64,000 bases of DNA from Mobula birostris (Eukaryota): contig NC_092398.1 of NCBI RefSeq assembly GCF_030028105.1, forward strand, positions 25,311,649 through 25,375,648, read 5' to 3'. A program made the position numbers and the translations under genes. The notes under the pieces were generated by a model, which saw only the letters and a program-made list of their open reading frames with translations, had not been told where the DNA came from and made no database searches. Shown here in pieces: positions 1 through 64,000 of the stretch (positions are counted from its first letter, which is position 1; the number at the start of each line of letters is the position of its first letter).

Positions 1-453
1 CACAATGGGTTTCCAAAAAGGTGGGAATACCAGATGCTTCTGGCGCTGTAGTTTGACCTAATGCTGTAGTTTCGAAGACAGTATTATCTATACATTATAA
101 ATATTAATTGTCTTCTATGTTAGCACGGGAATTGCCAAATAAATGTATCGTAGACTTAACTTAAATTCCTAAAGGCTGTGGATACCAACCCAGACATGTT
201 GGCGTCGGAAGGAAAGGATGGTGTGATATTTTGTATGTAGCTTCAATAGGAAGCATTGTCTATAACTTTTTAAGTAACGATTGCCTTTGTGTTTAGCATA
301 TAAATATCGAGCCCACACTGAGCTAGCAGACCTTACTGTGGAAAGCGTCTCCGTCCATAAGATGCCTGCTGTACCTTGTTGTGTCAAATAAAGAAGCTGC
401 TTTGTATCTACCAGTGACTCTGTCTCTCCAGTGATTTCATCCACGATACAACA
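1..453 (+). mobile_element. Partial LTR (window-truncated), inverted copy of the ERV LTR at 29010-29581
   Basis: Reverse complement of 29010-29473. It ends ...ccacgatacaaca followed by tcccc, the same flank as at 29005-29009. Confidence 0.9.
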
Positions 454-506
454 TCCCCTTCACTGTCCAGGTCATGCAGTTTTCTCACTGCTGCGATCGG
501 GTAGAA

Positions 507-724
507 CGGGGTCCCCAAACTGTTTTGCACTGCGGACTGGTTTGATATGACAATATTCTTGCGGACCGGCCGACAGTGGGCTGGGCAGGGGGGTTGGGGG
601 TGTTCAAGTTCAACAGTGCGTGACAGGGAATGAGGAAAAGTGCAGCTGACTCATATCATTTCATATCACCAAATCATACTGTTTCCTCGCACATGCTTTG
701 CGGCCCGGTGGTTGGGAACCACTG
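507..724. mobile_element. Short hAT (Charlie-type) MITE
   Basis: TIRs c(a)ggggtccccaa / ttgggaaccactg. 8-bp TSD gggtagaa/aggtagaa. Confidence 0.85.
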
Positions 725-2866
725 AGGTAGAAGGTACAGGTGCTTCAGGACTGGCGCCACCAGGTTCAAGAACAGTTAGTATCCCTCAAACTTCAGGCTG
801 TTGAACAAGAGGGGATAGCTACACTCACTTAAGGATTCTGTTGTATTGTTATTTCATGCTCATTATTTATTGCTGTTTATTTGTAACTGCATTTGCAGGG
901 TTTATTTACAGTTAACAGTTCCTGATGTTTGCAGTTGCTGTTCTATAGATTTGTTAAGTATGTCCGCAGATGAGGTACAGCAGCAAAAGATCATGAACGT
1001 ATACTGTGTCTATTTTATTCGCTGCAGGCCACTGAGTGTGAGTTGGTGTTTGTGTGTGTTTGTGTTTAATGTCCATACTCAAGGTCTGCTCTCCAGTTGC
1101 ATTGGAATTCCTCACTGTTGACCAAGACCTCACTCTTGTCAACGTCATGTGGTAAATGATGTACAAGAGGCACTCCATGTTAAAAATATTCACAATCTGA
1201 AGTATCATGTCATTCAGCCTAAGAAGACATACTCAGAAAGATATTGGTATAATGGAAGTAATTCTAATATTCACAATAGATTTATTATCGCAGTGTATTT
1301 GCAGAAAACACTTCTGCAGGGTATAGCATTCTTATACAGCAGTGACGCAGATCGCATAGATCGCCCTGATCAAACGACTCAAAAATGGCTTTTTTTTAAA
1401 ACAAAAGTAACCGGAATCCAGGCACATGTCCAATATGAACTGCAAAGTCTCCCAAAATGAGTGTCCAATTGACCCTTGCAATGTTGATCCCAAGACTCCT
1501 GCATTTCCCTCTGACAACAGATGGTGAGAGGGAGAGGAATACCAATCATACACCGGCAGGTTGAATCAAGGTGAACATCTGCTCATCCTCGATGCTCATC
1601 CTCATTGACTTCAACCTTGCTGAATGCTTCAGCTGGAGAAAAGCAATGGAGTTAATCATGGGCTCGTACCCTTGATGCCTCAGTTGGAGAAAAGCAACAG
1701 TCTCGATCATGTTTCCAGGCCACAAATTCTGCTCCAAACCTCACTGAATTTCCTTGGAGACAGTAAAGCACCAGTTTGCTCAACTAGTCCAAAAACACAC
1801 CATCAAAATGTAAATTACAGGTTCCAATGGCACGCCAATTAATACTGGAACTTCATTTGAAATACAAAGGAGTAAAAGAAACATATTTGTGAACTGTCAA
1901 CAGGGCATTGTCGTTGGTCATGCTGTTCGCTGGGCCATCTTGTGTGAAACAAACTGGAATCATAACATCACTTTTGTGAAACACTTTATGATCCCTCTCG
2001 GGTTGTAAGAGATCTCCATTACAGCGTCAGCTGGCGAACTGGGTCTTCCTTTATCACTCAACTAGATTAAACTCCGAATCTTAAAGACAGATTAGCTTTG
2101 TTTGTCATGTTTATGTCGAACATAGAGTTAAATGTGTCATTTACATCAATGGCCAACACAGTCCAATGATGTGCTGGGGGGTGGTGGGGTCACACTTCCT
2201 GAGGCAACAGCTTACTCACAATTTACTAATCCTAACCCGTATGTCTTTGAGACACAGCACAGTGTTCAGGTACACCACAAGAAACAGTTGGCTGTGTTTA
2301 TGGAAGGTAGAATGAGGGATGCCAATCCGGAGGGTGTGGAACAGTAAAATCTGGGGTTAACAGCAGCATGGGTGGGGGTTTTGCCAGGTGGAAGGCAGGG
2401 TGGAGAGAATGATGATCAGCTCGTGGACAGAGTTGATTTTTGTGAGCATGCCACATATGTGATTTAAAATGTTGGGAGTTAACAACAATATCAAGTCTAC
2501 AAATTGGTTCCGGTTCAGGCACTTGGAGGCAAATAGAGTCAGTGTTTGAGACTGAGGCAGTGATGGGGGCAAAAACAACCGAGACCAACTATTTGCTATT
2601 AAATGGTGTTTAGGGCTGTTTCAGGACTTAAGCTTCAAAATTTTATTTATTTATTGTGATACAACATGGAATAGGTCCTTCTGGCCCTTTGATCCGCACC
2701 ACCCAGCAGTTCCCAATTTAATCTTAGCCTAATCACAAGACAATTTACAATAACCATTTAACTTATCAACTGGAATATGGGAGGAAACCCATGGGGCATG
2801 GGGAGAACATATAAACTCCTTACAGGCAGTGGCAAGAATTGAACCCAAGTTACCTGTACTATAAAG

Positions 2867-4058
2867 CAGCGGTCCGCAACCACCTGGCTGCGGACCGGTA
2901 CCGGGCCGTGAGGAAACGATATGATTTGGCGATATGAGTCAGCTGCACCTTTCCTCATTCCCTGTCACGGCCACTGTTGAGCTTGACCGCACGCAGTCAC
3001 TACCCGCGTGTCATCCATGTCAGCGCGGGAAGGAGATCAACTCCTCGAGCTTGCAAATGACGACGGGCTGAGAAGTATGTTTGACATAACATCTCTGCTG
3101 GCATTCTGGATCAAAGTCAAGGCTAAATATCTTGAGATAGCCATGAGAGCACTGAAAAGGTTGCTTCCATTTCCAACATATCTCTGCAATGAATGCAATG
3201 AAAACTAAATCGCGGAATAGACTGGACATAAGGAACCCACTGTGAGTATCACTGTCTCCCATCACCCCTCGATGGGACTGTCTTGTTGCAGGAGAACAAG
3301 TATTCTGCCCAGGGCTCGCATTGATTCAGCGATATTGGTGCTTTGCAATGATTCTATATGTTCATACGGGGAAAATATGTGCTGTGTGTTTAATATCCAA
3401 ACGTTACTTAAAATGTTATGATGCTATTGACTTATAAGTGACTTATATAACCATATAATATTTGCAGCACGGAAACAGGCGATCTCTGCCCTTCTAGTCC
3501 TTGCCGAACACTACTCTTACCTAGCCCACCAACCTGCACTCAGCCCATAACCCTCCATTCTTTTCCTGTCCATACACCTAATTTTTCTTTAAATGATAAT
3601 ACGGAACCTGCCTCTACCACTTCTACTGGAAGTTCATTCAACACTTACTTCAAGCTCCCCTGGCCTTGCCTGATAATTGACGTATCACTATATTCGTGTG
3701 TGGAAAATATGCGCTGTGTGTTTGATATTAAATTCATTAGATAAACCCTTTTAGGAACGAAATTGAGTGTACTAGCCACTTATCACCTATATTGCAGTCG
3801 TGATTAACACTCCCCCCCACAAACAGAATCGCCAAAACCGATTTGCAGAAAAAAGTTGGCACGTACACGCATGCGCACGCAGGTACCCGCACAAGGCTTC
3901 ATGGTCATTGTATAGTCTTTCTTGGGGATAAGCACAACGTATTTGACTGCTACTCTTGTCCGTTGGCAACCCCGCCCCCCCCCCCCCCGTCGGCCAGTCC
4001 ACAACAATATTGTCAATATTAAACCGGTCTGCAGTGCAAAAAAGGTTGGGAACCCCTG
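2867..4058 (+). mobile_element. Non-autonomous hAT (Charlie/Buster-like) element with transposase C-terminal remnant
   Basis: Perfect 8-bp TSD ctataaag (2859-2866, 4059-4066) and TIRs. ORF 3008-3208 FWIKVKAKYLEIAMRALKRLLPFPTYLC resembles the hAT dimerization domain. The empty site is present in the right arm near 25585. Confidence 0.9.
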
Positions 4059-4405
4059 CTATAAAGCACTACACTGCCATGCTACCCCTTCTTGATCTTT
4101 AACAATTCACACCAGGATTTTGGTGAGCATTTTCATGAACTCTCACAGACGGCATGGTAGCGTAACTCTTTACAGTCCCTGTGATTGGGTTCAATTCCTG
4201 CCGCAGTCTTTATAGCATTTGTATGTTCTCTTCTCCATGACCACGTGGGTTCTCTCCCACATTCCAAAGACATACACATTAGGGTTAGTAAGTTGTGGGC
4301 TGGCGCTGGAAGTGTGGTGACACATATAGCTGTCAGCACAATCCTCAGACTGTGTTGGTAGTTGACACAAACAATGCATTTCACTGTATGTTTCATTGTA
4401 CCTAT

Positions 4406-5265
4406 TGTTACGTAACAGGCAATAATGAATATCAATCGAGACAGGTTATATAAAAACAATCAAACATTTATTAAACACGGATAAACGCTAAAAAACAAAC
4501 GAAAACCTTAACTGGAAGTTAACCGCTATGCGGCTGTTCCACAAACCATCACTTGCTACTCGTTAAATGCGAAAACAGTTCTTAAAGCGGTAAAGTCAAA
4601 TACAGTTCTTAAAGCGGTAAATTCAAAAGTCCAACAGATTTATATATTCAAATGGGGAGAGACTTCTCTGGAGAAGGATTCCTTGATAGACGCGCCTTTC
4701 CTGTTGGTTCTGTCCAAAGGATTCACGATGCAGGAAGTACATGGCTTAAAACAACTGACCTTAATTTCTAGAGAGCAAACCTTGCATGAACTTCCTTGCT
4801 CCTTTGACAAGAGTTATCTACGATGCAGGTCACTACTTCTTCAACAAAGACTCAATAAGGTCGATCCTTTGTTAAACTGCCGAACGATACCAACTTCTCT
4901 TAATCCTTCGTGTCCTGTACTTCGATAAAGTCTTCACTCTCCAGTACTGCTGGAAAAAGGTACATCAACACATCTAGCAAAAATTGCCAGTCCAGCAATA
5001 TGGTACCTTGCAACAGAACATAACACTCCATTTTAAAAATGAAACTGTGTCATAAAATAAATACGCAGTAGAAACAGAGACACACTAACGTTCTAGCTGG
5101 AAAACTAAAAACTGAGAAAAACTAACTGCGTCATCTGAGGTCTTCCCTTATATACCTGTGGTGAGCATGTCATCACATGACCTCACATCGGCGGGAAAAT
5201 TACATCAGGTGACCTCCAAAAGACCATTACATCATTCTCACAAGAACTCCTTCAGGTATGTAACA
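4406..5265 (-). repeat. 3' LTR of Gmr1-like element
   Basis: tgttacg...gtatgtaaca. Adjacent cctccctcc is the polypurine tract on the - strand. Confidence 0.9.
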
Positions 5266-6695
5266 CCTCCCTCCAAAAAAAAATTTTTTGTTCTCTTAAA
5301 GAACAAAACTTTAACAATTAACACTTTACACAAAAAAATACAAAGGTATAAAATTTACAACATACACAATATATACAGTCTTATCTTTCAGCACTTTACA
5401 AACTAATATACAGTAGGAGTGTTACAAATGTTAAAATACCACTCCAAAAAAATTTTCTTTGTACATTTAACATCTAGATAGACTATCAGCGATCACATTA
5501 TCTTTACCCTTAATATGAGTGATCAAAATATTTCACTCCTGTAACAATAAACTGTGTTACTAAATTGGAGTTTAATTTCCTTAACCCTTTTCCTTAACGG
5601 TCACAGTGGCATGACCAAATTCACTGTTAACTAAGTTAATAGTTAAGTTAGCTTTTGAAAGTCTCTCAAATAGTTTCTCCACCGCAGTAAAATGTGCTTT
5701 CCATGTATTATTTCCTGTAACTAAATCATCAATATAGGCATCTGTATCTTTTAATCCCTGAATCACACTATTAATCATCCTCTGAAAAGTATCTGGTGTA
5801 TTCTTCATCCCAAATAGAAGAACATTACATTCATATAACCCAGATGGGGTTACAAATGCTGAAATCTCTCTACCTCTATCACACCAATAACCTTTTAACA
5901 AATCAATCTTTGTAAGGGATTTGGCTTATGTACCCGTGGGGAACGTATCATCACGTGACCTCACAACGGCAGGAAAATTACATCAGGTGACCTCCAAAAG
6001 ACCATCACATCATTCTCACAAGAACTCCTTCAGGTATGTAACACCTCCCTCCAAAAAAAATTTTGGTCTCTTAACAAAATTTTAACAATTAACACTTCAC
6101 AAAAAAAAATACAAAGGTATAAAATTTACAACATACACAATATATACAGTCTTACCTTTCAGCACTTTACAAACTAATATACAGTAGGAGTGTTACAAAT
6201 GTTAAAATACCACTCCAAAAAAATTCTTTGTACATTTAACATCTATATAGACTATCAGTGATCACATTATCTTTACCCTTAATATGAGTGATCAAAATAT
6301 TATACTCCTGTAACATTAAACTGTGTTACTAAATTGGAGTTTAATTTCCTTAACCCTTTTCCTTAACGGTCACAGTGGAATGACCAAATTCACTGTTAGC
6401 TAAGTTAATAGTTAAGTTAGCTTTTGAAAGTCTCTCAAATAGTTTCTTCACTGCAATAATATGTGCTTTCCACGTATTGTTTCCTGCAACTAAATCATCA
6501 ATATAGGCATCTGTATCTTTTAATCCCTGAATCACACTATTAATCATCCTCTGAAAAGTACTTGGTGCATTCTTCATCCCAAATAGAAGAACATTATATT
6601 CATATAACCCAGATGGGGTTACAAATGCTGAAATCTCTCTACCTCTATCACACCAATAACCTTTTAACAAATCAATCTTTGTAAGGGATTTGGCT
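5152..6695. repeat. Internal tandem duplication (~775 bp unit) of RT end, 3' UTR, PPT and part of the LTR
   Basis: 5152-5926 repeats at 5927-6695. ORFs 5581-5901 and 6350-6874 share LLKGYWCDRGREISAF...TVTVKEKG. Confidence 0.9.
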
Positions 6696-7234
6696 TGTCC
6701 AACTTTATCCACACAATCATCTACCCTAGGGATTGGATATGCATCAGTTTTTGTCACATAATTCACCTTCCTGTAATCTGTACAAAACCTAATACTGTTG
6801 TCTGGCTTAGGCACCATAACACACGGTGAACTCCAATTAGAATTAGAATGTCTAGTAATATCATTCTCTAACATTTACTTAATTTTTTGTTCAGCAAGTT
6901 CACATTTTTCCCTGTTCATTCGATACGGATGTTGTTTTATGGGCTTTGCATCTCCAACATCTACATCATGTGTAGCTACAGTGGTTCTTCTAGGAACGTT
7001 TGGAAATAAATCTCTATATTTAAAAATTAACTGTTTCATCTGCTCTGGCTGTAAATGAGCTAATTTTTCATCAATATTTTCGAGAATTTTTGAATTTGGC
7101 AACCTGGCTGAAATAATGTTGGGTTTAAAATGAGTTTCAGATGAATCATCCATTAAGTTTTTATCAAGATCAGACTCATTATTGATCACATCAGTCATCG
7201 TATCAGCTTCTCTCTCATAATATGCTTTTATCAT
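6350..7234 (-). pseudogene. Gypsy reverse transcriptase (frameshifted, truncated after YIDD)
   Basis: PIKQHPYRMN, WSSPCVMVPKPD, DYRKVN, KIDLLKGYW, FGMKNAPSTFQR, YIDD. Confidence 0.92.
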
Positions 7235-7513
7235 ATTTATATGACACAGTTGTGCCGTCTTTCTTCGATCTGGGTTTTTTTTACCACATAATTCGCATCA
7301 TTTACCTTAGATTTAATCTCATAAGGACCATGAAATTTAGCTTATAATGGCTTTGTTTGCACCGGGAAAAGAACCAATACCTTATCCTCAGTCTTAAATG
7401 ACCTCATCCTAGCTTCCTTATCATACCAAGTCTTCATCTTCTCTTGAGCTAATTTTAAATTTTCCGTGGTCAAGTTATAAGCTTTATATAATCTTTCTTT
7501 AAATTTTAAAACA

Positions 7514-9208
7514 TTAATCTAGCAAATTAGTGTGTAAATCTTTATTAATCCACTGTTCCTTCAACAAAGCTAAAGGTCCTCGAACTCGATGCCCAAACAC
7601 AAATTCAATAGGATTAAAACCTAATGATTCCTGCACTGCCTCCCTTACTGCAAAAAGTAGTAAATGTATACCTTCATCCCAGTCCCTTACATTTTCCACA
7701 CAATATATCCTAATCATAGTTTATAATGTAGAATGAAATCTCTCCAAGGCTCCTTGCAATTCTGGATGATAGGCTGATGAGATAATCTGTTTTGCTCCCA
7801 GTTTATCAACTATCTGCTGAAACAATCCCAACATAAAATTACTACCTTGATCCGATTGTATTTCCTTAGGCAACACAAAACAAGTAAAAAATTTTATAAG
7901 AGCCTTTGTCACAGTTTTGGCTGTTATATTCCTAAGAGGTACTGCCTCTGGGAACCTAGATGCTGTGCACATAATAGTTAACAAATATTTATGTCCAGTT
8001 TTAGTCTTTGGCAAAGGACCTACACAACCTACAATGATTTTTGAGAACGGCTCACCAAATACAGGAATTGGTTGCAGTGGAGCCACTGAAGTAACCTGAT
8101 TAGGTTTACCCACAATTTGACATGTATGACACGTTCTAGAAAATGTTGCCACATCTTTTCTTAAACTAGGCCAATAAAAATATTTAGAAACCTTGTTCAT
8201 AGTTTTCTTAACCCCTAAATGACCACCCAAAGGAATACTATGAGCCATAGTCAAAATCTCATTTCGATAAACTTTAGGAACTACTATCTGATGATTAACT
8301 TTCCATTCCTCACTCGCAGGAATTGTAGGTGATCTCCATTTTCTCATTAATACTCTCTTTTCAAAATAATATCCTACTGACACTTTTTCAATTTCATTAT
8401 CTGGAAGAGCTTGTTCTTTTAATTTAACTATCTCAGGATCTCTACCTTGCTCTGCTATCATCTCCTTCTGAGATAAAGACAAATCTTCCTGGTCAGACCT
8501 ACCACCAAAATCCTGATCAAATAATGTAGGTAAAAAAGTTTCTGATACATCCTCAAAATCCGAATCTTGATTTGAACAGTCATGGGTAACAACCTCATCC
8601 TTTACATCAGTCTTTTTAGCCATAGCTCTTGTTATAACACAGGAAGAATCTGTGTTAGAATCTCTCTGTGTTTCCTCAGACTTAGGGTTTATTGTTAAAT
8701 GCACTTCAGGAAAAACTTGTCCACCTGCTAAATCATTCCCTAACAAAAGGGGAACATCATTCACAGGTAAACTGGATTCTAGTCCTACTTTAACAACCCC
8801 TGTAACTAATCCTGACCTTAAATTTACTCTATGTAAATGTACTGGAATAAGGGCACTCCCAACGCCGCTTATATAATTTACCTCATCAATGTCAGACTCA
8901 TCACTAAATTTTAGCACACTGTCTAATATTAGTGATTGAGAAGCTCCAGTATCTCTAAGTATTCTTATTGGTACTGAATTGGATCCTTCTTTCAATGATA
9001 CAAATACTTCTGTTATAAAATGTTCATATCCCTTCTTAACTTGGTCAGACTCTGACACATCTTCATTAGTATTTTCTAAACCCTGTGAATTTGCAGGTGT
9101 TTCAATATGCCGCACACAAGCATCTGGGACAGCTTCTTTCTTTTTCTTTTTCAATTGAAAGCAATTAGCTACTACATGTCCAGATTTCATAAATATACAT
9201 AGAAACAT
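7514..9208 (-). pseudogene. Gypsy protease plus integrase
   Basis: ILRDTGASQS (protease). HSIPLGGHLG...CHTC zinc finger, IQSDQGSNF and SAYHPELQGALERFH (integrase core). Confidence 0.92.
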
Positions 9209-10143
9209 AGAAAATAGGTGCAGGAGTAGGCCATTCGGCCCTTCGAGCCTGCACCGCCATTCATTTCGATCATTTTCTTATAATAATTACAAATAATACC
9301 AAAATGTCTTTCCTTCACATGTCTCCCTTCATCCTTACTTTTCTCACTAACCTCAGGTTTAATTTCTGGTTTACCTTGACTCTCGGTGCTATTTTTCCTT
9401 TTAAAAGTTCTACTTGGAGAAAATTTATTCCTATGAATTAAAGCATACTTATCAGCTAATTTAGCAGTCTGCTGCAATGTAGCAGTGACCCTTTCATTTA
9501 AGTATGTTCTCACTTCAACAGGAATGCTCCTTTTAAATTCCACCAGTAAAATCAACTCTTTTAGTTTATTATACTCCCCATTCACATTTTTAGAGGAAAC
9601 CCATCTCTCAAAACACACAGATTTCTCATAGGCAAATTCCACATAAGTGTTTTCCACTGATTTCTTCAAATTTCTGAATCTTTCTCTATACGCTTCCGGA
9701 ACCAACTCATATGCCTTTAATATATGCTGTTTAGTAATATCCTAATCCAGTGATTGCTCCGCATTTAAAGCTGTATAAACTTGTTGTGCCTTGCCTTTAA
9801 TTACACTTTGTAACATCACTGGCCATTGCTCTATCGGCCACCCTAAACTCAGAGCAATAGTTTTGAAATGCTGGAAATATTTGTCCACTTCAGCTTCATT
9901 TAATGGAGGAGCCAAAATAACCTCACGACTAGCAATAAACTGTTTCTTAGAACCAGAAGACTGATTCCCGGACTTTAATTTCTCCATCTCTAGCTCAAAT
10001 TTCCTCTGGTTTTCAGCTTCTCTTTCTTTAAATTCCCTTATTTTATGGGCGTCTCTAGCCTCGAATTCCTTCTGTTTATTTTCAGCTTCTAACAGACTTC
10101 TTTCCAAATCAGTTTCTAATTGCTTTAACTTTATTTGTTTCAA
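9187..10143 (-). pseudogene. Gypsy gag (SCAN-like capsid; zinc knuckle interrupted by a CR1 tail)
   Basis: LQSVIKGKAQQVY, YELVPEAYRERFR, LILLVEFKRSIP. The knuckle CNYYKK...GHVVANC is split by an insertion at ~9197-9270. Confidence 0.88.
9197..9270 (-). mobile_element. Short 5'-truncated CR1 3' tail
   Basis: Reverse complement reads tgaatggcggtgcaggctcgaagggccgaatggcctactcctgcacctattttctatgtttctatg, with a CR1-type tail. Confidence 0.75.
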
Positions 10144-10350
10144 GATGTAACTGCATGTCCAGATTACTCATTGGAAACCTATCTAACACCTCATCACCAA
10201 ACGTGTTCAAACTAATATAATGCTCAACGATTTTTCTTTGTATTAAAGCCTTTGTAGTATTCTTCGTAATTCCCTAAATATCCAAATTCCTAGCAATCTC
10301 CAATACCTCAGGTTTTCTCGCATTCTCTAAAGACACCGGAATCGGAACAT

Positions 10351-10368
10351 ATCCTGGCCGAGTCCCCA
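10351..10368 (-). other. Primer-binding site, tRNA-Pro type
   Basis: tggggactcggccaggat versus canonical TGGGGGCTCGTCCGGGAT, next to the 5' LTR. Confidence 0.75.
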
Positions 10369-10375
10369 CAAATTA

Positions 10376-11212
10376 TGTTACGTAACCAGCAACAGTGAAT
10401 ATCAATTGAGACAGGTTATATAAAAACAACCAAACATTTATTAAACATGGATAAACAATTAAAAAAAAAAGAAAACCTTAACTGGAAGTTAACCGCTATG
10501 TGGCCGTTCAACAAACTGTCACTTGTTCTTAAAGCATTAAATGCGAAAACAGTTCTTAAAGCGGTAAATTCAAAAGTCCAACGGATTTATACATTTAAAT
10601 GGGGAGAGACTTGTCTGGAAAAAGGATTTCTTCATAGACGTGACTTTCCTATTGGTTCTGTCCAGAGGATTCACGATGCAGGAAATAAATGGCTTAAAAC
10701 AACTGACCTTAATTTCTAGAGAGCAAACCTTGCATGAACTTCCTTGCTCTTTTGGCAAGAGTTATCTACAATGCAGGTCATTATCTTCAACGAAGACTCA
10801 ATAAGGTTGATCCTTTCTTAAACTGCCGAACGATACCAACTTCTCTTAATCCTTTGGGTCCTGTACTTCGATAAAGTGTTCACTCTCCAGTACTGCTGGA
10901 AAAAGGTACATCAACACATCTAGCAAAAATTGTCAGTCCAGCACTATGGTACCTTGCAACAGAACATAACACTCCATTTTAAAAATGAAACTGCGTCATA
11001 AAATAAATACGCAACAGAAACAGAGGCACACTAACGTTCCAGCTGGAAAACTAAAAACTAAAAAAAAACTAACTGCGTCATCTGAGGTCTTCCCTTATAT
11101 ACCCGTGGTGCACAGGTCACCACGTGACCTCACATCGGCGGGAAAATTACATCAGGTGACCTCCAAATGACCATTACATCATTCTCACAAGACCTCCTTG
11201 AGGTATGTAACA
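10376..11212 (-). repeat. 5' LTR of Gmr1-like element
   Basis: Direct repeat of 4406-5265. Confidence 0.9.
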
Positions 11213-11689
11213 ATATGACAAATAAAACTGATTTCTATTCTTTACTTTTAATCTCTGTTAGCTTCACCAAAGAGCATTTTGCAGATATTACTTTGGTGCT
11301 GTTTGCAAGATCATCTCACATGTGAACAATGAGCATATTTCCTTGCTGAGTGACAGTGACTGCTTTGATAGGGCCTGGGGAGGATTTGGGTCTGTGAACC
11401 TCCTGTACCTAATAAAGTGGCCACTGAGTGCATGTTCATGGTCTTCTGCCGCAGTAGCTCATCCACTTCAAGCTTCAACATGTTGGCCTGAAACTGCTGC
11501 AGTAGGTCTACAGTGGAGACATTCTCACTGGCTCTCCTTTCAGTCTTGCAGCACCTGGACAACAGCAATATCTACATCAGGCTGCAGTTTTAGATGGTGA
11601 CAAGGATGCATACAGGATTGAGATAGATCAGCTGGTTGAGTGGTGTCGCAACAACAGCCTTGCAGTCAATGTCACAAAGTGTGTGTCCT

Positions 11690-12420
11690 ATCGTTATACA
11701 CCAAGATTCGTCTGTCCTTGACACTCCCCACCGTTCACAGTGTGTGTGTATCCTGTCATTGTGGAGTGAAGTCCCATTGTCCCTTGACACTCCCCAACAT
11801 TCACTGTGTGTATCCAGCCTTTCTACACTGAGGTCCCCCTGTTCCCTAATACTTTACACCATTTGTGGTGTGTGCCCTAGCTTTGTAAACCAGGTTCGCT
11901 ATGACTCTCGACATCCTCTACAGTTCACACTGTATGTCCTACCATTCTACACAACCTGTCCCTGGATACACCACACCATTCATGGTGTGTGTCCTACCCT
12001 TGAACACCAAGTCGCTCTGTCTCTCGACACTCCTCACCAGTCACGTAGTCTCTCCTACCCTTGTATACGGAACTCCATTTGAACCCTGACTCTCCCCACC
12101 ACTCATGGTGCCTTCCCCCATATACTGTAGTGCCTCTGTTCCTTGACAATCCCACCATTCCATGTACGTATCCTATCCTTGTACACTGAGATCCGTCTAT
12201 CCCTCAACACTCCCTATCATAAGCGGTGTTTGCCCTACCATTGTACACGGAGATCCCTCTATCCTTTGACACTCCCCACTATCTATGGATAGTGTCTTTT
12301 GCCCTTGTACAGTGAAGTCCCACTATCCCTTGACACTGCTCATCATTTACTGTGTGTCCAACCCTCCTACACTGAGGTTTCTCTGTCCATGGATAGGCCA
12401 CACCATTTACGACGTGTGCC
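11690..12420. repeat. Degenerate minisatellite, ~12 units of ~60 bp
   Basis: Recurring gtgtgtcctacccttgtacac...tcccttgacactcccca motif spaced roughly 55-65 nt apart. Confidence 0.8.
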
Positions 12421-12592
12421 AACTGAACCTTGCGACCATTTTTGCATGTTTTTATGCTGCCACATGATTGGCTAATTAGATACTTGTATTGAGTATGTGT
12501 ACCTAATTGTATGTGTTGTTTAAACATTAGATACAAGAATTGATAATGTGAGTTAAAAATCTTTTTTTACAATGATCTTTTTATTTTTTCAG

Positions 12593-12847
12593 AGACAGAC
12601 AAGTTGGCAGTCACCTTCTTTGTTACAGATGACCCCAGCCTGCCAGAGGGTGGAGCTGAGTTGAAGACCCAGGAGAGAAGTATTGCTTACTATGACACCA
12701 CGTTACCGAGTGTTCAGTTTCACTTGTCTGGCTTAGACCCATTCCGTTTACCTATGGATAAGCTATTAGCAGGAAATGTGTTCGCATGGGTAAAGTACCT
12801 GATGAATGGGGCAATGCAGTTAACCAACAACTCTCTTCCCCCAAATG
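12593..12847 (+). CDS. MHC W-category alpha chain (WA)-like, alpha1 domain exon
   Basis: Polypyrimidine ttttttcag acceptor and g|gtgagt donor, phase 1/1, 255 nt, open. Reads (E)TDKLAVTFFVTDDPSLPEGG...WVKYLMNGAMQLTNNSLPPN, with an N-glycosylation sequon near the domain end as in class II alpha1. Confidence 0.8.
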
Positions 12848-12919
12848 GTGAGTCAAGATAGGAACGTGAGCAGCTCAGTGTACTGACTACCATCAGTCCA
12901 ATAAAGCGTCCCCAGTATG

Positions 12920-13560
12920 GATTTAGCTCACAGTACAGGTCCTTTGGCCCATCATGTTGTGATGACCTTTCAAACTACACCAAGATCAATCTAACCCTTT
13001 CACCTACACAGTCCTCCAATTTCCTTTCATCTGTGTGCCTCTCTAAGACATTCTTAAATGCTCCTAATTTATCCACATCCACCACCACCCCTGGCCGGGT
13101 GTTCCACGCATCCACTAACCAGAGTTTTATAGAGCTGCAACATTACCACCTAGCTCTTGAACTCAGAACTCTTCATCCGATGTTACACCACCCGACTCCT
13201 CTCCTGGTACTTTCCTCCAAACACAAAGTTATTCCATATTATATTAGCCATTTCCACCCTGTGAAAAAGTCTTTGGATGTCCACTCTATCTATGCCTCTT
13301 ATTATCTTGTACACCTCTATCAAGTCACTGCTCATCCTCCTCCTCTCTGACGAGATAAGCCCAAGCATACTCAATCTATCCTCATGAGACATGTTTTCTA
13401 ATCCAGACACCATCCTCTGCACTTCTCTAAAGCGCTGCATCTTTCCTATAGTGAGGCGACCAGACCTAAACCCAAAGCACCGAGTATGGTCTAAACATTT
13501 CCATGTGGCTCTTGAACTCAAACCCCAAACTGACACAGGCCAACACATTACTTGCCTTCT
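12920..13560 (-). mobile_element. CR1 LINE 3' fragment (intron 2)
   Basis: ORF 13183-13548: RMSSDLIEVYKIIRGIDRVD. Confidence 0.85.
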
Positions 13561-14453
13561 TAAGATTCATTTCACTGACTGCTTTCATTAGAAATTTGAG
13601 TTAAGAGTGTGTGCACAAATGGCTGGCACTGTGGCGCACTGGCATAATTAATCCTTTGTTGTATTAGGATACTACTGGCAGTTAGTTCCATGGCTCCATC
13701 AAGTAGATGATATGAACATTGATTGTCAAATGGCAGATGATTAACAAGCTTCCAATACATCTGCTCACAGTAGAATGTTTCTGGCTGTCTTCTTTACTCT
13801 GCAGAAACACTGAATTTCAAAAGTAAATTTTATATTGTTGGCATTGCTGAAGGGAATTACATGGACTTGGTTCGCTATCTTCCCACTATGGTTGTGTTGC
13901 CAGCAGTGAGTCGGCAGTCCCAGTAAACAGCGGATCATGTACTCTTCTTGCTGCTGCTGTCAGGAAGAGATACAGGAGCCTCAGGACTGACACCACCATA
14001 TTCAGGAATATTGTAGCTATTACCCCATCAACCATCAGACTCCTGAATCAGTGGTAATAACTTCACTTGCCCCATCGCTGAAATGTTCCTACACCTATGG
14101 ACTCGCTTTCCAGGAAGCTTCATCTCATATTTTTGATATTTATTGCTTATTTATTTCTTGTTTTTTTTTCCTTCTGTATTTGCACAGTTTGCTGTGTTTT
14201 ACAGACAGGTTGTTTGTCCACCCTGTTGGGTGTGGTCTTCCATTGATTCATTTATGGTTATTGGATTTACCAAGCATGCCCACGAGAAACCAAATCTCAG
14301 GGCTGTATATAGTGAAATGTATGTGCTTTGATAATAAATTTACTTTGAACTTTAGAACTTTGAAAGAAAATATGACTGAAGTGGATTAATAGATATTAAT
14401 CATCATCCAGTGCAATTGACATTCACAAAAAAATCCTTAATTTGTTGTTTTAG

Positions 14454-14735
14454 AAATCGGTGAGCTCTATCTGTACTCAGAGAAACCAGCTGTCTTCGGG
14501 GAGGTAAACACTTTGACCTGTTTCGTCAGCGGCTTTTTCCCACCGGCCGTAATTGTAACGTTGCAGAAGAACAAGAAGCCTGTCAATGGCGAAGTTGACT
14601 CCTCACGCCTCTCATTTGGCAAAGATTGGCGATTTCAAGTGCTCCACTACACATACATCCAGCCAGCAAACGGTGACGTATACTCTTGTAGAGTGCTCCA
14701 TAACATCAGCAAAGAGGAAAAAGTAGTTTACTGGG
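14454..14735 (+). CDS. MHC W-category alpha chain (WA)-like, alpha2 IgC1 exon
   Basis: tttag acceptor and g|gtaaga donor, 282 nt, phase 1/1. Reads EIGELYLYSEKPAVFGEVNTLTCFVSGFFPPAVIVTLQKN...RLSFGKDWRFQVLHYTYIQPANGDVYSCRVLH...VYW. IgC1 cysteines present, plus the beta2m-like LSF-KDW-F motif. Confidence 0.92.
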
Positions 14736-15840
14736 GTAAGAGAATTGAACCATTCTGTTATGGTTATTATTCTATAGATTTGCTGAGTATGTCTACAGGA
14801 AAATCAACCTCAGGGTTGTATATGGTGATGTATATGTACTTTGATAATAAAATTACCTTTTTGAACTTTGAAATGCTCTGGGGTAAATGATACGGGGCAG
14901 CACAGTAGCATGGTGGTTAGCGCAGTGCTTTACAACACCAACTAAAATCGAGATTCGATTGCTGTCTGTAAGGAGTTTGTATGTTCTCACCATGGCCGCA
15001 TAGGTTTTGTCCAAGTGCCCTGTTCCTTCCTACATTCCTAAGATTGGGTTAAAGTTACTGAGTTGTGGGCTTGCTCTGTCGGCACTGGCAGAATGGTGGT
15101 ATTTGTGGGCTGCCCTCAGCACAATCCTCACTAATATGATTTGATGCAAAAATGATGCATTTCTCTGTATGTTTTGATCTTTCAATATACATGTGACAAA
15201 TAAAGCTAATCTCTGAAATCCTGCTCATTGCCTGCAGTGCTGACTGACAGTGTTTTCCAGTGGAAGTGTTGTCGAGATCAGGAGCTTGGCAAGTACGAGG
15301 ACAAGCTTCCCTTAGCACATTTCAGCTGGCGTTGTACCACTCCAACCCGAGCTGGAGCCTAGCAATAGATTCACTAATGAGGGGTAGTGTTGAAGCACTC
15401 CATCCTGGATGAGATTGGTTTTAACCCTCTTGTTGCTCTGTTAGGCCAGTGAGAGGAAAAGCAGCCCAGGTTCCTGCTTACACTCAGTATCCAGCAATTC
15501 CCAGTGGAACGTGAAGGATGCAACGTGACTATTTGGGCTTTATGTCGATCAACCCCATTGCTCATGTTGCATTTTTTTTAGTGATGCAGCTCGGAAAGGG
15601 CCATTCCAGCCGCACTGCTCAGCAGCTCCTGATTTTTAACAATGACCGATTAACCTACCAATTGGTACGTCATTAGACTCTGGGAGTAAACTGGAGCACC
15701 TGGAGGAAACCCAATCCGTCATGGGGAGAACATACCAACTACTTGTAGACAGCTGCAGGAATTAAACCCCGTCACTGGTATTGTAAAGTGTTGTGCCAAC
15801 CTCTGCATTACTGTGCCATTGTTAGTTGACAGCCATTTAA

Positions 15841-16130
15841 TCACAAAGTCACAGAAAAGTACAGCACAGAAGCAGGACCTTTGCCCCATCTAATCTGCCC
15901 ACTCCCCTTGACCGTAGCCCTACCATCCCTGTATCTTTCCAAACTTCTCTTAAACACTGAAATCGAGCTCGCATCCACCACTTCTGCTGGGTGCTTGTTC
16001 CACACTCTCACAGCTGTCTGAGTGAAGAAGTTTCCCCTCATTTTCACCTTTTACCCTTCATCCGTGAGCTCCAGTTGTAGTCCCATCCAACCTCAGGGAA
16101 AAAAGCCTGCTTACATTTAACCCATCTATA
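15841..16130 (-). mobile_element. CR1 3' fragment (intron 3)
   Basis: ORF MRGNFFTQTAVRVWNKHPAEVV, typical CR1 ORF2 C-terminus. Confidence 0.8.
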
Positions 16131-16272
16131 CCTGTTGAAAAGTATATTCAGCCAAGAAGGGGGAACACGAGAAACCCAAGAGGACAATTTAGTTGTGGTA
16201 CCTCATCTTTGTTCAAGCTGATTTTAAAAACTAGTTCCTTGCTTAAAAAATAATTGTGTGCTTTGTTCACAG

Positions 16273-16400
16273 AACCAGAAGAGCAAAGTCGTGCTGAAGA
16301 ACTGGATACAAGCCAGCTTGCTGTTTTGATCTGTGGGCTGATTATAGGAATACTTGGCACAGCAGCTGGACTCTACTTATGTTTTGCATCGTCTGGCTGA
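16273..16400 (+). CDS. WA-like connecting peptide / transmembrane / cytoplasmic exon with stop codon
   Basis: ttcacag acceptor, phase 1. Reads EPEEQSRAEELDTSQLAVLICGLIIGILGTAAGLYLCFASSG*, containing the class II alpha TM pattern C-GxxxGxxGxxxG. Confidence 0.9.
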
Positions 16401-16644
16401 GGCTCTTTGATAATCCGGATCAATACTCCTTCTCAATGAAAAAATAATCCCTGCATTATTTCCCAGTGGTCTGTACCTTGCTTTGTCGCAGTTTTGTGCA
16501 CTCAGATTTGTAATGCATCATTCTCTTCCATCTTATGGTATTGATTTCAAATTCCGCTTTTGAATTTTGGTATCTTTTATTTCATCTGTCAGTCGTCCAT
16601 CTGCTAAATGCAACAGCAATCTGCTTCAGATAGATAAGATCACA

Positions 16645-17270
16645 GGTAGGTCGGGTCCTAAAACAAATGGCACATTCACCTTCATAAATCAAAGTATTGA
16701 GTACAGGAGTTGGGATGTTATGGTGAAGTTGCACAAGACATTGGTGAAGCCTAAACTGGAGTATCATGTTCAGTTCTGATCACCAACCTACAGGAAAGAT
16801 ATCGATAAAACTGAAAGAATGCAAAGAAAATTTACAAGGACTTTGCTGGAAGTTGCAGACCTGAATTAGAAGGAAAAGTTGAATAGGTGAAGACCGTATT
16901 CCCTAGAGCATAGGAGACCAAAGGAGTTTTGAGAGAGGTGTACAAAATTATGAGGGAAGTAGGTGAAATTGTTGCAAGCAGGCCTTTTCCGCTGAGAACT
17001 AGAGGTCATGGCTTAAGGGTAGAAGTGAAATGTTTAAGGTAAAGCTCTTCACACAGCGGGTGGTGAGAATGTGGACGGAACAAGCTGCCAAGGGAAATGG
17101 TGGATGATGGTTTGGTTTCAGCATTTAAGAGAAATTTGGATAAATATGGGTGGGAGGGGTATGGAGGGCTATGGACCGGGTGTGGTTCGATGGGACTAGA
17201 TAAAATAGCAGTTCATCACAGACTAGATAGGCAAAGGAGCCTTTTTCTGTGCTGCAGTGGTCTGACACAT
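16645..17270 (+). mobile_element. CR1 3' fragment
   Basis: SIEYRSWDVMVKLHKTLVKPKLEYHVQF and the CR1 3' end. Confidence 0.85.
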
Positions 17271-18849
17271 CTGCTTCTTCAACCATTCTGCATCTCTGTT
17301 AGGGGAATTAATTTGCTATGAAAATTCAATTCAAGATGGTCACAAATACATTGGACAGGGACTTTGAAATGACTAGGGAATACCTTTATTCATGGACAAG
17401 GTAGAATCACTTGCTAACAGTGAGATCGCCAAGTCTTCCAAAGAATAATACTCATAGCCTTTTTTATACATACACACAGAAATTCAATTACATCAGTCAA
17501 TGTTTAAAAAAAAATCAATCCTGTGTGTCTTATCAATTCCCATGAAAATGCCAGAGGCAGCCTCTTGTCTGCCCACAGCACACAGGGATGGGTTATTAAA
17601 CATCCTTGAAACCAAGATGGATTATTGCAAACATGCTGAGAGCCCAGGCTGAATGCTGAATCTTTATCCATGATATATAGAAGGTTAATTAAATCCTTGG
17701 ATCCAGTAAATAGTTAAACGTACAAAGGTATAGTTTGTTTTATGTGTTAGTATCTGACAAATGAAGGAAAAACCAGGACACTCATTGTAATTGTCAGAAA
17801 CTTGACAGCCCCCAGGGTCCTCCCTACAATTTATGACCTTCAGTGCCTTCATCTTGTTCTTGCAACTGTGTCAGCACTAGGCATATTGCTAATTAAAGGA
17901 AGGTGCAGAATATCTCAGATAGCTTAACGTTTTATTCAGAATTTTCTTCCAGACTGACCTACTTCTGCCCTTCTGCTCTGCTGTGCCGCAAAGCCTTCGT
18001 AGATCATTTCCTTACCACCAATTTCCCTATTTTCACTTCTCTTTGTGAGGTTGGTGAGGTGCATTTCTGGATGTGTGAGCCATTGCTGTTGTTGTAACTT
18101 AAAGCTCATCATTAAATCAGTGGATACAAAAACTCTATACATCTAAAGCAGAAAATAAGTCTCTGCTGTTTGGAGAATAAAAGGTTTCTTTTGCACAAAA
18201 TCTGCAGTTCCTCACTTTTGCAACTACTGCCTCTGTAAATTACCATTTTCTTTTCTCAGGGTAGCTGGTAATAATTTTTTCCTGGGTAGGTGTTCGATGA
18301 GTCAAATTGCACGTTATCCTGCGCTTCAGACAAATGTGACTCCTGTTTAGTATCTTAGTGTTTGACTCTTGCCAAATGATCATGCTGTTATTTACAACAT
18401 ACAAAAGGCACACAATGGTCAGGGATTTACAAAACTAACAACAACTTTGAATTAAAATACAATTACTATAGTCTACAAATCACTCAGTTCCCGGGGGGGG
18501 GGGGAGGGGGTGTTGCACCATTCTCAGAAATCCCCTGTAGTGCTCATAGAGGTTGCATGCTCCCTTTCCGTGGAAGCACTTGCATGAATGTAATACGGGA
18601 AGAGGGATAGTCAGTCAGCTCAAGCAGAGACCTTGACTGCCTGCTGCCTGGACCCGTGAATGGCCATTTTGGCTAGGCCCAGGAACGAGCCTACTGAGAG
18701 AGATCTGAGTGACCCACCACGCCGCCACCACCCCCCCCCACAATATTGCGTGATTGTAGTTGATGAGCACAAGCACGACGTGCAGCCAGAACTTGAGGAG
18801 CAGCTTCTTCAGACATTCAAACAAACAGGCTGCAACCTCTCACACTCCA

Positions 18850-19110
18850 CGTACATTCCGTGGCCACTTTATAAGGTACATCTGCTCGTTCATACAAATA
18901 TCTAACGAATCAATCATATTACAGCAACTTAATGTATAAAACATGCAGAAATGTTCAAGAGGTTCAGTTGTTGTTCAGACCAAACATCAGAATGGGGAAG
19001 AAACGTGATGCAAGTGACTTTGACCGTGGAATGAATGCTGGTGCCAGACGGGTGGATCAAGCATCTCAGAAGCTGCTGAGTAAAGCCTTCCCCAGCACTG
19101 AGCGCATCTA
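18850..19110 (+). mobile_element. Tc1/mariner remnant
   Basis: ggccacttta TIR-like start. MGKKRDASDFDRGMNAGARR matches a Tc1 transposase N-terminus. Confidence 0.75.
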
Positions 19111-19756
19111 CATGAAATGCTGTTGCAGGGAAGCAGCATCTATGATTAGGGACTCCCACCACCCAGGTCATGCTTTCTTCTTGCTGCTGCCATCATGAGG
19201 AAGGTACAAGAGCCTCAGGATAACTTCACTCAACTTCACTTCCCCATCATTGAAATGTTGCCACCACCAGTGGACTAATTTTCAAGAACTCTTCAGCTCA
19301 CGTTTTTGATATTTATTCTTATTTATTATAATTGCTTTCTTTTTTTTGTATTTGCAGAATTTGTCTTTTGCACACTGGTTGAACGCCCAAGTTGATTTGG
19401 TCTTTTATTGCTTCTGTTATGGGTATTTTATGCCCGTCAAAAAGAAATCCCAGTGTTGACATGTATTTCGATAATAAATGTATTTTAAAATTTGATCTCT
19501 GTTGGAGTTTCATGCACAACAGTTTACAGAGAATAGTATAAAAAAGAAAAAAAAAATCCAGTGACCGTCAGTTCTGTGTGCAAAAACGCCTTGTCACTCA
19601 GAGAGTTCAGAAGAGCATGGCCGTACTGTTTCAAGCTGGCAGGAAGGTGACAGTAATTTAAATAACCATATGTTACAACAGTGGGGTGCAGAAGAGCATC
19701 TCTGAATGCACAGCGTGTTCAACCTTGGTCAATAGCAGCAGAAGACCACAAATATG

Positions 19757-19813
19757 CACTCAGTGGCCACTTTATTAGATACAAACGATATCTAATAAAG
19801 TGGCCAATGAGTA
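19757..19813. mobile_element. Tc1-derived mini hairpin (TIR-only)
   Basis: cactcagtggccactttattagata...tatctaataaagtggccaatgagt. Related copies occur near 11400, 28211 and 43683-44100. Confidence 0.75.
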
Positions 19814-20459
19814 TACTTTAGTTTTATGAATCATCTTGCTGTTGGATGACAAAGTGTGTTCAGATTTTATTTGAATCCACAAACATTCTTCATTCTTACA
19901 AGCAGGCATGGCAACAGGAAGATTTTGCTCAGAGGTTAATTGCTCCTTAAGGATGTAGGATTCAGCATCTCTCAATAACCTCTCTGCAGGCAGTGGTCTC
20001 CAAAACTACAGTTAAACATAAGCACAAGAAATACTGCAATCCAGAGCATTGGTATTGGAGAGGTCCAAGGTGAGGTTCACGAGAATGATCCTGGGAATAA
20101 AAGAGTTAATGCATGAGGAGCATTTGAAGGCTCTGGGTCTATAGTCACTGGAGCTTAGATGGATGGGGGAGGGGTGGGTGGGACGTCATTGAAACCTACT
20201 GGATATTGAAAGACCTGGTTGGAGTGGATGCGGAGAGGATGTTTCCTAGACTAGGGGAGTCTAGGTCCACAGGGCTCAGACACAGAGTAGAAGGATGTCC
20301 TTTTACAACAGAGGAGTTTCTTTTGCCAAGGGGTTGTGAATCTGTGGAATCCATTGCTACAGTTGGCTGTGGAGGAGAAGTCATTGGATATATGAGTTTA
20401 AAAAGGAAGGTTGCTTCCAACGGCTTTCTTTTGGATCAGGACTACAGAGCGGCGTGGTA

Positions 20460-22218
20460 GTTGAATTCTGAAGGAAGGCAGTTTTATTAAAAACTTCTTC
20501 AAGTGCAAGAAGGACGAGACTGTGCAGGCGCGTGACATAACAGGACAGGGCGGAGAGTTTAAAAAAGAGACCACCCTATACAGCGGGCAGCTGTCGGAGC
20601 GGGCAGCGGAGTGAGTGGTAGCAGAGTGTAGGGCTTTCACTTCAACGGGCTTCGGCGGTAAACGGGAAGAGGCAAGAGCGAGGCACCAACTCTTTTTTTT
20701 TTCTGCCCTCCCCCTTTTGCGAATTGGCCCAAACAGACAGGAACAGCAGGGCTCACACAGCTAATGGTACGAGCTAACGGTTTAAAAAGTTCATCTGTTT
20801 GGCAAGGTAAGTGGGTGAGCAGACTTATTTTTCCCATTTCATTCCTGTAGAATTAGATAGCATGCATGCTGGGTTTGTGCTTTGCTCAGGGTGTCAGATG
20901 TTGGAATCCTGGGAGACCTCCAGCCTCCCTGATGGCCACATCTGCGCTAGGTGCACCGAGATGCAGCTCCTCAGAGACCGTGTTAGGGATCTGGAGCTGC
21001 AGTGAGATGACCTACTGCTTATCAGGGAAAGTGAAGAGGTGATAGACAGGAGCTACAGGGAGGTAGTCATCCCTAGGCTACAGGGGTCAGAACAAATATC
21101 TTGTTCCAGATCTGTTGAGGGAGATGACCTAACAGGGGACGCCCATGGTGACCAGGTCTCTGGCACTGAGCCTGGCACTGTTGTGCAGCAGGAAAGGAGG
21201 GAGAAGAGGAATGCGGTAGTCATAGTGGATTCCATAGTCAGGGGAATGGACAGGAGATTCTGCGAGCCTGATAGAGGTACCTGCATGTTGTGTTGCTTCC
21301 CAGGTGCCAGGGTATGGGATGTCTCGGATCGGGTCCAGAATATTCTGAAGGGAGAGGGCGAGCAGCCAGTTGTCTTGGTACATGTTGGTACCAGTGACAT
21401 AGATAGGACAAGGGAGGAGGTCCCGAAGAAAGATTTCTGGAAGTTAGGAAGGAAGCTGAGAAGCAGGACCTCCAGGGTAGTAATCTCGGGATTGCTACTT
21501 GTGCCACGTGCTGGCGAGGGCAAGAATAGTAAGATCAGGCAGATGAATGCATGGCTGAGAGAGCGGTGCAGGGGGCAGGGTTTCAGATTCTTGGATAATG
21601 GGGATCTCTTCTGGGGCAAATATGACCTGTTCAAAAGGGACAGGTTACGCCTGAACCCGAAGGGGACCAATATCCTTGCGGGAAGATTTAAGGAGGGTTT
21701 AAACTAATTTGGCAGGGCGATGGGACCCGGAATGATAGAGCGGAGGAAGGGGAAAACAGAAACAAATCTAAGATAGTGAGCAGTAAAAATGTCAGGAAAG
21801 ACAAGCAGGTGATGGGGCAAATTTGTAGCCATCGGGATGAGTTGCAGTGCAATAAAGTTGCAGTGAAATCAAAGCGAGAAGTACCAAATACTGGTCTTAA
21901 GGTGTTATACTTAAAAGCATGCAGCATAAGGAATAAGGTGGATGATCTTGTCATACAGCTACAGATTGGCAGATATGATATTGTGGCCATCACTTAGACA
22001 TGGCTAAAGGATGCATGTCTCTGGGAGCTGAACATCCAAGGATACACAGTGTATCGGGAGGATAGGAAGGTAGGCAGAGGGGGAGGCGTGGCTTTATTGG
22101 TAATAAATGATATTAAATCATTAGAAAGAGGTGATATAGGATCGGAAGGTGCAGAATCTTTATGGATTGAGCTAAGAAATCGCAAGGGTAAAAGGACCCT
22201 GATGGCAGTTATTTATAG
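20460..22218 (+). mobile_element. CR1 LINE 5' part: 5' UTR, ORF1 (zinc finger plus SGNH esterase), start of ORF2 APE; cut at a hAT TIR
   Basis: CSGC...CARC finger. VDSIVRG/CFPGARV/VHVGTSDI esterase motifs. NKVDDL...DIVAIT and YREDRKVGRGGGVAL endonuclease motifs. Confidence 0.92.
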
Positions 22219-23272
22219 CAGGGGTCCCCGACCTTTTTTGCACTGCGGACCGGTTTAATATTGACAATGGAAATGAGGAGTCAACGTTTCGGGCCGGAAC
22301 CCTTCGTCAGGACTGAAGAATGAAGGAGGGGGAAGGATTTGAAGAATGCTTGTAGGTTCGGTTGAAAGACCAGTAATTTGAAGGTCAAAGGGTGGGGGAG
22401 GGGAAGCATCGACATCATAGGCAGAAAAACAATGGGTAGTAGAAGAAAGAGGCGGAACCATGAGGCAGCTGGGGGAGGGGGCAGAGTGAAATAGGGATAG
22501 GGGAAGGGAGGGGGAGGGAAGTTGGAGAATTCTATGTTCATACCAAGGGGCTAGAGACTACCTAGACAGTATATGAGGTGTTGCTCCTCCAACCTGAGTT
22601 TAGCCTTATCATGGCAGTAGAGGAGGCCATGTATGAACATATCTGAATGGGAGTGGGAAGCAGAGTTGAGGTGGGTGGCTACCGGGAGATCCTGTCTGTT
22701 GTGGCGGACGGAGTGGAGGTGCTGGACGAAGCGGTCCCCCAATCTGCGTCTGGTTTCACCGATGTAGAAGAGGCCGCACCGGGAGCACCGGATGCAATAG
22801 CTGACTTTTGTTATGTTATGTTACTTTGATCCCAGCATCTACAGATTATTTTGTGTTTAATATTGACAATATTCTTGCGGACCGGCCGACCCGGGGGAGG
22901 GAGGGGGTGGGTGGTGGTGGGGGGAAGGGTTTCCAACGGACAAGCGGAGCGGTGAAATACGTTGGGTGTATCCCTAACAAAAAGACTACAATGACCATGA
23001 AGCCTTGCGCGGGCATCAGTGCGCATGCGTTTACGTGCCAATTTCATTTCTACAAACAACAGGAGTTCTGCAGATGCTGGAAATTCATGCCACACACATC
23101 AAAGTTGCTGGCGAACGCAGCAGGCCAGGCAGCATCTGTAGGAAGAGGTGCAGTCGACGTTTCAGGCCGAGACCCTTCGTCAGGAGTAGTCATTTCTACA
23201 AATGGTTTTTGGCGATTCTGTTCGGGGGTGGGGGGGGAGTGTTAATCACGACCGGAATATAGGTGGCTAATA
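22219..23272 (-). mobile_element. Partial inverted hAT MITE (3' end only), interrupted by Penelope-like pieces
   Basis: TIR caggggtccccgacc at 22219. 22855-23272 is the reverse complement of the ~24160-24410 portion of the adjacent copy. Confidence 0.8.
22266..22805 (-). mobile_element. Penelope-like element fragment (GIY-YIG)
   Basis: GDRFVQHLHSVRHNRQDLPVATHLNSASHS, the C-terminal part of a PLE GIY-YIG endonuclease. Confidence 0.8.
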
Positions 23273-24440
23273 CAGGGGTCCCCAACTACCGGGCCGCAAA
23301 GCAAGCGCTACCGGGCCGTGAGGAAACGATATGATTTGGCGATATGAGTCAGCTGCACCTTCCCGCATTCCCTGTCACGGCCACTGTTGAGATTGAACGC
23401 ATGCGAGGTCATTACCCGCGTGTCATCCATGTCAGTGTGGGTAGGAGATCAACTCCTCGAGCTTGCAAATGACGGCGGGCTGAAAGGTATGTTTGACATG
23501 ACCTCTCTGTCGGCATTCCGGATCAAAGTCAAGGCTAAATATCCTGAGATAGCCACGAAAGCACGGAAAACGTTGCTTTCATTTTCAACATATCTCTGCA
23601 ATTAATGCAACAAAAACTAAATTGCGGAATAGACTGGACATAAGGAACCCCTTCGAGTATCGCTGCCTCCCATCTCCCCTCGATAGGACCGTCTTGTCGT
23701 AGGGAACAAGTAGTCAGCCCAGGGTTCCCCCTGATTCAGCGATATTGGTGTGTTGCAATGATTTTATATGTTCATACGGGGAAATATGTGCTGTGTGTTT
23801 AATATCCAAACGTTACTTAAAATGTTATGATGCTATTGACTTATATAACCATATAACAATTACAGCACAGAAACAGGCCATCTCTGCCCTTCTAGTCCGT
23901 GCCGAACGCTTACTCTCACCTAGTCCCAACGACCGGCACTCAGCCCATAACCCTCCATTCCTTTCCTGTCCATATATCTATCCATTTTTTCTTTAAATGA
24001 TAATATCGAACCTGCCTCTACCATTTCGTTCAACACTTACTTCAAGCTCCCCTGCCCTTCCCTGATAATTGACATCACTATATTCATGCGAGGAAAATAT
24101 GCACTGTGTGTTTAATATTAAATTCGTTAGAGAAACCCTTTTAGAAACGAAATTGAGTGTATTAGCCACTTATCACCTATATTCCGGTCGTGATTAACAA
24201 CAACCCCCCCCCCCGAACAGAATTGCCAAAAACTATTTGTAGAAAAAAAATCGGCATGTACACGCATGTGCACTGGTGCCCGCGCAAAGCTTCATGGTCA
24301 TTGTAGTCTTTCTCGGGTAAAACCAACGTATTTGACTACCACTCTTGTCTATTGGCAACCCTTCCCCCGGATCGGCCGGTCCGCAAGAATATTGTCAATA
24401 TTAAACTGGTCCGCAGTGCATAAAAGGTTAGGGACCCCTG
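23273..24440 (+). mobile_element. Non-autonomous hAT element (same family as 2867-4058), no matching TSD
   Basis: TIRs caggggtccccaac / ggttagggacccctg and transposase remnant ORF 23387-23605. Flanks ggctaata versus tattaagg differ. Confidence 0.88.
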
Positions 24441-24945
24441 TATTAAGGGATTACGAAGAATGCCACAAAGGCTTTAATACAAAGAAAAATCGCTGAGCAT
24501 CATATTAGTTTGAAAACGTTTGATGATGAGGTGCTAGATAGGTTTCCAATGAGTAATCTGGAAATGCAGTTACATCTTGAAACAAATAAAGTTAAAGCAA
24601 TTAGAAGCTGATTTGGAAAGAAGTCGGTTAGGAGCTGAAAATAAACAGAAGGAATTCGAGGCTAGTGTGGCCCATAAAATAAGGGAATTTAAAGATAGAG
24701 AAGCTGAAAACCAGAGGAAATTTGAGCTAGAGATGGAGAAATTAAAGTCCGGGAATCAGTCTTCTTGTACTAAGAAACAGTTTATTGCTAGTGGTGAGGT
24801 TATTTTGGCTCCTCGATTTAATGAAGCTGAAGTGGACAAACATTTCCAGATTTCGAAATTACTGCTCTGAGTTTAGGGTGGCCGAAAGAGCAATGGCCAG
24901 TGATGTTACAAAGTATAATTAAAGGCAAGGCACAACAAGTTTACA
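24441..24945 (+). pseudogene. Gmr1-like gag fragment, inverted duplicate of ~9775-10280
   Basis: ORF 24577-24870 is nearly the same as ORF 9742-10143. Confidence 0.88.
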
Positions 24946-25310
24946 CACATCAAAGTTGCTGGTGAACGCAGCTGGCCAGGCAGCATCTCTAGGAAGAGGT
25001 GCAGTCGACGTTTCAGGCCGAGACCCTTCGTCAGGACTAACTGAAGGAAGAGTGAGTAAGGGATTTGAAAGTTGGAGGGGGAGGGGGAGATCCAAAATGA
25101 TAGAAGACAGGAGGGGGAGGGATGGAGCCAAGAGCTGGACGGGTGATTGGCAAAAGGGATATGAGAGGATCATGGGACAGGAGGTCCGGGAAGAAAGATG
25201 GGGGGGGGGGGGAGACCCAGAGGATGGGCAAGGGGTATATTCAGAGGGACAGAGGGAGAAAAAAGAGAGTGAGAGAAAGAATGTGTGTGTAAAAATAAGT
25301 AACAGATGGG
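24946..25310. mobile_element. Penelope-like fragment replacing the deleted Gypsy body in the right arm
   Basis: cacacatcaaagttgctggtgaacgcag... family, also seen at 23092 and 37440. Confidence 0.75.
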
Positions 25311-25995
25311 GACAGCTATATGTGTGACCATGCTTCCAGCGCCAACCCACAACTTACTAACCCTAATGTGTACGTCTTTGGAATGTGGGAGAGAACCCAT
25401 GTGGTCATGGGGAGAACATACAAATGCTGTAAAGACTGCGGCAGGAATTGAACCCAATCACAGGGACTGTAAAGAGTTACGCTACCATGCTGTCTGTGAG
25501 AGGAAACAGTTCATGAAAATGCTCACCAAATTCCTGGTCTGAACTGTTAAAGATCAAGATGGGGTAGCATGGTAGTGCAGTGCTTTATAGTACAGGCGAC
25601 TTGGGTTCAATTCCTGCCACAGCCTGTAAGGAGTTTATATGTTCTTCCTATGCCCCATGGGTTTCCTCCCACATTCCAAAGATGTACCAGTTGATAAGTT
25701 AATTGGTTATTGTAAATTTTCTCGTGATTAGGCCAAGATTAAATTGGGAACTGCTGGGTGGTGCGTATCAAAGGGCCAGAAGGACCAATTCCATGCTGTA
25801 TCACAATAAATAAATAAAATTCTGAAGCTTAAATCCTGAAACAGCCCTAAACACCATTTCTTAGTGTTTCATAGCAAATAGTTGGTCTCAGTTGTTTTTG
25901 CTGCTAGTCCCCAACACTGCCTCAGTCTCAAACACTGACTCTATTTGTCTCCAAGTGTCTGAACCGGAACCAACTTGTAGACTTAATATTGTTGT

Positions 25996-26827
25996 TGTGA
26001 CGAAAAACCAAGTTATCAGAAGATTGATGCTGATGAGAGAGATAAGAGAGACAAATGGAGAAGCGTTCAAAATGTTATTGAGAGAGGAGAGAGATTAACG
26101 AAAAGAGACACGGTTCCGAGTATTGACAGACCAGTTGCTTTGAACCTGAACTGTTTGAAGTTTGATGGACAGGCGATACCCCAGCAGGGGGATAAAAGGA
26201 ACAGGTTCGCTAAGGCAAGACAGACACCACGAGATCACGAGATAACGAGACCCCGGAAGTGCGGTGTGCCCCCGCAAGTTGGTGAAAGTTTGGAGGTCTG
26301 GTCGCGGGAACTGACTGTAGACACACGGGGTGAAAAGGTAGGATCGGCGAGAACCTGGTGTGTGTGTCCGCCCTTGCCTGGGTGCTGGGTTCACCACGGA
26401 AGAATGGTCGTATCCGGAACGGAGGGGTCACAGTCGGTGACCACAGAAGACGTTAAAACGGTTTGCCCAAAAGCTAACTGCGAAGAACAAAGGTCTGTTT
26501 GAATCAGAATTTGCATATTCTCTCTCTCTCTCTCCCCAACGGCACAACAGTGATTACTGCGAACTGTACTCAGCTGAACTGAACTCTGCGTCACTTGAGA
26601 CTGATCATTTTACCCCTAGACTGCGATAGAGCTTGATTGATTCCTATTATCCTAGTTCTGTGTACATGTGTGTTTTATCATTGCTAACCCGTTGCATTTA
26701 TATCCTTACGATTAGAGTACTGTGTTACTTATTTCTATAATAAAACTTTCTTAGTTCCAGTAATCCAGACTCCAACTAAGTGGTCCATTTCTGCTGGTTT
26801 GGCAACCCAGTTACGGGGTACGTAACA
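25996..26827 (+). mobile_element. Solo LTR (Gypsy-like)
   Basis: tgtgac...gtaaca with 4-bp TSD ttgt. The empty site is present in the left arm near 2480. Confidence 0.88.
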
Positions 26828-28737
26828 TTGTTAACTCCCTACATTTTAAATCACACTTGTGGCATGCTCACAAAAAACAACTCTGTCCACGAGCTGATCA
26901 TCATTCACTCCATCCTGCCTTCCGCCTGGCAAAACCCCCACCCATGCTGCTGTCAACCCCAGATTTTACTGTTACACACCTTCCTCATTGACATCCCTCG
27001 TTTTACCTTCCATAAACACAGCCAACAGTTTCTTGTGGTGTACCTGAACACTGTCCTGTCTCAAAGACATACAGATTATGATTAGTAAATTGTGAGTAAG
27101 CTGTTGCCTCAGGAAGTGTGACCCCACCACCCCCCAGCACATCATTGGACTGTGTTGGCCATTGATGAAAATGACCCATTTAACTGTATGTTCAACGTAA
27201 ACATGACAAACAAAGCTAATCTGCCTTTAAGACTTGCAGTTAAATCTAGTTGAGTGATAAAGGAAGACCCAGTTCGCCAGCTGGCGCTGTAATGCAGATC
27301 TCTTACAACCCGAGAGGGATCATAAAGTGTTTCACAAAAGTGACGTTATGATTCCAGTTCAGTTCACACAAGATGGCCCAGCAAACAACACAACCAATGA
27401 CAATGTCCTGTTGACAGTTCACAAATATGCTTCTTTTACTCCTTCGTATTTCAAATGAAGTTCCACTATTAATCGGCGTGCCATTGGAACCTGTAATTTA
27501 CATTTTGATGGTGTGTTTTTGGGCTAGTTGAGCAATCTGGTGCTTTATTGTCTCCAAGGAAATTCAGTGAGGTTTGGAGCAGAGTGTGTGGCCTGGAAAC
27601 ATGATCGACACTGTTGCTTTTCTCCAACTGAAACATTCAGAACGGTTGAAGTCAACGAGGCTGAGCATCAAGGACGAGCAGAAGTTTAACCTTGCTTCAA
27701 CCTGCTGGTGTATGATTGGTATTCCTCTCCCTCTTGTTAGCTTCTGTCAGAGGGAAATGCAGGTGTCCTGGGATCAACATTGCAAGGATCAATTGGAGAT
27801 TCATTTTGGGAGACTTTGCGGTTCATATTGGATAAGTTCCTGGATTCTGGTTACTCTTTTTTTTTTTAAAAAAGCCATTTTTGAGTGCTTTCTCCAGGGC
27901 AATCTATGCGATCTGGGTCGCTTCGGCGAAGAATGCTATACCCTGCAGAAATGTTTTCTGTATATACACTTTGATAATAAATGTACTTTGAATATTAGAA
28001 TTACTTGCATTATACCAATTTTTTTATGAGTATGACTTCTTAGGCTGAGGATGACATGCTACCTCAGATTGTGAATATTTTTAACGTGGAATGGCTCTTG
28101 TACATGATGTTGACAAGGGTGACGTCTTGGTCAATGGTGAGGAATTCCAATGCAACTGGAGAGCAGACCTTGAGTATGGACATTAAACACAAACACACAA
28201 ACACCAACTCACACTCAGTGGCCACTTTATTACATATCTCCTGTACCTAATAAAATAGACACTGAGTATATGTTCATGGTGTTTTGCTGCTGTAGCTCAG
28301 CCACTTCAAAGTTCGACAGTTTGTGCATTCAGAGATGCTTGTCTGCACACCACTATTGTAATGCATGGTTATTTGAGTTACCGTTGAGTCAGCTTAAACC
28401 AGATTGGACATTCTCCTCTGATCTCAAAGTCAAAATAAAATTGATTATCAGAGTACATACATGTCAGCACATACAGCCCTGAGATTCATTGTCTGCAAGC
28501 ATACTTGGAAAATCTATAGGATAGCAACTGCAAACATCAGGAATTGTTAACTATAAATAAACTGTGCAAATGCAGACACAAATAAATAGCAATAAATAAT
28601 GAGTATTAAATAACAATATAACAGAGTCCTTAAGTGAGTGTAGCTATCCCCTCTTGTTCAACAGCCTGAAGTTTGAGGGATACTAACTGTTCTTGAACCT
28701 GGTGGCGCCAGTCCTGAAGCACCTGTACCTTCTACCT

Positions 28738-28956
28738 CAGTGGTTCCCAACCACCGGGCCGCAAAGCATGTGCGAGGAAACAGTATGATTTGGTGATATG
28801 AAATGATATGAGTCAGCTGCACTTTTCCTCATTCCCTGTCACGCACTGTTGAACTTGAACACCACCAACCCCCCTGCCCAGCCCACCATCAGCCGGTCCG
28901 CAAGAATATTGTCAATATCAAACCAGTCCGCAGTGCAAAACAGTTTGGGGACCCTG
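28738..28956. mobile_element. hAT MITE, duplicate of 507-724
   Basis: TSD ttctacct/ttctaccc. Confidence 0.85.
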
Positions 28957-30375
28957 TTCTACCCGATCGCAGCAGTGAGAAAAGTGCGTGATCTGGACAG
29001 TGAAGGGGATGTTGTATCGTGGATGAAATCACTGGAGAGACAGAGTCACTGGTAGATACAAAGCAGCTTCTTTATTCGACACAACAAGGTACAGCAGGCA
29101 TCTTACGGACGGAGATGCTTTCCACAGAAAGGTCTGCTAGCTCAGTGTGGGCTTGATATTTATATGCTAAACACAAAGGCAATCGCTACTTAAAAAGTTA
29201 TAGACAGTGCATAGACAATGCTTCCTATTGAAGCTACATACAAAATATCACACCATCCTTTCCTCCCGACGCCAACATGTCTGGTTTAATATCCACAGCC
29301 TTTAGGAATTTAAGTTAAGTCTATGATACATTTATTTGGCATTTTCTGTATTGACATAGAAGACAATTAATATTTATAATGTATAGATAATACTGTCTTC
29401 GAAACTACAGCATCAGGTCAAACTACGGCGCCAGAAGCATCTGGTATTCCCACCTTTTTGGAAGCCCATTGTGGTGGACTCAATCCACAGTCCTTTGTCA
29501 AACAGTTAAAATAGAAGTCTGGTGGCCAAAGTCATTTAAGTGTAAACAAATCATCTACCCAAAAAAAAACTCACTCTAACAGTCCCTCCTCTTGGCCTTC
29601 CAGGACAAAAATTAAATTTATATCAGGAAAGGCCAACCTAGGAGGATCTGCTCAAATAGGGCAGCAAAAATGCCCTGTCTTGAATTCCCCCCCCCGCCCC
29701 AATTTTATGTACCTCGATATCTATCCTAGCATTACCTAATTGCTAGTTACCAAATGTTAAGCAGTCTTTAGGAATGCGGCTCCTTTGGTGTGCCTGCTCT
29801 TTCCCTGCAGGCTGACTGCAGCTTAATTACATTCATTTGTCTTCAGCCCTTTATCCTCTGGTTGCTGAAACTCTCCTTCCAGGAGCACCCACAGACTCTC
29901 TCATCGATGTACAGGAAAGGGTTGTGGTGGCCTCTACATAAATGTCTGCAAGGACCTCTCCCCGGTGGCACCCCCTTCCAAAGTGTCCGGTCGATCACTG
30001 GCCCAACTGCTGAATCGGGCCCAGCTCCTCAGACCGGGTGACTGCTTTCAGATACCGAGTGCAGTCTGAAATGCCATCGAAGTGGTGGAACTTGCCGTCT
30101 CTGCTTTAACACAAAAATCCCTCCCCGTCTATTTCCCAATAAATTTCTATGTTATGCTATAAAATTAATCATCTACCTTCAGCAACCAGCCTTCTTTACA
30201 GAGTACCATCATCATCACACTTTAGCAGGCTATTCATGGTTTTCCAACACGTTCTCAGTGTCTTCTGCCACGCTCTCGGCGTTTTCTGCCCTTGCGTTTT
30301 CTCCGGGTATGTTTCCATCAGCTGTGGCCAGGTCTGGCATGGCCGGCTGGTGCTCCTCTCTTTGGTTCTCTGTAA

Positions 30376-31300
30376 TTACATGATTACATGGTTACTGTGT
30401 ACACTTGATCCCCCACTCTGTCTGTGGGAGCAACAAGAGGGTGAGTTGTATGCTTTAACCTGAGTCCAGTGTTTCCACTGGCTGCCTCGCCGAGTCTGTA
30501 CACAGACACACGTATCATTGGTTAAGAGTACCGTCCGTGGTCCTATCCACCTGGGGGCAAACTCTGGCCTTTCTGGCAGCACCCTCACCATAACCTGGTC
30601 GCCAGGCTGTGGAAGAACTATCCCCTTTCCCTCTGGCTCTTTCTGATCAGTGACTCACTGTTGTTGTTTCGCTCAGTCTCATCAGGATTCCTGGTAATAC
30701 ATCAACCCATGTCTTTCCTGTCTCAGCTATAGCTTTCTTGATTGTTCTGTTCATCCTTTCTACCATCCCTGAACTCTGGGGGTGGTAGGGTACGTGGAAC
30801 CGTTGTCGAATCCCTAGTAGTTGGCACATTTCCTTTATCACTTTCCCAGTGAAATGTGCTCCCTGATCTGAATCCACCTGAACTGGGGTTCCCCACCTTG
30901 GGAGGATTTCCTGAACTAGGATTCATGCAGCGGTGCGGGTGGTGCAGTCCCTTGTTGGGAAAGCCTCTACCCACCGAGTGAAGTGGTCCATGATTACCAG
31001 ACAGCAACTTTTCCCTCTGCTTTTTGGCAGGGGCCCTGTGAAGTCTATCTGGATGTTTTCCCAGGGTCCCCTCAGCCGAGGCTGATTTGCCAGATGTAGC
31101 TTTCTGCCCTTACCAGGGTTATGCTGGGCACAAATGACATAACGGCGGCAGAATTTCTCAACATCCCCACCCATCCCTGCCCACCACCAGTCCTGCTGGA
31201 GGGTTGTGATCATGCTCTGCCTTTCCTGATGCATTGCCCCATGATAAAACTTTAGTAGTATCTGTCTAATACAGGGTGTGACCACTGCGACTCTTTCCAC
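30376..31300 (-). pseudogene. Integrase (frameshifted)
   Basis: HGAMH...C..C zinc finger, WENIQIDFTGPLP, SDQGAHFT, YHPQSSGMVERMN, RWIGPRTVLL. Confidence 0.9.
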
Positions 31301-31656
31301 TCTATGTGTCCAGCACCCATCTGGTCCCTCCTTTGCTCCTTTTCTCCTCCATTGTGCCTTTTCTCCTCCATTGTTCCTTCTCTTCTGCCTCTACCTCTTC
31401 ATATAATTTTACTCAGCTGGCTTCTGTCGTTTCCTCCTGCACACTTGCAATTTCAATTGCCTCTTGTTCCTCTCTTGCCTTATTCGCAGTAATGTCTGCC
31501 CTTGGAGGAACTGGGAAAACGTTATGTTCTGGAGTGGCCGCAGTCTCTCTGAGTATCGTCTGGTGTTTTTGTTCCTTTGCTTTACCCTGAACAGCGGTCA
31601 GTGTGTCAGTTTGAATAGGGTCCTGCTTAGGGGGTTTATACAGACCCTCCTCTATT

Positions 31657-32981
31657 TTAACTGGGTTTATCTTTACCTTGCTTGTGGATTCTGTTGGTTG
31701 TATGTGTTCGCTGCCTCCGACTCGTCCATTTTATTTCTCCCTTTCCCAAATCTATAACAGCTCCTGCTTCCCTTAGGATGACTATTCCAAGGATCGTGCC
31801 CTCATTATTTGGACATACCCAGAAATACACTGGAAGCTGCACTCCCCCAGTTTCTAGTATTTGCTTCCCGCTTCTTTCTGCTTTTACTGTTTTCCCTCTT
31901 ACACCCCTGATATAACTGGCCTGTCCGGTTGTTGGTAAGGGTAAGTCTGTTATCGATACCGATGCCCCTTTGTCCACTAACATATTGCATTGCCGTCCCC
32001 CTAACAATGCTATTGTGTACATCCGTGAATCACCAGCGCTGCCAGTGGAGCCCGCTGCGACATCTTTTTCTGGCGCCGTTACTAACTCTTTAATCTGATC
32101 AACAGTCAAACTGTTTGCTGATGGGGTGAGTGACTGGGTGTATGCCGTGACCTTCATCTGGGTTTTCCCCCACACTTTTGTACACTGTCTCCAGCCATGT
32201 CCCAATAGGCCACAGCTGTAGCATATCAACTCCTTCAGTGTCTTATACCTGGTACGGCAGTCCTTTGCTAGGTGCCCCAGCTGCTGGCAAGCAAAACAAG
32301 CTCTCCGGGACATCGCAGCTGCATCCACTATACCCACTTTACGATTTCTCTTGCCTTTTCTGTGGTCTATTTCACTGGCCCACGAAACTATCACAGAGTA
32401 GGTGGACCCCACCGTTATGCTTAAATCTAAAACTTCTTGGTGGGCTGAGCTCAGGCCTTCCTTCAGCATTTTTAGGAAGACTGGTCGTCCCTCCCTGGAT
32501 TATCCAACCCTGAATACTCCTCGTACACTTGATATTTACGTTCTGCATAATCCATGGCTGTCTCGTCAGCTTTTTGAATCACTGCCATTATCGTTCCCCA
32601 GTTACTCTTGCCTCCACCCAGCCGCTGCCTCACTTCCCCTTTAAAACAGCGATATCTTTCTTCATTACTGGCGCTCCCAGTAGTTGCCCATGTTCCATCC
32701 CGCACCCCCTGGGCCATCCTGTCCCACATATTCTTCGGGCACTTTGCTTTCACTAACACATGTATATCTTTAGGGTGCATCTGGTGAATTTCAACCATTT
32801 CCTCCAGTCTGCGCCAGAACTGTGAATTCCCACAGGCGACTTTAAGTGAGGGCAACTCGGACAAAATGCTCTGTTTCTCCCCGGGGGTGAAGGGCTTATG
32901 AATAGTCGTAATCAAGGTCAAGGGCTGGCTGGGATCGCCAGGGTTCTCAACCTGACGCTGCCTGACCTCAATAGGTGCCAC
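31657..32981 (-). pseudogene. Gag (two CCHC knuckles) plus degenerate aspartic protease
   Basis: CFACQQLGHLAKDC and CYSCGLLGHGWRQC. LVDKGASVS and ILGIVIL protease motifs. Confidence 0.88.
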
Positions 32982-33497
32982 CCTGGTTGATCAATCTGGG
33001 TAAAACCTCTCCCTGAGATATCCCCACACTAATTCCCACACTACGCAAAATATAAAAGACGGGTAGCAGTTAAACAGTACATAGTTAAAACCGCAGAGTA
33101 TGTATTCCACAATCTGCCACTTGTGAGTACCTGAACTCATGATGCCCGCTGTATTCCTGTGCATCACACTTGCAAACACATACACTAAAATGCGGCTTCC
33201 CGAATGAGTACAGACGCCCCTACTCTGGCGCCTCGAACCGTACCATTGGTTACCAGCTTTCGCAACTGGTGGTCCAAGTCTCACCAAGTTAACATGCAAA
33301 GATTCCTCACTTATATAAACACACATGCACACGCACACACTACTTTAATATCTACCAGTTCAGCTCTCCACATTCGTGATACCTCGTGTTCCCGCGTGTC
33401 CACCAACCGAACAGATCCAAGTGTGAGTGTTATTTTAGAAAAATACTCACCAACTTAAGACTGCTAGGAACGCTGGCCACACGACGGGTCACAAAGT

Positions 33498-33515
33498 ATC
33501 CCACTTCTGACACCA
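33498..33515 (-). other. Primer-binding site complementary to tRNA-Leu 3' end
   Basis: tggtgtcagaagtgggat, 2 nt from the 5' LTR. Confidence 0.88.
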
Positions 33516-34723
33516 AACGTTGTATTGTGGATGAAATCACTGGAGAGACAGAGTCACTGGTAGATACAAAGCAGCTTCTTTATTCGACACAACAAGGTAC
33601 AGCAGTCGTCTTACGGACAGAGACGCTTTCCGCAGAAAGGTCTGCTAGCTCAATGCGGGCTCGATATTTATATGCTAAACACAAAGGCAATCGCTACTTA
33701 AAAAGTTATAGACAATGCATAGACAATGCTTCCTATTGAAGCTACATACAAAATATCACACCATCCTTTCCTTCCGATGCCAACAGGTCTGGGTTGGTAT
33801 CCACAGCCTTTAGGAATTTAAGTTAAGTCTACGATACATTTATTTTGCATTTCCCGTGCAATTAATATTTATAATGTATAGATAATACTGTCTTCGAAAC
33901 TACAGCATTAGGTCAAACTACGGTGCCAGAAGCATCTGGTATTCACACCTTTTAGGAAACCCACTGTGGTGAACTCAATCCACAGTCCCTTGTCAAACAG
34001 TTAAAATAGAAGTCTGGTGGCCAAAGTCATTTAAGTGTAAAGAAATCATCTACCCAAAAAAAACCTCACTCTAACAATTGATGCTGATTTTCTATGGCAA
34101 CGTTTCATGTTGATGTATTGCACAAGGGGGTATTGAGGCCCAGGTCTTGCAGTTTACTGATTAGTTTTCATTTTGAGCGTTTACTGATCAGCCTCTCATA
34201 TTGAACGAGGCAAAAGACTTGAACTCGTGAACGAGGCAAGTGAAAATACAAGGCATAGAAAGCTAAGGAGCCCGCGCCGTTGAATATAATTAAGACGAAG
34301 AGAGATGTTTGAGATCTATAGGGAGTCACGAGTGATAGAGAACAGGCAGGAAATCAAGAACAAAATCATATGTTTTGGACATTGATAGTGGGATAAGTAT
34401 TGGCCCTAGGATATTGAGAAAAATTCTCTACTCTGTATGTAGCATGTCTAATGTCTCACCCAAAAATAACTCACCCACCTATATACATGCACAAAGCCTC
34501 TAAGCCCCCTCTAAACACCTTAAAGTTATGCCCCTTCATCTTAGCCATTGCCACCCTGGGACAAAGTCTTCCATTGTCCACCCTATCAATGCCTCTTATC
34601 TTGTACATCTTTGTTAAGTCACCTCTCATGCTCCTTCGCTTCAAAGAGCAAATCCCTAGCATGCTCAACCTCGCAAGACATGCTCTCTAATCCTGGTAAA
34701 TCTCCTCAGCATACTCTCTAAAG

Positions 34724-35522
34724 CAGGGGTCCCCAACTTTTTTAGCACCATGGACCGGTTTAATATGTTTAATATTGACAATATTCTTGTGGACCAGCCG
34801 ACCGAGGGGGGGGGGCGGGGGGGGGGTGCAGGTGGGGGCGTGTTCAAGTAGAGTTAAACTCAGCTCAACATGTCTTTTACAATTAGGGTTGTCAACTTTC
34901 TCACTCCCAAATAAGGGACGAAATTAGCAGTCAAATCCCAGGACACTTTACCCCTGGAAAGACTACCATGACCATGAAGCCTTGTGCGGGCACATGTGTG
35001 CGTATTCGTGTAAGTGTCAATTTTTTCCCACAAATCGGTTTTGCCTTCATCTTCTCAACTATACTGTACATACATTATTTCTACTTTATATAGGCTGTGT
35101 ATTTATCATATCATTCCTGCTTTTACTATATGATAGTGTTATTTTCTGTTTTATGTGTGGGTTGGTATGACTTGGTAGGTTATTTGTTGGGTCTGGGAAG
35201 GCTCAAAAATTTTTCCCATATAAATTAATGGTATTTGCTTCTTCGCTTCACGCCATTTCGGCATGAAAGGTTTCATAGGAACGCTCTACCTTAGCGGGGG
35301 AAATACAGGACAAGGGCGGTCCCGTATGGGACAAACCAATTTAGCCCAATATACGGGATGTCCCGGCAAATATGGGACAGTTGGCAACCCTATGTTCAAG
35401 TTCAACAGTGCGTGACAGGGAATGAGGAAAGGTGCAGCTGACTCGTATCGTTTCCTCGCGGCCCGGTAGCACATGCTCTGCGGCCCGGTACCGGTCCGTG
35501 GCCTGGTGGTTGGGGACCGCTG
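34724..35522 (-). mobile_element. hAT MITE inserted in a CR1 3' fragment
   Basis: Perfect TSD ctctaaag (34716-34723, 35523-35530). TIRs caggggtcccc / ggggaccgctg. Confidence 0.9.
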
Positions 35523-35769
35523 CTCTAAAGCTTCCACATCCCAAATTAAATATCCTGATATTAAACTTGGCTCTGTAATAAGGCGACCAGAACTGAACAC
35601 AATACTCCAAGTGTGATCTAACCAGGAAGTTTAACCCTTAAACAACAATACCCAAAATAGTATGGGGCCAGCAAGATCCAGCCTGTAACACCCCACCCCC
35701 GACCTGGTTGATGACCCCAGCAATGTGAAATCTGCAAGATCCCTCAATCTGCAGCAAGAAGGGTGATCC

Positions 35770-36175
35770 CCGCGACAGGAATCGACTCACCGGCTGCCGA
35801 GCTGTGAGTTCCCGAACGGGCGACGAGGAGCAGGAGGAGCGCACAGGCGGCGCCATATCGACCCATGGTTGCGACTGTGCCAAAAGCAAAGAGCGGCTGG
35901 AGGTAAGAGGCAGGAGGCAGGAGGAGGCGACGCCCCCGCCATTCTCCCCGCCCAACGTACCGCCCTAGTCCCAGCCCCGGCCTCGCTCCTCCGCTTCTGG
36001 CAACGCCGAAGAGAGTGAAGGAGCGGCCCGGCCGCTGGCGGAGTCACGTGCCGGAGAGAGGGCGGGGAGTGTCTCTGGCGGGAAGCCGCGGCAGCCAATC
36101 AGCGGCGGGCGGCCGGATGACGAGCGCATGCGCAGTCTCTGGCAGGTGCCGGCTCGCCGGGTCTCGGGATTGGCT
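35770..36175. promoter_or_regulatory. CpG-island promoter / first exon
   Basis: Sharp GC/CpG enrichment against the AT-rich background. GC boxes, gtcacgtg E-box, ccaatcag (CTGATTGG on - strand) at 36095-36102, tgacg at 36118-36122, NRF1-like gcgcatgcgc. Confidence 0.8.
35791..35866 (-). CDS. Signal-peptide (leader) exon, candidate WA exon 1 copy
   Basis: Kozak gcaaccATGg. MGRYGAACALLLLLVARSGTHSSAA plus 1 nt, then donor g|gtgagt. Phase 1 matches the alpha1 exon (g+ag = Glu). Confidence 0.8.
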
Positions 36176-36447
36176 TCACTGGAGAGCTCATCTAGTGAGG
36201 TGTTGTGGGTGGAACTGAGAAATAAGAAAGGTATGACCACGATAATGGGACTATATAACAGACCACCCAACAGTCCGAGGGATGCAGAGGAACAAATCTG
36301 CAGAGAGGTCACAGGCTATTGCAAGAAACATAATGTAGATGGTTTTAACTTTGCACATATTGACTGGGACGCCCATACTGTAAAAGGATGAGATGGGATA
36401 GAGCTCGTCAAATTTGTTCAGGAGAGTTTCCAACCAGAGAGTACACA
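36176..36447 (+). mobile_element. CR1 ORF2 APE fragment (continues at ~40500)
   Basis: EVLWVELRNKKGMTTIMGLYNRPPNS. Confidence 0.82.
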
Positions 36448-39400
36448 CAGGGCTGGATTAACCTAGTAGCAAAAGTAGCATATGCTACGGGCCCCGCCCG
36501 CACTAAATGCTTGCAAGCTGCAGTCTGGTGAAATTGGCATCCGAACTTAACGTATGCTTACGATTGTTAGAGTGATTTTTCGGTAAACGATTCATTTACA
36601 CTTAAATAAATTACTTCAGCCATCAGCCTTCTGTTCTTTAACAAAGCACTGTAGATTGAGTTCATAACAATGCATTTCCTAATAGCTGTGAAACCAGTTT
36701 CATTTGTAACAATGCATCTCTGGCACAAGAATGCTAAATTTACAGGTAGTTGAAAACTCACCATACCTATGCTTCTTTTCAATATGAATTGTCTTCTACG
36801 TTAGCACGTAACACACCAAATAATCTATTATGGATTTTAACTTGCATTCCTAAAGGCCATGAATGCCAGTTTAGGCATACTGGTGCCGGTAGAATAAATT
36901 TAATCAAAAGATGTGAAAACTTCAAAGAATTGTCTATACTTGTAACAATGAACTGTCCTTTGTATTTAGCAAATAAATATCGAGCCTCAATCACAAGACG
37001 GTTAGACATGTTCTGCCAGGTGTCTTTGCCTGCTGTGACCTAGTTTTGTCGAATAAAGAAGCTGCCTTTTACCTACCAGTAATGCAACGCTCTGTGATTT
37101 CATCCACGCCACAACGACGACGATCTGGCAATGCTGTTGTTTTCATGTAGATGGCAATGAGCAATAGAGCCAGAGATATTGGATGTCATTATGCTTCTGG
37201 AAGTGCAAAACGTAAAGCAAAAGAAGAAAAAGAAAGAAGAGACCAACTTGTGATAACAAAAACAGCTAAGTTGACAGAATATTTTGATGTTCATGGAGAT
37301 GGTGATGGTGCTATTACGGCTGAAGCTGGAAATTTAGGAACAACTGGTACTAGTGCGGCAGAAGGCTTGATACAGCAACAGCCAGCGTCCATTGAATGCG
37401 AAAGAACAAGTGAAGAGAACGAGTGCTCTAATGAGCAGCACACATAAAAGTTGCTGGTGAACGCAGCAAGCCAGGCAGCATCTCTAGGAAGAGGTAGAGT
37501 CGACATGTTGGGCCAAGACCCTTCGTCAGCCTAACTGAAAGAAGAGCTAGTAAGAGATTTCAAAGTGGGAGGGGGAGGGGGAGATCTGGAATGATAACAG
37601 ATGACAGGAGGGGGAGGGATGGAGCCAAGAGCTGGACAGGTGATTGGCAAAAGGGATATGAGAGGATCATGGGACAGGAGGCCTAGGGAGAAAGAAAAGG
37701 GGGAGGGGGAAAAACAGAGGATGGGCAAGGGGTATAGTGAGAGGGACAGAGGGCGAAAAAGGAGAGAGAGAAAAGAATGTGTGTACATATATAAATAAAT
37801 AAATAATGGATGGGGTACGAGGGGGAGGTGGGGCATTAGCGGAAGTTTGAGAAGTCAATGTTCATGCCATCAGACCCAGACGGAATATAAGGTGTGGTTC
37901 CTCCAACCTGAGTGTGGCTTCATCTTTACAGTAGAGGAGGCTGTGGATAGACATGTCAGAATGGGAATGGGACGTGGAATTAAAATGTGTGGCCACTGGA
38001 AGATCCTGCTTTCTCTGGCAGACAGTGTGTAGGTGTTCAGCCAAACGATCTCCCTGTCTGCGTCGGGTCTCGCCAATATATAGAAGGCCACATCGGGAGC
38101 ACTGGACACTGTATATCACCTCTGCCAACTCACAGGTGAAGTATCGCCTCACCTGGAAGGACTGTCTGGGGCCCAAAACAGTAGTGAGGAAGGAAGTGTA
38201 AAGGCATGTGTAGCACTTGTTCCACTTACAAGGGTAAGTGCCAGGAGCGAGATCAGTGGGGAGGGATGGCGGGGGGGATGAATGGAATGCTCTAATGATA
38301 TTGGTGAATGGCCATACAATCTAGATTCTGATCGTGAATATTGGATAGCCAAGGGAAGTGATGAATGCCAACATGCTGAGAGTGACTTCGCTTCATCCAT
38401 GCGATTGTATGACAATGAAAAGAAACCTCGGCACTGTCAGTGTCTTATTTTACTTATGTTCATAAACCTACAAACAAGCAACATCCAAGAAATTGGTTAT
38501 GCTATTCAGAAAGCAAAGGAAGCCTATTCTGTTTCCCATGCAAGGTTATGACTTCAGGATGTTCATCAAAGTTTAGTGAAGAGGGGTTTAATGACTGGAA
38601 AAATGCAAGCAATCTATTACATCGACTTGAAGAAAGTTCCTCACATAGACAAGCTTTAATTTCACTGTTGATGCACAAAAACAAAGCTAAGCATGTCGAT
38701 TCCCACCTTGTGAAAGAAATGGAGACTGAACAAAAGTATTGGCGCACACTTCTAGAGCGAATAATTGAAGTTGTAAAGTTTTTAGAAAAATGCGGCCTTT
38801 CATTTCATTGGTTCTCCTCATAATGGAAATTACTTGGGGTTGTTAGAATTACTGGCCAAGTTTGAACCTTTTCTGGCAGAGCATATAAATGCTCATGCAA
38901 ACCAGGGAAGGGGACATAAATCATACCTGTCTAAAGCAACGTGTGAGGAATTCATCAGTCTGATTGGATCACATATCGGTGAAATGAAGAAATACAAGTA
39001 TTATTCGGTTTCATTGGATTCTACTCCAGATATATCAAATATGGACCAGCTGACATTGAATTTGCGCTATGTTTTGCTGTCTGGACCAGTTGAAAGATTT
39101 GTGAAGTTTTTGGATATGGAAGGTCATAGTGCTGAACAGCTCACTCAAAGTTTACTCGACTTTTTAAAGGAAAATGACATTGCTATTAAAGACTGCCATG
39201 GTCAAAGTTATGACAATGCCAGCAACATGAGTGGCAAGTATAGTGGCAGAATTAAAGAGCTGAATGAGTTTGCGGATCACGTTCCATGTTTTGCACATTC
39301 ACTAAATTTGGTTAGAAAATGTGCTGCTGAATGTTGTCAAGAAGGATTAATTTCCTTTCAATTTGTAGAAAGCCTGTACACATTTTTTCTCCTTCTACTT

Positions 39401-39970
39401 ATCAGTGGGATCTCCTTTCTGCTGCATTATCTGATGGTGGTACTCCTTTGCCCATTGTGAAAAGAACGTCAGATACCAGGTGGTCAGCTCGTGCAGATGC
39501 AACAGAAGCACTTTTACACAGCTTTTCTGCAATAAAATAAGTCTTGGATGACATTTCAAATAACAATGATCAGAAGGCAGAGTGTCGACAACAGGCTCAT
39601 GGACTACTTTCAACCATGATGAATTTGGAAACAGGAATAATGGTCATATTGTGGGATCAAGTATTACAGCTTTTTCAAATGACCAGTGCTTCTTTGCAAT
39701 CTTCTGGCCAAGACTTGAACACAGCTCGTGCACTCTATGAATCCTTGCTTGAATATATTCAAGTTATGCGGTCTACTTTTTCAGACATTGAGCAAAAAGC
39801 CAAGGATCTGACTAAGCGTGAAGATTATCAACAGCAAACTCAAAGAAAGCACAAGCAAAATCACGCATATGATGATTTCAGTGGTTTCAGCACTCTTGAT
39901 CCAATTGTTGAATCTCAAAGCCTTCTCAGAAGTTTTAAAGCTGAACCTTTCTTGCCATTATTGACAGCTT
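36448..39970 (+). mobile_element. Decayed autonomous-type hAT transposon (ZMYM1-like TTF zinc finger/DUF4371 transposase), 3' end missing
   Basis: 5' TIR cagggctggattaacc. Motifs WLCYSESKGSLFCFPC, GFNDWKN, YYSVSLDSTPDIS, GQSYDNASNMSG, HVPCFAHSLNL, TRWSAR, with multiple stops and frameshifts. Confidence 0.9.
37435..38287 (-). mobile_element. Penelope-like element (GIY-YIG) inserted in the hAT transposase
   Basis: TCELAEVIYSVQCSRCGLLYIGETRRR...PVATHFN. 11-bp TSD tgctctaatga (37424-37434, 38288-38298). Confidence 0.88.
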
Positions 39971-40499
39971 GAGACCAATCACGTAAGGCCTCATAATCCC
40001 CAAGTGGTTCTTGGCCGCACATATTGAACACATTAAGAAGTATCCTCAGGGTTGGCAGGTTCACCGATTGTCTTTATTTCACCGTTTGGTTCAGGCCAGC
40101 ACTGTCTTATTGCACAACGTGTTTTTTGTAGGTCTGTAGAGAAAGTTGAGAGGATGTACTTGGCTTACTAATTGTTATATTGCATGAACTCATTCCATAC
40201 CACAAGTCAATGGATTCTGTTGGGCATCCTGGTTGCTAAATTATGCCTCCCCAATTATGTCTCTTTAAGGTTGGATGAGATTGTCGAATTTCAGACTTGT
40301 GTGACGATGAGTGCTCACCGCCTGCTGAGCTGTGTTCCTTTTTTTCTGGAAGTGACAGCTCTACCAACGGTTGGTCAGGTCTCAAGACTCAAGTTAGGGT
40401 GCCGTTCACTGTCCCCCTCCAAGAATCTTGTACCACCACCCCCCCCACGCCTTCCATTTCCTTTAACGGCCTCTTAGAACACTGCACCCGTTGAGAATC

Positions 40500-42420
40500 A
40501 CTGGTGCAGGTGAGCTCCTTGGATATAGTGATCATAATGCATCTAGTTTCAAAGTAAATATGCGAAAATATAGGTCTGGTCTGCGGGTTGAGATGCTAAT
40601 TCAGTGAAAGGCCAATTTTGATGGTATCAGAAATGATCTGGTAAGTATGGGCTGGGACAGGCTGTTTTCTGGCAAAGGTGTACTTTGTAAGTGGGAAGCC
40701 TTCAAAAGTGAAATTTTGAGAGCAAAATGCCAGTATGTACCAATGGTAAAGGTAGCAAGTGCAGGGAAGCTTGGTTTTCAAGAGATATTTTTGAGACCTA
40801 GGTTAAGAAAAAAAGGTGTATGGCAGATAGGAACAAATGAGGTGCTTATGGAGTATAAGAAATGAAAGAGAACATTTAAGACAGAAATCAGGAGGGCTAA
40901 AAGAAGGCATGAAGTAGACAAGGTGACGGAGAATCCTAAGGGATTCTACAGATTACAGAGGAGGAGGTGTTTGCTCTGCTGAGGCAAATCAGGGTGGATA
41001 AATTGCCATAGCATGACAAGGTGTTCCCTCAGACCCTATGAGAAGCAAGTGCAGAATTGACTGTAGCCCAAGCAGAGATTTTCAAATCATCTTTAGTGAC
41101 AGGAGAGGTACCAGAAGATTGGAGGATGCCAATGTTGTTCCACTGTTTAAGAAAGACTCTAAACATAAAGCAGGAGATTATAGGGTAGTGAGTCTTACAA
41201 CAATTGTGGGAAAGTTATCGGAAGATATTCTAAGGGACTGGATAAAGAAGTATTTGGATAGACATGGACTGATTAGAGATAGTCAGCATTGCTTCATGCC
41301 TGGTAGGTGATTTCCAGCCAATCTTATAGAGTTTTTCAGGGAAGTTACCAGCAAAGCGGATGAAGGCAATGTAGTGGATGTCATCTACATGGACTTTATC
41401 AAGAAATTTAATAAGTTCCCGCATGGGAGGTTGGTCAAGGGGTTCAGTTGCTCAACATTCAGGATGAGGCAGTAAATTGGATTCAATTTTGTGTGCTTGT
41501 TGCTTCTCTGACTGAAGACCTGTGACTAGTGGGGTTCAGTGCTGGGATCATTGTTGCTTGTCGTCGGTATCAATGACCTGGATGATAACTTGTTCAATGG
41601 ATCAGCTAACTTGCAGATGACACCAAGACTGAAGGTATAGTGGACAGCGAGGGAGCCTATCATGGCTTGCATGGGGATCTGGATCAGCTGGAAAAATTGG
41701 CTGAAAATGGCAAATGGAATTTAATGCAGATAAGTGCAAGGTGTAAGGTGTTGCACTTCAGTAGGACCAGCCAGAATAGGTCTTACATGGTGAATGGAGG
41801 GTACTATAGAGAGTGGTAGAACAAAGGGGTCTGGAATGCATAACTGGGAGAGAGGGTTGTAAAGAAAGCTTTAGGCACATTGGCCTTTATAAATCAAAAT
41901 ATTGACTATGGTCTTTGGGATGTTATGTTGAAGTTAGTGAGGCCTAATTTGGAGTATTGTGTGTAGTTTTGGTCACCTACCGACAGGAAAGATGTAAATA
42001 AGCTTGAAAGAATGCAGAGAAAATTTACAAGAAATGTTGCCAGGTCTTTATTCCTTAGAACGTAGGTCATTTGATAGAGGTATACAAAATTATGAGGGGT
42101 ATAGATAGGGTAAATGCAAGCAAGCTTTATCCACTCAGGTTGAGTGGGACTACAACAAGAGCTCCTGGGATAAGAGTGAAAGGTGAAATATTTAAGGGAA
42201 ACATGAGGGGAAGTTTCTACACTCAGATGGTCATGAGAGTGTGGAATGAGCTGCCAGCACAAGTGGTGCATGCAAACTCAATTTCAATGTTTAAGCAAAG
42301 TTAGGATGGGTACATGGATGGTAAGGGTATTGAGGGATATGGTCCCAGAGAAGGCTGACGGAAGTAGGTATTTTAAAAGGTTTCGACATAAACCAGATGG
42401 ACCATAGAGGCATGTTTCTG
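40500..42420 (+). mobile_element. CR1 ORF2 (RT) decayed, with 3' end
   Basis: ANVVPLFKK, YRVVSLTTIVGK, SQHCFMPGR, IEVYKIMRGIDRV. Confidence 0.88.
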
Positions 42421-42539
42421 TGCTGCACTTCTCTATTACTCTGTAATAATAAAAACTGTAAATTACAATCAAAAGAAGAAAACTAAGTTAAATAAGTTGT
42501 ACAAATAGAGAAGGGAGAAATACTGAGGTAATGTTCATG

Positions 42540-43680
42540 GGTTCATTGTTCATTCAGAAATCTGATAACAGGGGGAAGAAGCTGTTCTTGAAATGTCCTA
42601 TGTGTGCATTCAGGCTCCGGTTCCTCAGCCTTGATGGTAGCAATGAGTAGAGGGCATGTCCTGGATGATGGGTTCTTAATCATGGATTCTGCCTCCGAGG
42701 CATTGCTTTAAGAAGGTGTCCTAGATGCTGGGGAGGCTTGTGCCCATGATGGAGATAGCTGAGTTTACCACTTGCAGTGGCACCACCATACCAGATGGTG
42801 ATGCAACCAGTTAGCATACCCTCCATGGTACCAATGTAGAAATTTGCACATGTCTTTGGTGACATACCAAATCTCCTCAAACCCCTAATGAAATATAACC
42901 ACTGTCATTCCTTCTTTGTATTTGCATCAATATGTTGGACCCAGGTAAGATCCTCAGAGATATGACGCCGGGGAACTTGAAACTATTCACCCTTTCCACC
43001 ATTCAATGAAGACTGGTGTGTATCCTCCTGACTTCCCCAACCTTCGTCTTGCAAAGTTGTTGCTGCCGCACCACTCACGCATCTGCCCTATTTCACTCCA
43101 TTGTGCCTCCCTGTCACAACTGAATTTCTGCCAACAATAGTTCTGTCATAGCTGTCAAATTTATAGATGGTGTTTGAGCTGTGCCTAGCCCCACAATCGT
43201 GAGTGTAGAGGGAGTAGAACAGTGAGCTAAGCCCTCATTCTTGAGTTGCGCCAGTGTTGATTGTCAGTGAGGAATTTTCAATCTGCACAGACTGTGGTCT
43301 CCCAGAGAGGAAGTCAAGGATGCAGCTGGAGAGGGAGATACAGAGGCCCAGGCTTTGGAGCTTGTTGATTTGTACCGAGGGTATGATTGTGTTGAATGCT
43401 GAGCTGTAGTTAATAAACAGCAGCCCGAGATAAGTATTACTATTGTCCAGGTGATCCAAGACCAGATGGAGAGCCAGTGATATTGCAAACACTGTAGATT
43501 TATTAGGTAAATTGCAGCAGGTCCAGGTCGGTGCTAAGGCAGGAATTGATTCCAGCCATCATTACCCTCTCGAAACACATCAGCACAGTAGATGTAGGTG
43601 CCACTGGGCAACAGTTGTTGAGACAAGTCACCCTGCTCTTCTTGGGCACTGGTATTACCGTCACTCCTTTGAAGCAGGTG
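42540..43680 (-). mobile_element. L2/Rex-like LINE RT fragments
   Basis: [13 protein letters not shown]...[16 protein letters not shown] and TVIPVPKKSRVTCLNN. Confidence 0.75.
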
Positions 43681-45369
43681 TGCACCTACTGTAGCTAATA
43701 AAGTGGCCACTGTTGTAACTTCAGGATCTTCTGCTGCAAGAGCACATCCACTTTAAGTTTTGACGTGTTGAGCATTCAGAGATGCTCTTCTGCACACCAC
43801 CTTGGTAACACGTGGTTATTTGAGTTACTATTGCCTTCCTGTCAGTTTGAACCATTCTTTTCTGACCTCTCAGCAGTTTCTGAGATGCTCAACCACCCCA
43901 TCTGGTACGAACAATCATTCCAAGGTCACAGTCACTTAGATCACTTTTCTTCCCCCACTCTGATATTTGATCTGAACAACAACTGAACCTCTAGACCACG
44001 TCTGCATGCTTTCATGCATTGAGTTGCTGCCACGTGATTGGCTGATTAGATATATGCATTAACAAGCAGGTGAACAGGTGTACCTAATAAAGTGGCCACG
44101 GTAGATCCAGTTGTGTAAGAAAACTGCCAAATCAGCTAAATTAGTGTTGAGTGTTTTGGAATCGTTTATTTTGTTCTGCAACTTAAGTCTGAGAAAATAG
44201 ATCCAATTCTACAACAAAATGACAAGGTAGGCTCAGTCAATGTTTCCAGAGCAAAATGCATACATTGCCACTCTACTATTTAGGGTCTTGTTTTTAACAA
44301 CCGTGTTATGTATCTCATTTGCTGAGTGTTTTGGAATAATTTATTTTGTTCCGTCCTGCAATTGGTCAATCAATGAGACTTCTCTTTCTAAAGTTCCTGC
44401 CCTCGCGCCGAGAAACTGGGCCATGCACTGAGCTTCTTCATGCTGAAGCCTACACAAGGACCCACTCTCACAGCAGCCTCTCCCAAAATGGCCGAACTGC
44501 TTGTCCCAAGCTTCATTGAAGACCTAACTTGTCTTCTCCCTTCGTCATCTTTCAGAATATTATAGAGTCATACAGTACGACAACAGGTCCTTCTGCCCAA
44601 CTGGTCTGTGCTGCTCCACGTTTCCATCTAAGCTAATCCAATTTGTAGTGTTTGCTCCATCTCCCTGTTAACCTTTCCTATCCATGCAGCATTTGATGGC
44701 TCTAGGCCTGGAGCTCAGAAGAATGATTGGGGTGGGGATTCTCATTGAAACCTATCAAATATCAAAAGGCCAGGATAGAGTGGGCGTGGAGAGGGAGTTT
44801 TCAATAGCACCAGGATCACAACCTCAGAATAGGAGACTTTAAATCAGAGATGAGGAGAAGTTTCTTTCGCTGGAACATGGTGAATCTATGGAATGCATTG
44901 CCACAGTCGGCTGTGGAGGCATAGTCATTGGGTACATTTAAAGCAGAGATTGACAGGTTCTTCATCAGAAAGGACATCAAATGTTATGGGAGGAAACAGG
45001 AGAATGGGGTTGAGAAAATAACAGAGCTAATAATGGATGGTGGAACAGTCTCGATGGACTGAATGGCCTAATTCTGCTCCTGTGTCTTATGCCTATGTAG
45101 CTGTCCAGGCGTATTTTAAACATTGTTAATATACCTGCCTCAACCATTCCATCCCAAACTCTGGCAGCTGGTTCCAGGTATGAACCACCCTTTCTGTGGA
45201 AAAGTAGTCCCTCAGGTTCCTATTACATCTCTCCCCTCTTACCTAACTAGTCCTCTAGTTCTTGATTCCCCTATCCTGGAAAAAAGGGCTATCTGCATTC
45301 ACCCGATTTATGCCCCTTGGAGATGCCACACACCCCTCCCATTGGGAAGAAGGTAGAAAAGACTGAAAG

Positions 45370-46320
45370 GAGTAACATGACAACTGGAGATGAGGTAAGA
45401 TTAGGGACTAGGTCAGGTTCAGGGCCCGCGGGCTTAGAGTTAGTGATGGGGGTTAGTGTTACAAATTGGGGTATGTGTCTCTGTCTCTCAGCCGCTCTGT
45501 TTCTCGCTCCCTCTCTCTGTCCCCCTCACCCTCCCTCTTTGTCTTCCTCCCGCTCTGCCACTCCCACTCCATTTCCCTCATCACCCCCACACTGTATCCT
45601 CTCTCTCTTCCCTCCCACTCTGTCTCTATCCCCCTCTGCCTCTGTTGTCCCCCCTGTCTTTCTCCCTTCATTTCCCTCTCTCTCTGTCTCTCCCTTTATC
45701 TGTTTCCCTCTTTTACTGTCCCCCTTTCTGTCGTTCTATCTTTCTGCCCCTCCACCCTCTCTTATTACCATTCATTATTAGCTGAGAACTTCTACCTCGT
45801 ATCAGAGTTTTAGAGAACCATAGAGCAAGTGAGCACAGAATCAGGCCTTTCAGCCCAGCCAATCAGTGTAATCCATGGTACCCACTCAGCTTCTCCCAAT
45901 TTCCTGAATTTGGCCAATATCCGTACAATCCTCACCATCCCAATGATGCACACTAATCTAAAGATGCTCTGGATATAAAACTGGCATTCTTTGCAAGCAA
46001 ATCTATGCAAATAGCTCTTCAGTGATACTATTGTATCTGCCTCAACCACTTCCTCTGACAGATCATTCCATCTGCTTACCACCCTCTGAATAAATAAATA
46101 GGTTGAACCACAGGTTCCTTGTATATGATCCTGTCTCACCCGACCATCGACAGTACAATTCCGTGTTGGTTTGCCTTCCCAGAATGCATCATTTTGTGTC
46201 ATCCAGAACCTCAGTGATCAGGCCTGGTGAATTTGTGACTAATCCTGTGGCAGCCCATTCCGAGACAACCTTCAACCTTCAACCACCACCCTCTGCTTCC
46301 TACCCCATCGAGTCTGTTCC
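45370..46320. repeat. Copy 1 of a local direct duplication (copy 2 at ~49662-50960)
   Basis: Shared non-TE start ggagtaacatgac(a/g)actggagatgaggtaaga, CT-rich tract and the same order of TE fragments. Confidence 0.8.
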
Positions 46321-46329
46321 ACCATGGTA

Positions 46330-47800
46330 ACATGGCTGCTCCATTTTCCCTCTCAGCTCCAATCTTGTGCCTTCTTTCTGCATCCCTTCATGCCCTGATT
46401 AATCAAGAATCCTATCAACCTCTACCTTAAATATACTTAAAGACTTGGCCTCACAGCCACCTGTAGCAAAAAAATTCACAGATTCACCACTCTCTGGCTA
46501 AATAAATTCCTCCTCATCTTCATTCAAAAAGAACATCTGTCTATTTTGAGGCTGTGTCCTCTGGTTTTAGATATTGCAACATAGGAAGCATCCGCTCCAT
46601 ATTCACTTCAAAGAGGCCTTTCAAGATTCAATAAGTTTCAATTTGGTCACCCCTCGTCCTTCTGAATTCCAGTGAGTGCAGGCCCAGAGCCATCAAATGC
46701 TCTTCCTATGACAAGCCTCTCAATCATGGAATTATTTTAATGAACTGCTCTTGAACCTTTCCAATGTCAACACATCCTTTGTTGGATAAGGGGCACAAAA
46801 CTGCTCAATACTGCAAGTGAGGCCTCACCAGTGCTTTATAAAGCCTCAACATTATATCCTTGCTTTTATATTCTAGTCCTCTTGAAATGAATACTCACAT
46901 CACATTTGCCTTCCTCACCACCAACTCAACCTTTAGGGAATCCTGCACAAGGACTCGCAAGTCCCCTTGCACCTCAGATTTTTGAATTTTATTTTCTACT
47001 TAGAAAATAATATACCCTTTTTATTTCTTCTACCAAAGTTCATAACCATACACTTCCTGACACTGTATTCATCTGCCACTTCTTTGCCTATTCTCTTAAT
47101 GTCTAATCCTTCTGTATTCTTTCTACTTCCTGAAAACTACATACCCCTTCATCTATTTTAGTATTGTCTGAAAACTTTACAACAAAGCCATCAATTCTGT
47201 CATCCAAGTCATTGACATATAACGTAAGAAGAAGCCATCCCAACACAGACCCCTGTGGAACACAACTAATTACTGGCAGCCAACCAGAAAAGGCTACCTT
47301 AATTTAAGTTCTTTGTCTCCTGCCAATTTGCTACTGTTTTCTCCATGCTAGTATCTTTCCTGTAATAACACAGATACTTATCTTGTTAAGCAGCCTTATG
47401 TGTGGCACCTTGTCAAAGGCCTTCTGAAGATCGAAGTACACAAAACTCACTGACTCTACTTTGTCTATCGTGCCTGTTATTTCCTCAAAGAATTCCAACA
47501 GATTTGACAGGCAAGGTAGCTCCTTAAGGAAACCATGGCCTATTTTATCATGTGCCTCCAAGTACCCACAAAACCTCTTCCTTGAGAATCGGCTCCAACG
47601 TCTTTCCAACCACTGGAGTCAGACTAATTGACCTACCATTTTCTTTCTTTTGCTTCTCTCCTTTCTTGAAGAGTGGAGTGACATTTGCAATTTTCCAGTA
47701 CTCCAAAACGATTACAAGATCTAGTGATTCTTGAAAGATCATTATGAATGTCTCCACGATCTCCACAGACACCTCTTTCAGATCTCTGGAGTGTAGTCCA
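46330..47800 (-). mobile_element. CR1 RT fragments
   Basis: YFDLQKAFDKVPHIRLLNKI and WKIANVTPLFKKG. Confidence 0.85.
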
Positions 47801-47908
47801 TCTCGTCCTTATTGCCTATCCCACAGAATATTCTCTGTTGCTCTGGCATTTTACTCTGAATTTTTTTTTTTTTGCTTTACCTTGTTCTACCTCAATGCAC
47901 CATGTAAT

Positions 47909-48548
47909 TGTAAGGGGTTTCTTCTTTTCTGTTACTGCGAAGGCTCTTAAAATGGCTTCTTTGTTATGTTAGAATTAAACATGGCGTGTCTGTAATAAAT
48001 ACTGTGATGTAAGGATGTTCTCTCTCTCTCTCTGCTTGTTTGGGTTATATTATTGATAAGGGAGCGAACGAACCAATGGGTGTCCATGTTAATCTTTCTG
48101 TGGGTGATATTCTGTCTCGTATGGCTGGGAACCGTATGGTTTGGCGGGCTTTTCGGGAGGCGACCCGGAGAAGAAGGACGTGCTGGAGGCGCTCTGGTCG
48201 ACCACCGTGGTTGGTCCCGAGCAGCAAGTCAGGGGGGTCAGAGAGGATCGCATGGTGGAGAGAAGACCCTGTTATTTGAGCTCCAACTTGTGTGCACAAA
48301 GAGGTTGAACTCTGATAAGTCTGGCGCCTTTTTCTTTCCCCTTTATATCGTATCTCTATTTATTTCATAGTTCCAGTAAGATTTATAAAGAGTAACTTGT
48401 AAATTGTACATTGTGTGCTGTCTGATATTTGATGTGTGAGTTTGTACCAGGTCGCATTATACAGCAATGACGCAACTGTGAGACACGGTTCGGCGGGCGG
48501 ACGGGGTTTCTCCTGGATAAACACGAGCCGATAGACCTGAGCGTTACA
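47909..48548 (+). mobile_element. Solo LTR
   Basis: tgtaagggg...gcgttaca with 4-bp TSD taat. Confidence 0.82.
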
Positions 48549-49661
48549 TAATGATTTGATCTGCATGAACGCTATGCAAGATGCACTTTTTATTGTTCTT
48601 TGCTGCATGCAACAATAGTAAAACAACTTATGTATGACTTGGTACACCTCTGCAAGGTCACCCCACATTCTCACTGCACCCTTCTTACAGCACCGCCAGA
48701 AGAGACCATAAGACACAGGAGTAGTTTTAGGCTTTTCGACCCATCTATTATGTTCTGCCTTTCCATCATCCCATTTTCCCTCTCTGCCCCATTCTCTAGC
48801 CTTGCCCGGTAACCTTTGACACCCTTACTAACCTAGAATCTATCAACCTCCACTTTAAAGACATCCCTTGTCTCGATCTCCACAGCTGACTGTGACAATG
48901 AATTTTACAGATTCACCGCTAAAGAAATTCCTCCTCATCTCTGTTCTAAAGCTGTGCCCTCTGTTCCTAGACTCCCCCATGATAAGAAATATTCTCTCCT
49001 CATGTTCTCTGTCTAGGCCTTTCACTAACTAGTAGATTACAATGAAATTCCCCCTGATTCTTCCAAACTCCAGTGAGTACAGGCCCAGAAAATCAAACGC
49101 TCCTCATAAGTTAACTCTTGCATTCCAGGAATCATTCTCATTCACATGAACCTCCTGTAGACTCCCTCCAACGCCAGCAAATCTTTTCTCAGGTAAAGGG
49201 CCCAAAACTGCTCACAATACTCTGACCTCTTCCCATCACACCATCCTGGGTTCTGAATGCACCTTACAGGGCAAGAAATAATTCACTTATATTTTTTCCC
49301 ATCTAGTCCACAGCATTCAATATTCATGCTGTGGTTTCTTCTACCAGAGGAACCAAACATAGGCTTAGGTGAGTGGCAGAATTCAGTCAGTGGGGGTGAG
49401 CTGAGACCTCCCATTCCCTACTGGAGGGAAGTCAGTGGCTTGAGTAGAAATGTCAGGGGGTGGGGGAGATGCAGCGAGGGAGACTCCCATTTCACGAGGA
49501 CTAGAATATAAAAGCAACAATGTCTTGCTGAAGCTTTTTAAGGCATTGGCGAGAGTATTGTGGACACTTCTAGGCCCCTTATTGAAGAAAGGATGTGCTG
49601 GAACTAACTCTAAGCCTCTAAACTAAATCCTAAACATTACCAGAAATTTATAATATGTCAG

Positions 49662-50960
49662 GAGTAACATGACGACTGGAGATGAGGTAAGAGTTGGGAC
49701 TAGTTCAGAGACTAGGGGCTTAGGGTTAGTAATGGGGGTTAGGGTTTTAAATTGGGGTATGGCCTTTGTCTCTCAGTCGCTCTTTTTCTGTCTTCCCCCC
49801 TGCACCATCTCCCCCATCAGCCCCCACTCTGTTTCCCCGAACCTTTCTATCTCTGCTTCTCCTCCTACCCTCCACCTGCCTCTTCTCCTTCCCTTCTCTC
49901 TCCCTCCTTCTCTCTCTCCCTCTCTCTCTTTCACCTTTCATTTTCCTCCCTCTCTGTATCTCTCTTTGTCCGTCTTTCTCTCTGTTACTGTCCACGTCCC
50001 TGTCCTTCCATGTTTCTTCCCCATGCCTTTCTGTTACTGCCCGGGACAGCTTCTAACTCATATCATAGAGTCTTGAAGAGTCAAAGAGCAGTCCAGCATG
50101 GATACAGGCCTTTCGGCTCAGCCAATCCATGTAAACCATGCTGCCCCCTCAGCTTGTCCCAGTTTCCTGAATTTGGACAATATCTCTCCAATCCTCACCA
50201 TCACAATGATGCACACTAATCTAAAAACACGGTAAATATAAAACAGCATGTCTCTTTGCAACCAAATCTATGCAAATACCTCTTCAGTGATACTGTTATG
50301 TCCGCCTCAACCACTTCCTCTTGACAGGTCATTCCATCTACTTACAACCCTCTGTGTAAATAAAAACGTTGATCCTCAGGTCCCATGTAAATGATCCTGT
50401 CTCATCCGGCCACTGACAATACAGTTCAACGTTTTCATATGATGTAATCTGAGCTTTCCGAATCTTTTTTCTAAATTTAAATTATATGATGAGAGGAGCA
50501 GAGTTAACGGCATTATTGAACATGTCCGACATAAGCTGTTGGTCTAGCCCTGTTTTGTTTTTTTTCTTGGGGTTTTTTTTTCTTTTGGGGTTTTTTTTGT
50601 TTATATATTTTTTTTTCTTTTTATTTTTTTTTAATGTTTAATTTCATTATGAGTTTGGAAGTCTTTTATATCTATGTTACTTAAAATTCATTTTATATAT
50701 GCTGATGAACATTTTTCCAATCTCTTCGTACCAACTTTGTTACTGAGTTTGTAATTTTTAAAAAATAATAAAAAGATTTAAAAAGAAAGAAAGACAATAC
50801 AGTTCTGTGTTGGTTTGCCTTCCCAGAATGCATCATTTTGTGTTGTCCACAACTTTAGTGATCAGGCCTGGTGAATTTGTGACCAACCCTGTGGCAGCCC
50901 ACTAGTCACCAGCTGCCATTCCGAGACACAACCTTCAACCCCCACTCTCTGCTTCCTGCC
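49662..50960. repeat. Copy 2 of the local direct duplication
   Basis: See 45370-46320. This copy carries an extra L1/Tx1-type insertion. Confidence 0.8.
50428..50792 (+). mobile_element. 5'-truncated non-LTR element (L1/Tx1-like 3' end)
   Basis: 13-bp TSD gacaatacagttc (50415-50427, 50793-50805), T-rich 3' UTR, aataa and A-rich tail. Absent from copy 1. Confidence 0.8.
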
Positions 50961-53900
50961 TCCTATCATAAGACCATAAGATATAGGAGCAGAGTAGGCC
51001 ATTTGGCCCATCGCATTTTCTCCACCATTTCATCATGGCTGATCCATTTTCCTTCTCAGCCACAATCTCCAAGCTTGGTATTGTACCTCAATACATGTGA
51101 AAATTGTAAAACAACTTAAGTTTGAAGGTGGGACAAAGTTAAGATGGCACCAAATGGTGACTCCTTTACTTGCATCTTTGGAAACACCTTTATTTCTATC
51201 TTAAATATCTCTTTTTTTCCCCTTTTCAGGGTGTCCTATTGACCTGGAGTTACACTCTGACCAGTTCTTTGCGGGAATGGAATCCGCTCTCAGGGCTCAT
51301 GACCTGCCGGTTTTTGATATCCCAAGGACGTGTCCTGGAACACGAGCACGCTCTCAGGGTTTCGGGATTTCGTGTCTCTGGGGAAGCGCTGACTCTAGGC
51401 TAGTGCCACTCACTGAAGCGTCGTGGGAGAACACGGAACATCAGGAGCCGCAGGTTAGCTGCCAGGGGTTGTGTGTCCGGGGAGCTGCGCCTTTCTGATG
51501 CCAAGTCTCTGGGCATACAGCTCGGAAAAAGTGACGCAACAGACTTTTAACATCGTAACTCAGCGAGTTGTTTGTTATGTCTCCCCTCTCACTGTGAAAC
51601 GAGGACTCCTCTTTTTCCCTTAGGAGGGAGAGAAAGAGCCTGTGGTACGTCGAATTACTGGGTGAACAAGTAGCTTTTGGCGAACTGCAAGTCTGTGTCT
51701 TTACTGATGCTTTGTTGCACGCTTGAGTGCTCAGTGGAGGGTGCTGATGCTTTTGTGCTGGTTGGGGTGGAAGGGTGTCATTGCCTTGATGCTGCTTGTG
51801 GGTGGGAGGGGGAGTTGGGGGGCACTTTGGTGTTCAAATGTTTTAACTGTCATTCATTCTTTGGGGCACTCCTCTGTTTTTGTGGATGTCTGCGAAGAAA
51901 AAGAATTTCAGGATGTATTTCGTATACATTTCTCTGACATAAAATGCACCTATTGAATGACCTTATACACCTCTACAAGGTCGCCCCATATTCTGACCAC
52001 CTCTCCTCTTACAGCACCTCCCCTTGCAACATACCATATGCCATAAGAGACCATAAGACATAAGAGAAGTGTTAGGTTATTCAGCCTATTGATTCTATTT
52101 TGCCATTCAGTCATGACTGATCTATTTTCCTTCTCTACCCCATTCTCCAGCCTTGTCCCATAACCTTTGACACCCTTTGTAACCATGAACCTATGACAAG
52201 AATCTCCCCTTGTAATATTGATCAGTGAGGCACACAGTATCTGTAATTACCGACAAGTAACCTTTATTGTCTCATCTGAAAAGCACATGGGTTCACAAAC
52301 TAACTACCTGTGTGGACCCCACTAGAATCCCTGATGCCCCCCCCATGAACAGTAAATAAAAAGAAAAGATATTACCCAGGGAAAGGAGGCTACACTGCCG
52401 AGGCGTTCTTCGTGTTTCCGAGTTCCACGTGTCCGTGGGATTCTCCTTATCCGTGATGGTTGGTGTCTGGCAGCTGGAGAGTTATTGCCCCGACATATTT
52501 AGAGCTCCTGGCTCTTATAGTGTTCCGCATCAATTGAACTGGTGGATCTCCATCCCATTGACTCAAGCTCACCTGACCTACCTGTGTCACCTTCTTATTG
52601 GTTCTAGTCCAGGGCTACAACCAACATTGTTTCATGGTTCTGCCCAGCTCACCCTTGTGTGTATGTGTCTTTCAACTCTGACTGGTCCAAACCAGTTTAA
52701 TGAGGTGACCCAGATAGACTCTAACGAGATTACAGGTTGCTTCTTTGGTAGGTCAGGCATTTTACATTATAAGTAGCTACTCGTCTGAGAATGGTCTCAG
52801 GTTTAGCAAGTCATTACCCGAAGCTGCTTGTGTCCACTTTCAATTGCTCTGATTAGGGTATCCAGGAGCAAGAAACAGTTCAAAGTCTACAAAATTGAGA
52901 GAACCAAAGACTGTCTGCTTCCCCTGTCCTTGATTCATCAAATCCAGTAATTGCAGATTGTAGTTTCTTCTGGCCAACATCTCCCTCCTCTTGATGCAAA
53001 AATATTTGCCAGGATCATTATCCTCCTCTCATTCAGTTGACTGCCCATAGGACTGCCATGGAACCCCCAATAGGTGTGCAATATTTACATTCTATAAATA
53101 ATATTAGCAGTTACTTACTAAATTCACCCAGTTTATACTGACAATCATCTTTGATGTTTCGTGAAAGTATTATCCTCTATTTTTTCCACTTTGTTCCATT
53201 ATTTCAGCCTTCCATCTTCTCAGTTGATATACATTGAGCAATACAATTATCAGGATACATAAAATTAGTATTACAGCGCCATGTGATACTACCCTCACCC
53301 ACGGATGTACTTAAACATTTGTTCCCCAATTGCAAAACTTACACTAAAAGCCTGGGTCACTCAATATTTCATTTGCCTTACCAGCACGTGTTTTAATTAC
53401 TTTAGTGAGCTCAGTCCATTGATGGATTATCTACCTTGACTTCTCCACAACACGTGTCCAGTCTGCAATCAAGTGAGGAATTGGTGGCAGCTCACTAACA
53501 ACATAAGTCCCACAGATATTCATTTGTATCAGAGCTTTGGATCCAGAAATTCTCCTTCATTACTGTGTCTCCTGCTGGCTGAGGCAAAGTTTCTTCTCCA
53601 ATGGCCAGATCTAAAGTCACATTCCCTTTGGCGGCATTGTGACTTTCCAAAGGGCATTGCTTCCATCCCTTGGTATAACTTGTGGCCCCTGTTGCTCTAT
53701 AACATTGTCTGTCCCACCAATCATATTGTAAATAGACTAATTATTCAGAGGCAAAGTAGACAATGAATAACTTTCATAAGTACTGAAACCACTATTTGTA
53801 AGCTTCTGCTTTGTAATTTCTTTTGAACAAGACCGGTGGACCTGATGGCATCTTGATAGTCTATCCCTTTCCCAGTACTATCATAATAATAGCATGTGTT

Positions 53901-55787
53901 GGTGGGTTAGTTAAGGATATCTTCTATTCTCATGATATTTACCAACGTTGTGAAACCTTTTCAAAGGGTAGGTTGAATTATTTCCATGTCAGGGAATGTG
54001 GAATACTGCTCCGAAATAAAACCTTCCTTTAAGGCTTCTTATATGATACAATGGCACCCTTTGTCTGACCCATTCTTTTATCTGCTCATCTGAGACCCAA
54101 TTAAGTACTTGATGTGCATCAAGTTGCAATAAATTAGTGCCAAGGGGTGCCAATCGTGCAGACAGTAGCACCAGCTCCCACTGGTAGGGTGTTGGTGGGA
54201 GTTCCTCGGGAAACGGTGCTTCGTAGTTATCGTAGCCGTATCGAGTAGCTTCATCTGCTAAATCATGCCAATCAATATCTCCATATTCACCTTCCTCCCC
54301 TTTTTCAGATCCAAAAGCACATATTATTCCTCGCTGTGCAGAAAGTTGGTCCTGCAGCTTTTGAATCTGCTTTAAACTCTTTGCATGTTCGCCAGTGTTA
54401 CTCTTGCTCTCCTGTGCTGATTTCTGAATCACATTCATAGCCGTCTTTAAATCACCGCACTGTTTCCTTAATCCCTCCACTTCATCCTTCGCTAGTTCGA
54501 CTGCTTCCTCTAGTTTACTTTTTTCTTTGTAATGGCTCACACTTCAAATGAAACTGGTTCATAAGCAATTAAGCATCAACTCCATACCTCACTGACCCTG
54601 GAAATCAGTAACCCTTTCTCTAAAGGTTTCTATCCCCCTTTGCAGCCTTTTGTGTTCTCCTTCTAACCTAGCTCGCTGGCGTCTGCGTTATGCTGCTATT
54701 CTAGAATTTCCTGTCGTAACCTATCTCGCTGGGCTTCAGTTTTCTTCTGATATGCTAGGATTTCCTGTTGTAATCTTTCCCGCTCGGCTTCTGCCTTATG
54801 CCGACATTTGTTTTTCGTGTCTGATCTGTGCCGTTCTGCTTTGGCATTCTGTCATAATTCTATCAAATCCTCAATTAAACAGGCAAACGCTACTTTTTTT
54901 TTGCAATTGTTTAAACTTCCTGCCCGACAGCTTCCCTGGAGCAACTTTCCACAGGGCATCCCCAACAGTTTTCCCTTCACAGCCAGGGGGGCCGACTAGC
55001 ACCTCATATTGCGGCCACATCTCCAACACATATTTCTGGAGGTATCCGCTCCAACCAAAACAACCCAAGATCTTCGGACTTGTAGAATTTCCTGAATTCT
55101 TCATCTTGGGTTAGTAACCGCTAACTACCCAGCCCCAGACCTCTCTACCTCACCCATGTGGTCCGACTCGAGTCTCCCGCTGAATGAAGAGATTTATCCC
55201 CGAGCACCCAACAGCGGACGCCAACTCTGTTACAAGAATCATCATCCTTTGTAATAATTATCAGTGAGGCATAGAGAATTTGTATTTACCGACAAGTAAC
55301 TTTATTTGTCTTATCTAAAAAGCACGTGGTTTCACAAACTAACTATGTTTGTGCAACCTACTAGACTCCCTGCCCGCCCTCACCCCGCCCAGTTACCCGG
55401 GAAAGGAGTCTGTCCTGGCCAGGCGTTCCTCGCAGTCCCGATCTCCACGTGTCCAGAGTGTCCTTCTTATCCGCGACGGTTGGTCTCTGGTTGCTGCAGG
55501 GTCTTCACCCCTGTGTATTTTGAGCTCCTGACTCGTTGTGTTCCTCAGAAATTGAACTGGTGGATCTCCATCCCATTGGCTCAAGGTCACCTGACCTACC
55601 TAGGTCACCTTCTCACTGATCCTTATACAGAGCTACAACCAATTTTGTTTCATGGTTCTGCCCAGCTTGTGTATTTGTATCTTTGGTGCAAAGCAGTTAA
55701 ATGAGGCGACCCAGACAGAGTCTAACGAGATTACAGATGGTTTCTTTGGCAGGGCTAGCACCTTACGCAAATAGCTACTTGTCTGAA

Positions 55788-57143
55788 AGAGACTTGTTCT
55801 GGATTCTCCGGCCGATGGTCAGGCCACACTTAGATCCCCTCCAGTTCGCCTACCAGCCAAGACTAGGAGTTGAGGATGCCATCGTCTACCTGCTGAACCG
55901 TGTCTACGCCCACCTGGACAAGCCAGCGAGCACTGTGAGGGTCATGTTTTTTCACTTCTCCAGTGCGTTCAACACCATCCGCCCGGCTCTGCTGGGGGAG
56001 AAGCTGACAGCGATGCAGGTGGATGCTTCCCTGGTGTCATGGATTCTTGATTACCTGGCTGGCAGACCACAGTGTGCTTGCAACACTGTGTGTCCGACAG
56101 AGTGATCAGCAGCACTGGGGCTCCACAGGGGACTGTCTTGTCTCCCTTTCTCTTCACCATTTACACCTCGAACTTCAACTACTGCACAGAGTCTTGTCAT
56201 CTTCAGAAGTTTTCTGATGACTCTGCCATAGTTGGATGAATCAGCAAGGGAGATGAGGTTGAGTACAGGGCTACGGTAGGAAACTTTGTCACATGGTGTG
56301 AGCAGAATTAACTGCAGCTTAATGTGAAAAAGACTAATGAGCTGGTGGTACACCTGAGGAGAGCTAAGGTACCGGTGACTCCTGTTTCTATCCAGGGGGT
56401 CAGTGTGGACATGGTGGAGGATTACAAATACCTGGAGATACAAATGGACAATAAACTGGACTGGTCAAAGAACACTGAGTCTGTCTACAAGAAGGGTCAG
56501 AGCCGTCTCTATTTCCTGAGGAGACTGAGGTCCTTTAACATCTGCTGGACGATGCTGAGGATGTTCTACGAGTCTGTGGTGGCCAGTGCTATCATGTTTG
56601 CTGTTGTGTGCTGGGGCAGCAGGCTGAGGGTAGCAGACACCAACGGAATCAACAAACTCATTCGTAAGGCCAGTGATGTTGTGGGGATGAAACTGGACTC
56701 TCTCACGGTGGTGTCTGAAAAGAGGATGCTGTCTAAGTTGCTGCCATCTTGGACAATGTCTCCCATCCACTACATAATGTACTGGGTGGGCACAGGAGTA
56801 CATTCAGCCAGAGACTCATTCCTCCGAGATGCAGCACAGAGCATCATAGGAAGTCATTCCTGCCTGTGGCCATCAAACTTTACAACGCCTCCCTTGGAGG
56901 GTCAGATAGGCTGGTCCTGGACATTTCATAATTTACTGGTATAATTTACATATTACTATTTAACTATTTATTACTATTTTCTATTACCATTCTATTACTA
57001 TTTATTATTTCTATGACTATTACTATTACTATTTACTAATTGTAATATTACTATTACTATTTGTATTACTATTTATTATTTATGGTGCAACGGTAACGAA
57101 AACCAATTTCCCCCGGGATCAATAAAGTATGACTATGACTATG
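55788..57143 (+). mobile_element. Rex1/Babar-like LINE, 5'-truncated, inserted in an LTR
   Basis: LDPLQFAYQPRLGVEDAIVYLL, MFFHFSSAFNTI, KGQSRLYFLRRLRSF. 3' tail (tatgac)n. Confidence 0.88.
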
Positions 57144-57306
57144 AAATGGTCTCAGGTTTAACGTCATTACCTGAAGCTTCTTTGTGTCAACATTCAATTA
57201 CTCTGATTAGATTATCCCAGAGCAATAATCAGTTCAGAGTCCACAAAATGGAGCGGGAGGGGAAACAGAGATAATTAGTTTGTCTGCTTCCCCGTTTTGA
57301 TACGTC

Positions 57307-57399
57307 TGTAATGTACCCCTAGGGTTCATATTTTCTGAGGACTGTCACTTTAAAATGTCGGGAGAATGAGACTGACTTTTGGACACTGTTTGAGCTGCT

Positions 57400-57443
<44 letters not shown>

Positions 57444-58605
57444 TTATTTGATGGACAATCGATGTTATGGTTTCTCTGCAGCTTGTTTTGAATATACAAG
57501 GACACACAGACACACACAGTTAGAGTGAAGATGGATTAGGTCGATGGAAGACACCAGTGAGTTGGTCGCTGGTTTAAACTTTTAGTAGCCCAAAACGGGT
57601 GAGTTGAGATCGATTCTGAGTATTGACAAATGACTCTCACAAGTTTTCTGCAACTAGGCCAAGTTTGCAGGAAGAGAAGAGAGGAGAGATAGGTTTGAAA
57701 CAGAAGAAATCTAGAGACAAAGAGATCACTGTTTGGACTCTCTCTCCAAGTAGCCCGTGAAGGTGAGTTGGTTTCTATTCAACTGCAAAAGTGTGATTGT
57801 CACTTAGTTAATCCACAGGAGTGGGTTCTCTGGTGAGGGGAAAACCTTTGTGAACACCACGTGTGTGTTTACCCTTTTGTCTGGGTGTGGTAGTTCACTG
57901 AAGAACTACCCTGTGGCAAATCACTGTTGCAGTTATTTCGTATGTCGCGGAACTGGTAAGTGGCTATCATGTTGTGTGTTTGGGGTAACCTTGTGGAACC
58001 TACCGGTGTGTCGACCCTTTGCCTGGGTGGTGGTTCCCTTGAAGAGGGGCCCCTTTGTGATAAGCTACTATTGGTGATAATCCATACGTGGATTCTGTTG
58101 GAGTATCCTGTGGCCACCACTTTGAGATGTCCCATAGCTGAATTCGGGCATGGTACCACTTGTGTTAAAAGGATATTTGTTGAAGATCACTGTCGGTGAA
58201 ATTTTGTGTGTGGAGTGGAACAACTTCGGAGATAAAACCTATTACTATTGTTATTTTGTATTGCTGTCATGGAATCTGTGGAATATCGATGTAATTGCCT
58301 TCTCACAACATCCGCCTTTGAATTACAAACATCTCGCATTAATTAGCCCGTGCATCACGAACTGAATTTACTTCGCTTACATACCATCGTAAGACTGTAT
58401 CAATTACCACCTAAGCTTGAAGAAGTTTAGGTTCTGTATTTCCACACCTATATATGCATAAACTGTGCTAACCTGTTCGATTTATCTGATTTTATGTTAC
58501 TTTATTACGTAGTTACTAATAAAATAGAATTAGTTAACAGCAAAACCAGACTCCAGGTGTGTTCCATTTCTGCTGGTTCTTTAACCCATTACGGGGTACA
58601 TAACA
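57307..58605 (+). mobile_element. Solo LTR nested in the provirus LTR
   Basis: tgtaatgtacccc...ggggtacataaca with flanks cgtc/catc. The 3' end resembles the solo LTR at 25996-26827. Confidence 0.85.
57402..57438. repeat. (GA)n microsatellite
   Basis: Direct reading. Confidence 0.95.
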
Positions 58606-59925
58606 CATCAATCCACTGACTGCATAACATAGTTTCTTCTGGCCAGTAGTATATTTCTCCCAATTACGTTACCCTACACCCTATAACTCAGGTTCTCAAA
58701 TCTCATCAACGTATTGTAATCTTTTTCTGTACACTTTTAATCTTATTGATATTCTTCCTTAGGTGAGTGATAAAAACTACACAATACTCCAAATTAGGCC
58801 TCACCTACGTCTTACACAATTTCAATGTAATATCCCAAACTCCTGTACTCAGTCCATTGATTTATGAATGTCAATGCACCAAAAGCTCCCTTCACAACCC
58901 TATCTACCTGTGACACCTCCTTAAAGGAATTATTCACATTTAAACTCATCAGGGCTCACTTTATTCACGGGAATAATTATTTCATTATCATTCATACATT
59001 AAAAATAAAATTGCGCAGGCAGGGGTGTTAAAAGACAACATCCAACAGCCTAGAAAATCAGCCAGTCTGGCACATCATTAGGATTTTGCAGCATTGTAGC
59101 ATAGCAGTTAGCAAAATGCCATTAAAGCGCCAGCAATCACCAATCGGAGATCAATTCCTGCTGCTGTCTGTAAGGAGTTTGTACTTTCTCCCCATGACGG
59201 TGTGTGTTTCCTCCAGGAGCTCCCGTTTCCTCCCACGTACAGTTAGGGTTAGCAAGCTGTGGGCAGGCTAACCTGGTGCCAGAAGCATGGTGACACTCGC
59301 AGCCTGCCCTTGGCACAATCTTCACTGATTGATTCGATGCAAACATCGCATTTCACTGTCTGTGTCAAGGTACATGTGACAATAAAGCCAATCTTCACCT
59401 TAATCTTTAAGAAGACAGATAGATTTCTGCAAGTAGAAGTCATCGAAGAGTGTGAGGAAAGAACAAAAGCATCATGTTTTGATGGGATTAGACATTATCG
59501 TAATGAATGAGGCAAAATACTTGAGGTGTAAGTGAAATAACACAGAGATACTGGAAATCTTGGGCAATTCCAATCAGGTATCTGCAGTGTTTTTTTTCCT
59601 GAGTTTCACAGACCTCAAAAGCCAACCACCTGTTCCAGCTTATATGAAGAGGGTTACCTTCAAGATGGGCCAATATGCACTGACCCCCTGAATCTGCCCG
59701 GGTCTGTGGATTCACGTGGGCAGGAGGAATGAGGACAGGTGATCCCTTTGGTGCACAAGTTGGCGAGGCTGGAGTTGAAGGTCCTTTCACTGGCAGGTCC
59801 TGGGGTCAATAACAAATATCGAAGCCTGAAGGTCAAACGGAAGTCTGGAGGTTGATATCGCCAAGATCATCGGAGGTTGGATGCTCAAAGGCGGACTGTC
59901 CTGGCGTTGGAGGACCATCTGTGTG

Positions 59926-59929
<4 letters not shown>

Positions 59930-59995
<66 letters not shown>
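59930..59995. repeat. (GT)n microsatellite
   Basis: Direct reading. Confidence 0.95.
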
Positions 59996-59997
<2 letters not shown>

Positions 59998-60689
59998 TGG
60001 GTGGTCGGGAGGAATGAAGTCTGCTTTGTTGTCGTTGATTTATTGCTGTTCTGTTGTTGTTTTGTTGCTCGTATTGTTCTGATAAACATTATGTTGGCGC
60101 CAGAATGTGTGGCGACCTTAAGTTATGTTGGTTGTTAATGCAAACGACATATTCCTCTGTATGCTTGCTTTCAATATACGTGTGACAAATTAATCTTTAT
60201 CGTTACCTTTAAGAAGAAAGATAGATTTCTGGATGTAGAAATTATCAAAGTGAGTAAAGAAAGAGAAAGAATATGTTGAGATCAGAGTATCAGTTCCCAA
60301 TTATATTGAATGCAGCAAAAGGCTTGAAGTATTGAAATAGGCAAGTGAAAAAACACGGAATAGATTTAGTGGCTATCCACTTGATATCATCTTGTAGACC
60401 TCCATGAAGTCATCTCTTGCCTTCCTTCGCTCCAAAGAGAAAAGCCTGAGCTCGCTTAATCTTTTCTAAGACATGCTCACCAATCCAGGCAGAATCCTGG
60501 TAAATCACCTCTGCACCCTCTCTAAAGCTTCCATGTCCTTCCTATGAGGTAACCAAAACTGAACACACTACTCCAAATGGGGTCAAACCAGAATTTAATT
60601 GAGCTGCAACATTACCTCCTCACTCTTGAATTGAATTCCCTGACTAATTGAAGGCAAGTACACCATACCCTTTCTTAAAGCGTAACAGT

Positions 60690-61260
60690 GGAAATGTGAG
60701 CAGTTTCCAGTTCTTGGGTGTTAACACCTCTGAAGATCTAATCTAGGTTCAACATATTGATGCAATTACAAAGAAGTCTCAATGGCGGCTGTATTTCATT
60801 GGGAGTTGGAAGAAAATTGGTATGTCACTACGGACACATGCAGATTTCTATAGATGTGCTATGGGGAGCATTCAAACTGGTTGCATCGCAGTTTGGTAAG
60901 GCAAGGCCGTGACACAGGATCAGAAAACTCTGTAGAAAGTTGTAAACTCAGCCAGCGGCATCATGGGCACTAGCTTCCTCAACATCCAGGACATCTTCAA
61001 AAGGCGATACGTCAGGCAGGTAGCATTCATCACAAAGGACCCCATCACCTAGGACATGTCTTCTCTTTGCTACCATCAAGGAGGAGGTATGGGAGCCTGA
61101 GGAGGCACATTCAATGTTTCAGGGACAGAATCTTCCCATCGTCCATCAGATTTCTGAATGGACAATGAACCCATGAACACCACCTCAGAATTTTTCCCTC
61201 TCTTTTTGCACTACGAATTTAATTTTATATGTCCTTCTTATTGTAATTCATAGTTTTATA
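60690..61260 (+). mobile_element. L2/Rex-like LINE 3' fragment
   Basis: Same 3' region family as 13940-14350 and 19080-19480. Confidence 0.65.
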
Positions 61261-62008
61261 TGTCAACAAGACAACAAATCAACAATTTACATGACATAAA
61301 AGGCATCCGTTAGTCTTACGAGACCATGGATCTGCACTTGGAAGGTCTTCACTCTCCAGGGCACAGTCCTGGGCAAGGTTGTATGGAAAACCGGCAGTTG
61401 CCCATGCTGCAAGACTCCCCTCTCTACGACACCAATGTTGTCCGAGGGAAGGGCACTAGAATCCATACAGCTTGGCACCAGTGTCGTCGCAGAGCAATGT
61501 GTAATTAAGTGCCTTGCTCAAGGACACAACACATGCTACCTCGGCTGGGGCTCAAACTCATGACCTTCAGGTCACTAATCCAATGCCTTAACTACTTGGC
61601 CACATTACGTATGCCAGTGGTATTAAACCTGATCTGATAACTTGTCCTATCAATCTTTGAGCGATCTATGGATGTGAGCCCCAAGATCCCTTTGCTTCTC
61701 CCCACTATTCATTAGAGGCATGCCTAGTTCTGGTCTACAGCACTACAGCTGGGGTGGCTTCTGTTCCGGTAAACTTTGTTGTATCCAATACTCTCAGCCA
61801 TTTCTGATAGTCACGCGGTCAACGTAAGTGTGGTCTAACAAGTGTGTTGTCTAACATGGGAGCAAAGGGATTGAAATTGTAACTTATGGTCAGATGGAAC
61901 CTGCAACTCAGAAGACAGAAATCACCATGTTTCATGCAATTCATTCGCAACACACCCTACCCTTGAGACGACTCTTCAACTATCCTTCTTCTCAATTGTG
62001 TTCATCAG

Positions 62009-62288
62009 GGAAGACAGTCGACTCCAACACAGCTCTGTGGTTCTCAGAAACAGGCCTGCGATTTGGTTACGATGGCAAAGACGACACCTGTTTTGATTTC
62101 TCTGTCAGGAAATCTGTGGCCAGTATTCCACTGTTGGAAGACTTTATCAGTGGTCTGAGCCACCACAAACCCTGTCTTTGAAGTCAACCGTACCAAGGAA
62201 GTTCTGATCCTGAATGCCAAGCTGTCTACATCATAACATCATGGAAGTTATGTTGAACTTGGAACAGAGCCAACTCGACAAATGCAAG
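62009..62288 (+). pseudogene. Degenerate MHC beta1 / class I alpha2-like exon (candidate W-category WB)
   Basis: Polypyrimidine tract plus catcag acceptor. Reads RFGYDGKDDTCFDFSVRKSVASIP, with a later Cys about 49 codons after the Tyr. 280 nt (out of frame), internal stop, donor would be GC. Confidence 0.5.
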
Positions 62289-62803
62289 GCAAATTGCTGA
62301 CAACAGCGCCCCCACCAGTTTCTTTACAAAACTACATTTATTATAAATTCAAACCACTGCAGTGTTCTGATACACTGCATTACAAACAAAAACCAGGCAA
62401 ATCATGTCTAACACAGATTAAGCTAACACATTCCTATCCTCAGTGAGGATAACATTTAGCTCCTCCCCCCCCCCCACCAAAGGAATCCCCCTGTCCCTCA
62501 AACATTGCCAGGTAATCAGCTCAGTCAGAACCCTCCACTACCCACCTCCAAAACACACAGGTAATTATCTTACCCAGCTACCAGGAGCAGGTTAACTAGG
62601 ACATCCACCTTTCTCCCTGACCCTCTGTACTGGATAACCAAGGATGAAAATGGTGTGGCTAACAGTGTCCCCACCTTCTGTGCATTGACACAGTAAGGTC
62701 AGTCAGCATAGGAGCAGGCCCTGTGGCCCATCATGACTATGCTGTCCATCAGAGTCACACAGCTCGGGAACAGGCCTTGTTCCTGTCAGTAACCTTATGT
62801 ACA

Positions 62804-64000
62804 TGTAATGCCCTGGTTAGTATTTTTTTTACTGTTATGCTGTTCTGTATCTCATTTTATGCTGTTCTGTGCAAGCTGCTTGTTTTTAGCTTATGTTTGG
62901 GTTATTGTTGAAGATAAGAGATAGGAGAATTGCGTGCTATCCAATTATGGGCAATTACGGGTAATGTGAGATCGCTGGGAAATAAAATGGATGAGTTGAC
63001 AGCACTATCCAGGAGTCAGAGAACATTTTGGGAGTGCGGTGTTATGTGTTTTACTGAAACGTGGCTGCACGAGGACATACCTGACCAAAACGTTTCCATA
63101 AAGGGCTTCCAGACCGTTTGGGCTGACTGGAAGTGCACTGAGAGCAGTAAGCGTAAAGGAGGGGGGCTTGCTGTGCTGGTTAACGACAGATGGTGCAGTC
63201 CGGGTCATATTACGATCAAGGAACGTGTTTGTAGCCCGGATATTGAACTTTTTGCTGTTAGACTCAGGCCATATTATTTGCCAAGGGAAATCTCACATTC
63301 AATTGTGGTTGCTGTGTACATCCTCCCTCTGCCAACCCGAGATCGGTGTGTAACATCATTTATACCGTTAGGCACAGGAGTACATTCAGCTAGAGACTCA
63401 TTCCACCGGGATGTAGCACTGTCATGGAAAGTAATTCCTGCCTGTGGCCATCAAACTTTGCAGCTCCTCCCTTGGAGGGTCAGACACCCTGGGTCAATGG
63501 GCTGGTCCTGGACTTATTTCCATCTGGCATGGTTTACATATTATTATTTGAATGTTTGTGGTTTTGTATTGCTATGTTTGTACTCTGTCCTTGGTTGGTG
63601 CAACTGTAACGAAACCTAATTTCCCTTGGGATCAATAAAAGATGTCTATCTATCTATCTATCTATCTATTAGGATGGTTGGATTAAGGGAGGTTTCTCTG
63701 GTGAGGGACACTAAGGCTGGGCTTGGGGATCTTGTCAGAGAGAGATGAAGAGAGAAGACGCAGGAGAGAAGAGGTTGTAGGGTTCGACCCAGAGCAAGAC
63801 CATGATTCGACAAAACCTGGGGTGATCGATGGAGGATCACCGATGGGGAAACGGTGAGCTCCAACTTGTGCACATTAGACTTTTTCACAAAAATGGGCCC
63901 TTTTCTTTTTTTTTGTTCTTTCTTTACTAACCCTTTAGTCAAGTTAGGAATTGTAAAGCTAAATCTTTTAACTGTATGCATTGTATTGTCTGTAATTTCA
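62804..64000 (+). mobile_element. LTR (window-truncated) interrupted by a Rex1-like element
   Basis: Starts tgtaatgccc and resumes after 63669. Shares gagctccaacttgtg with the LTR at 47909-48548. Confidence 0.6.
62941..63669 (+). mobile_element. Rex1-like LINE with internal deletion (APE start joined to 3' end)
   Basis: GNVRSLGNKMDEL, CFTETWL, KRKGGGLAVLVN. 3' end like 56790-57143, with a (ctat)n tail. Confidence 0.82.

What the first reader, a model, noticed from the sequence alone, without database searches (positions are those of the whole stretch)
35791..35866. Orphan leader exon on the opposite strand, 19 kb beyond the WA stop codon
Seen: a textbook signal-peptide exon (Kozak ATG, MGRYGAACALLLLLVARSGTHSSAA, GTGAGT donor, phase 1) that would join WA exon 2 in frame. 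It points towards WA on the wrong strand, and no downstream exons are visible on its own strand. Much of the DNA following it (29473 down to 24441) is an inverted copy of sequence upstream of WA exon 2. Inference: it is a duplicate of WA exon 1, and the functional copy should lie roughly 6-7 kb left of position 1 on the + strand.
Basis: partly seen in the sequence, partly recalled or inferred. Interest (0 to 1): 0.82.

Follow-up and report, generated by a model that had tools for sequence, protein, structure and literature searches.

The report
Orphan first exon of manta WA gene
This is a real, intact-looking first exon and promoter of a W-category MHC alpha-chain (WA) gene of a manta ray that an inverted duplication left facing the wrong way, so it is a leftover of ordinary gene-family rearrangement and not a new kind of element.

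Summary
Observation confirmed. At 35866-35791 (- strand) there is a Kozak ATG, a 25-residue signal peptide, a GTGAGT donor and phase 1. The peptide is 24/25 identical to the leader of the one annotated Mobula birostris WA protein. The exon and its CpG-island promoter align to the sawfish WA exon 1 and promoter.

Each WA exon occurs once in the window: exon 1 on the - strand, exons 2-4 on the + strand. Arm A (1-10280, +) and arm B (29473-24441, -) are collinear copies of WA intron 1, about 5-7% diverged, and they bracket the WA body. Arm B ends exactly at the terminus of a transposon that lacks a target-site duplication. A WB-like exon lies to the right on the + strand, the canonical head-to-head side.

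Best reading (about 0.58): this is the 5' relic of a second, mirror-image WA copy whose body was lost. A + strand twin would then sit 1.8-6.4 kb left of the window. The left flank could not be reached, so this stays untested. Main rival (0.25): it is the gene's only exon 1, split off by inversion, as an earlier agent of this scan read it on this same window.

Known gene family, known kind of rearrangement; modest interest.

The parts
35791..35866 (-). Coding part of WA exon 1: start codon, 25-residue signal peptide and first base of the junction codon; GTGAGT donor follows at 35790-35785
   Evidence: sequence; 24/25 identical to the leader of P0001; 79% identical to sawfish leader plus donor, 35839-35762; in-frame join to exon 2. 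One private change, W8C, at a position that is Trp in all 8 other batoid WA leaders aligned there.
35867..36175 (-). 5' UTR and conserved WA promoter in the only CpG island of the window. Contains a Y box CTGATTGG (36102-36095), GCGCATGCGC (36133-36124), CACGTG (36050-36045) and an out-of-frame upstream ATG at 35942
   Evidence: CpG o/e 0.85-1.0 against a window mean of 0.41, and no other island; 36115-36013 aligns to the sawfish WA/WB intergenic promoter, Y box included (74%, E 6e-13); a LINE endonuclease fragment starts at about 36180 and ends the island.
34077..35790 (-). Leader-proximal part of intron 1 of this copy, with a TIR transposon at 34724-35522
   Evidence: 34186-34455 matches sawfish WA intron 1 (L001 12528-13240) in the expected order; the transposon has a perfect 8-bp target-site duplication.
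29011..34076 (-). LTR retrotransposon inside intron 1; LTRs at 33519-34076 and 29011-29581, with gag, protease and integrase remnants
   Evidence: direct repeats; ORFs; zf-CCHC, RVP, rve; arm A carries an LTR at the same flank, so the insertion predates the duplication; LTRs 5.6% diverged.
24441..29473 (-). Inverted-repeat arm B: a copy of WA intron 1, continuous with the leader above it
   Evidence: collinear blocks against 1-10280; 4.9-8.6% substitutions, 19 indels; holds the sawfish-conserved intron block.
23273..24440 (+). TIR (hAT-like) transposon whose right terminus is the inner end of arm B; it has no target-site duplication
   Evidence: flanks are GGCTAATA and TATTAAGG, whereas the two other copies have perfect 8-bp duplications. 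Homology to arm A stops at the first base of the transposon.
1..10280 (+). Inverted-repeat arm A: WA intron 1 continuous with exon 2, cut by the window edge inside an LTR (1-452). It contains a later TIR insertion (2867-4058) and most of an LTR retroelement (4406-11212)
   Evidence: RT and integrase; 2293-2626 matches sawfish intron 1 (13464-13824), then 11253-11398 and 12519-12581 match 13898-14141, just before exon 2.
10281..24440 (.). Single-copy spacer between the arms; it holds the only WA exons 2-4
12593..12847 (+). WA exon 2 (alpha1 domain), phase 1 at both ends
   Evidence: 92% identical to P0001.
14454..14735 (+). WA exon 3 (C1-set Ig domain); carries N159D (14597-14599), which removes an invariant NSS sequon
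16273..16439 (+). WA exon 4 (connecting peptide, membrane anchor, tail); has a 6-bp deletion and TGG>TGA at 16398-16400
62008..62172 (+). WB-like exon on the head-to-head side of the leader
   Evidence: 62% amino-acid identity to an exon of the gene that lies head-to-head with sawfish WA (L001 7261-7097, - strand). A search of the ORF alone found no relatives.

Best explanation
The feature is a genuine promoter and first exon of a W-category MHC alpha-chain (WA) gene, followed by most of that gene's first intron. It is the 5' relic of a second WA copy, made when a WA unit was duplicated in mirror orientation. Its own exons 2-4 were later lost in a deletion that starts at a transposon end. What remains is a promoter-leader-intron stump pointing at the tail of the neighbouring WA gene. 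In the assembled orientation it cannot be spliced to any WA exon. Its still-intact CpG-island promoter could at most drive a non-coding transcript that runs antisense into the WA body. On this reading the neighbouring WA gene keeps its own first exon on the + strand, 1.8-6.4 kb left of the window. Shown here: its identity as WA exon 1 and promoter, the inverted duplication, the transposon-end breakpoint, and the absence of in-strand partner exons. Inferred: the existence of the + strand twin, the former completeness of the second copy, and any transcription.
For: Identity. The leader is 24/25 identical to P0001 and has the same Glu junction codon. Exon plus donor and the promoter align to the sawfish WA locus. 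The DNA below the leader follows the order of sawfish intron 1.

Duplication. The arms are collinear, 1-10280 against 29473-24441, with 6.7% substitutions. Each arm has its own private transposon insertions. The LTR element predates the event, because arm A has an LTR at the same flank.

Twin more likely than not. (a) The tract copied was at least 9 kb, which is long for a breakpoint duplication. (b) The inner end of arm B is, to the base, the terminus of a transposon without a target-site duplication, while two sister copies have perfect ones. That fits a transposon-adjacent deletion of a once longer copy, not a random break. (c) WA exons 2-3 keep intact frames and splice sites. They carry 2-3 private residue changes, against about 8 expected if they had drifted since the duplication; the A-lineage divergence is about 2%, giving Poisson P of about 0.01-0.04. 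(d) Head-to-head WA/WB pairs are the norm (PMC8713811; sawfish; skate), and a WB-like exon lies on the + strand to the right. The stump therefore looks like half of a whole pair.
Against: The + strand twin was not seen; arm A is cut by the window edge. Every WA exon occurs exactly once in 64 kb, which is also what a simple split gene would show. The WA body has pseudogene-like lesions: a premature stop, a 6-bp deletion and loss of an invariant glycosylation site. No protein for it exists in the public annotation; P0001 is the only M. birostris WA protein found. The constraint argument is weak. It rests on amino-acid counts and on a rate estimated from 859 polarised sites, and it ignores gene conversion from paralogues. 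No WB leader is recognisable next to the promoter.
Confidence: 0.58

Rival explanations
1. It is the only first exon of this WA gene. One inversion, with its breakpoints duplicated, turned exons 2-4 away from their promoter and leader, so the gene is split and dead. This is the reading of the earlier agent on this window.
For: Each exon is present once, and together they make one complete, in-frame WA reading frame. The leader sits in the canonical head-to-head position beside WB-like sequence. The body shows a nonsense mutation, a deletion and loss of an invariant sequon. The leader has lost an invariant Trp. No annotated protein exists. Nothing unseen needs to be assumed.
Against: It needs a breakpoint duplication of at least 9 kb. 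The inner breakpoint coincides with a transposon terminus that lacks a target-site duplication, which a random staggered break does not predict. Exons 2-3 are better preserved than neutral decay since the event predicts.
Confidence: 0.25
2. The 14-kb spacer that holds exons 2-4 flips between the two arms by recombination, recently or as a polymorphism. In the other orientation the leader at 35.8 kb serves the gene, about 13.7 kb upstream of exon 2.
For: The WA body lies exactly between inverted arms. A 237-bp tract (A 599-835 / B 28627-28863) is perfectly identical in arms otherwise about 5% diverged, which suggests exchange between the arms. In the flipped state the gene would span 17.6 kb, comparable with the 14.4 kb of P0001.
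Against: Apart from that one tract, the longest identical runs are under 90 bp, which is poor substrate for homologous exchange. The leader's loss of the invariant Trp argues against recent use. No second haplotype or read data were available.
Confidence: 0.08
3. The orientation of the spacer is an assembly error between the inverted arms, and the real gene is intact on the - strand.
For: Inverted repeats that flank a segment are a classic source of misorientation.
Against: The arms differ at about 1 site in 15-20 and by many indels and private insertions, so long reads should tell them apart. The window has no gaps. The exon 4 lesions would remain in either orientation.
Confidence: 0.04
4. 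It is exon 1 of a different live gene on the - strand, whose other exons lie beyond the window or were not recognised.
For: The promoter island is intact, and the start codon and donor are perfect.
Against: Leader, junction codon, promoter and downstream intron are all WA-specific. No domain-bearing - strand ORF lies in the 33 kb downstream. The next exon would have to be more than 35 kb away, past an opposite-strand WA body.
Confidence: 0.04

Closest known systems
WA genes of the W-category MHC (Okamura et al. 2021, PMC8713811); nearest sequence is M. birostris P0001, annotated 'RLA class II histocompatibility antigen, DP alpha-1 chain-like'
   Same: Leader peptide 24/25 identical; phase-1 donor; same junction codon; promoter and intron 1 homologous to sawfish WA; placed head-to-head with WB-like sequence, as published for sharks, teleosts and coelacanth.
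   Different: Not in one transcription unit with alpha1, alpha2 and membrane-anchor exons. The only such exons nearby are on the other strand. An invariant Trp of the leader is replaced by Cys.
Gene fragments left by inverted segmental duplication and later deletion in MHC and other multigene regions
   Same: Two collinear inverted arms with private transposon insertions, a single-copy spacer, and one arm ending in a truncated gene copy.
   Different: The breakpoint sits at a transposon terminus without a target-site duplication. The promoter island of the fragment has not decayed.
Human F8 intron-22 inversion, where an intronic repeat pairs with inverted extragenic copies (recalled from general knowledge, not tested here)
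   Same: An intronic segment has an inverted copy outside the gene body. Exchange between the two would separate 5' exons from 3' exons.
   Different: The arms here are about 5-7% diverged and no recurrent inversion is shown. Here the first exon would be split off, not the last ones.
Rearrangements made by aberrant transposition of hAT elements such as maize Ac/Ds: adjacent deletions and inverted duplications (recalled from general knowledge)
   Same: The breakpoint lies exactly at a TIR terminus and the target-site duplication is missing on that copy only.
   Different: Neither the transposase nor the event can be reconstructed. The element family is only hAT-like, judged by its 8-bp duplication.

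Membership tests
W-category MHC alpha chain (WA), exon 1 | Leader peptide homologous to that of bona fide WA proteins | tested here: met
   24/25 identical to P0001, and alignable to stingray and sawfish WA leaders.
W-category MHC alpha chain (WA), exon 1 | Phase-1 donor that joins the alpha1 exon in frame with the family's junction residue | tested here: met
   G|GTGAGT plus AG at 12593 gives Glu, as in P0001.
W-category MHC alpha chain (WA), exon 1 | Promoter and intron 1 orthologous to a WA locus of another species | tested here: met
   Sawfish L001: promoter 74%, exon plus donor 79%, intron blocks in the same order.
W-category MHC alpha chain (WA), functional gene | Exon 1 on the same strand as, and upstream of, the alpha1, Ig and membrane-anchor exons | tested here: not met
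   Exon 1 is on the - strand at 35.8 kb. Exons 2-4 are on the + strand at 12.6-16.4 kb, and there are no - strand copies.
W-category MHC alpha chain (WA), functional gene | Transcript that joins this exon to WA exons | not testable with these tools
   No expression data were available. No database protein carries the Cys-8 leader.
Head-to-head WA/WB pair | WB gene on the opposite strand upstream of the WA promoter | tested here: inconclusive
   A WB-like exon lies on the + strand 26 kb to the right, but no WB leader was found. In sawfish the two start codons are 280 bp apart.
Inverted segmental duplication | Two collinear arms in opposite orientation that are not explained by independent copies of one transposon | tested here: met
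   Five collinear blocks span several different repeats and one non-repeat intron block conserved in sawfish. The arms have private insertions with target-site duplications.
MHC-type S-X-Y promoter module | Y box (inverted CCAAT) with X boxes at fixed spacing upstream | tested here: inconclusive
   The Y box CTGATTGG is present and conserved in sawfish. A CGTCA half-site lies 15 bp upstream, but no clear X1 or S box was seen. The comparison with HLA-DRA is from memory only.

The most novel reading that the evidence does not exclude
The WA body sits in an invertible 14-kb spacer between mirror-image intron arms. Germline recombination between the arms would switch which promoter-leader module serves it, or would turn it on and off if there is only one module. 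That would be a heritable flip-switch for an MHC-like gene.
Probability: 0.08. Interest if true: 0.65.

Novelty: new member of a known kind. Interest (0 to 1): 0.3.

Why it matters
It settles what the 'orphan' exon is and gives a concrete structure for one W-category locus in a ray: promoter, leader, conserved intron block, inverted arms and a transposon-end breakpoint. It corrects a point in the scan's own notes. Batoid WA/WB pairs are head-to-head, as published for other fishes, and the 'tail-to-tail' pairs are more simply read as neighbours in an array. For annotation it says where to look for the missing first exon of this WA gene, and warns that exon 1 and exons 2-4 here should not be joined into one gene model. 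It is not a new mechanism. Fragments like this are the usual debris of MHC-family expansion.

Tried and rejected
1. Reaching the left flank failed by four routes. The P0001 locus gave gene coordinates but no DNA because the file is too large. The scan's notes near position 1 hold nothing to the left. An exact-ORF look-up near the window edge is not on record.
2. I looked for a recombinant solo LTR in arm A as proof that the arm extends. The visible 452 bp are uniformly like the 3' LTR, so this is uninformative.
3. I searched the WB-like ORF (61855-62178) against 1.8 billion representative proteins and got only one spurious repeat hit. The exon was identified instead by tblastx to the sawfish locus.
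4. I looked for a WB leader on the + strand from 36 to 62 kb with strict and loose criteria, and by homology to the sawfish WB leader. Nothing convincing turned up. An ATG-led 22-codon phase-1 stretch at about 36127 runs into a LINE fragment and has no hydrophobic core, so I rejected it.
5. The skate locus L002 matched the window only through repeats.
6. The idea that the inverted copy is just two insertions of one retrotransposon is rejected. The arms span several repeat types and a non-repeat conserved block, in the same order.
7. P0001's gene span of 14.4 kb fits every model once transposon insertions are allowed for, so it does not discriminate between them.

Full report
**What the window is.** The window is vertebrate DNA rich in transposons and has no gaps. 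On the + strand it holds three exons of a W-category MHC alpha-chain (WA) gene:
- exon 2, 12593-12847;
- exon 3, 14454-14735;
- exon 4, 16273-16439.

All three have good splice sites. Their closest database relative is the single annotated Mobula birostris WA protein, P0001. It is 92-96% identical in exons 2-3 and about 85% in exon 4. Next closest are stingray, sawfish, skate and shark WA proteins. The family was described by Okamura et al. 2021 (PMC8713811).

**The observation.** That G plus the AG that opens exon 2 makes Glu, and P0001 has exactly ..SSAA-E-TDKLAV.. at that junction. The peptide is 24/25 identical to the P0001 leader.

A scan of both strands of the whole window for exons with an ATG, a hydrophobic core, phase 1 and a GT donor returns this one convincing leader. 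The exon lies in the window's only CpG island, with o/e 0.85-1.0 against a mean of 0.41.

In the sawfish WA locus (L001), the promoter and the leader exon with its donor both align to the manta sequence. The promoter, including its CTGATTGG Y box, matches 36115-36013 (74%, E 6e-13). The leader and donor match 35839-35762 (79%, E 2e-12). So this is a real WA exon 1 with its promoter, not a chance ORF.

**Its own strand.** tblastn with WA proteins finds each WA exon exactly once in the window: exon 1 on the - strand and exons 2-4 on the + strand. Ten - strand ORFs between 3 and 26 kb have no Pfam domain. In this assembly the leader therefore has nothing to splice to.

**The inverted copy.**
- 1-970 matches 29473-28492.
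- 971-2485 matches 28299-26828.
- 2481-2868 matches 25996-25581.
- 4059-4334 matches 25590-25311.
- 9772-10280 matches 24947-24441.

These are not two insertions of one element. The blocks are collinear and cross several repeat types. They include a non-repeat block (A 2293-2626 and its B copy) that is 72% identical to sawfish WA intron 1.

The order of sawfish-homologous pieces is informative:
- Below the leader, 34186-34455 matches sawfish 12528-13240.
- Next come the arms, which match sawfish 13464-13824.
- Then, in arm A only, 11253-11398 and 12519-12581 match sawfish 13898-14141, and exon 2 follows.

So the - strand copy is promoter, exon 1 and most of intron 1. The + strand copy is the rest of intron 1 and exons 2-4. 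The two overlap in the arms, and the WA body lies between the arms in a 14-kb single-copy spacer.

Substitution divergence of the arms is 6.7% overall, 4.9-8.6% by block, with 19 indels in 3.6 kb. Each arm has private insertions. One example is the TIR element at 2867-4058, which has a perfect 8-bp target-site duplication and is absent from arm B.

An LTR retrotransposon (29011-34076; gag, protease and integrase) lies between the leader and arm B. Arm A begins inside an LTR at the same flank, so the element was inserted before the duplication.

I could not see that DNA. Within the window, a mirror duplication that includes the leader and an inversion with duplicated breakpoints give the same picture. 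Four indirect points lean towards a twin.
1. The tract copied was already at least 9 kb long (arm A minus later insertions). That is long for a breakpoint duplication.
2. The inner end of arm B (24441) coincides to the base with the right terminus of a TIR element (23273-24440) that has no target-site duplication. The two sister copies have perfect ones. This is what a transposon-adjacent deletion of a once longer copy leaves. A random break would not land there.
3. WA exons 2-3 seem too well preserved for neutral decay since the event.
   - Polarising arm differences with the second LTR and with sawfish gives about 2% change on the A lineage (17 of 859 sites).
   - Neutral decay over that time would give about 8 amino-acid changes and about 1 indel in exons 2-3.
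   - Polarising the differences from P0001 with eight outgroup proteins leaves only 2-3 private changes and no indel. Poisson P is about 0.01-0.04, and weaker if the rate is at the low end of its range.
4. WA/WB pairs are head-to-head in published species, in sawfish with start codons 280 bp apart, and in skate. A WB-like exon lies on the + strand to the right of the leader. It is at 62008-62172, with 62% amino-acid identity to the exon of the sawfish head-to-head neighbour. So the stump looks like half of a whole pair.

**Evidence against a twin.**
- Every exon is present once, and together they would make one perfect WA reading frame.
- The body has a TGG>TGA stop, a 6-bp deletion beside it, and N159D, which removes an invariant NSS sequon.
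- The leader has lost a Trp that is invariant in eight other sequences.
- No protein for this gene exists in the annotation.

I put the twin at about 0.58 and the split-gene reading at about 0.25. A flippable or recently flipped spacer gets 0.08. Its support is one 237-bp identical tract in arms otherwise about 5% diverged. Misassembly gets 0.04 and a different gene 0.04.

**How it works now.** In the assembled orientation the exon cannot contribute to a WA protein. The promoter island is undecayed, which suggests it is still kept unmethylated. If active, it would produce RNA that runs through the intron copy and then antisense across WA exons 4-2. That step is inference only.

**Relation to earlier notes of this scan.** An agent working on the WA body of this same window (s1-145103) read the leader as the gene's own first exon, inverted 19 kb away. 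That remains my main rival. The statement that rays keep WA and WB tail-to-tail (s1-145137) is not supported by the loci I could check. Sawfish and skate pairs are head-to-head. The stingray case I could list, a WA body with a convergent WB 7 kb downstream, is what neighbouring head-to-head pairs in an array look like.

**Verdict.** This is a correct and careful observation of a real WA exon 1 and promoter stranded by an inverted duplication. The gene family and the kind of rearrangement are both known, so interest is modest.

Noticed in passing
window 23273-24440, with sister copies at 2867-4058 and 34724-35522: A roughly 0.8-1.2-kb TIR element family (termini CAGGGGTCCCCAAC..., 8-bp target-site duplications CTATAAAG and CTCTAAAG). 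The copy at the arm B junction alone lacks a duplication, so a transposon end marks the rearrangement breakpoint.
   Followed up: partly
window 599-835 and 28627-28863: A 237-bp perfectly identical tract inside inverted arms that otherwise differ at about 1 site in 20. It is a possible gene-conversion or exchange tract between the arms. It has no sawfish match.
   Followed up: partly
window 2293-2626 (copy in arm B at about 27020-25850); L001 13464-13824: A non-repeat block of WA intron 1 is 72% identical between manta and sawfish and is kept in both arms. It is a candidate conserved intronic regulatory element.
   Followed up: partly
window 35942-35940 (- strand): An upstream ATG in good context, out of frame with the leader; its ORF ends at the TGA that overlaps the splice donor. 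Stingray gene models (P0005, P0006, P0008) read the homologous ATG in frame, as a 21-residue N-terminal extension.
   Followed up: partly
window 16386-16400 and 14597-14599: The WA body lesions cluster. A 6-bp deletion, Leu>Ser and TGG>TGA fall within eight codons at the membrane/tail boundary, and N159D removes an N-glycosylation sequon that is invariant in eight batoid WA proteins.
   Followed up: yes
window 36180-36400 (+ strand): A LINE endonuclease fragment (..WVELRNKKG..YNRPPNS..) abuts the promoter island on the WB side, where sawfish has the WB leader 280 bp from the WA start codon. No WB leader is recognisable anywhere from 36 to 62 kb.
   Followed up: partly
window 4406-11212 (- strand): A near-complete LTR retrotransposon (RT and integrase; LTRs 4406-5265 and 10376-11212, 7.7% diverged) lies in WA intron 1. 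It is older than the duplication, because arm B keeps a fragment of it.
   Followed up: yes
L001 (sawfish) 9640-10138; L002 (skate); stingray locus of P0002: Batoid WA genes have a C1-set neighbour head-to-head (280 bp apart in sawfish, 3.2 kb in skate). The stingray model P0002 lacks exon 1 and has a convergent MHC II beta-like gene 7 kb downstream. The 'tail-to-tail' pairs noted earlier in this scan therefore look like neighbours in an array.
   Followed up: partly

What the first reader, a model, noticed from the sequence alone, without database searches (positions are those of the whole stretch)
62009..62288. Candidate WB (beta-chain) pseudo-exon: possible decayed head-to-head W pair
Seen: a non-repeat segment with a good acceptor encoding FGYDGKD..FDF...K.VAS.P. 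This resembles the class I alpha2 AYDGKD motif and the class II beta1 strand pattern, at about the right exon length, but it is frameshifted with a stop. Known: W-category beta chains carry class I alpha2-like features in beta1, and WA/WB genes are reported as linked pairs. Inference: the leader on - at 35.8 kb and this exon on + form a divergent WA/WB pair, the decaying half of a duplicated locus.
Basis: partly seen in the sequence, partly recalled or inferred. Interest (0 to 1): 0.72.

Follow-up and report, generated by a model that had tools for sequence, protein, structure and literature searches.

The report
Dead W-category MHC beta-chain exon
This stretch is a real but broken first-domain exon of a dead W-category MHC beta-chain gene in a manta-like ray, left next to an orphaned first exon of its alpha-chain partner; it is an ordinary relic of gene-family turnover.

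Summary
Frame 3 from 62011 reads ...LRFGYDGKDDTCFDFSVRKSVASIP... behind an AG acceptor at 62007-62008, in the same intron phase as real WB beta1 exons. It stops at a TGA at 62179-62181.

It is homologous to WB beta1:
- BLASTP against the intact neighbouring WB beta1 gives E 3e-7.
- The profile-profile comparison gives 95.7% probability, E 9e-9.
- An HMM of intact ray WB beta1 exons finds it as the only other hit in 94 kb (E 2e-5).
- Published shark WB sequences also match.

A broken IgC1 (beta2) exon follows 4.2 kb downstream, 2.4 kb past the window end. It is closest to houndshark WB_DS1 and to the ray's own WB beta2.

The exon-equivalent is 62009-62216, not 62009-62288. Against older copies it lacks 12, 5 and 35 nt, and its GT donor is lost.

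All 10 copies of this lineage found on the contig are broken. Older copies lie 4-9 kb head-to-head from WA leader exons. The block from the orphan WA leader (35.8 kb, minus strand) to the pseudo-exons is collinear with a locus where that leader heads a complete WA gene.

The decay predates the local duplications. The intact WB lies 9.4 kb to the right on the plus strand, with its own leader, not to the left.

This is a known family and of low interest. The scan had already noted the beta2 remnant and the orphan leader.

The parts
62009..62216 (+). Pseudo-exon for the beta1 (membrane-distal) domain of a dead W-category beta-chain gene, called 'type D' here. It is 208 nt, against about 261 nt inferred for the ancestor.
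   Evidence: It aligns with intact WB beta1 exons from acceptor to donor. 208+12+5+35+1 = 261 nt, which is the length of the intact type B beta1 exon.
62007..62008 (+). Retained AG splice acceptor (ttcatcAG|GG), phase 1.
   Evidence: It sits at the same position and phase as the acceptors of intact WB beta1 exons. In the older copies L006-L008 it has mutated to TG.
62179..62181 (+). Premature TGA stop. It follows a 5-nt deletion between 62171 and 62172.
62217..62218 (+). Position of the lost splice donor (CC where older copies have GT of GTAAGT).
62195..62196 (+). Site of a 35-nt deletion relative to the older type D copies. A further in-frame 12-nt deletion lies between 62011 and 62012.
35791..35866 (-). 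Orphan WA (alpha-chain) leader exon, the head-to-head partner remnant of the pseudo-WB. It lies 26 kb upstream on the opposite strand.
   Evidence: The same arrangement recurs at 25.55-25.58 Mb. At 28.70-28.72 Mb the leader heads a WA gene with an open alpha2 exon.
35669..64000 (.). Block collinear at 92-95% with the WA-leader / pseudo-WB unit at 28.69-28.72 Mb. It runs on past the window end to about +4.2 kb and takes in the beta2 pseudo-exon at L009:2429-2701.
   Evidence: The part from 51328 onward is also duplicated at 99.6% and 97.6% identity 202 kb downstream.

Best explanation
The stretch is the decayed beta1-domain exon of a dead W-category MHC beta-chain gene (a WB pseudogene of a divergent, WB_DS1-like lineage, 'type D'). 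It does nothing now. It cannot be spliced correctly because the donor is lost, and it cannot be translated through because of the frameshifts and the stop. Its beta2 (IgC1) exon lies 4.2 kb downstream and is equally broken.

The pseudogene sits where the beta-chain partner of a WA_DS10-like alpha-chain gene belongs, head-to-head with a WA leader exon. That is the published arrangement of W pairs. Here the WA body was cut away about 120 bp into intron 1, so only the leader remains.

The pseudogene was already dead when segmental duplications copied the unit several times. An intact WB gene ('type A') with its own leader, beta1, beta2 and TM exons lies just downstream on the same strand. It is the likely working beta chain of the locus.

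Shown: the homology, the lesions, the copy map and the collinearity. Inferred: that type D was once the functional partner of WA, and that the downstream WB took over.
For: Homology:
- BLASTP gives E 3e-7 against the neighbouring WB beta1.
- hhalign of the type D family against intact WB beta1 types A, B and C gives 95.7% probability, E 9e-9.
- The HMM scan of 94 kb gives E 2e-5, the only hit besides the real exon.
- Pairwise BLASTP of the older copy gives 38 bits against ray type B and 27 bits against great white shark WB_DS1L and WB_Nds5L from the paper's supplement.
- Intact WB beta1 types A and B reach Pfam MHC_II_beta above the cut-off. The intact WB beta1 profile (types A-C) hits class II beta1 in the PDB at E 9e-6.

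The beta2 pseudo-exon:
- It has the same acceptor and donor as WB-A beta2.
- It is 45% identical to houndshark WB_DS1 beta2 (E 5e-17) and 47% to ray WB-A beta2.
- In the whole genome its only relatives at E<=0.001 are WB beta2 exons.

Lesions:
- beta1 has deletions of 12, 5 and 35 nt, a TGA stop and a lost donor.
- beta2 has deletions of 5 and 1 nt. Cys>Tyr and Cys>Ser changes are shared by all four beta2 copies.
- All 10 type D beta1 copies found carry stops, frameshifts or lost splice sites.

Position:
- WA leaders lie 3.9, 4.9 and 9.3 kb head-to-head from L006, L007 and L008, 21 kb from L005 and 26 kb from the window copy.
- The block is collinear with the 28.7 Mb unit.
- W pairs are published as head-to-head, including WA_DS10L/WB_DS1L in great white shark.

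Separate gene: the WB-A leader exon (L009:6348-6465) is conserved in frame with type B genes and lies downstream of the beta2 pseudo-exon.

Expression: four possible RNA runs gave no contig over most of the exon (zero depth at L029 1001-1200; the exon is L029 1009-1216).
Against: - The 56-aa piece alone hits nothing in Pfam or the PDB.
- The type D profile found no true relative among 1.84 billion representative proteins; its one hit is a low-complexity repeat.
- No type D leader or TM/cytoplasmic exon was found, so a once-complete gene is inferred from two exons only.
- Assignment to the DS1 subgroup rests mainly on the beta2 piece. The beta1 scores do not separate DS1 from Nds5.
- The read data are contigs of runs only guessed to be RNA, so the lack of coverage is not evidence of silence.
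Confidence: 0.87

Rival explanations
1. The two pseudo-exons are leftovers of a local duplication of only the beta1-beta2 exon pair of the neighbouring WB gene. They never belonged to a complete gene that partnered a WA gene.
For: No leader or TM exon of type D was found. In the five younger copies the pseudo-exon always lies 9-22 kb upstream of an intact-looking WB beta1 exon on the same strand.
Against: - The WB-A and WB-B leader exon lies downstream of the beta2 pseudo-exon, so the relics are outside that gene.
- The older copies L006-L008 stand next to WA leaders with no type A or B WB detected close downstream.
- Type D is far more divergent from types A and B (28-33% in beta1, 42-47% in beta2) than A is from B (about 40% and 80%).
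- The beta2 piece is as close to houndshark WB_DS1 as to ray WB-A.
Confidence: 0.07
2. The exon is still used, for example as an alternative or non-coding exon of a transcript from the WB locus.
For: The AG acceptor and pyrimidine tract are intact. One contig of a possible RNA run of a related species runs through the beta2 pseudo-exon, unspliced.
Against: - The donor is lost, and there are a premature stop and two frameshifting deletions.
- Depth is zero over L029 1001-1200 in four runs.
- Identity between copies is the same in the exon as in its flanks (92-96%), as expected for neutral drift.
Confidence: 0.04
3. The match is a chance ORF-like resemblance, or a remnant of a class I alpha2 exon and not of a WB gene.
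For: The best PDB hit of the type D profile is a class I alpha2 stretch, at a weak E of 0.029. Pfam is silent.
Against: - The significant matches are to WB beta1.
- A WB-type beta2 pseudo-exon follows.
- All copies lie in W clusters beside WA genes.
- According to the 2021 paper, WB beta1 corresponds to class I alpha2 and shares its motif.
Confidence: 0.02

Closest known systems
W-category MHC beta chain WB_DS1 of sharks (Okamura et al. 2021, PNAS, PMC8713811), head-to-head partner of WA_DS10 in great white shark
   Same: - Class II-type beta1 exon followed by an IgC1 exon, both in phase 1.
- The class I-like Y-D-G-K-D motif in beta1.
- ILPN (P57) and no Trp at position 61 in beta2.
- It lies head-to-head with a WA_DS10-like leader.
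- The beta2 piece is 45% identical to houndshark WB_DS1.
   Different: - It is dead: frameshifts, a stop, a lost donor and lost Ig cysteines.
- No leader or TM exon was found.
- beta1 is too divergent to place in DS1 as against Nds5.
- It lies 26 kb from the WA leader, against a few kb in the older copies.
Banded houndshark WB_DS1_n2, called 'a possible pseudogene' in the SI of Okamura et al. 2021
   Same: A second, probably dead WB_DS1-type copy next to WA_DS10, known from its Ig-like exon only.
   Different: The houndshark copy was seen in a read-through cDNA with a normal splice junction. Here no transcript was seen and the defects are visible in the DNA. Orthology was not tested.
The intact WB genes of this same ray (type A at L009:6348-9817 with its TM exon at L019:1818-1919; type B at 25.59, 28.68, 28.84 and 29.06 Mb)
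   Same: Same exon borders and phases, the same strand, and the same cluster. They are the best sequence matches of the pseudo-exon.
   Different: Those have open beta1 and beta2 exons. They also have a conserved leader, and type A a TM exon. They share only 28-33% identity with type D in beta1.

Membership tests
W-category MHC beta chain (WB) | Class II beta-type exon order (leader, beta1, IgC1 beta2, CP/TM/CY) with phase-1 borders | tested here: inconclusive
   The beta1 and beta2 pseudo-exons are present in the right order, 4.2 kb apart, with WB-type borders. No leader or TM exon was detected.
W-category MHC beta chain (WB) | Significant sequence similarity to WB beta1 domains | tested here: met
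   BLASTP E 3e-7. hhalign 95.7%, E 9e-9. HMM E 2e-5 in 94 kb. Pairwise hits to published shark WB_DS1L and WB_Nds5L at E about 3e-5.
W-category MHC beta chain (WB) | Class I alpha2-type interface residues A32, G35 and D37 in beta1 (Okamura 2021) | tested here: inconclusive
   The motif reads G-Y-D-G-K-D, so G35 and D37 are present and position 32 is Gly, not Ala. The mapping to the paper's numbering is my own inference, from the spacing and from the class I alpha2 hit RFGYDGRD.
W-category MHC beta chain (WB) | beta2 with P57 and without the class II Trp61 (mostly G61) | tested here: met
   The beta2 pseudo-exon keeps ILPN (P57). Positions 59-61 are removed by the 5-nt deletion in three copies, and the copy that keeps them has no TGG there. 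The intact neighbour reads ILPNRDGTYQ.
W-category MHC beta chain (WB) | Linked head-to-head with a WA gene | tested here: met
   A WA leader lies on the opposite strand 26 kb upstream here, 21 kb upstream at 28.7 Mb (with a WA alpha2 exon open beyond it), and 4-9 kb upstream for L006-L008. The WA alpha2 exon in the window carries the beta2-microglobulin-like L-S-F-x-K-D-W motif and resembles little skate WA_DS10.
Functional gene (as against pseudogene) | Open frame, usable splice sites, conserved Ig cysteines, transcripts | tested here: not met
   TGA at 62179. Deletions of 5 and 35 nt. Donor GT replaced by CC. beta2 has deletions of 5 and 1 nt and has lost both cysteines. No contig coverage at L029 1001-1200, most of the exon; this is weak evidence.
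Classical MHC class II beta / MHC class I heavy chain | Direct match to Pfam MHC_II_beta or MHC_I | tested here: not met
   No Pfam hit for any type D translation at E<=10. The genome-wide protein search with the older copy returns only type D copies and WB type B, and no classical class II locus.

The most novel reading that the evidence does not exclude
In this ray the beta-chain gene that occupies the canonical head-to-head position beside WA_DS10-like genes is dead in every copy found (10 of 10), while the WA genes and a tandem-derived WB (types A and B) further downstream remain open. If so, the W heterodimer here has switched to a beta chain encoded by a different, non-adjacent paralogue. 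That would be a natural partner replacement within this MHC category, and it would make type D a fourth WB lineage in cartilaginous fish, so far seen only as a pseudogene.
Probability: 0.35. Interest if true: 0.4.

Novelty: new member of a known kind. Interest (0 to 1): 0.27.

Why it matters
It matters little beyond annotation. It shows that the W-category cluster of a manta-like ray evolves by the same birth-and-death process as other MHC families. It explains the orphan WA leader at 35.8 kb as half of a former head-to-head pair. It also warns annotators not to merge these relic exons into the intact WB gene just downstream. For specialists, the dead beta chain at the canonical partner position raises a modest, testable question: which WB now pairs with WA_DS10-like chains in rays?

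Tried and rejected
- Pfam and PDB searches with the 56-aa piece alone gave nothing at E<=10. Pfam on the older copies gave nothing relevant.
- A profile of the type D lineage against 1.84 billion representative proteins gave one hit, a low-complexity repeat protein, judged spurious.
- A TM pseudo-exon between the beta2 pseudo-exon and WB-A was sought with tblastn and nothing significant was found.
- A type D leader upstream of the pseudo-exon, here and in four other units, was sought with blastn and tblastn and nothing was found.
- An 81-bp block conserved between type A and type B upstream regions was first taken for the WB leader. It has no signal-peptide reading and was rejected. The true leader was found 0.8 kb further on.
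- The idea that the pseudo-exons sit in intron 1 of WB-A was rejected for the same reason.
- Read laying showed only repeats covered. There was no support for transcription of the exon, and no verdict on its absence.
- My first alignment of the copies was useless, because half the loci were on the other strand. It was redone.
- One search failed on a frame error and was repeated.

Full report
**1. What is there**

The window is G000:C34:25311649-25375648 of a 4.0-Gb genome. Earlier notes of this scan call it a manta-like ray.

At 62009 an exon-like segment begins behind a pyrimidine tract and an AG (62007-62008). The first two bases complete a split codon. The frame then reads KTVDSNTALWFSETGLRFGYDGKDDTCFDFSVRKSVASIPLLEDFISGLSHHKPCL and ends at a TGA at 62179-62181.

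On its own this 56-aa piece matches nothing in Pfam or among solved structures, even at E<=10.

**2. It is one of a family of copies**

A DNA search of the genome found eight copies, all on the same contig:
- an identical copy 202 kb downstream;
- three copies at 92-96% identity (28.70, 28.83 and 29.07 Mb);
- three older copies at 78-82% identity (L006 at 28.88 Mb, L007 at 29.02 Mb, L008 at 28.61 Mb).

A protein search with the older copy added two more, at 31.05 and 25.13 Mb.

Aligned on one strand, the older copies carry 12, 5 and 35 nt that the window clade lacks. They also have a GTAAGT donor where the window has CC (62217-62218). The exon-equivalent in the window is therefore 62009-62216. 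Adding back the deletions, plus a 1-nt deletion specific to the older clade, gives 261 nt. That is exactly the length of the intact 'type B' WB beta1 exon.

The copy at 31.05 Mb keeps the CAG acceptor and one reading frame from FGYEGKD on to ...FVPIIAEN, in register with the upstream GMRVSQ... apart from one TAA stop codon. The ancestor was therefore a full-length domain exon.

Every copy is broken in some way:
- lost acceptor (L006-L008 and the 25.13 Mb copy);
- a 1-nt deletion (the same clade);
- CGA>TGA or TAA (L007, L008, 25.13 Mb, 31.05 Mb);
- the three deletions and the lost donor (the window clade).

**3. What it is homologous to**

The scan's notes pointed to a WB beta1 exon 7.4 kb past the window end. 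I fetched it (L009:7438-7668).

- BLASTP of the candidate against it gives 28% identity and 62% positives over 47 aa, E 3e-7.
- The genome holds several intact-looking WB beta1 exons, which I call types A, B and C.
- A profile-profile comparison of the candidate family against them gives 95.7% probability, E 9e-9.
- An HMM of the intact exons, run over all 3,064 stop-free six-frame pieces of the window plus 30 kb, finds the real exon and then this piece at E 2e-5. The next hit is at E 1.4.
- tblastn gives 30.0 bits, against a maximum of 26.6 bits for 400 shuffled queries.

Types A and B reach Pfam MHC_II_beta above the curated cut-off. The profile of the intact exons (types A-C) hits class II beta1 domains in the PDB at E 9e-6.

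The candidate family's own best PDB hit is a class I alpha2 stretch, RFGYDGRDFISFD.

Using sequences printed in the supplement of Okamura et al. 2021:
- the older copy scores 27 bits against great white shark WB_DS1L and WB_Nds5L, and 38 bits against ray type B;
- ray type C is clearly Nds5-like (51% identity);
- ray type B is DS1-like.

**4. The predicted IgC1 exon follows**

At L009:2429-2701, 4.2 kb downstream of the candidate, lies an exon with the same acceptor (CCACTGCAG|TGAA) and donor (TTTGGG|GTAAGG) as the intact WB-A beta2 exon. It has deletions of 5, 1 and 3 nt. Both Ig-fold cysteines are replaced by Tyr and Ser, and these two changes are shared by all four copies of this exon.

Its first 55 residues are 45% identical to banded houndshark WB_DS1 beta2 (E 5e-17) and 47% identical to ray WB-A beta2. 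The matches to DS3 and Nds5 are weaker.

In the whole genome its only relatives at E<=0.001 are WB beta2 exons, not the classical class II genes on another contig.

It keeps the W and class I type P57 (ILPN). It has no Trp codon at the position where conventional class II invariably has Trp61.

No TM relic was found.

**5. Relation to the intact WB next door**

I located the WB-A leader exon at L009:6348-6465. It is an ATG-started signal peptide ending in a GTGAGA donor. Type B genes conserve it in frame, through in-frame indels of 27 and 6 nt. The rest of the gene is beta1 at L009:7438-7668, beta2 at L009:9536-9817 and a TM exon at L019:1818-1919.

The leader lies downstream of the beta2 pseudo-exon. 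The two relics are therefore outside the WB-A gene, not in its first intron.

**6. Head-to-head pairing**

Okamura et al. report head-to-head WA/WB pairs in sharks, teleosts and coelacanth. In great white shark the pairs include WA_DS10L/WB_DS1L.

The WA gene in this window is DS10-like. Its alpha2 exon reads ...SEKPAVFGEVNTLTCFVSGFFPP... and carries the beta2-microglobulin-like LSFGKDW motif.

Copies of the WA leader lie on the opposite strand:
- 3.9, 4.9 and 9.3 kb from L006, L007 and L008;
- 21 kb from L005;
- 26.3 kb from the window copy and from its twin at 25.58 Mb.

Window 35669-68162 is collinear at 92-95% with 28.69-28.72 Mb. There the same leader precedes a WA gene with an open alpha2 exon. 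In the window the homology stops about 120 bp into intron 1, so the WA body was cut away.

**7.

- No WB match lies on the minus strand to the left of the window, between 25.16 and 25.37 Mb.
- The decay is old. The window-clade lesions are shared by five copies that differ by up to 8%. The cysteine losses are shared by all the beta2 copies. The pseudogene was therefore carried along by the duplications, not made redundant by them.
- The exon ends at 62216, not 62288.

**8. Expression**

No run on record as RNA holds the region. Contigs of four runs guessed to be RNA were laid on L029, which is 25372649-25378648.
- Only repeats were covered.
- Depth was zero at L029 1001-1200, most of the exon (L029 1009-1216).
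- One contig of a related species ran unspliced through the beta2 relic.

This gives no support for use of the exon. It is not proof of silence.

**9. Verdict**

This is a confirmed pseudo-exon of a known family, the W-category described in 2021. It is a new pseudogene member in a species the paper did not cover. The closest precedent is the 'possible pseudogene' WB_DS1_n2 beside WA_DS10 in houndshark.

The one mildly interesting point is that the gene at the canonical partner position is dead in all ten copies found, while a downstream tandem WB is open. Which beta chain the ray's WA_DS10-like chains now use is left open.

Noticed in passing
L009:6348-6465 (6.3 kb past the window end): Leader exon of the intact WB type A gene. 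It is a GC-rich, ATG-started signal peptide with a GTGAGA donor, and type B genes conserve it in frame despite indels of 27 and 6 nt. It may be missing from automatic annotation.
   Followed up: yes
window 51328-64000 and on to +4.6 kb, against C34:25565000-25582394: A segmental duplication 202 kb away, 99.6% identical over 14 kb and then 97.6%. The orphan WA leader further left is only 96% identical to its twin. This mosaic could reflect gene conversion or an assembly duplicate.
   Followed up: partly
C34:28563864-28564040 (L017) with a beta2-like exon at 28578840: A third intact-looking WB lineage ('type C'). It is 51% identical in beta1 to great white shark WB_Nds5L and carries cysteines that types A and B lack.
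   Followed up: partly
C34:28877488-28878578 (L023:7488-8578) and the matching places beside L007: A roughly 1.1-kb minisatellite with a period of about 33 or 66 bp, lying between the WA leader and the older pseudo-exon copies.
   Followed up: no
C34:31042537-31046818 (L038): A further decayed W pair. A WA alpha2 exon with a TAA stop on the minus strand lies only 4 kb from a type D beta1 exon on the plus strand. That beta1 copy keeps the acceptor and the ancestral frame.
   Followed up: partly
L029:5351-6000: One 1.3-kb contig of a possible RNA run of a related species covers the beta2 pseudo-exon and its downstream intron without splicing, at 96-97% identity. It could be unspliced RNA, DNA carry-over or a paralogue.
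   Followed up: no
window 14471-14734 and C34:25410831-25411094: The WA alpha2 exon in the window has a 99% identical inverted copy 85 kb to the right, so the intact WB-A gene lies between two inverted WA copies.
   Followed up: partly
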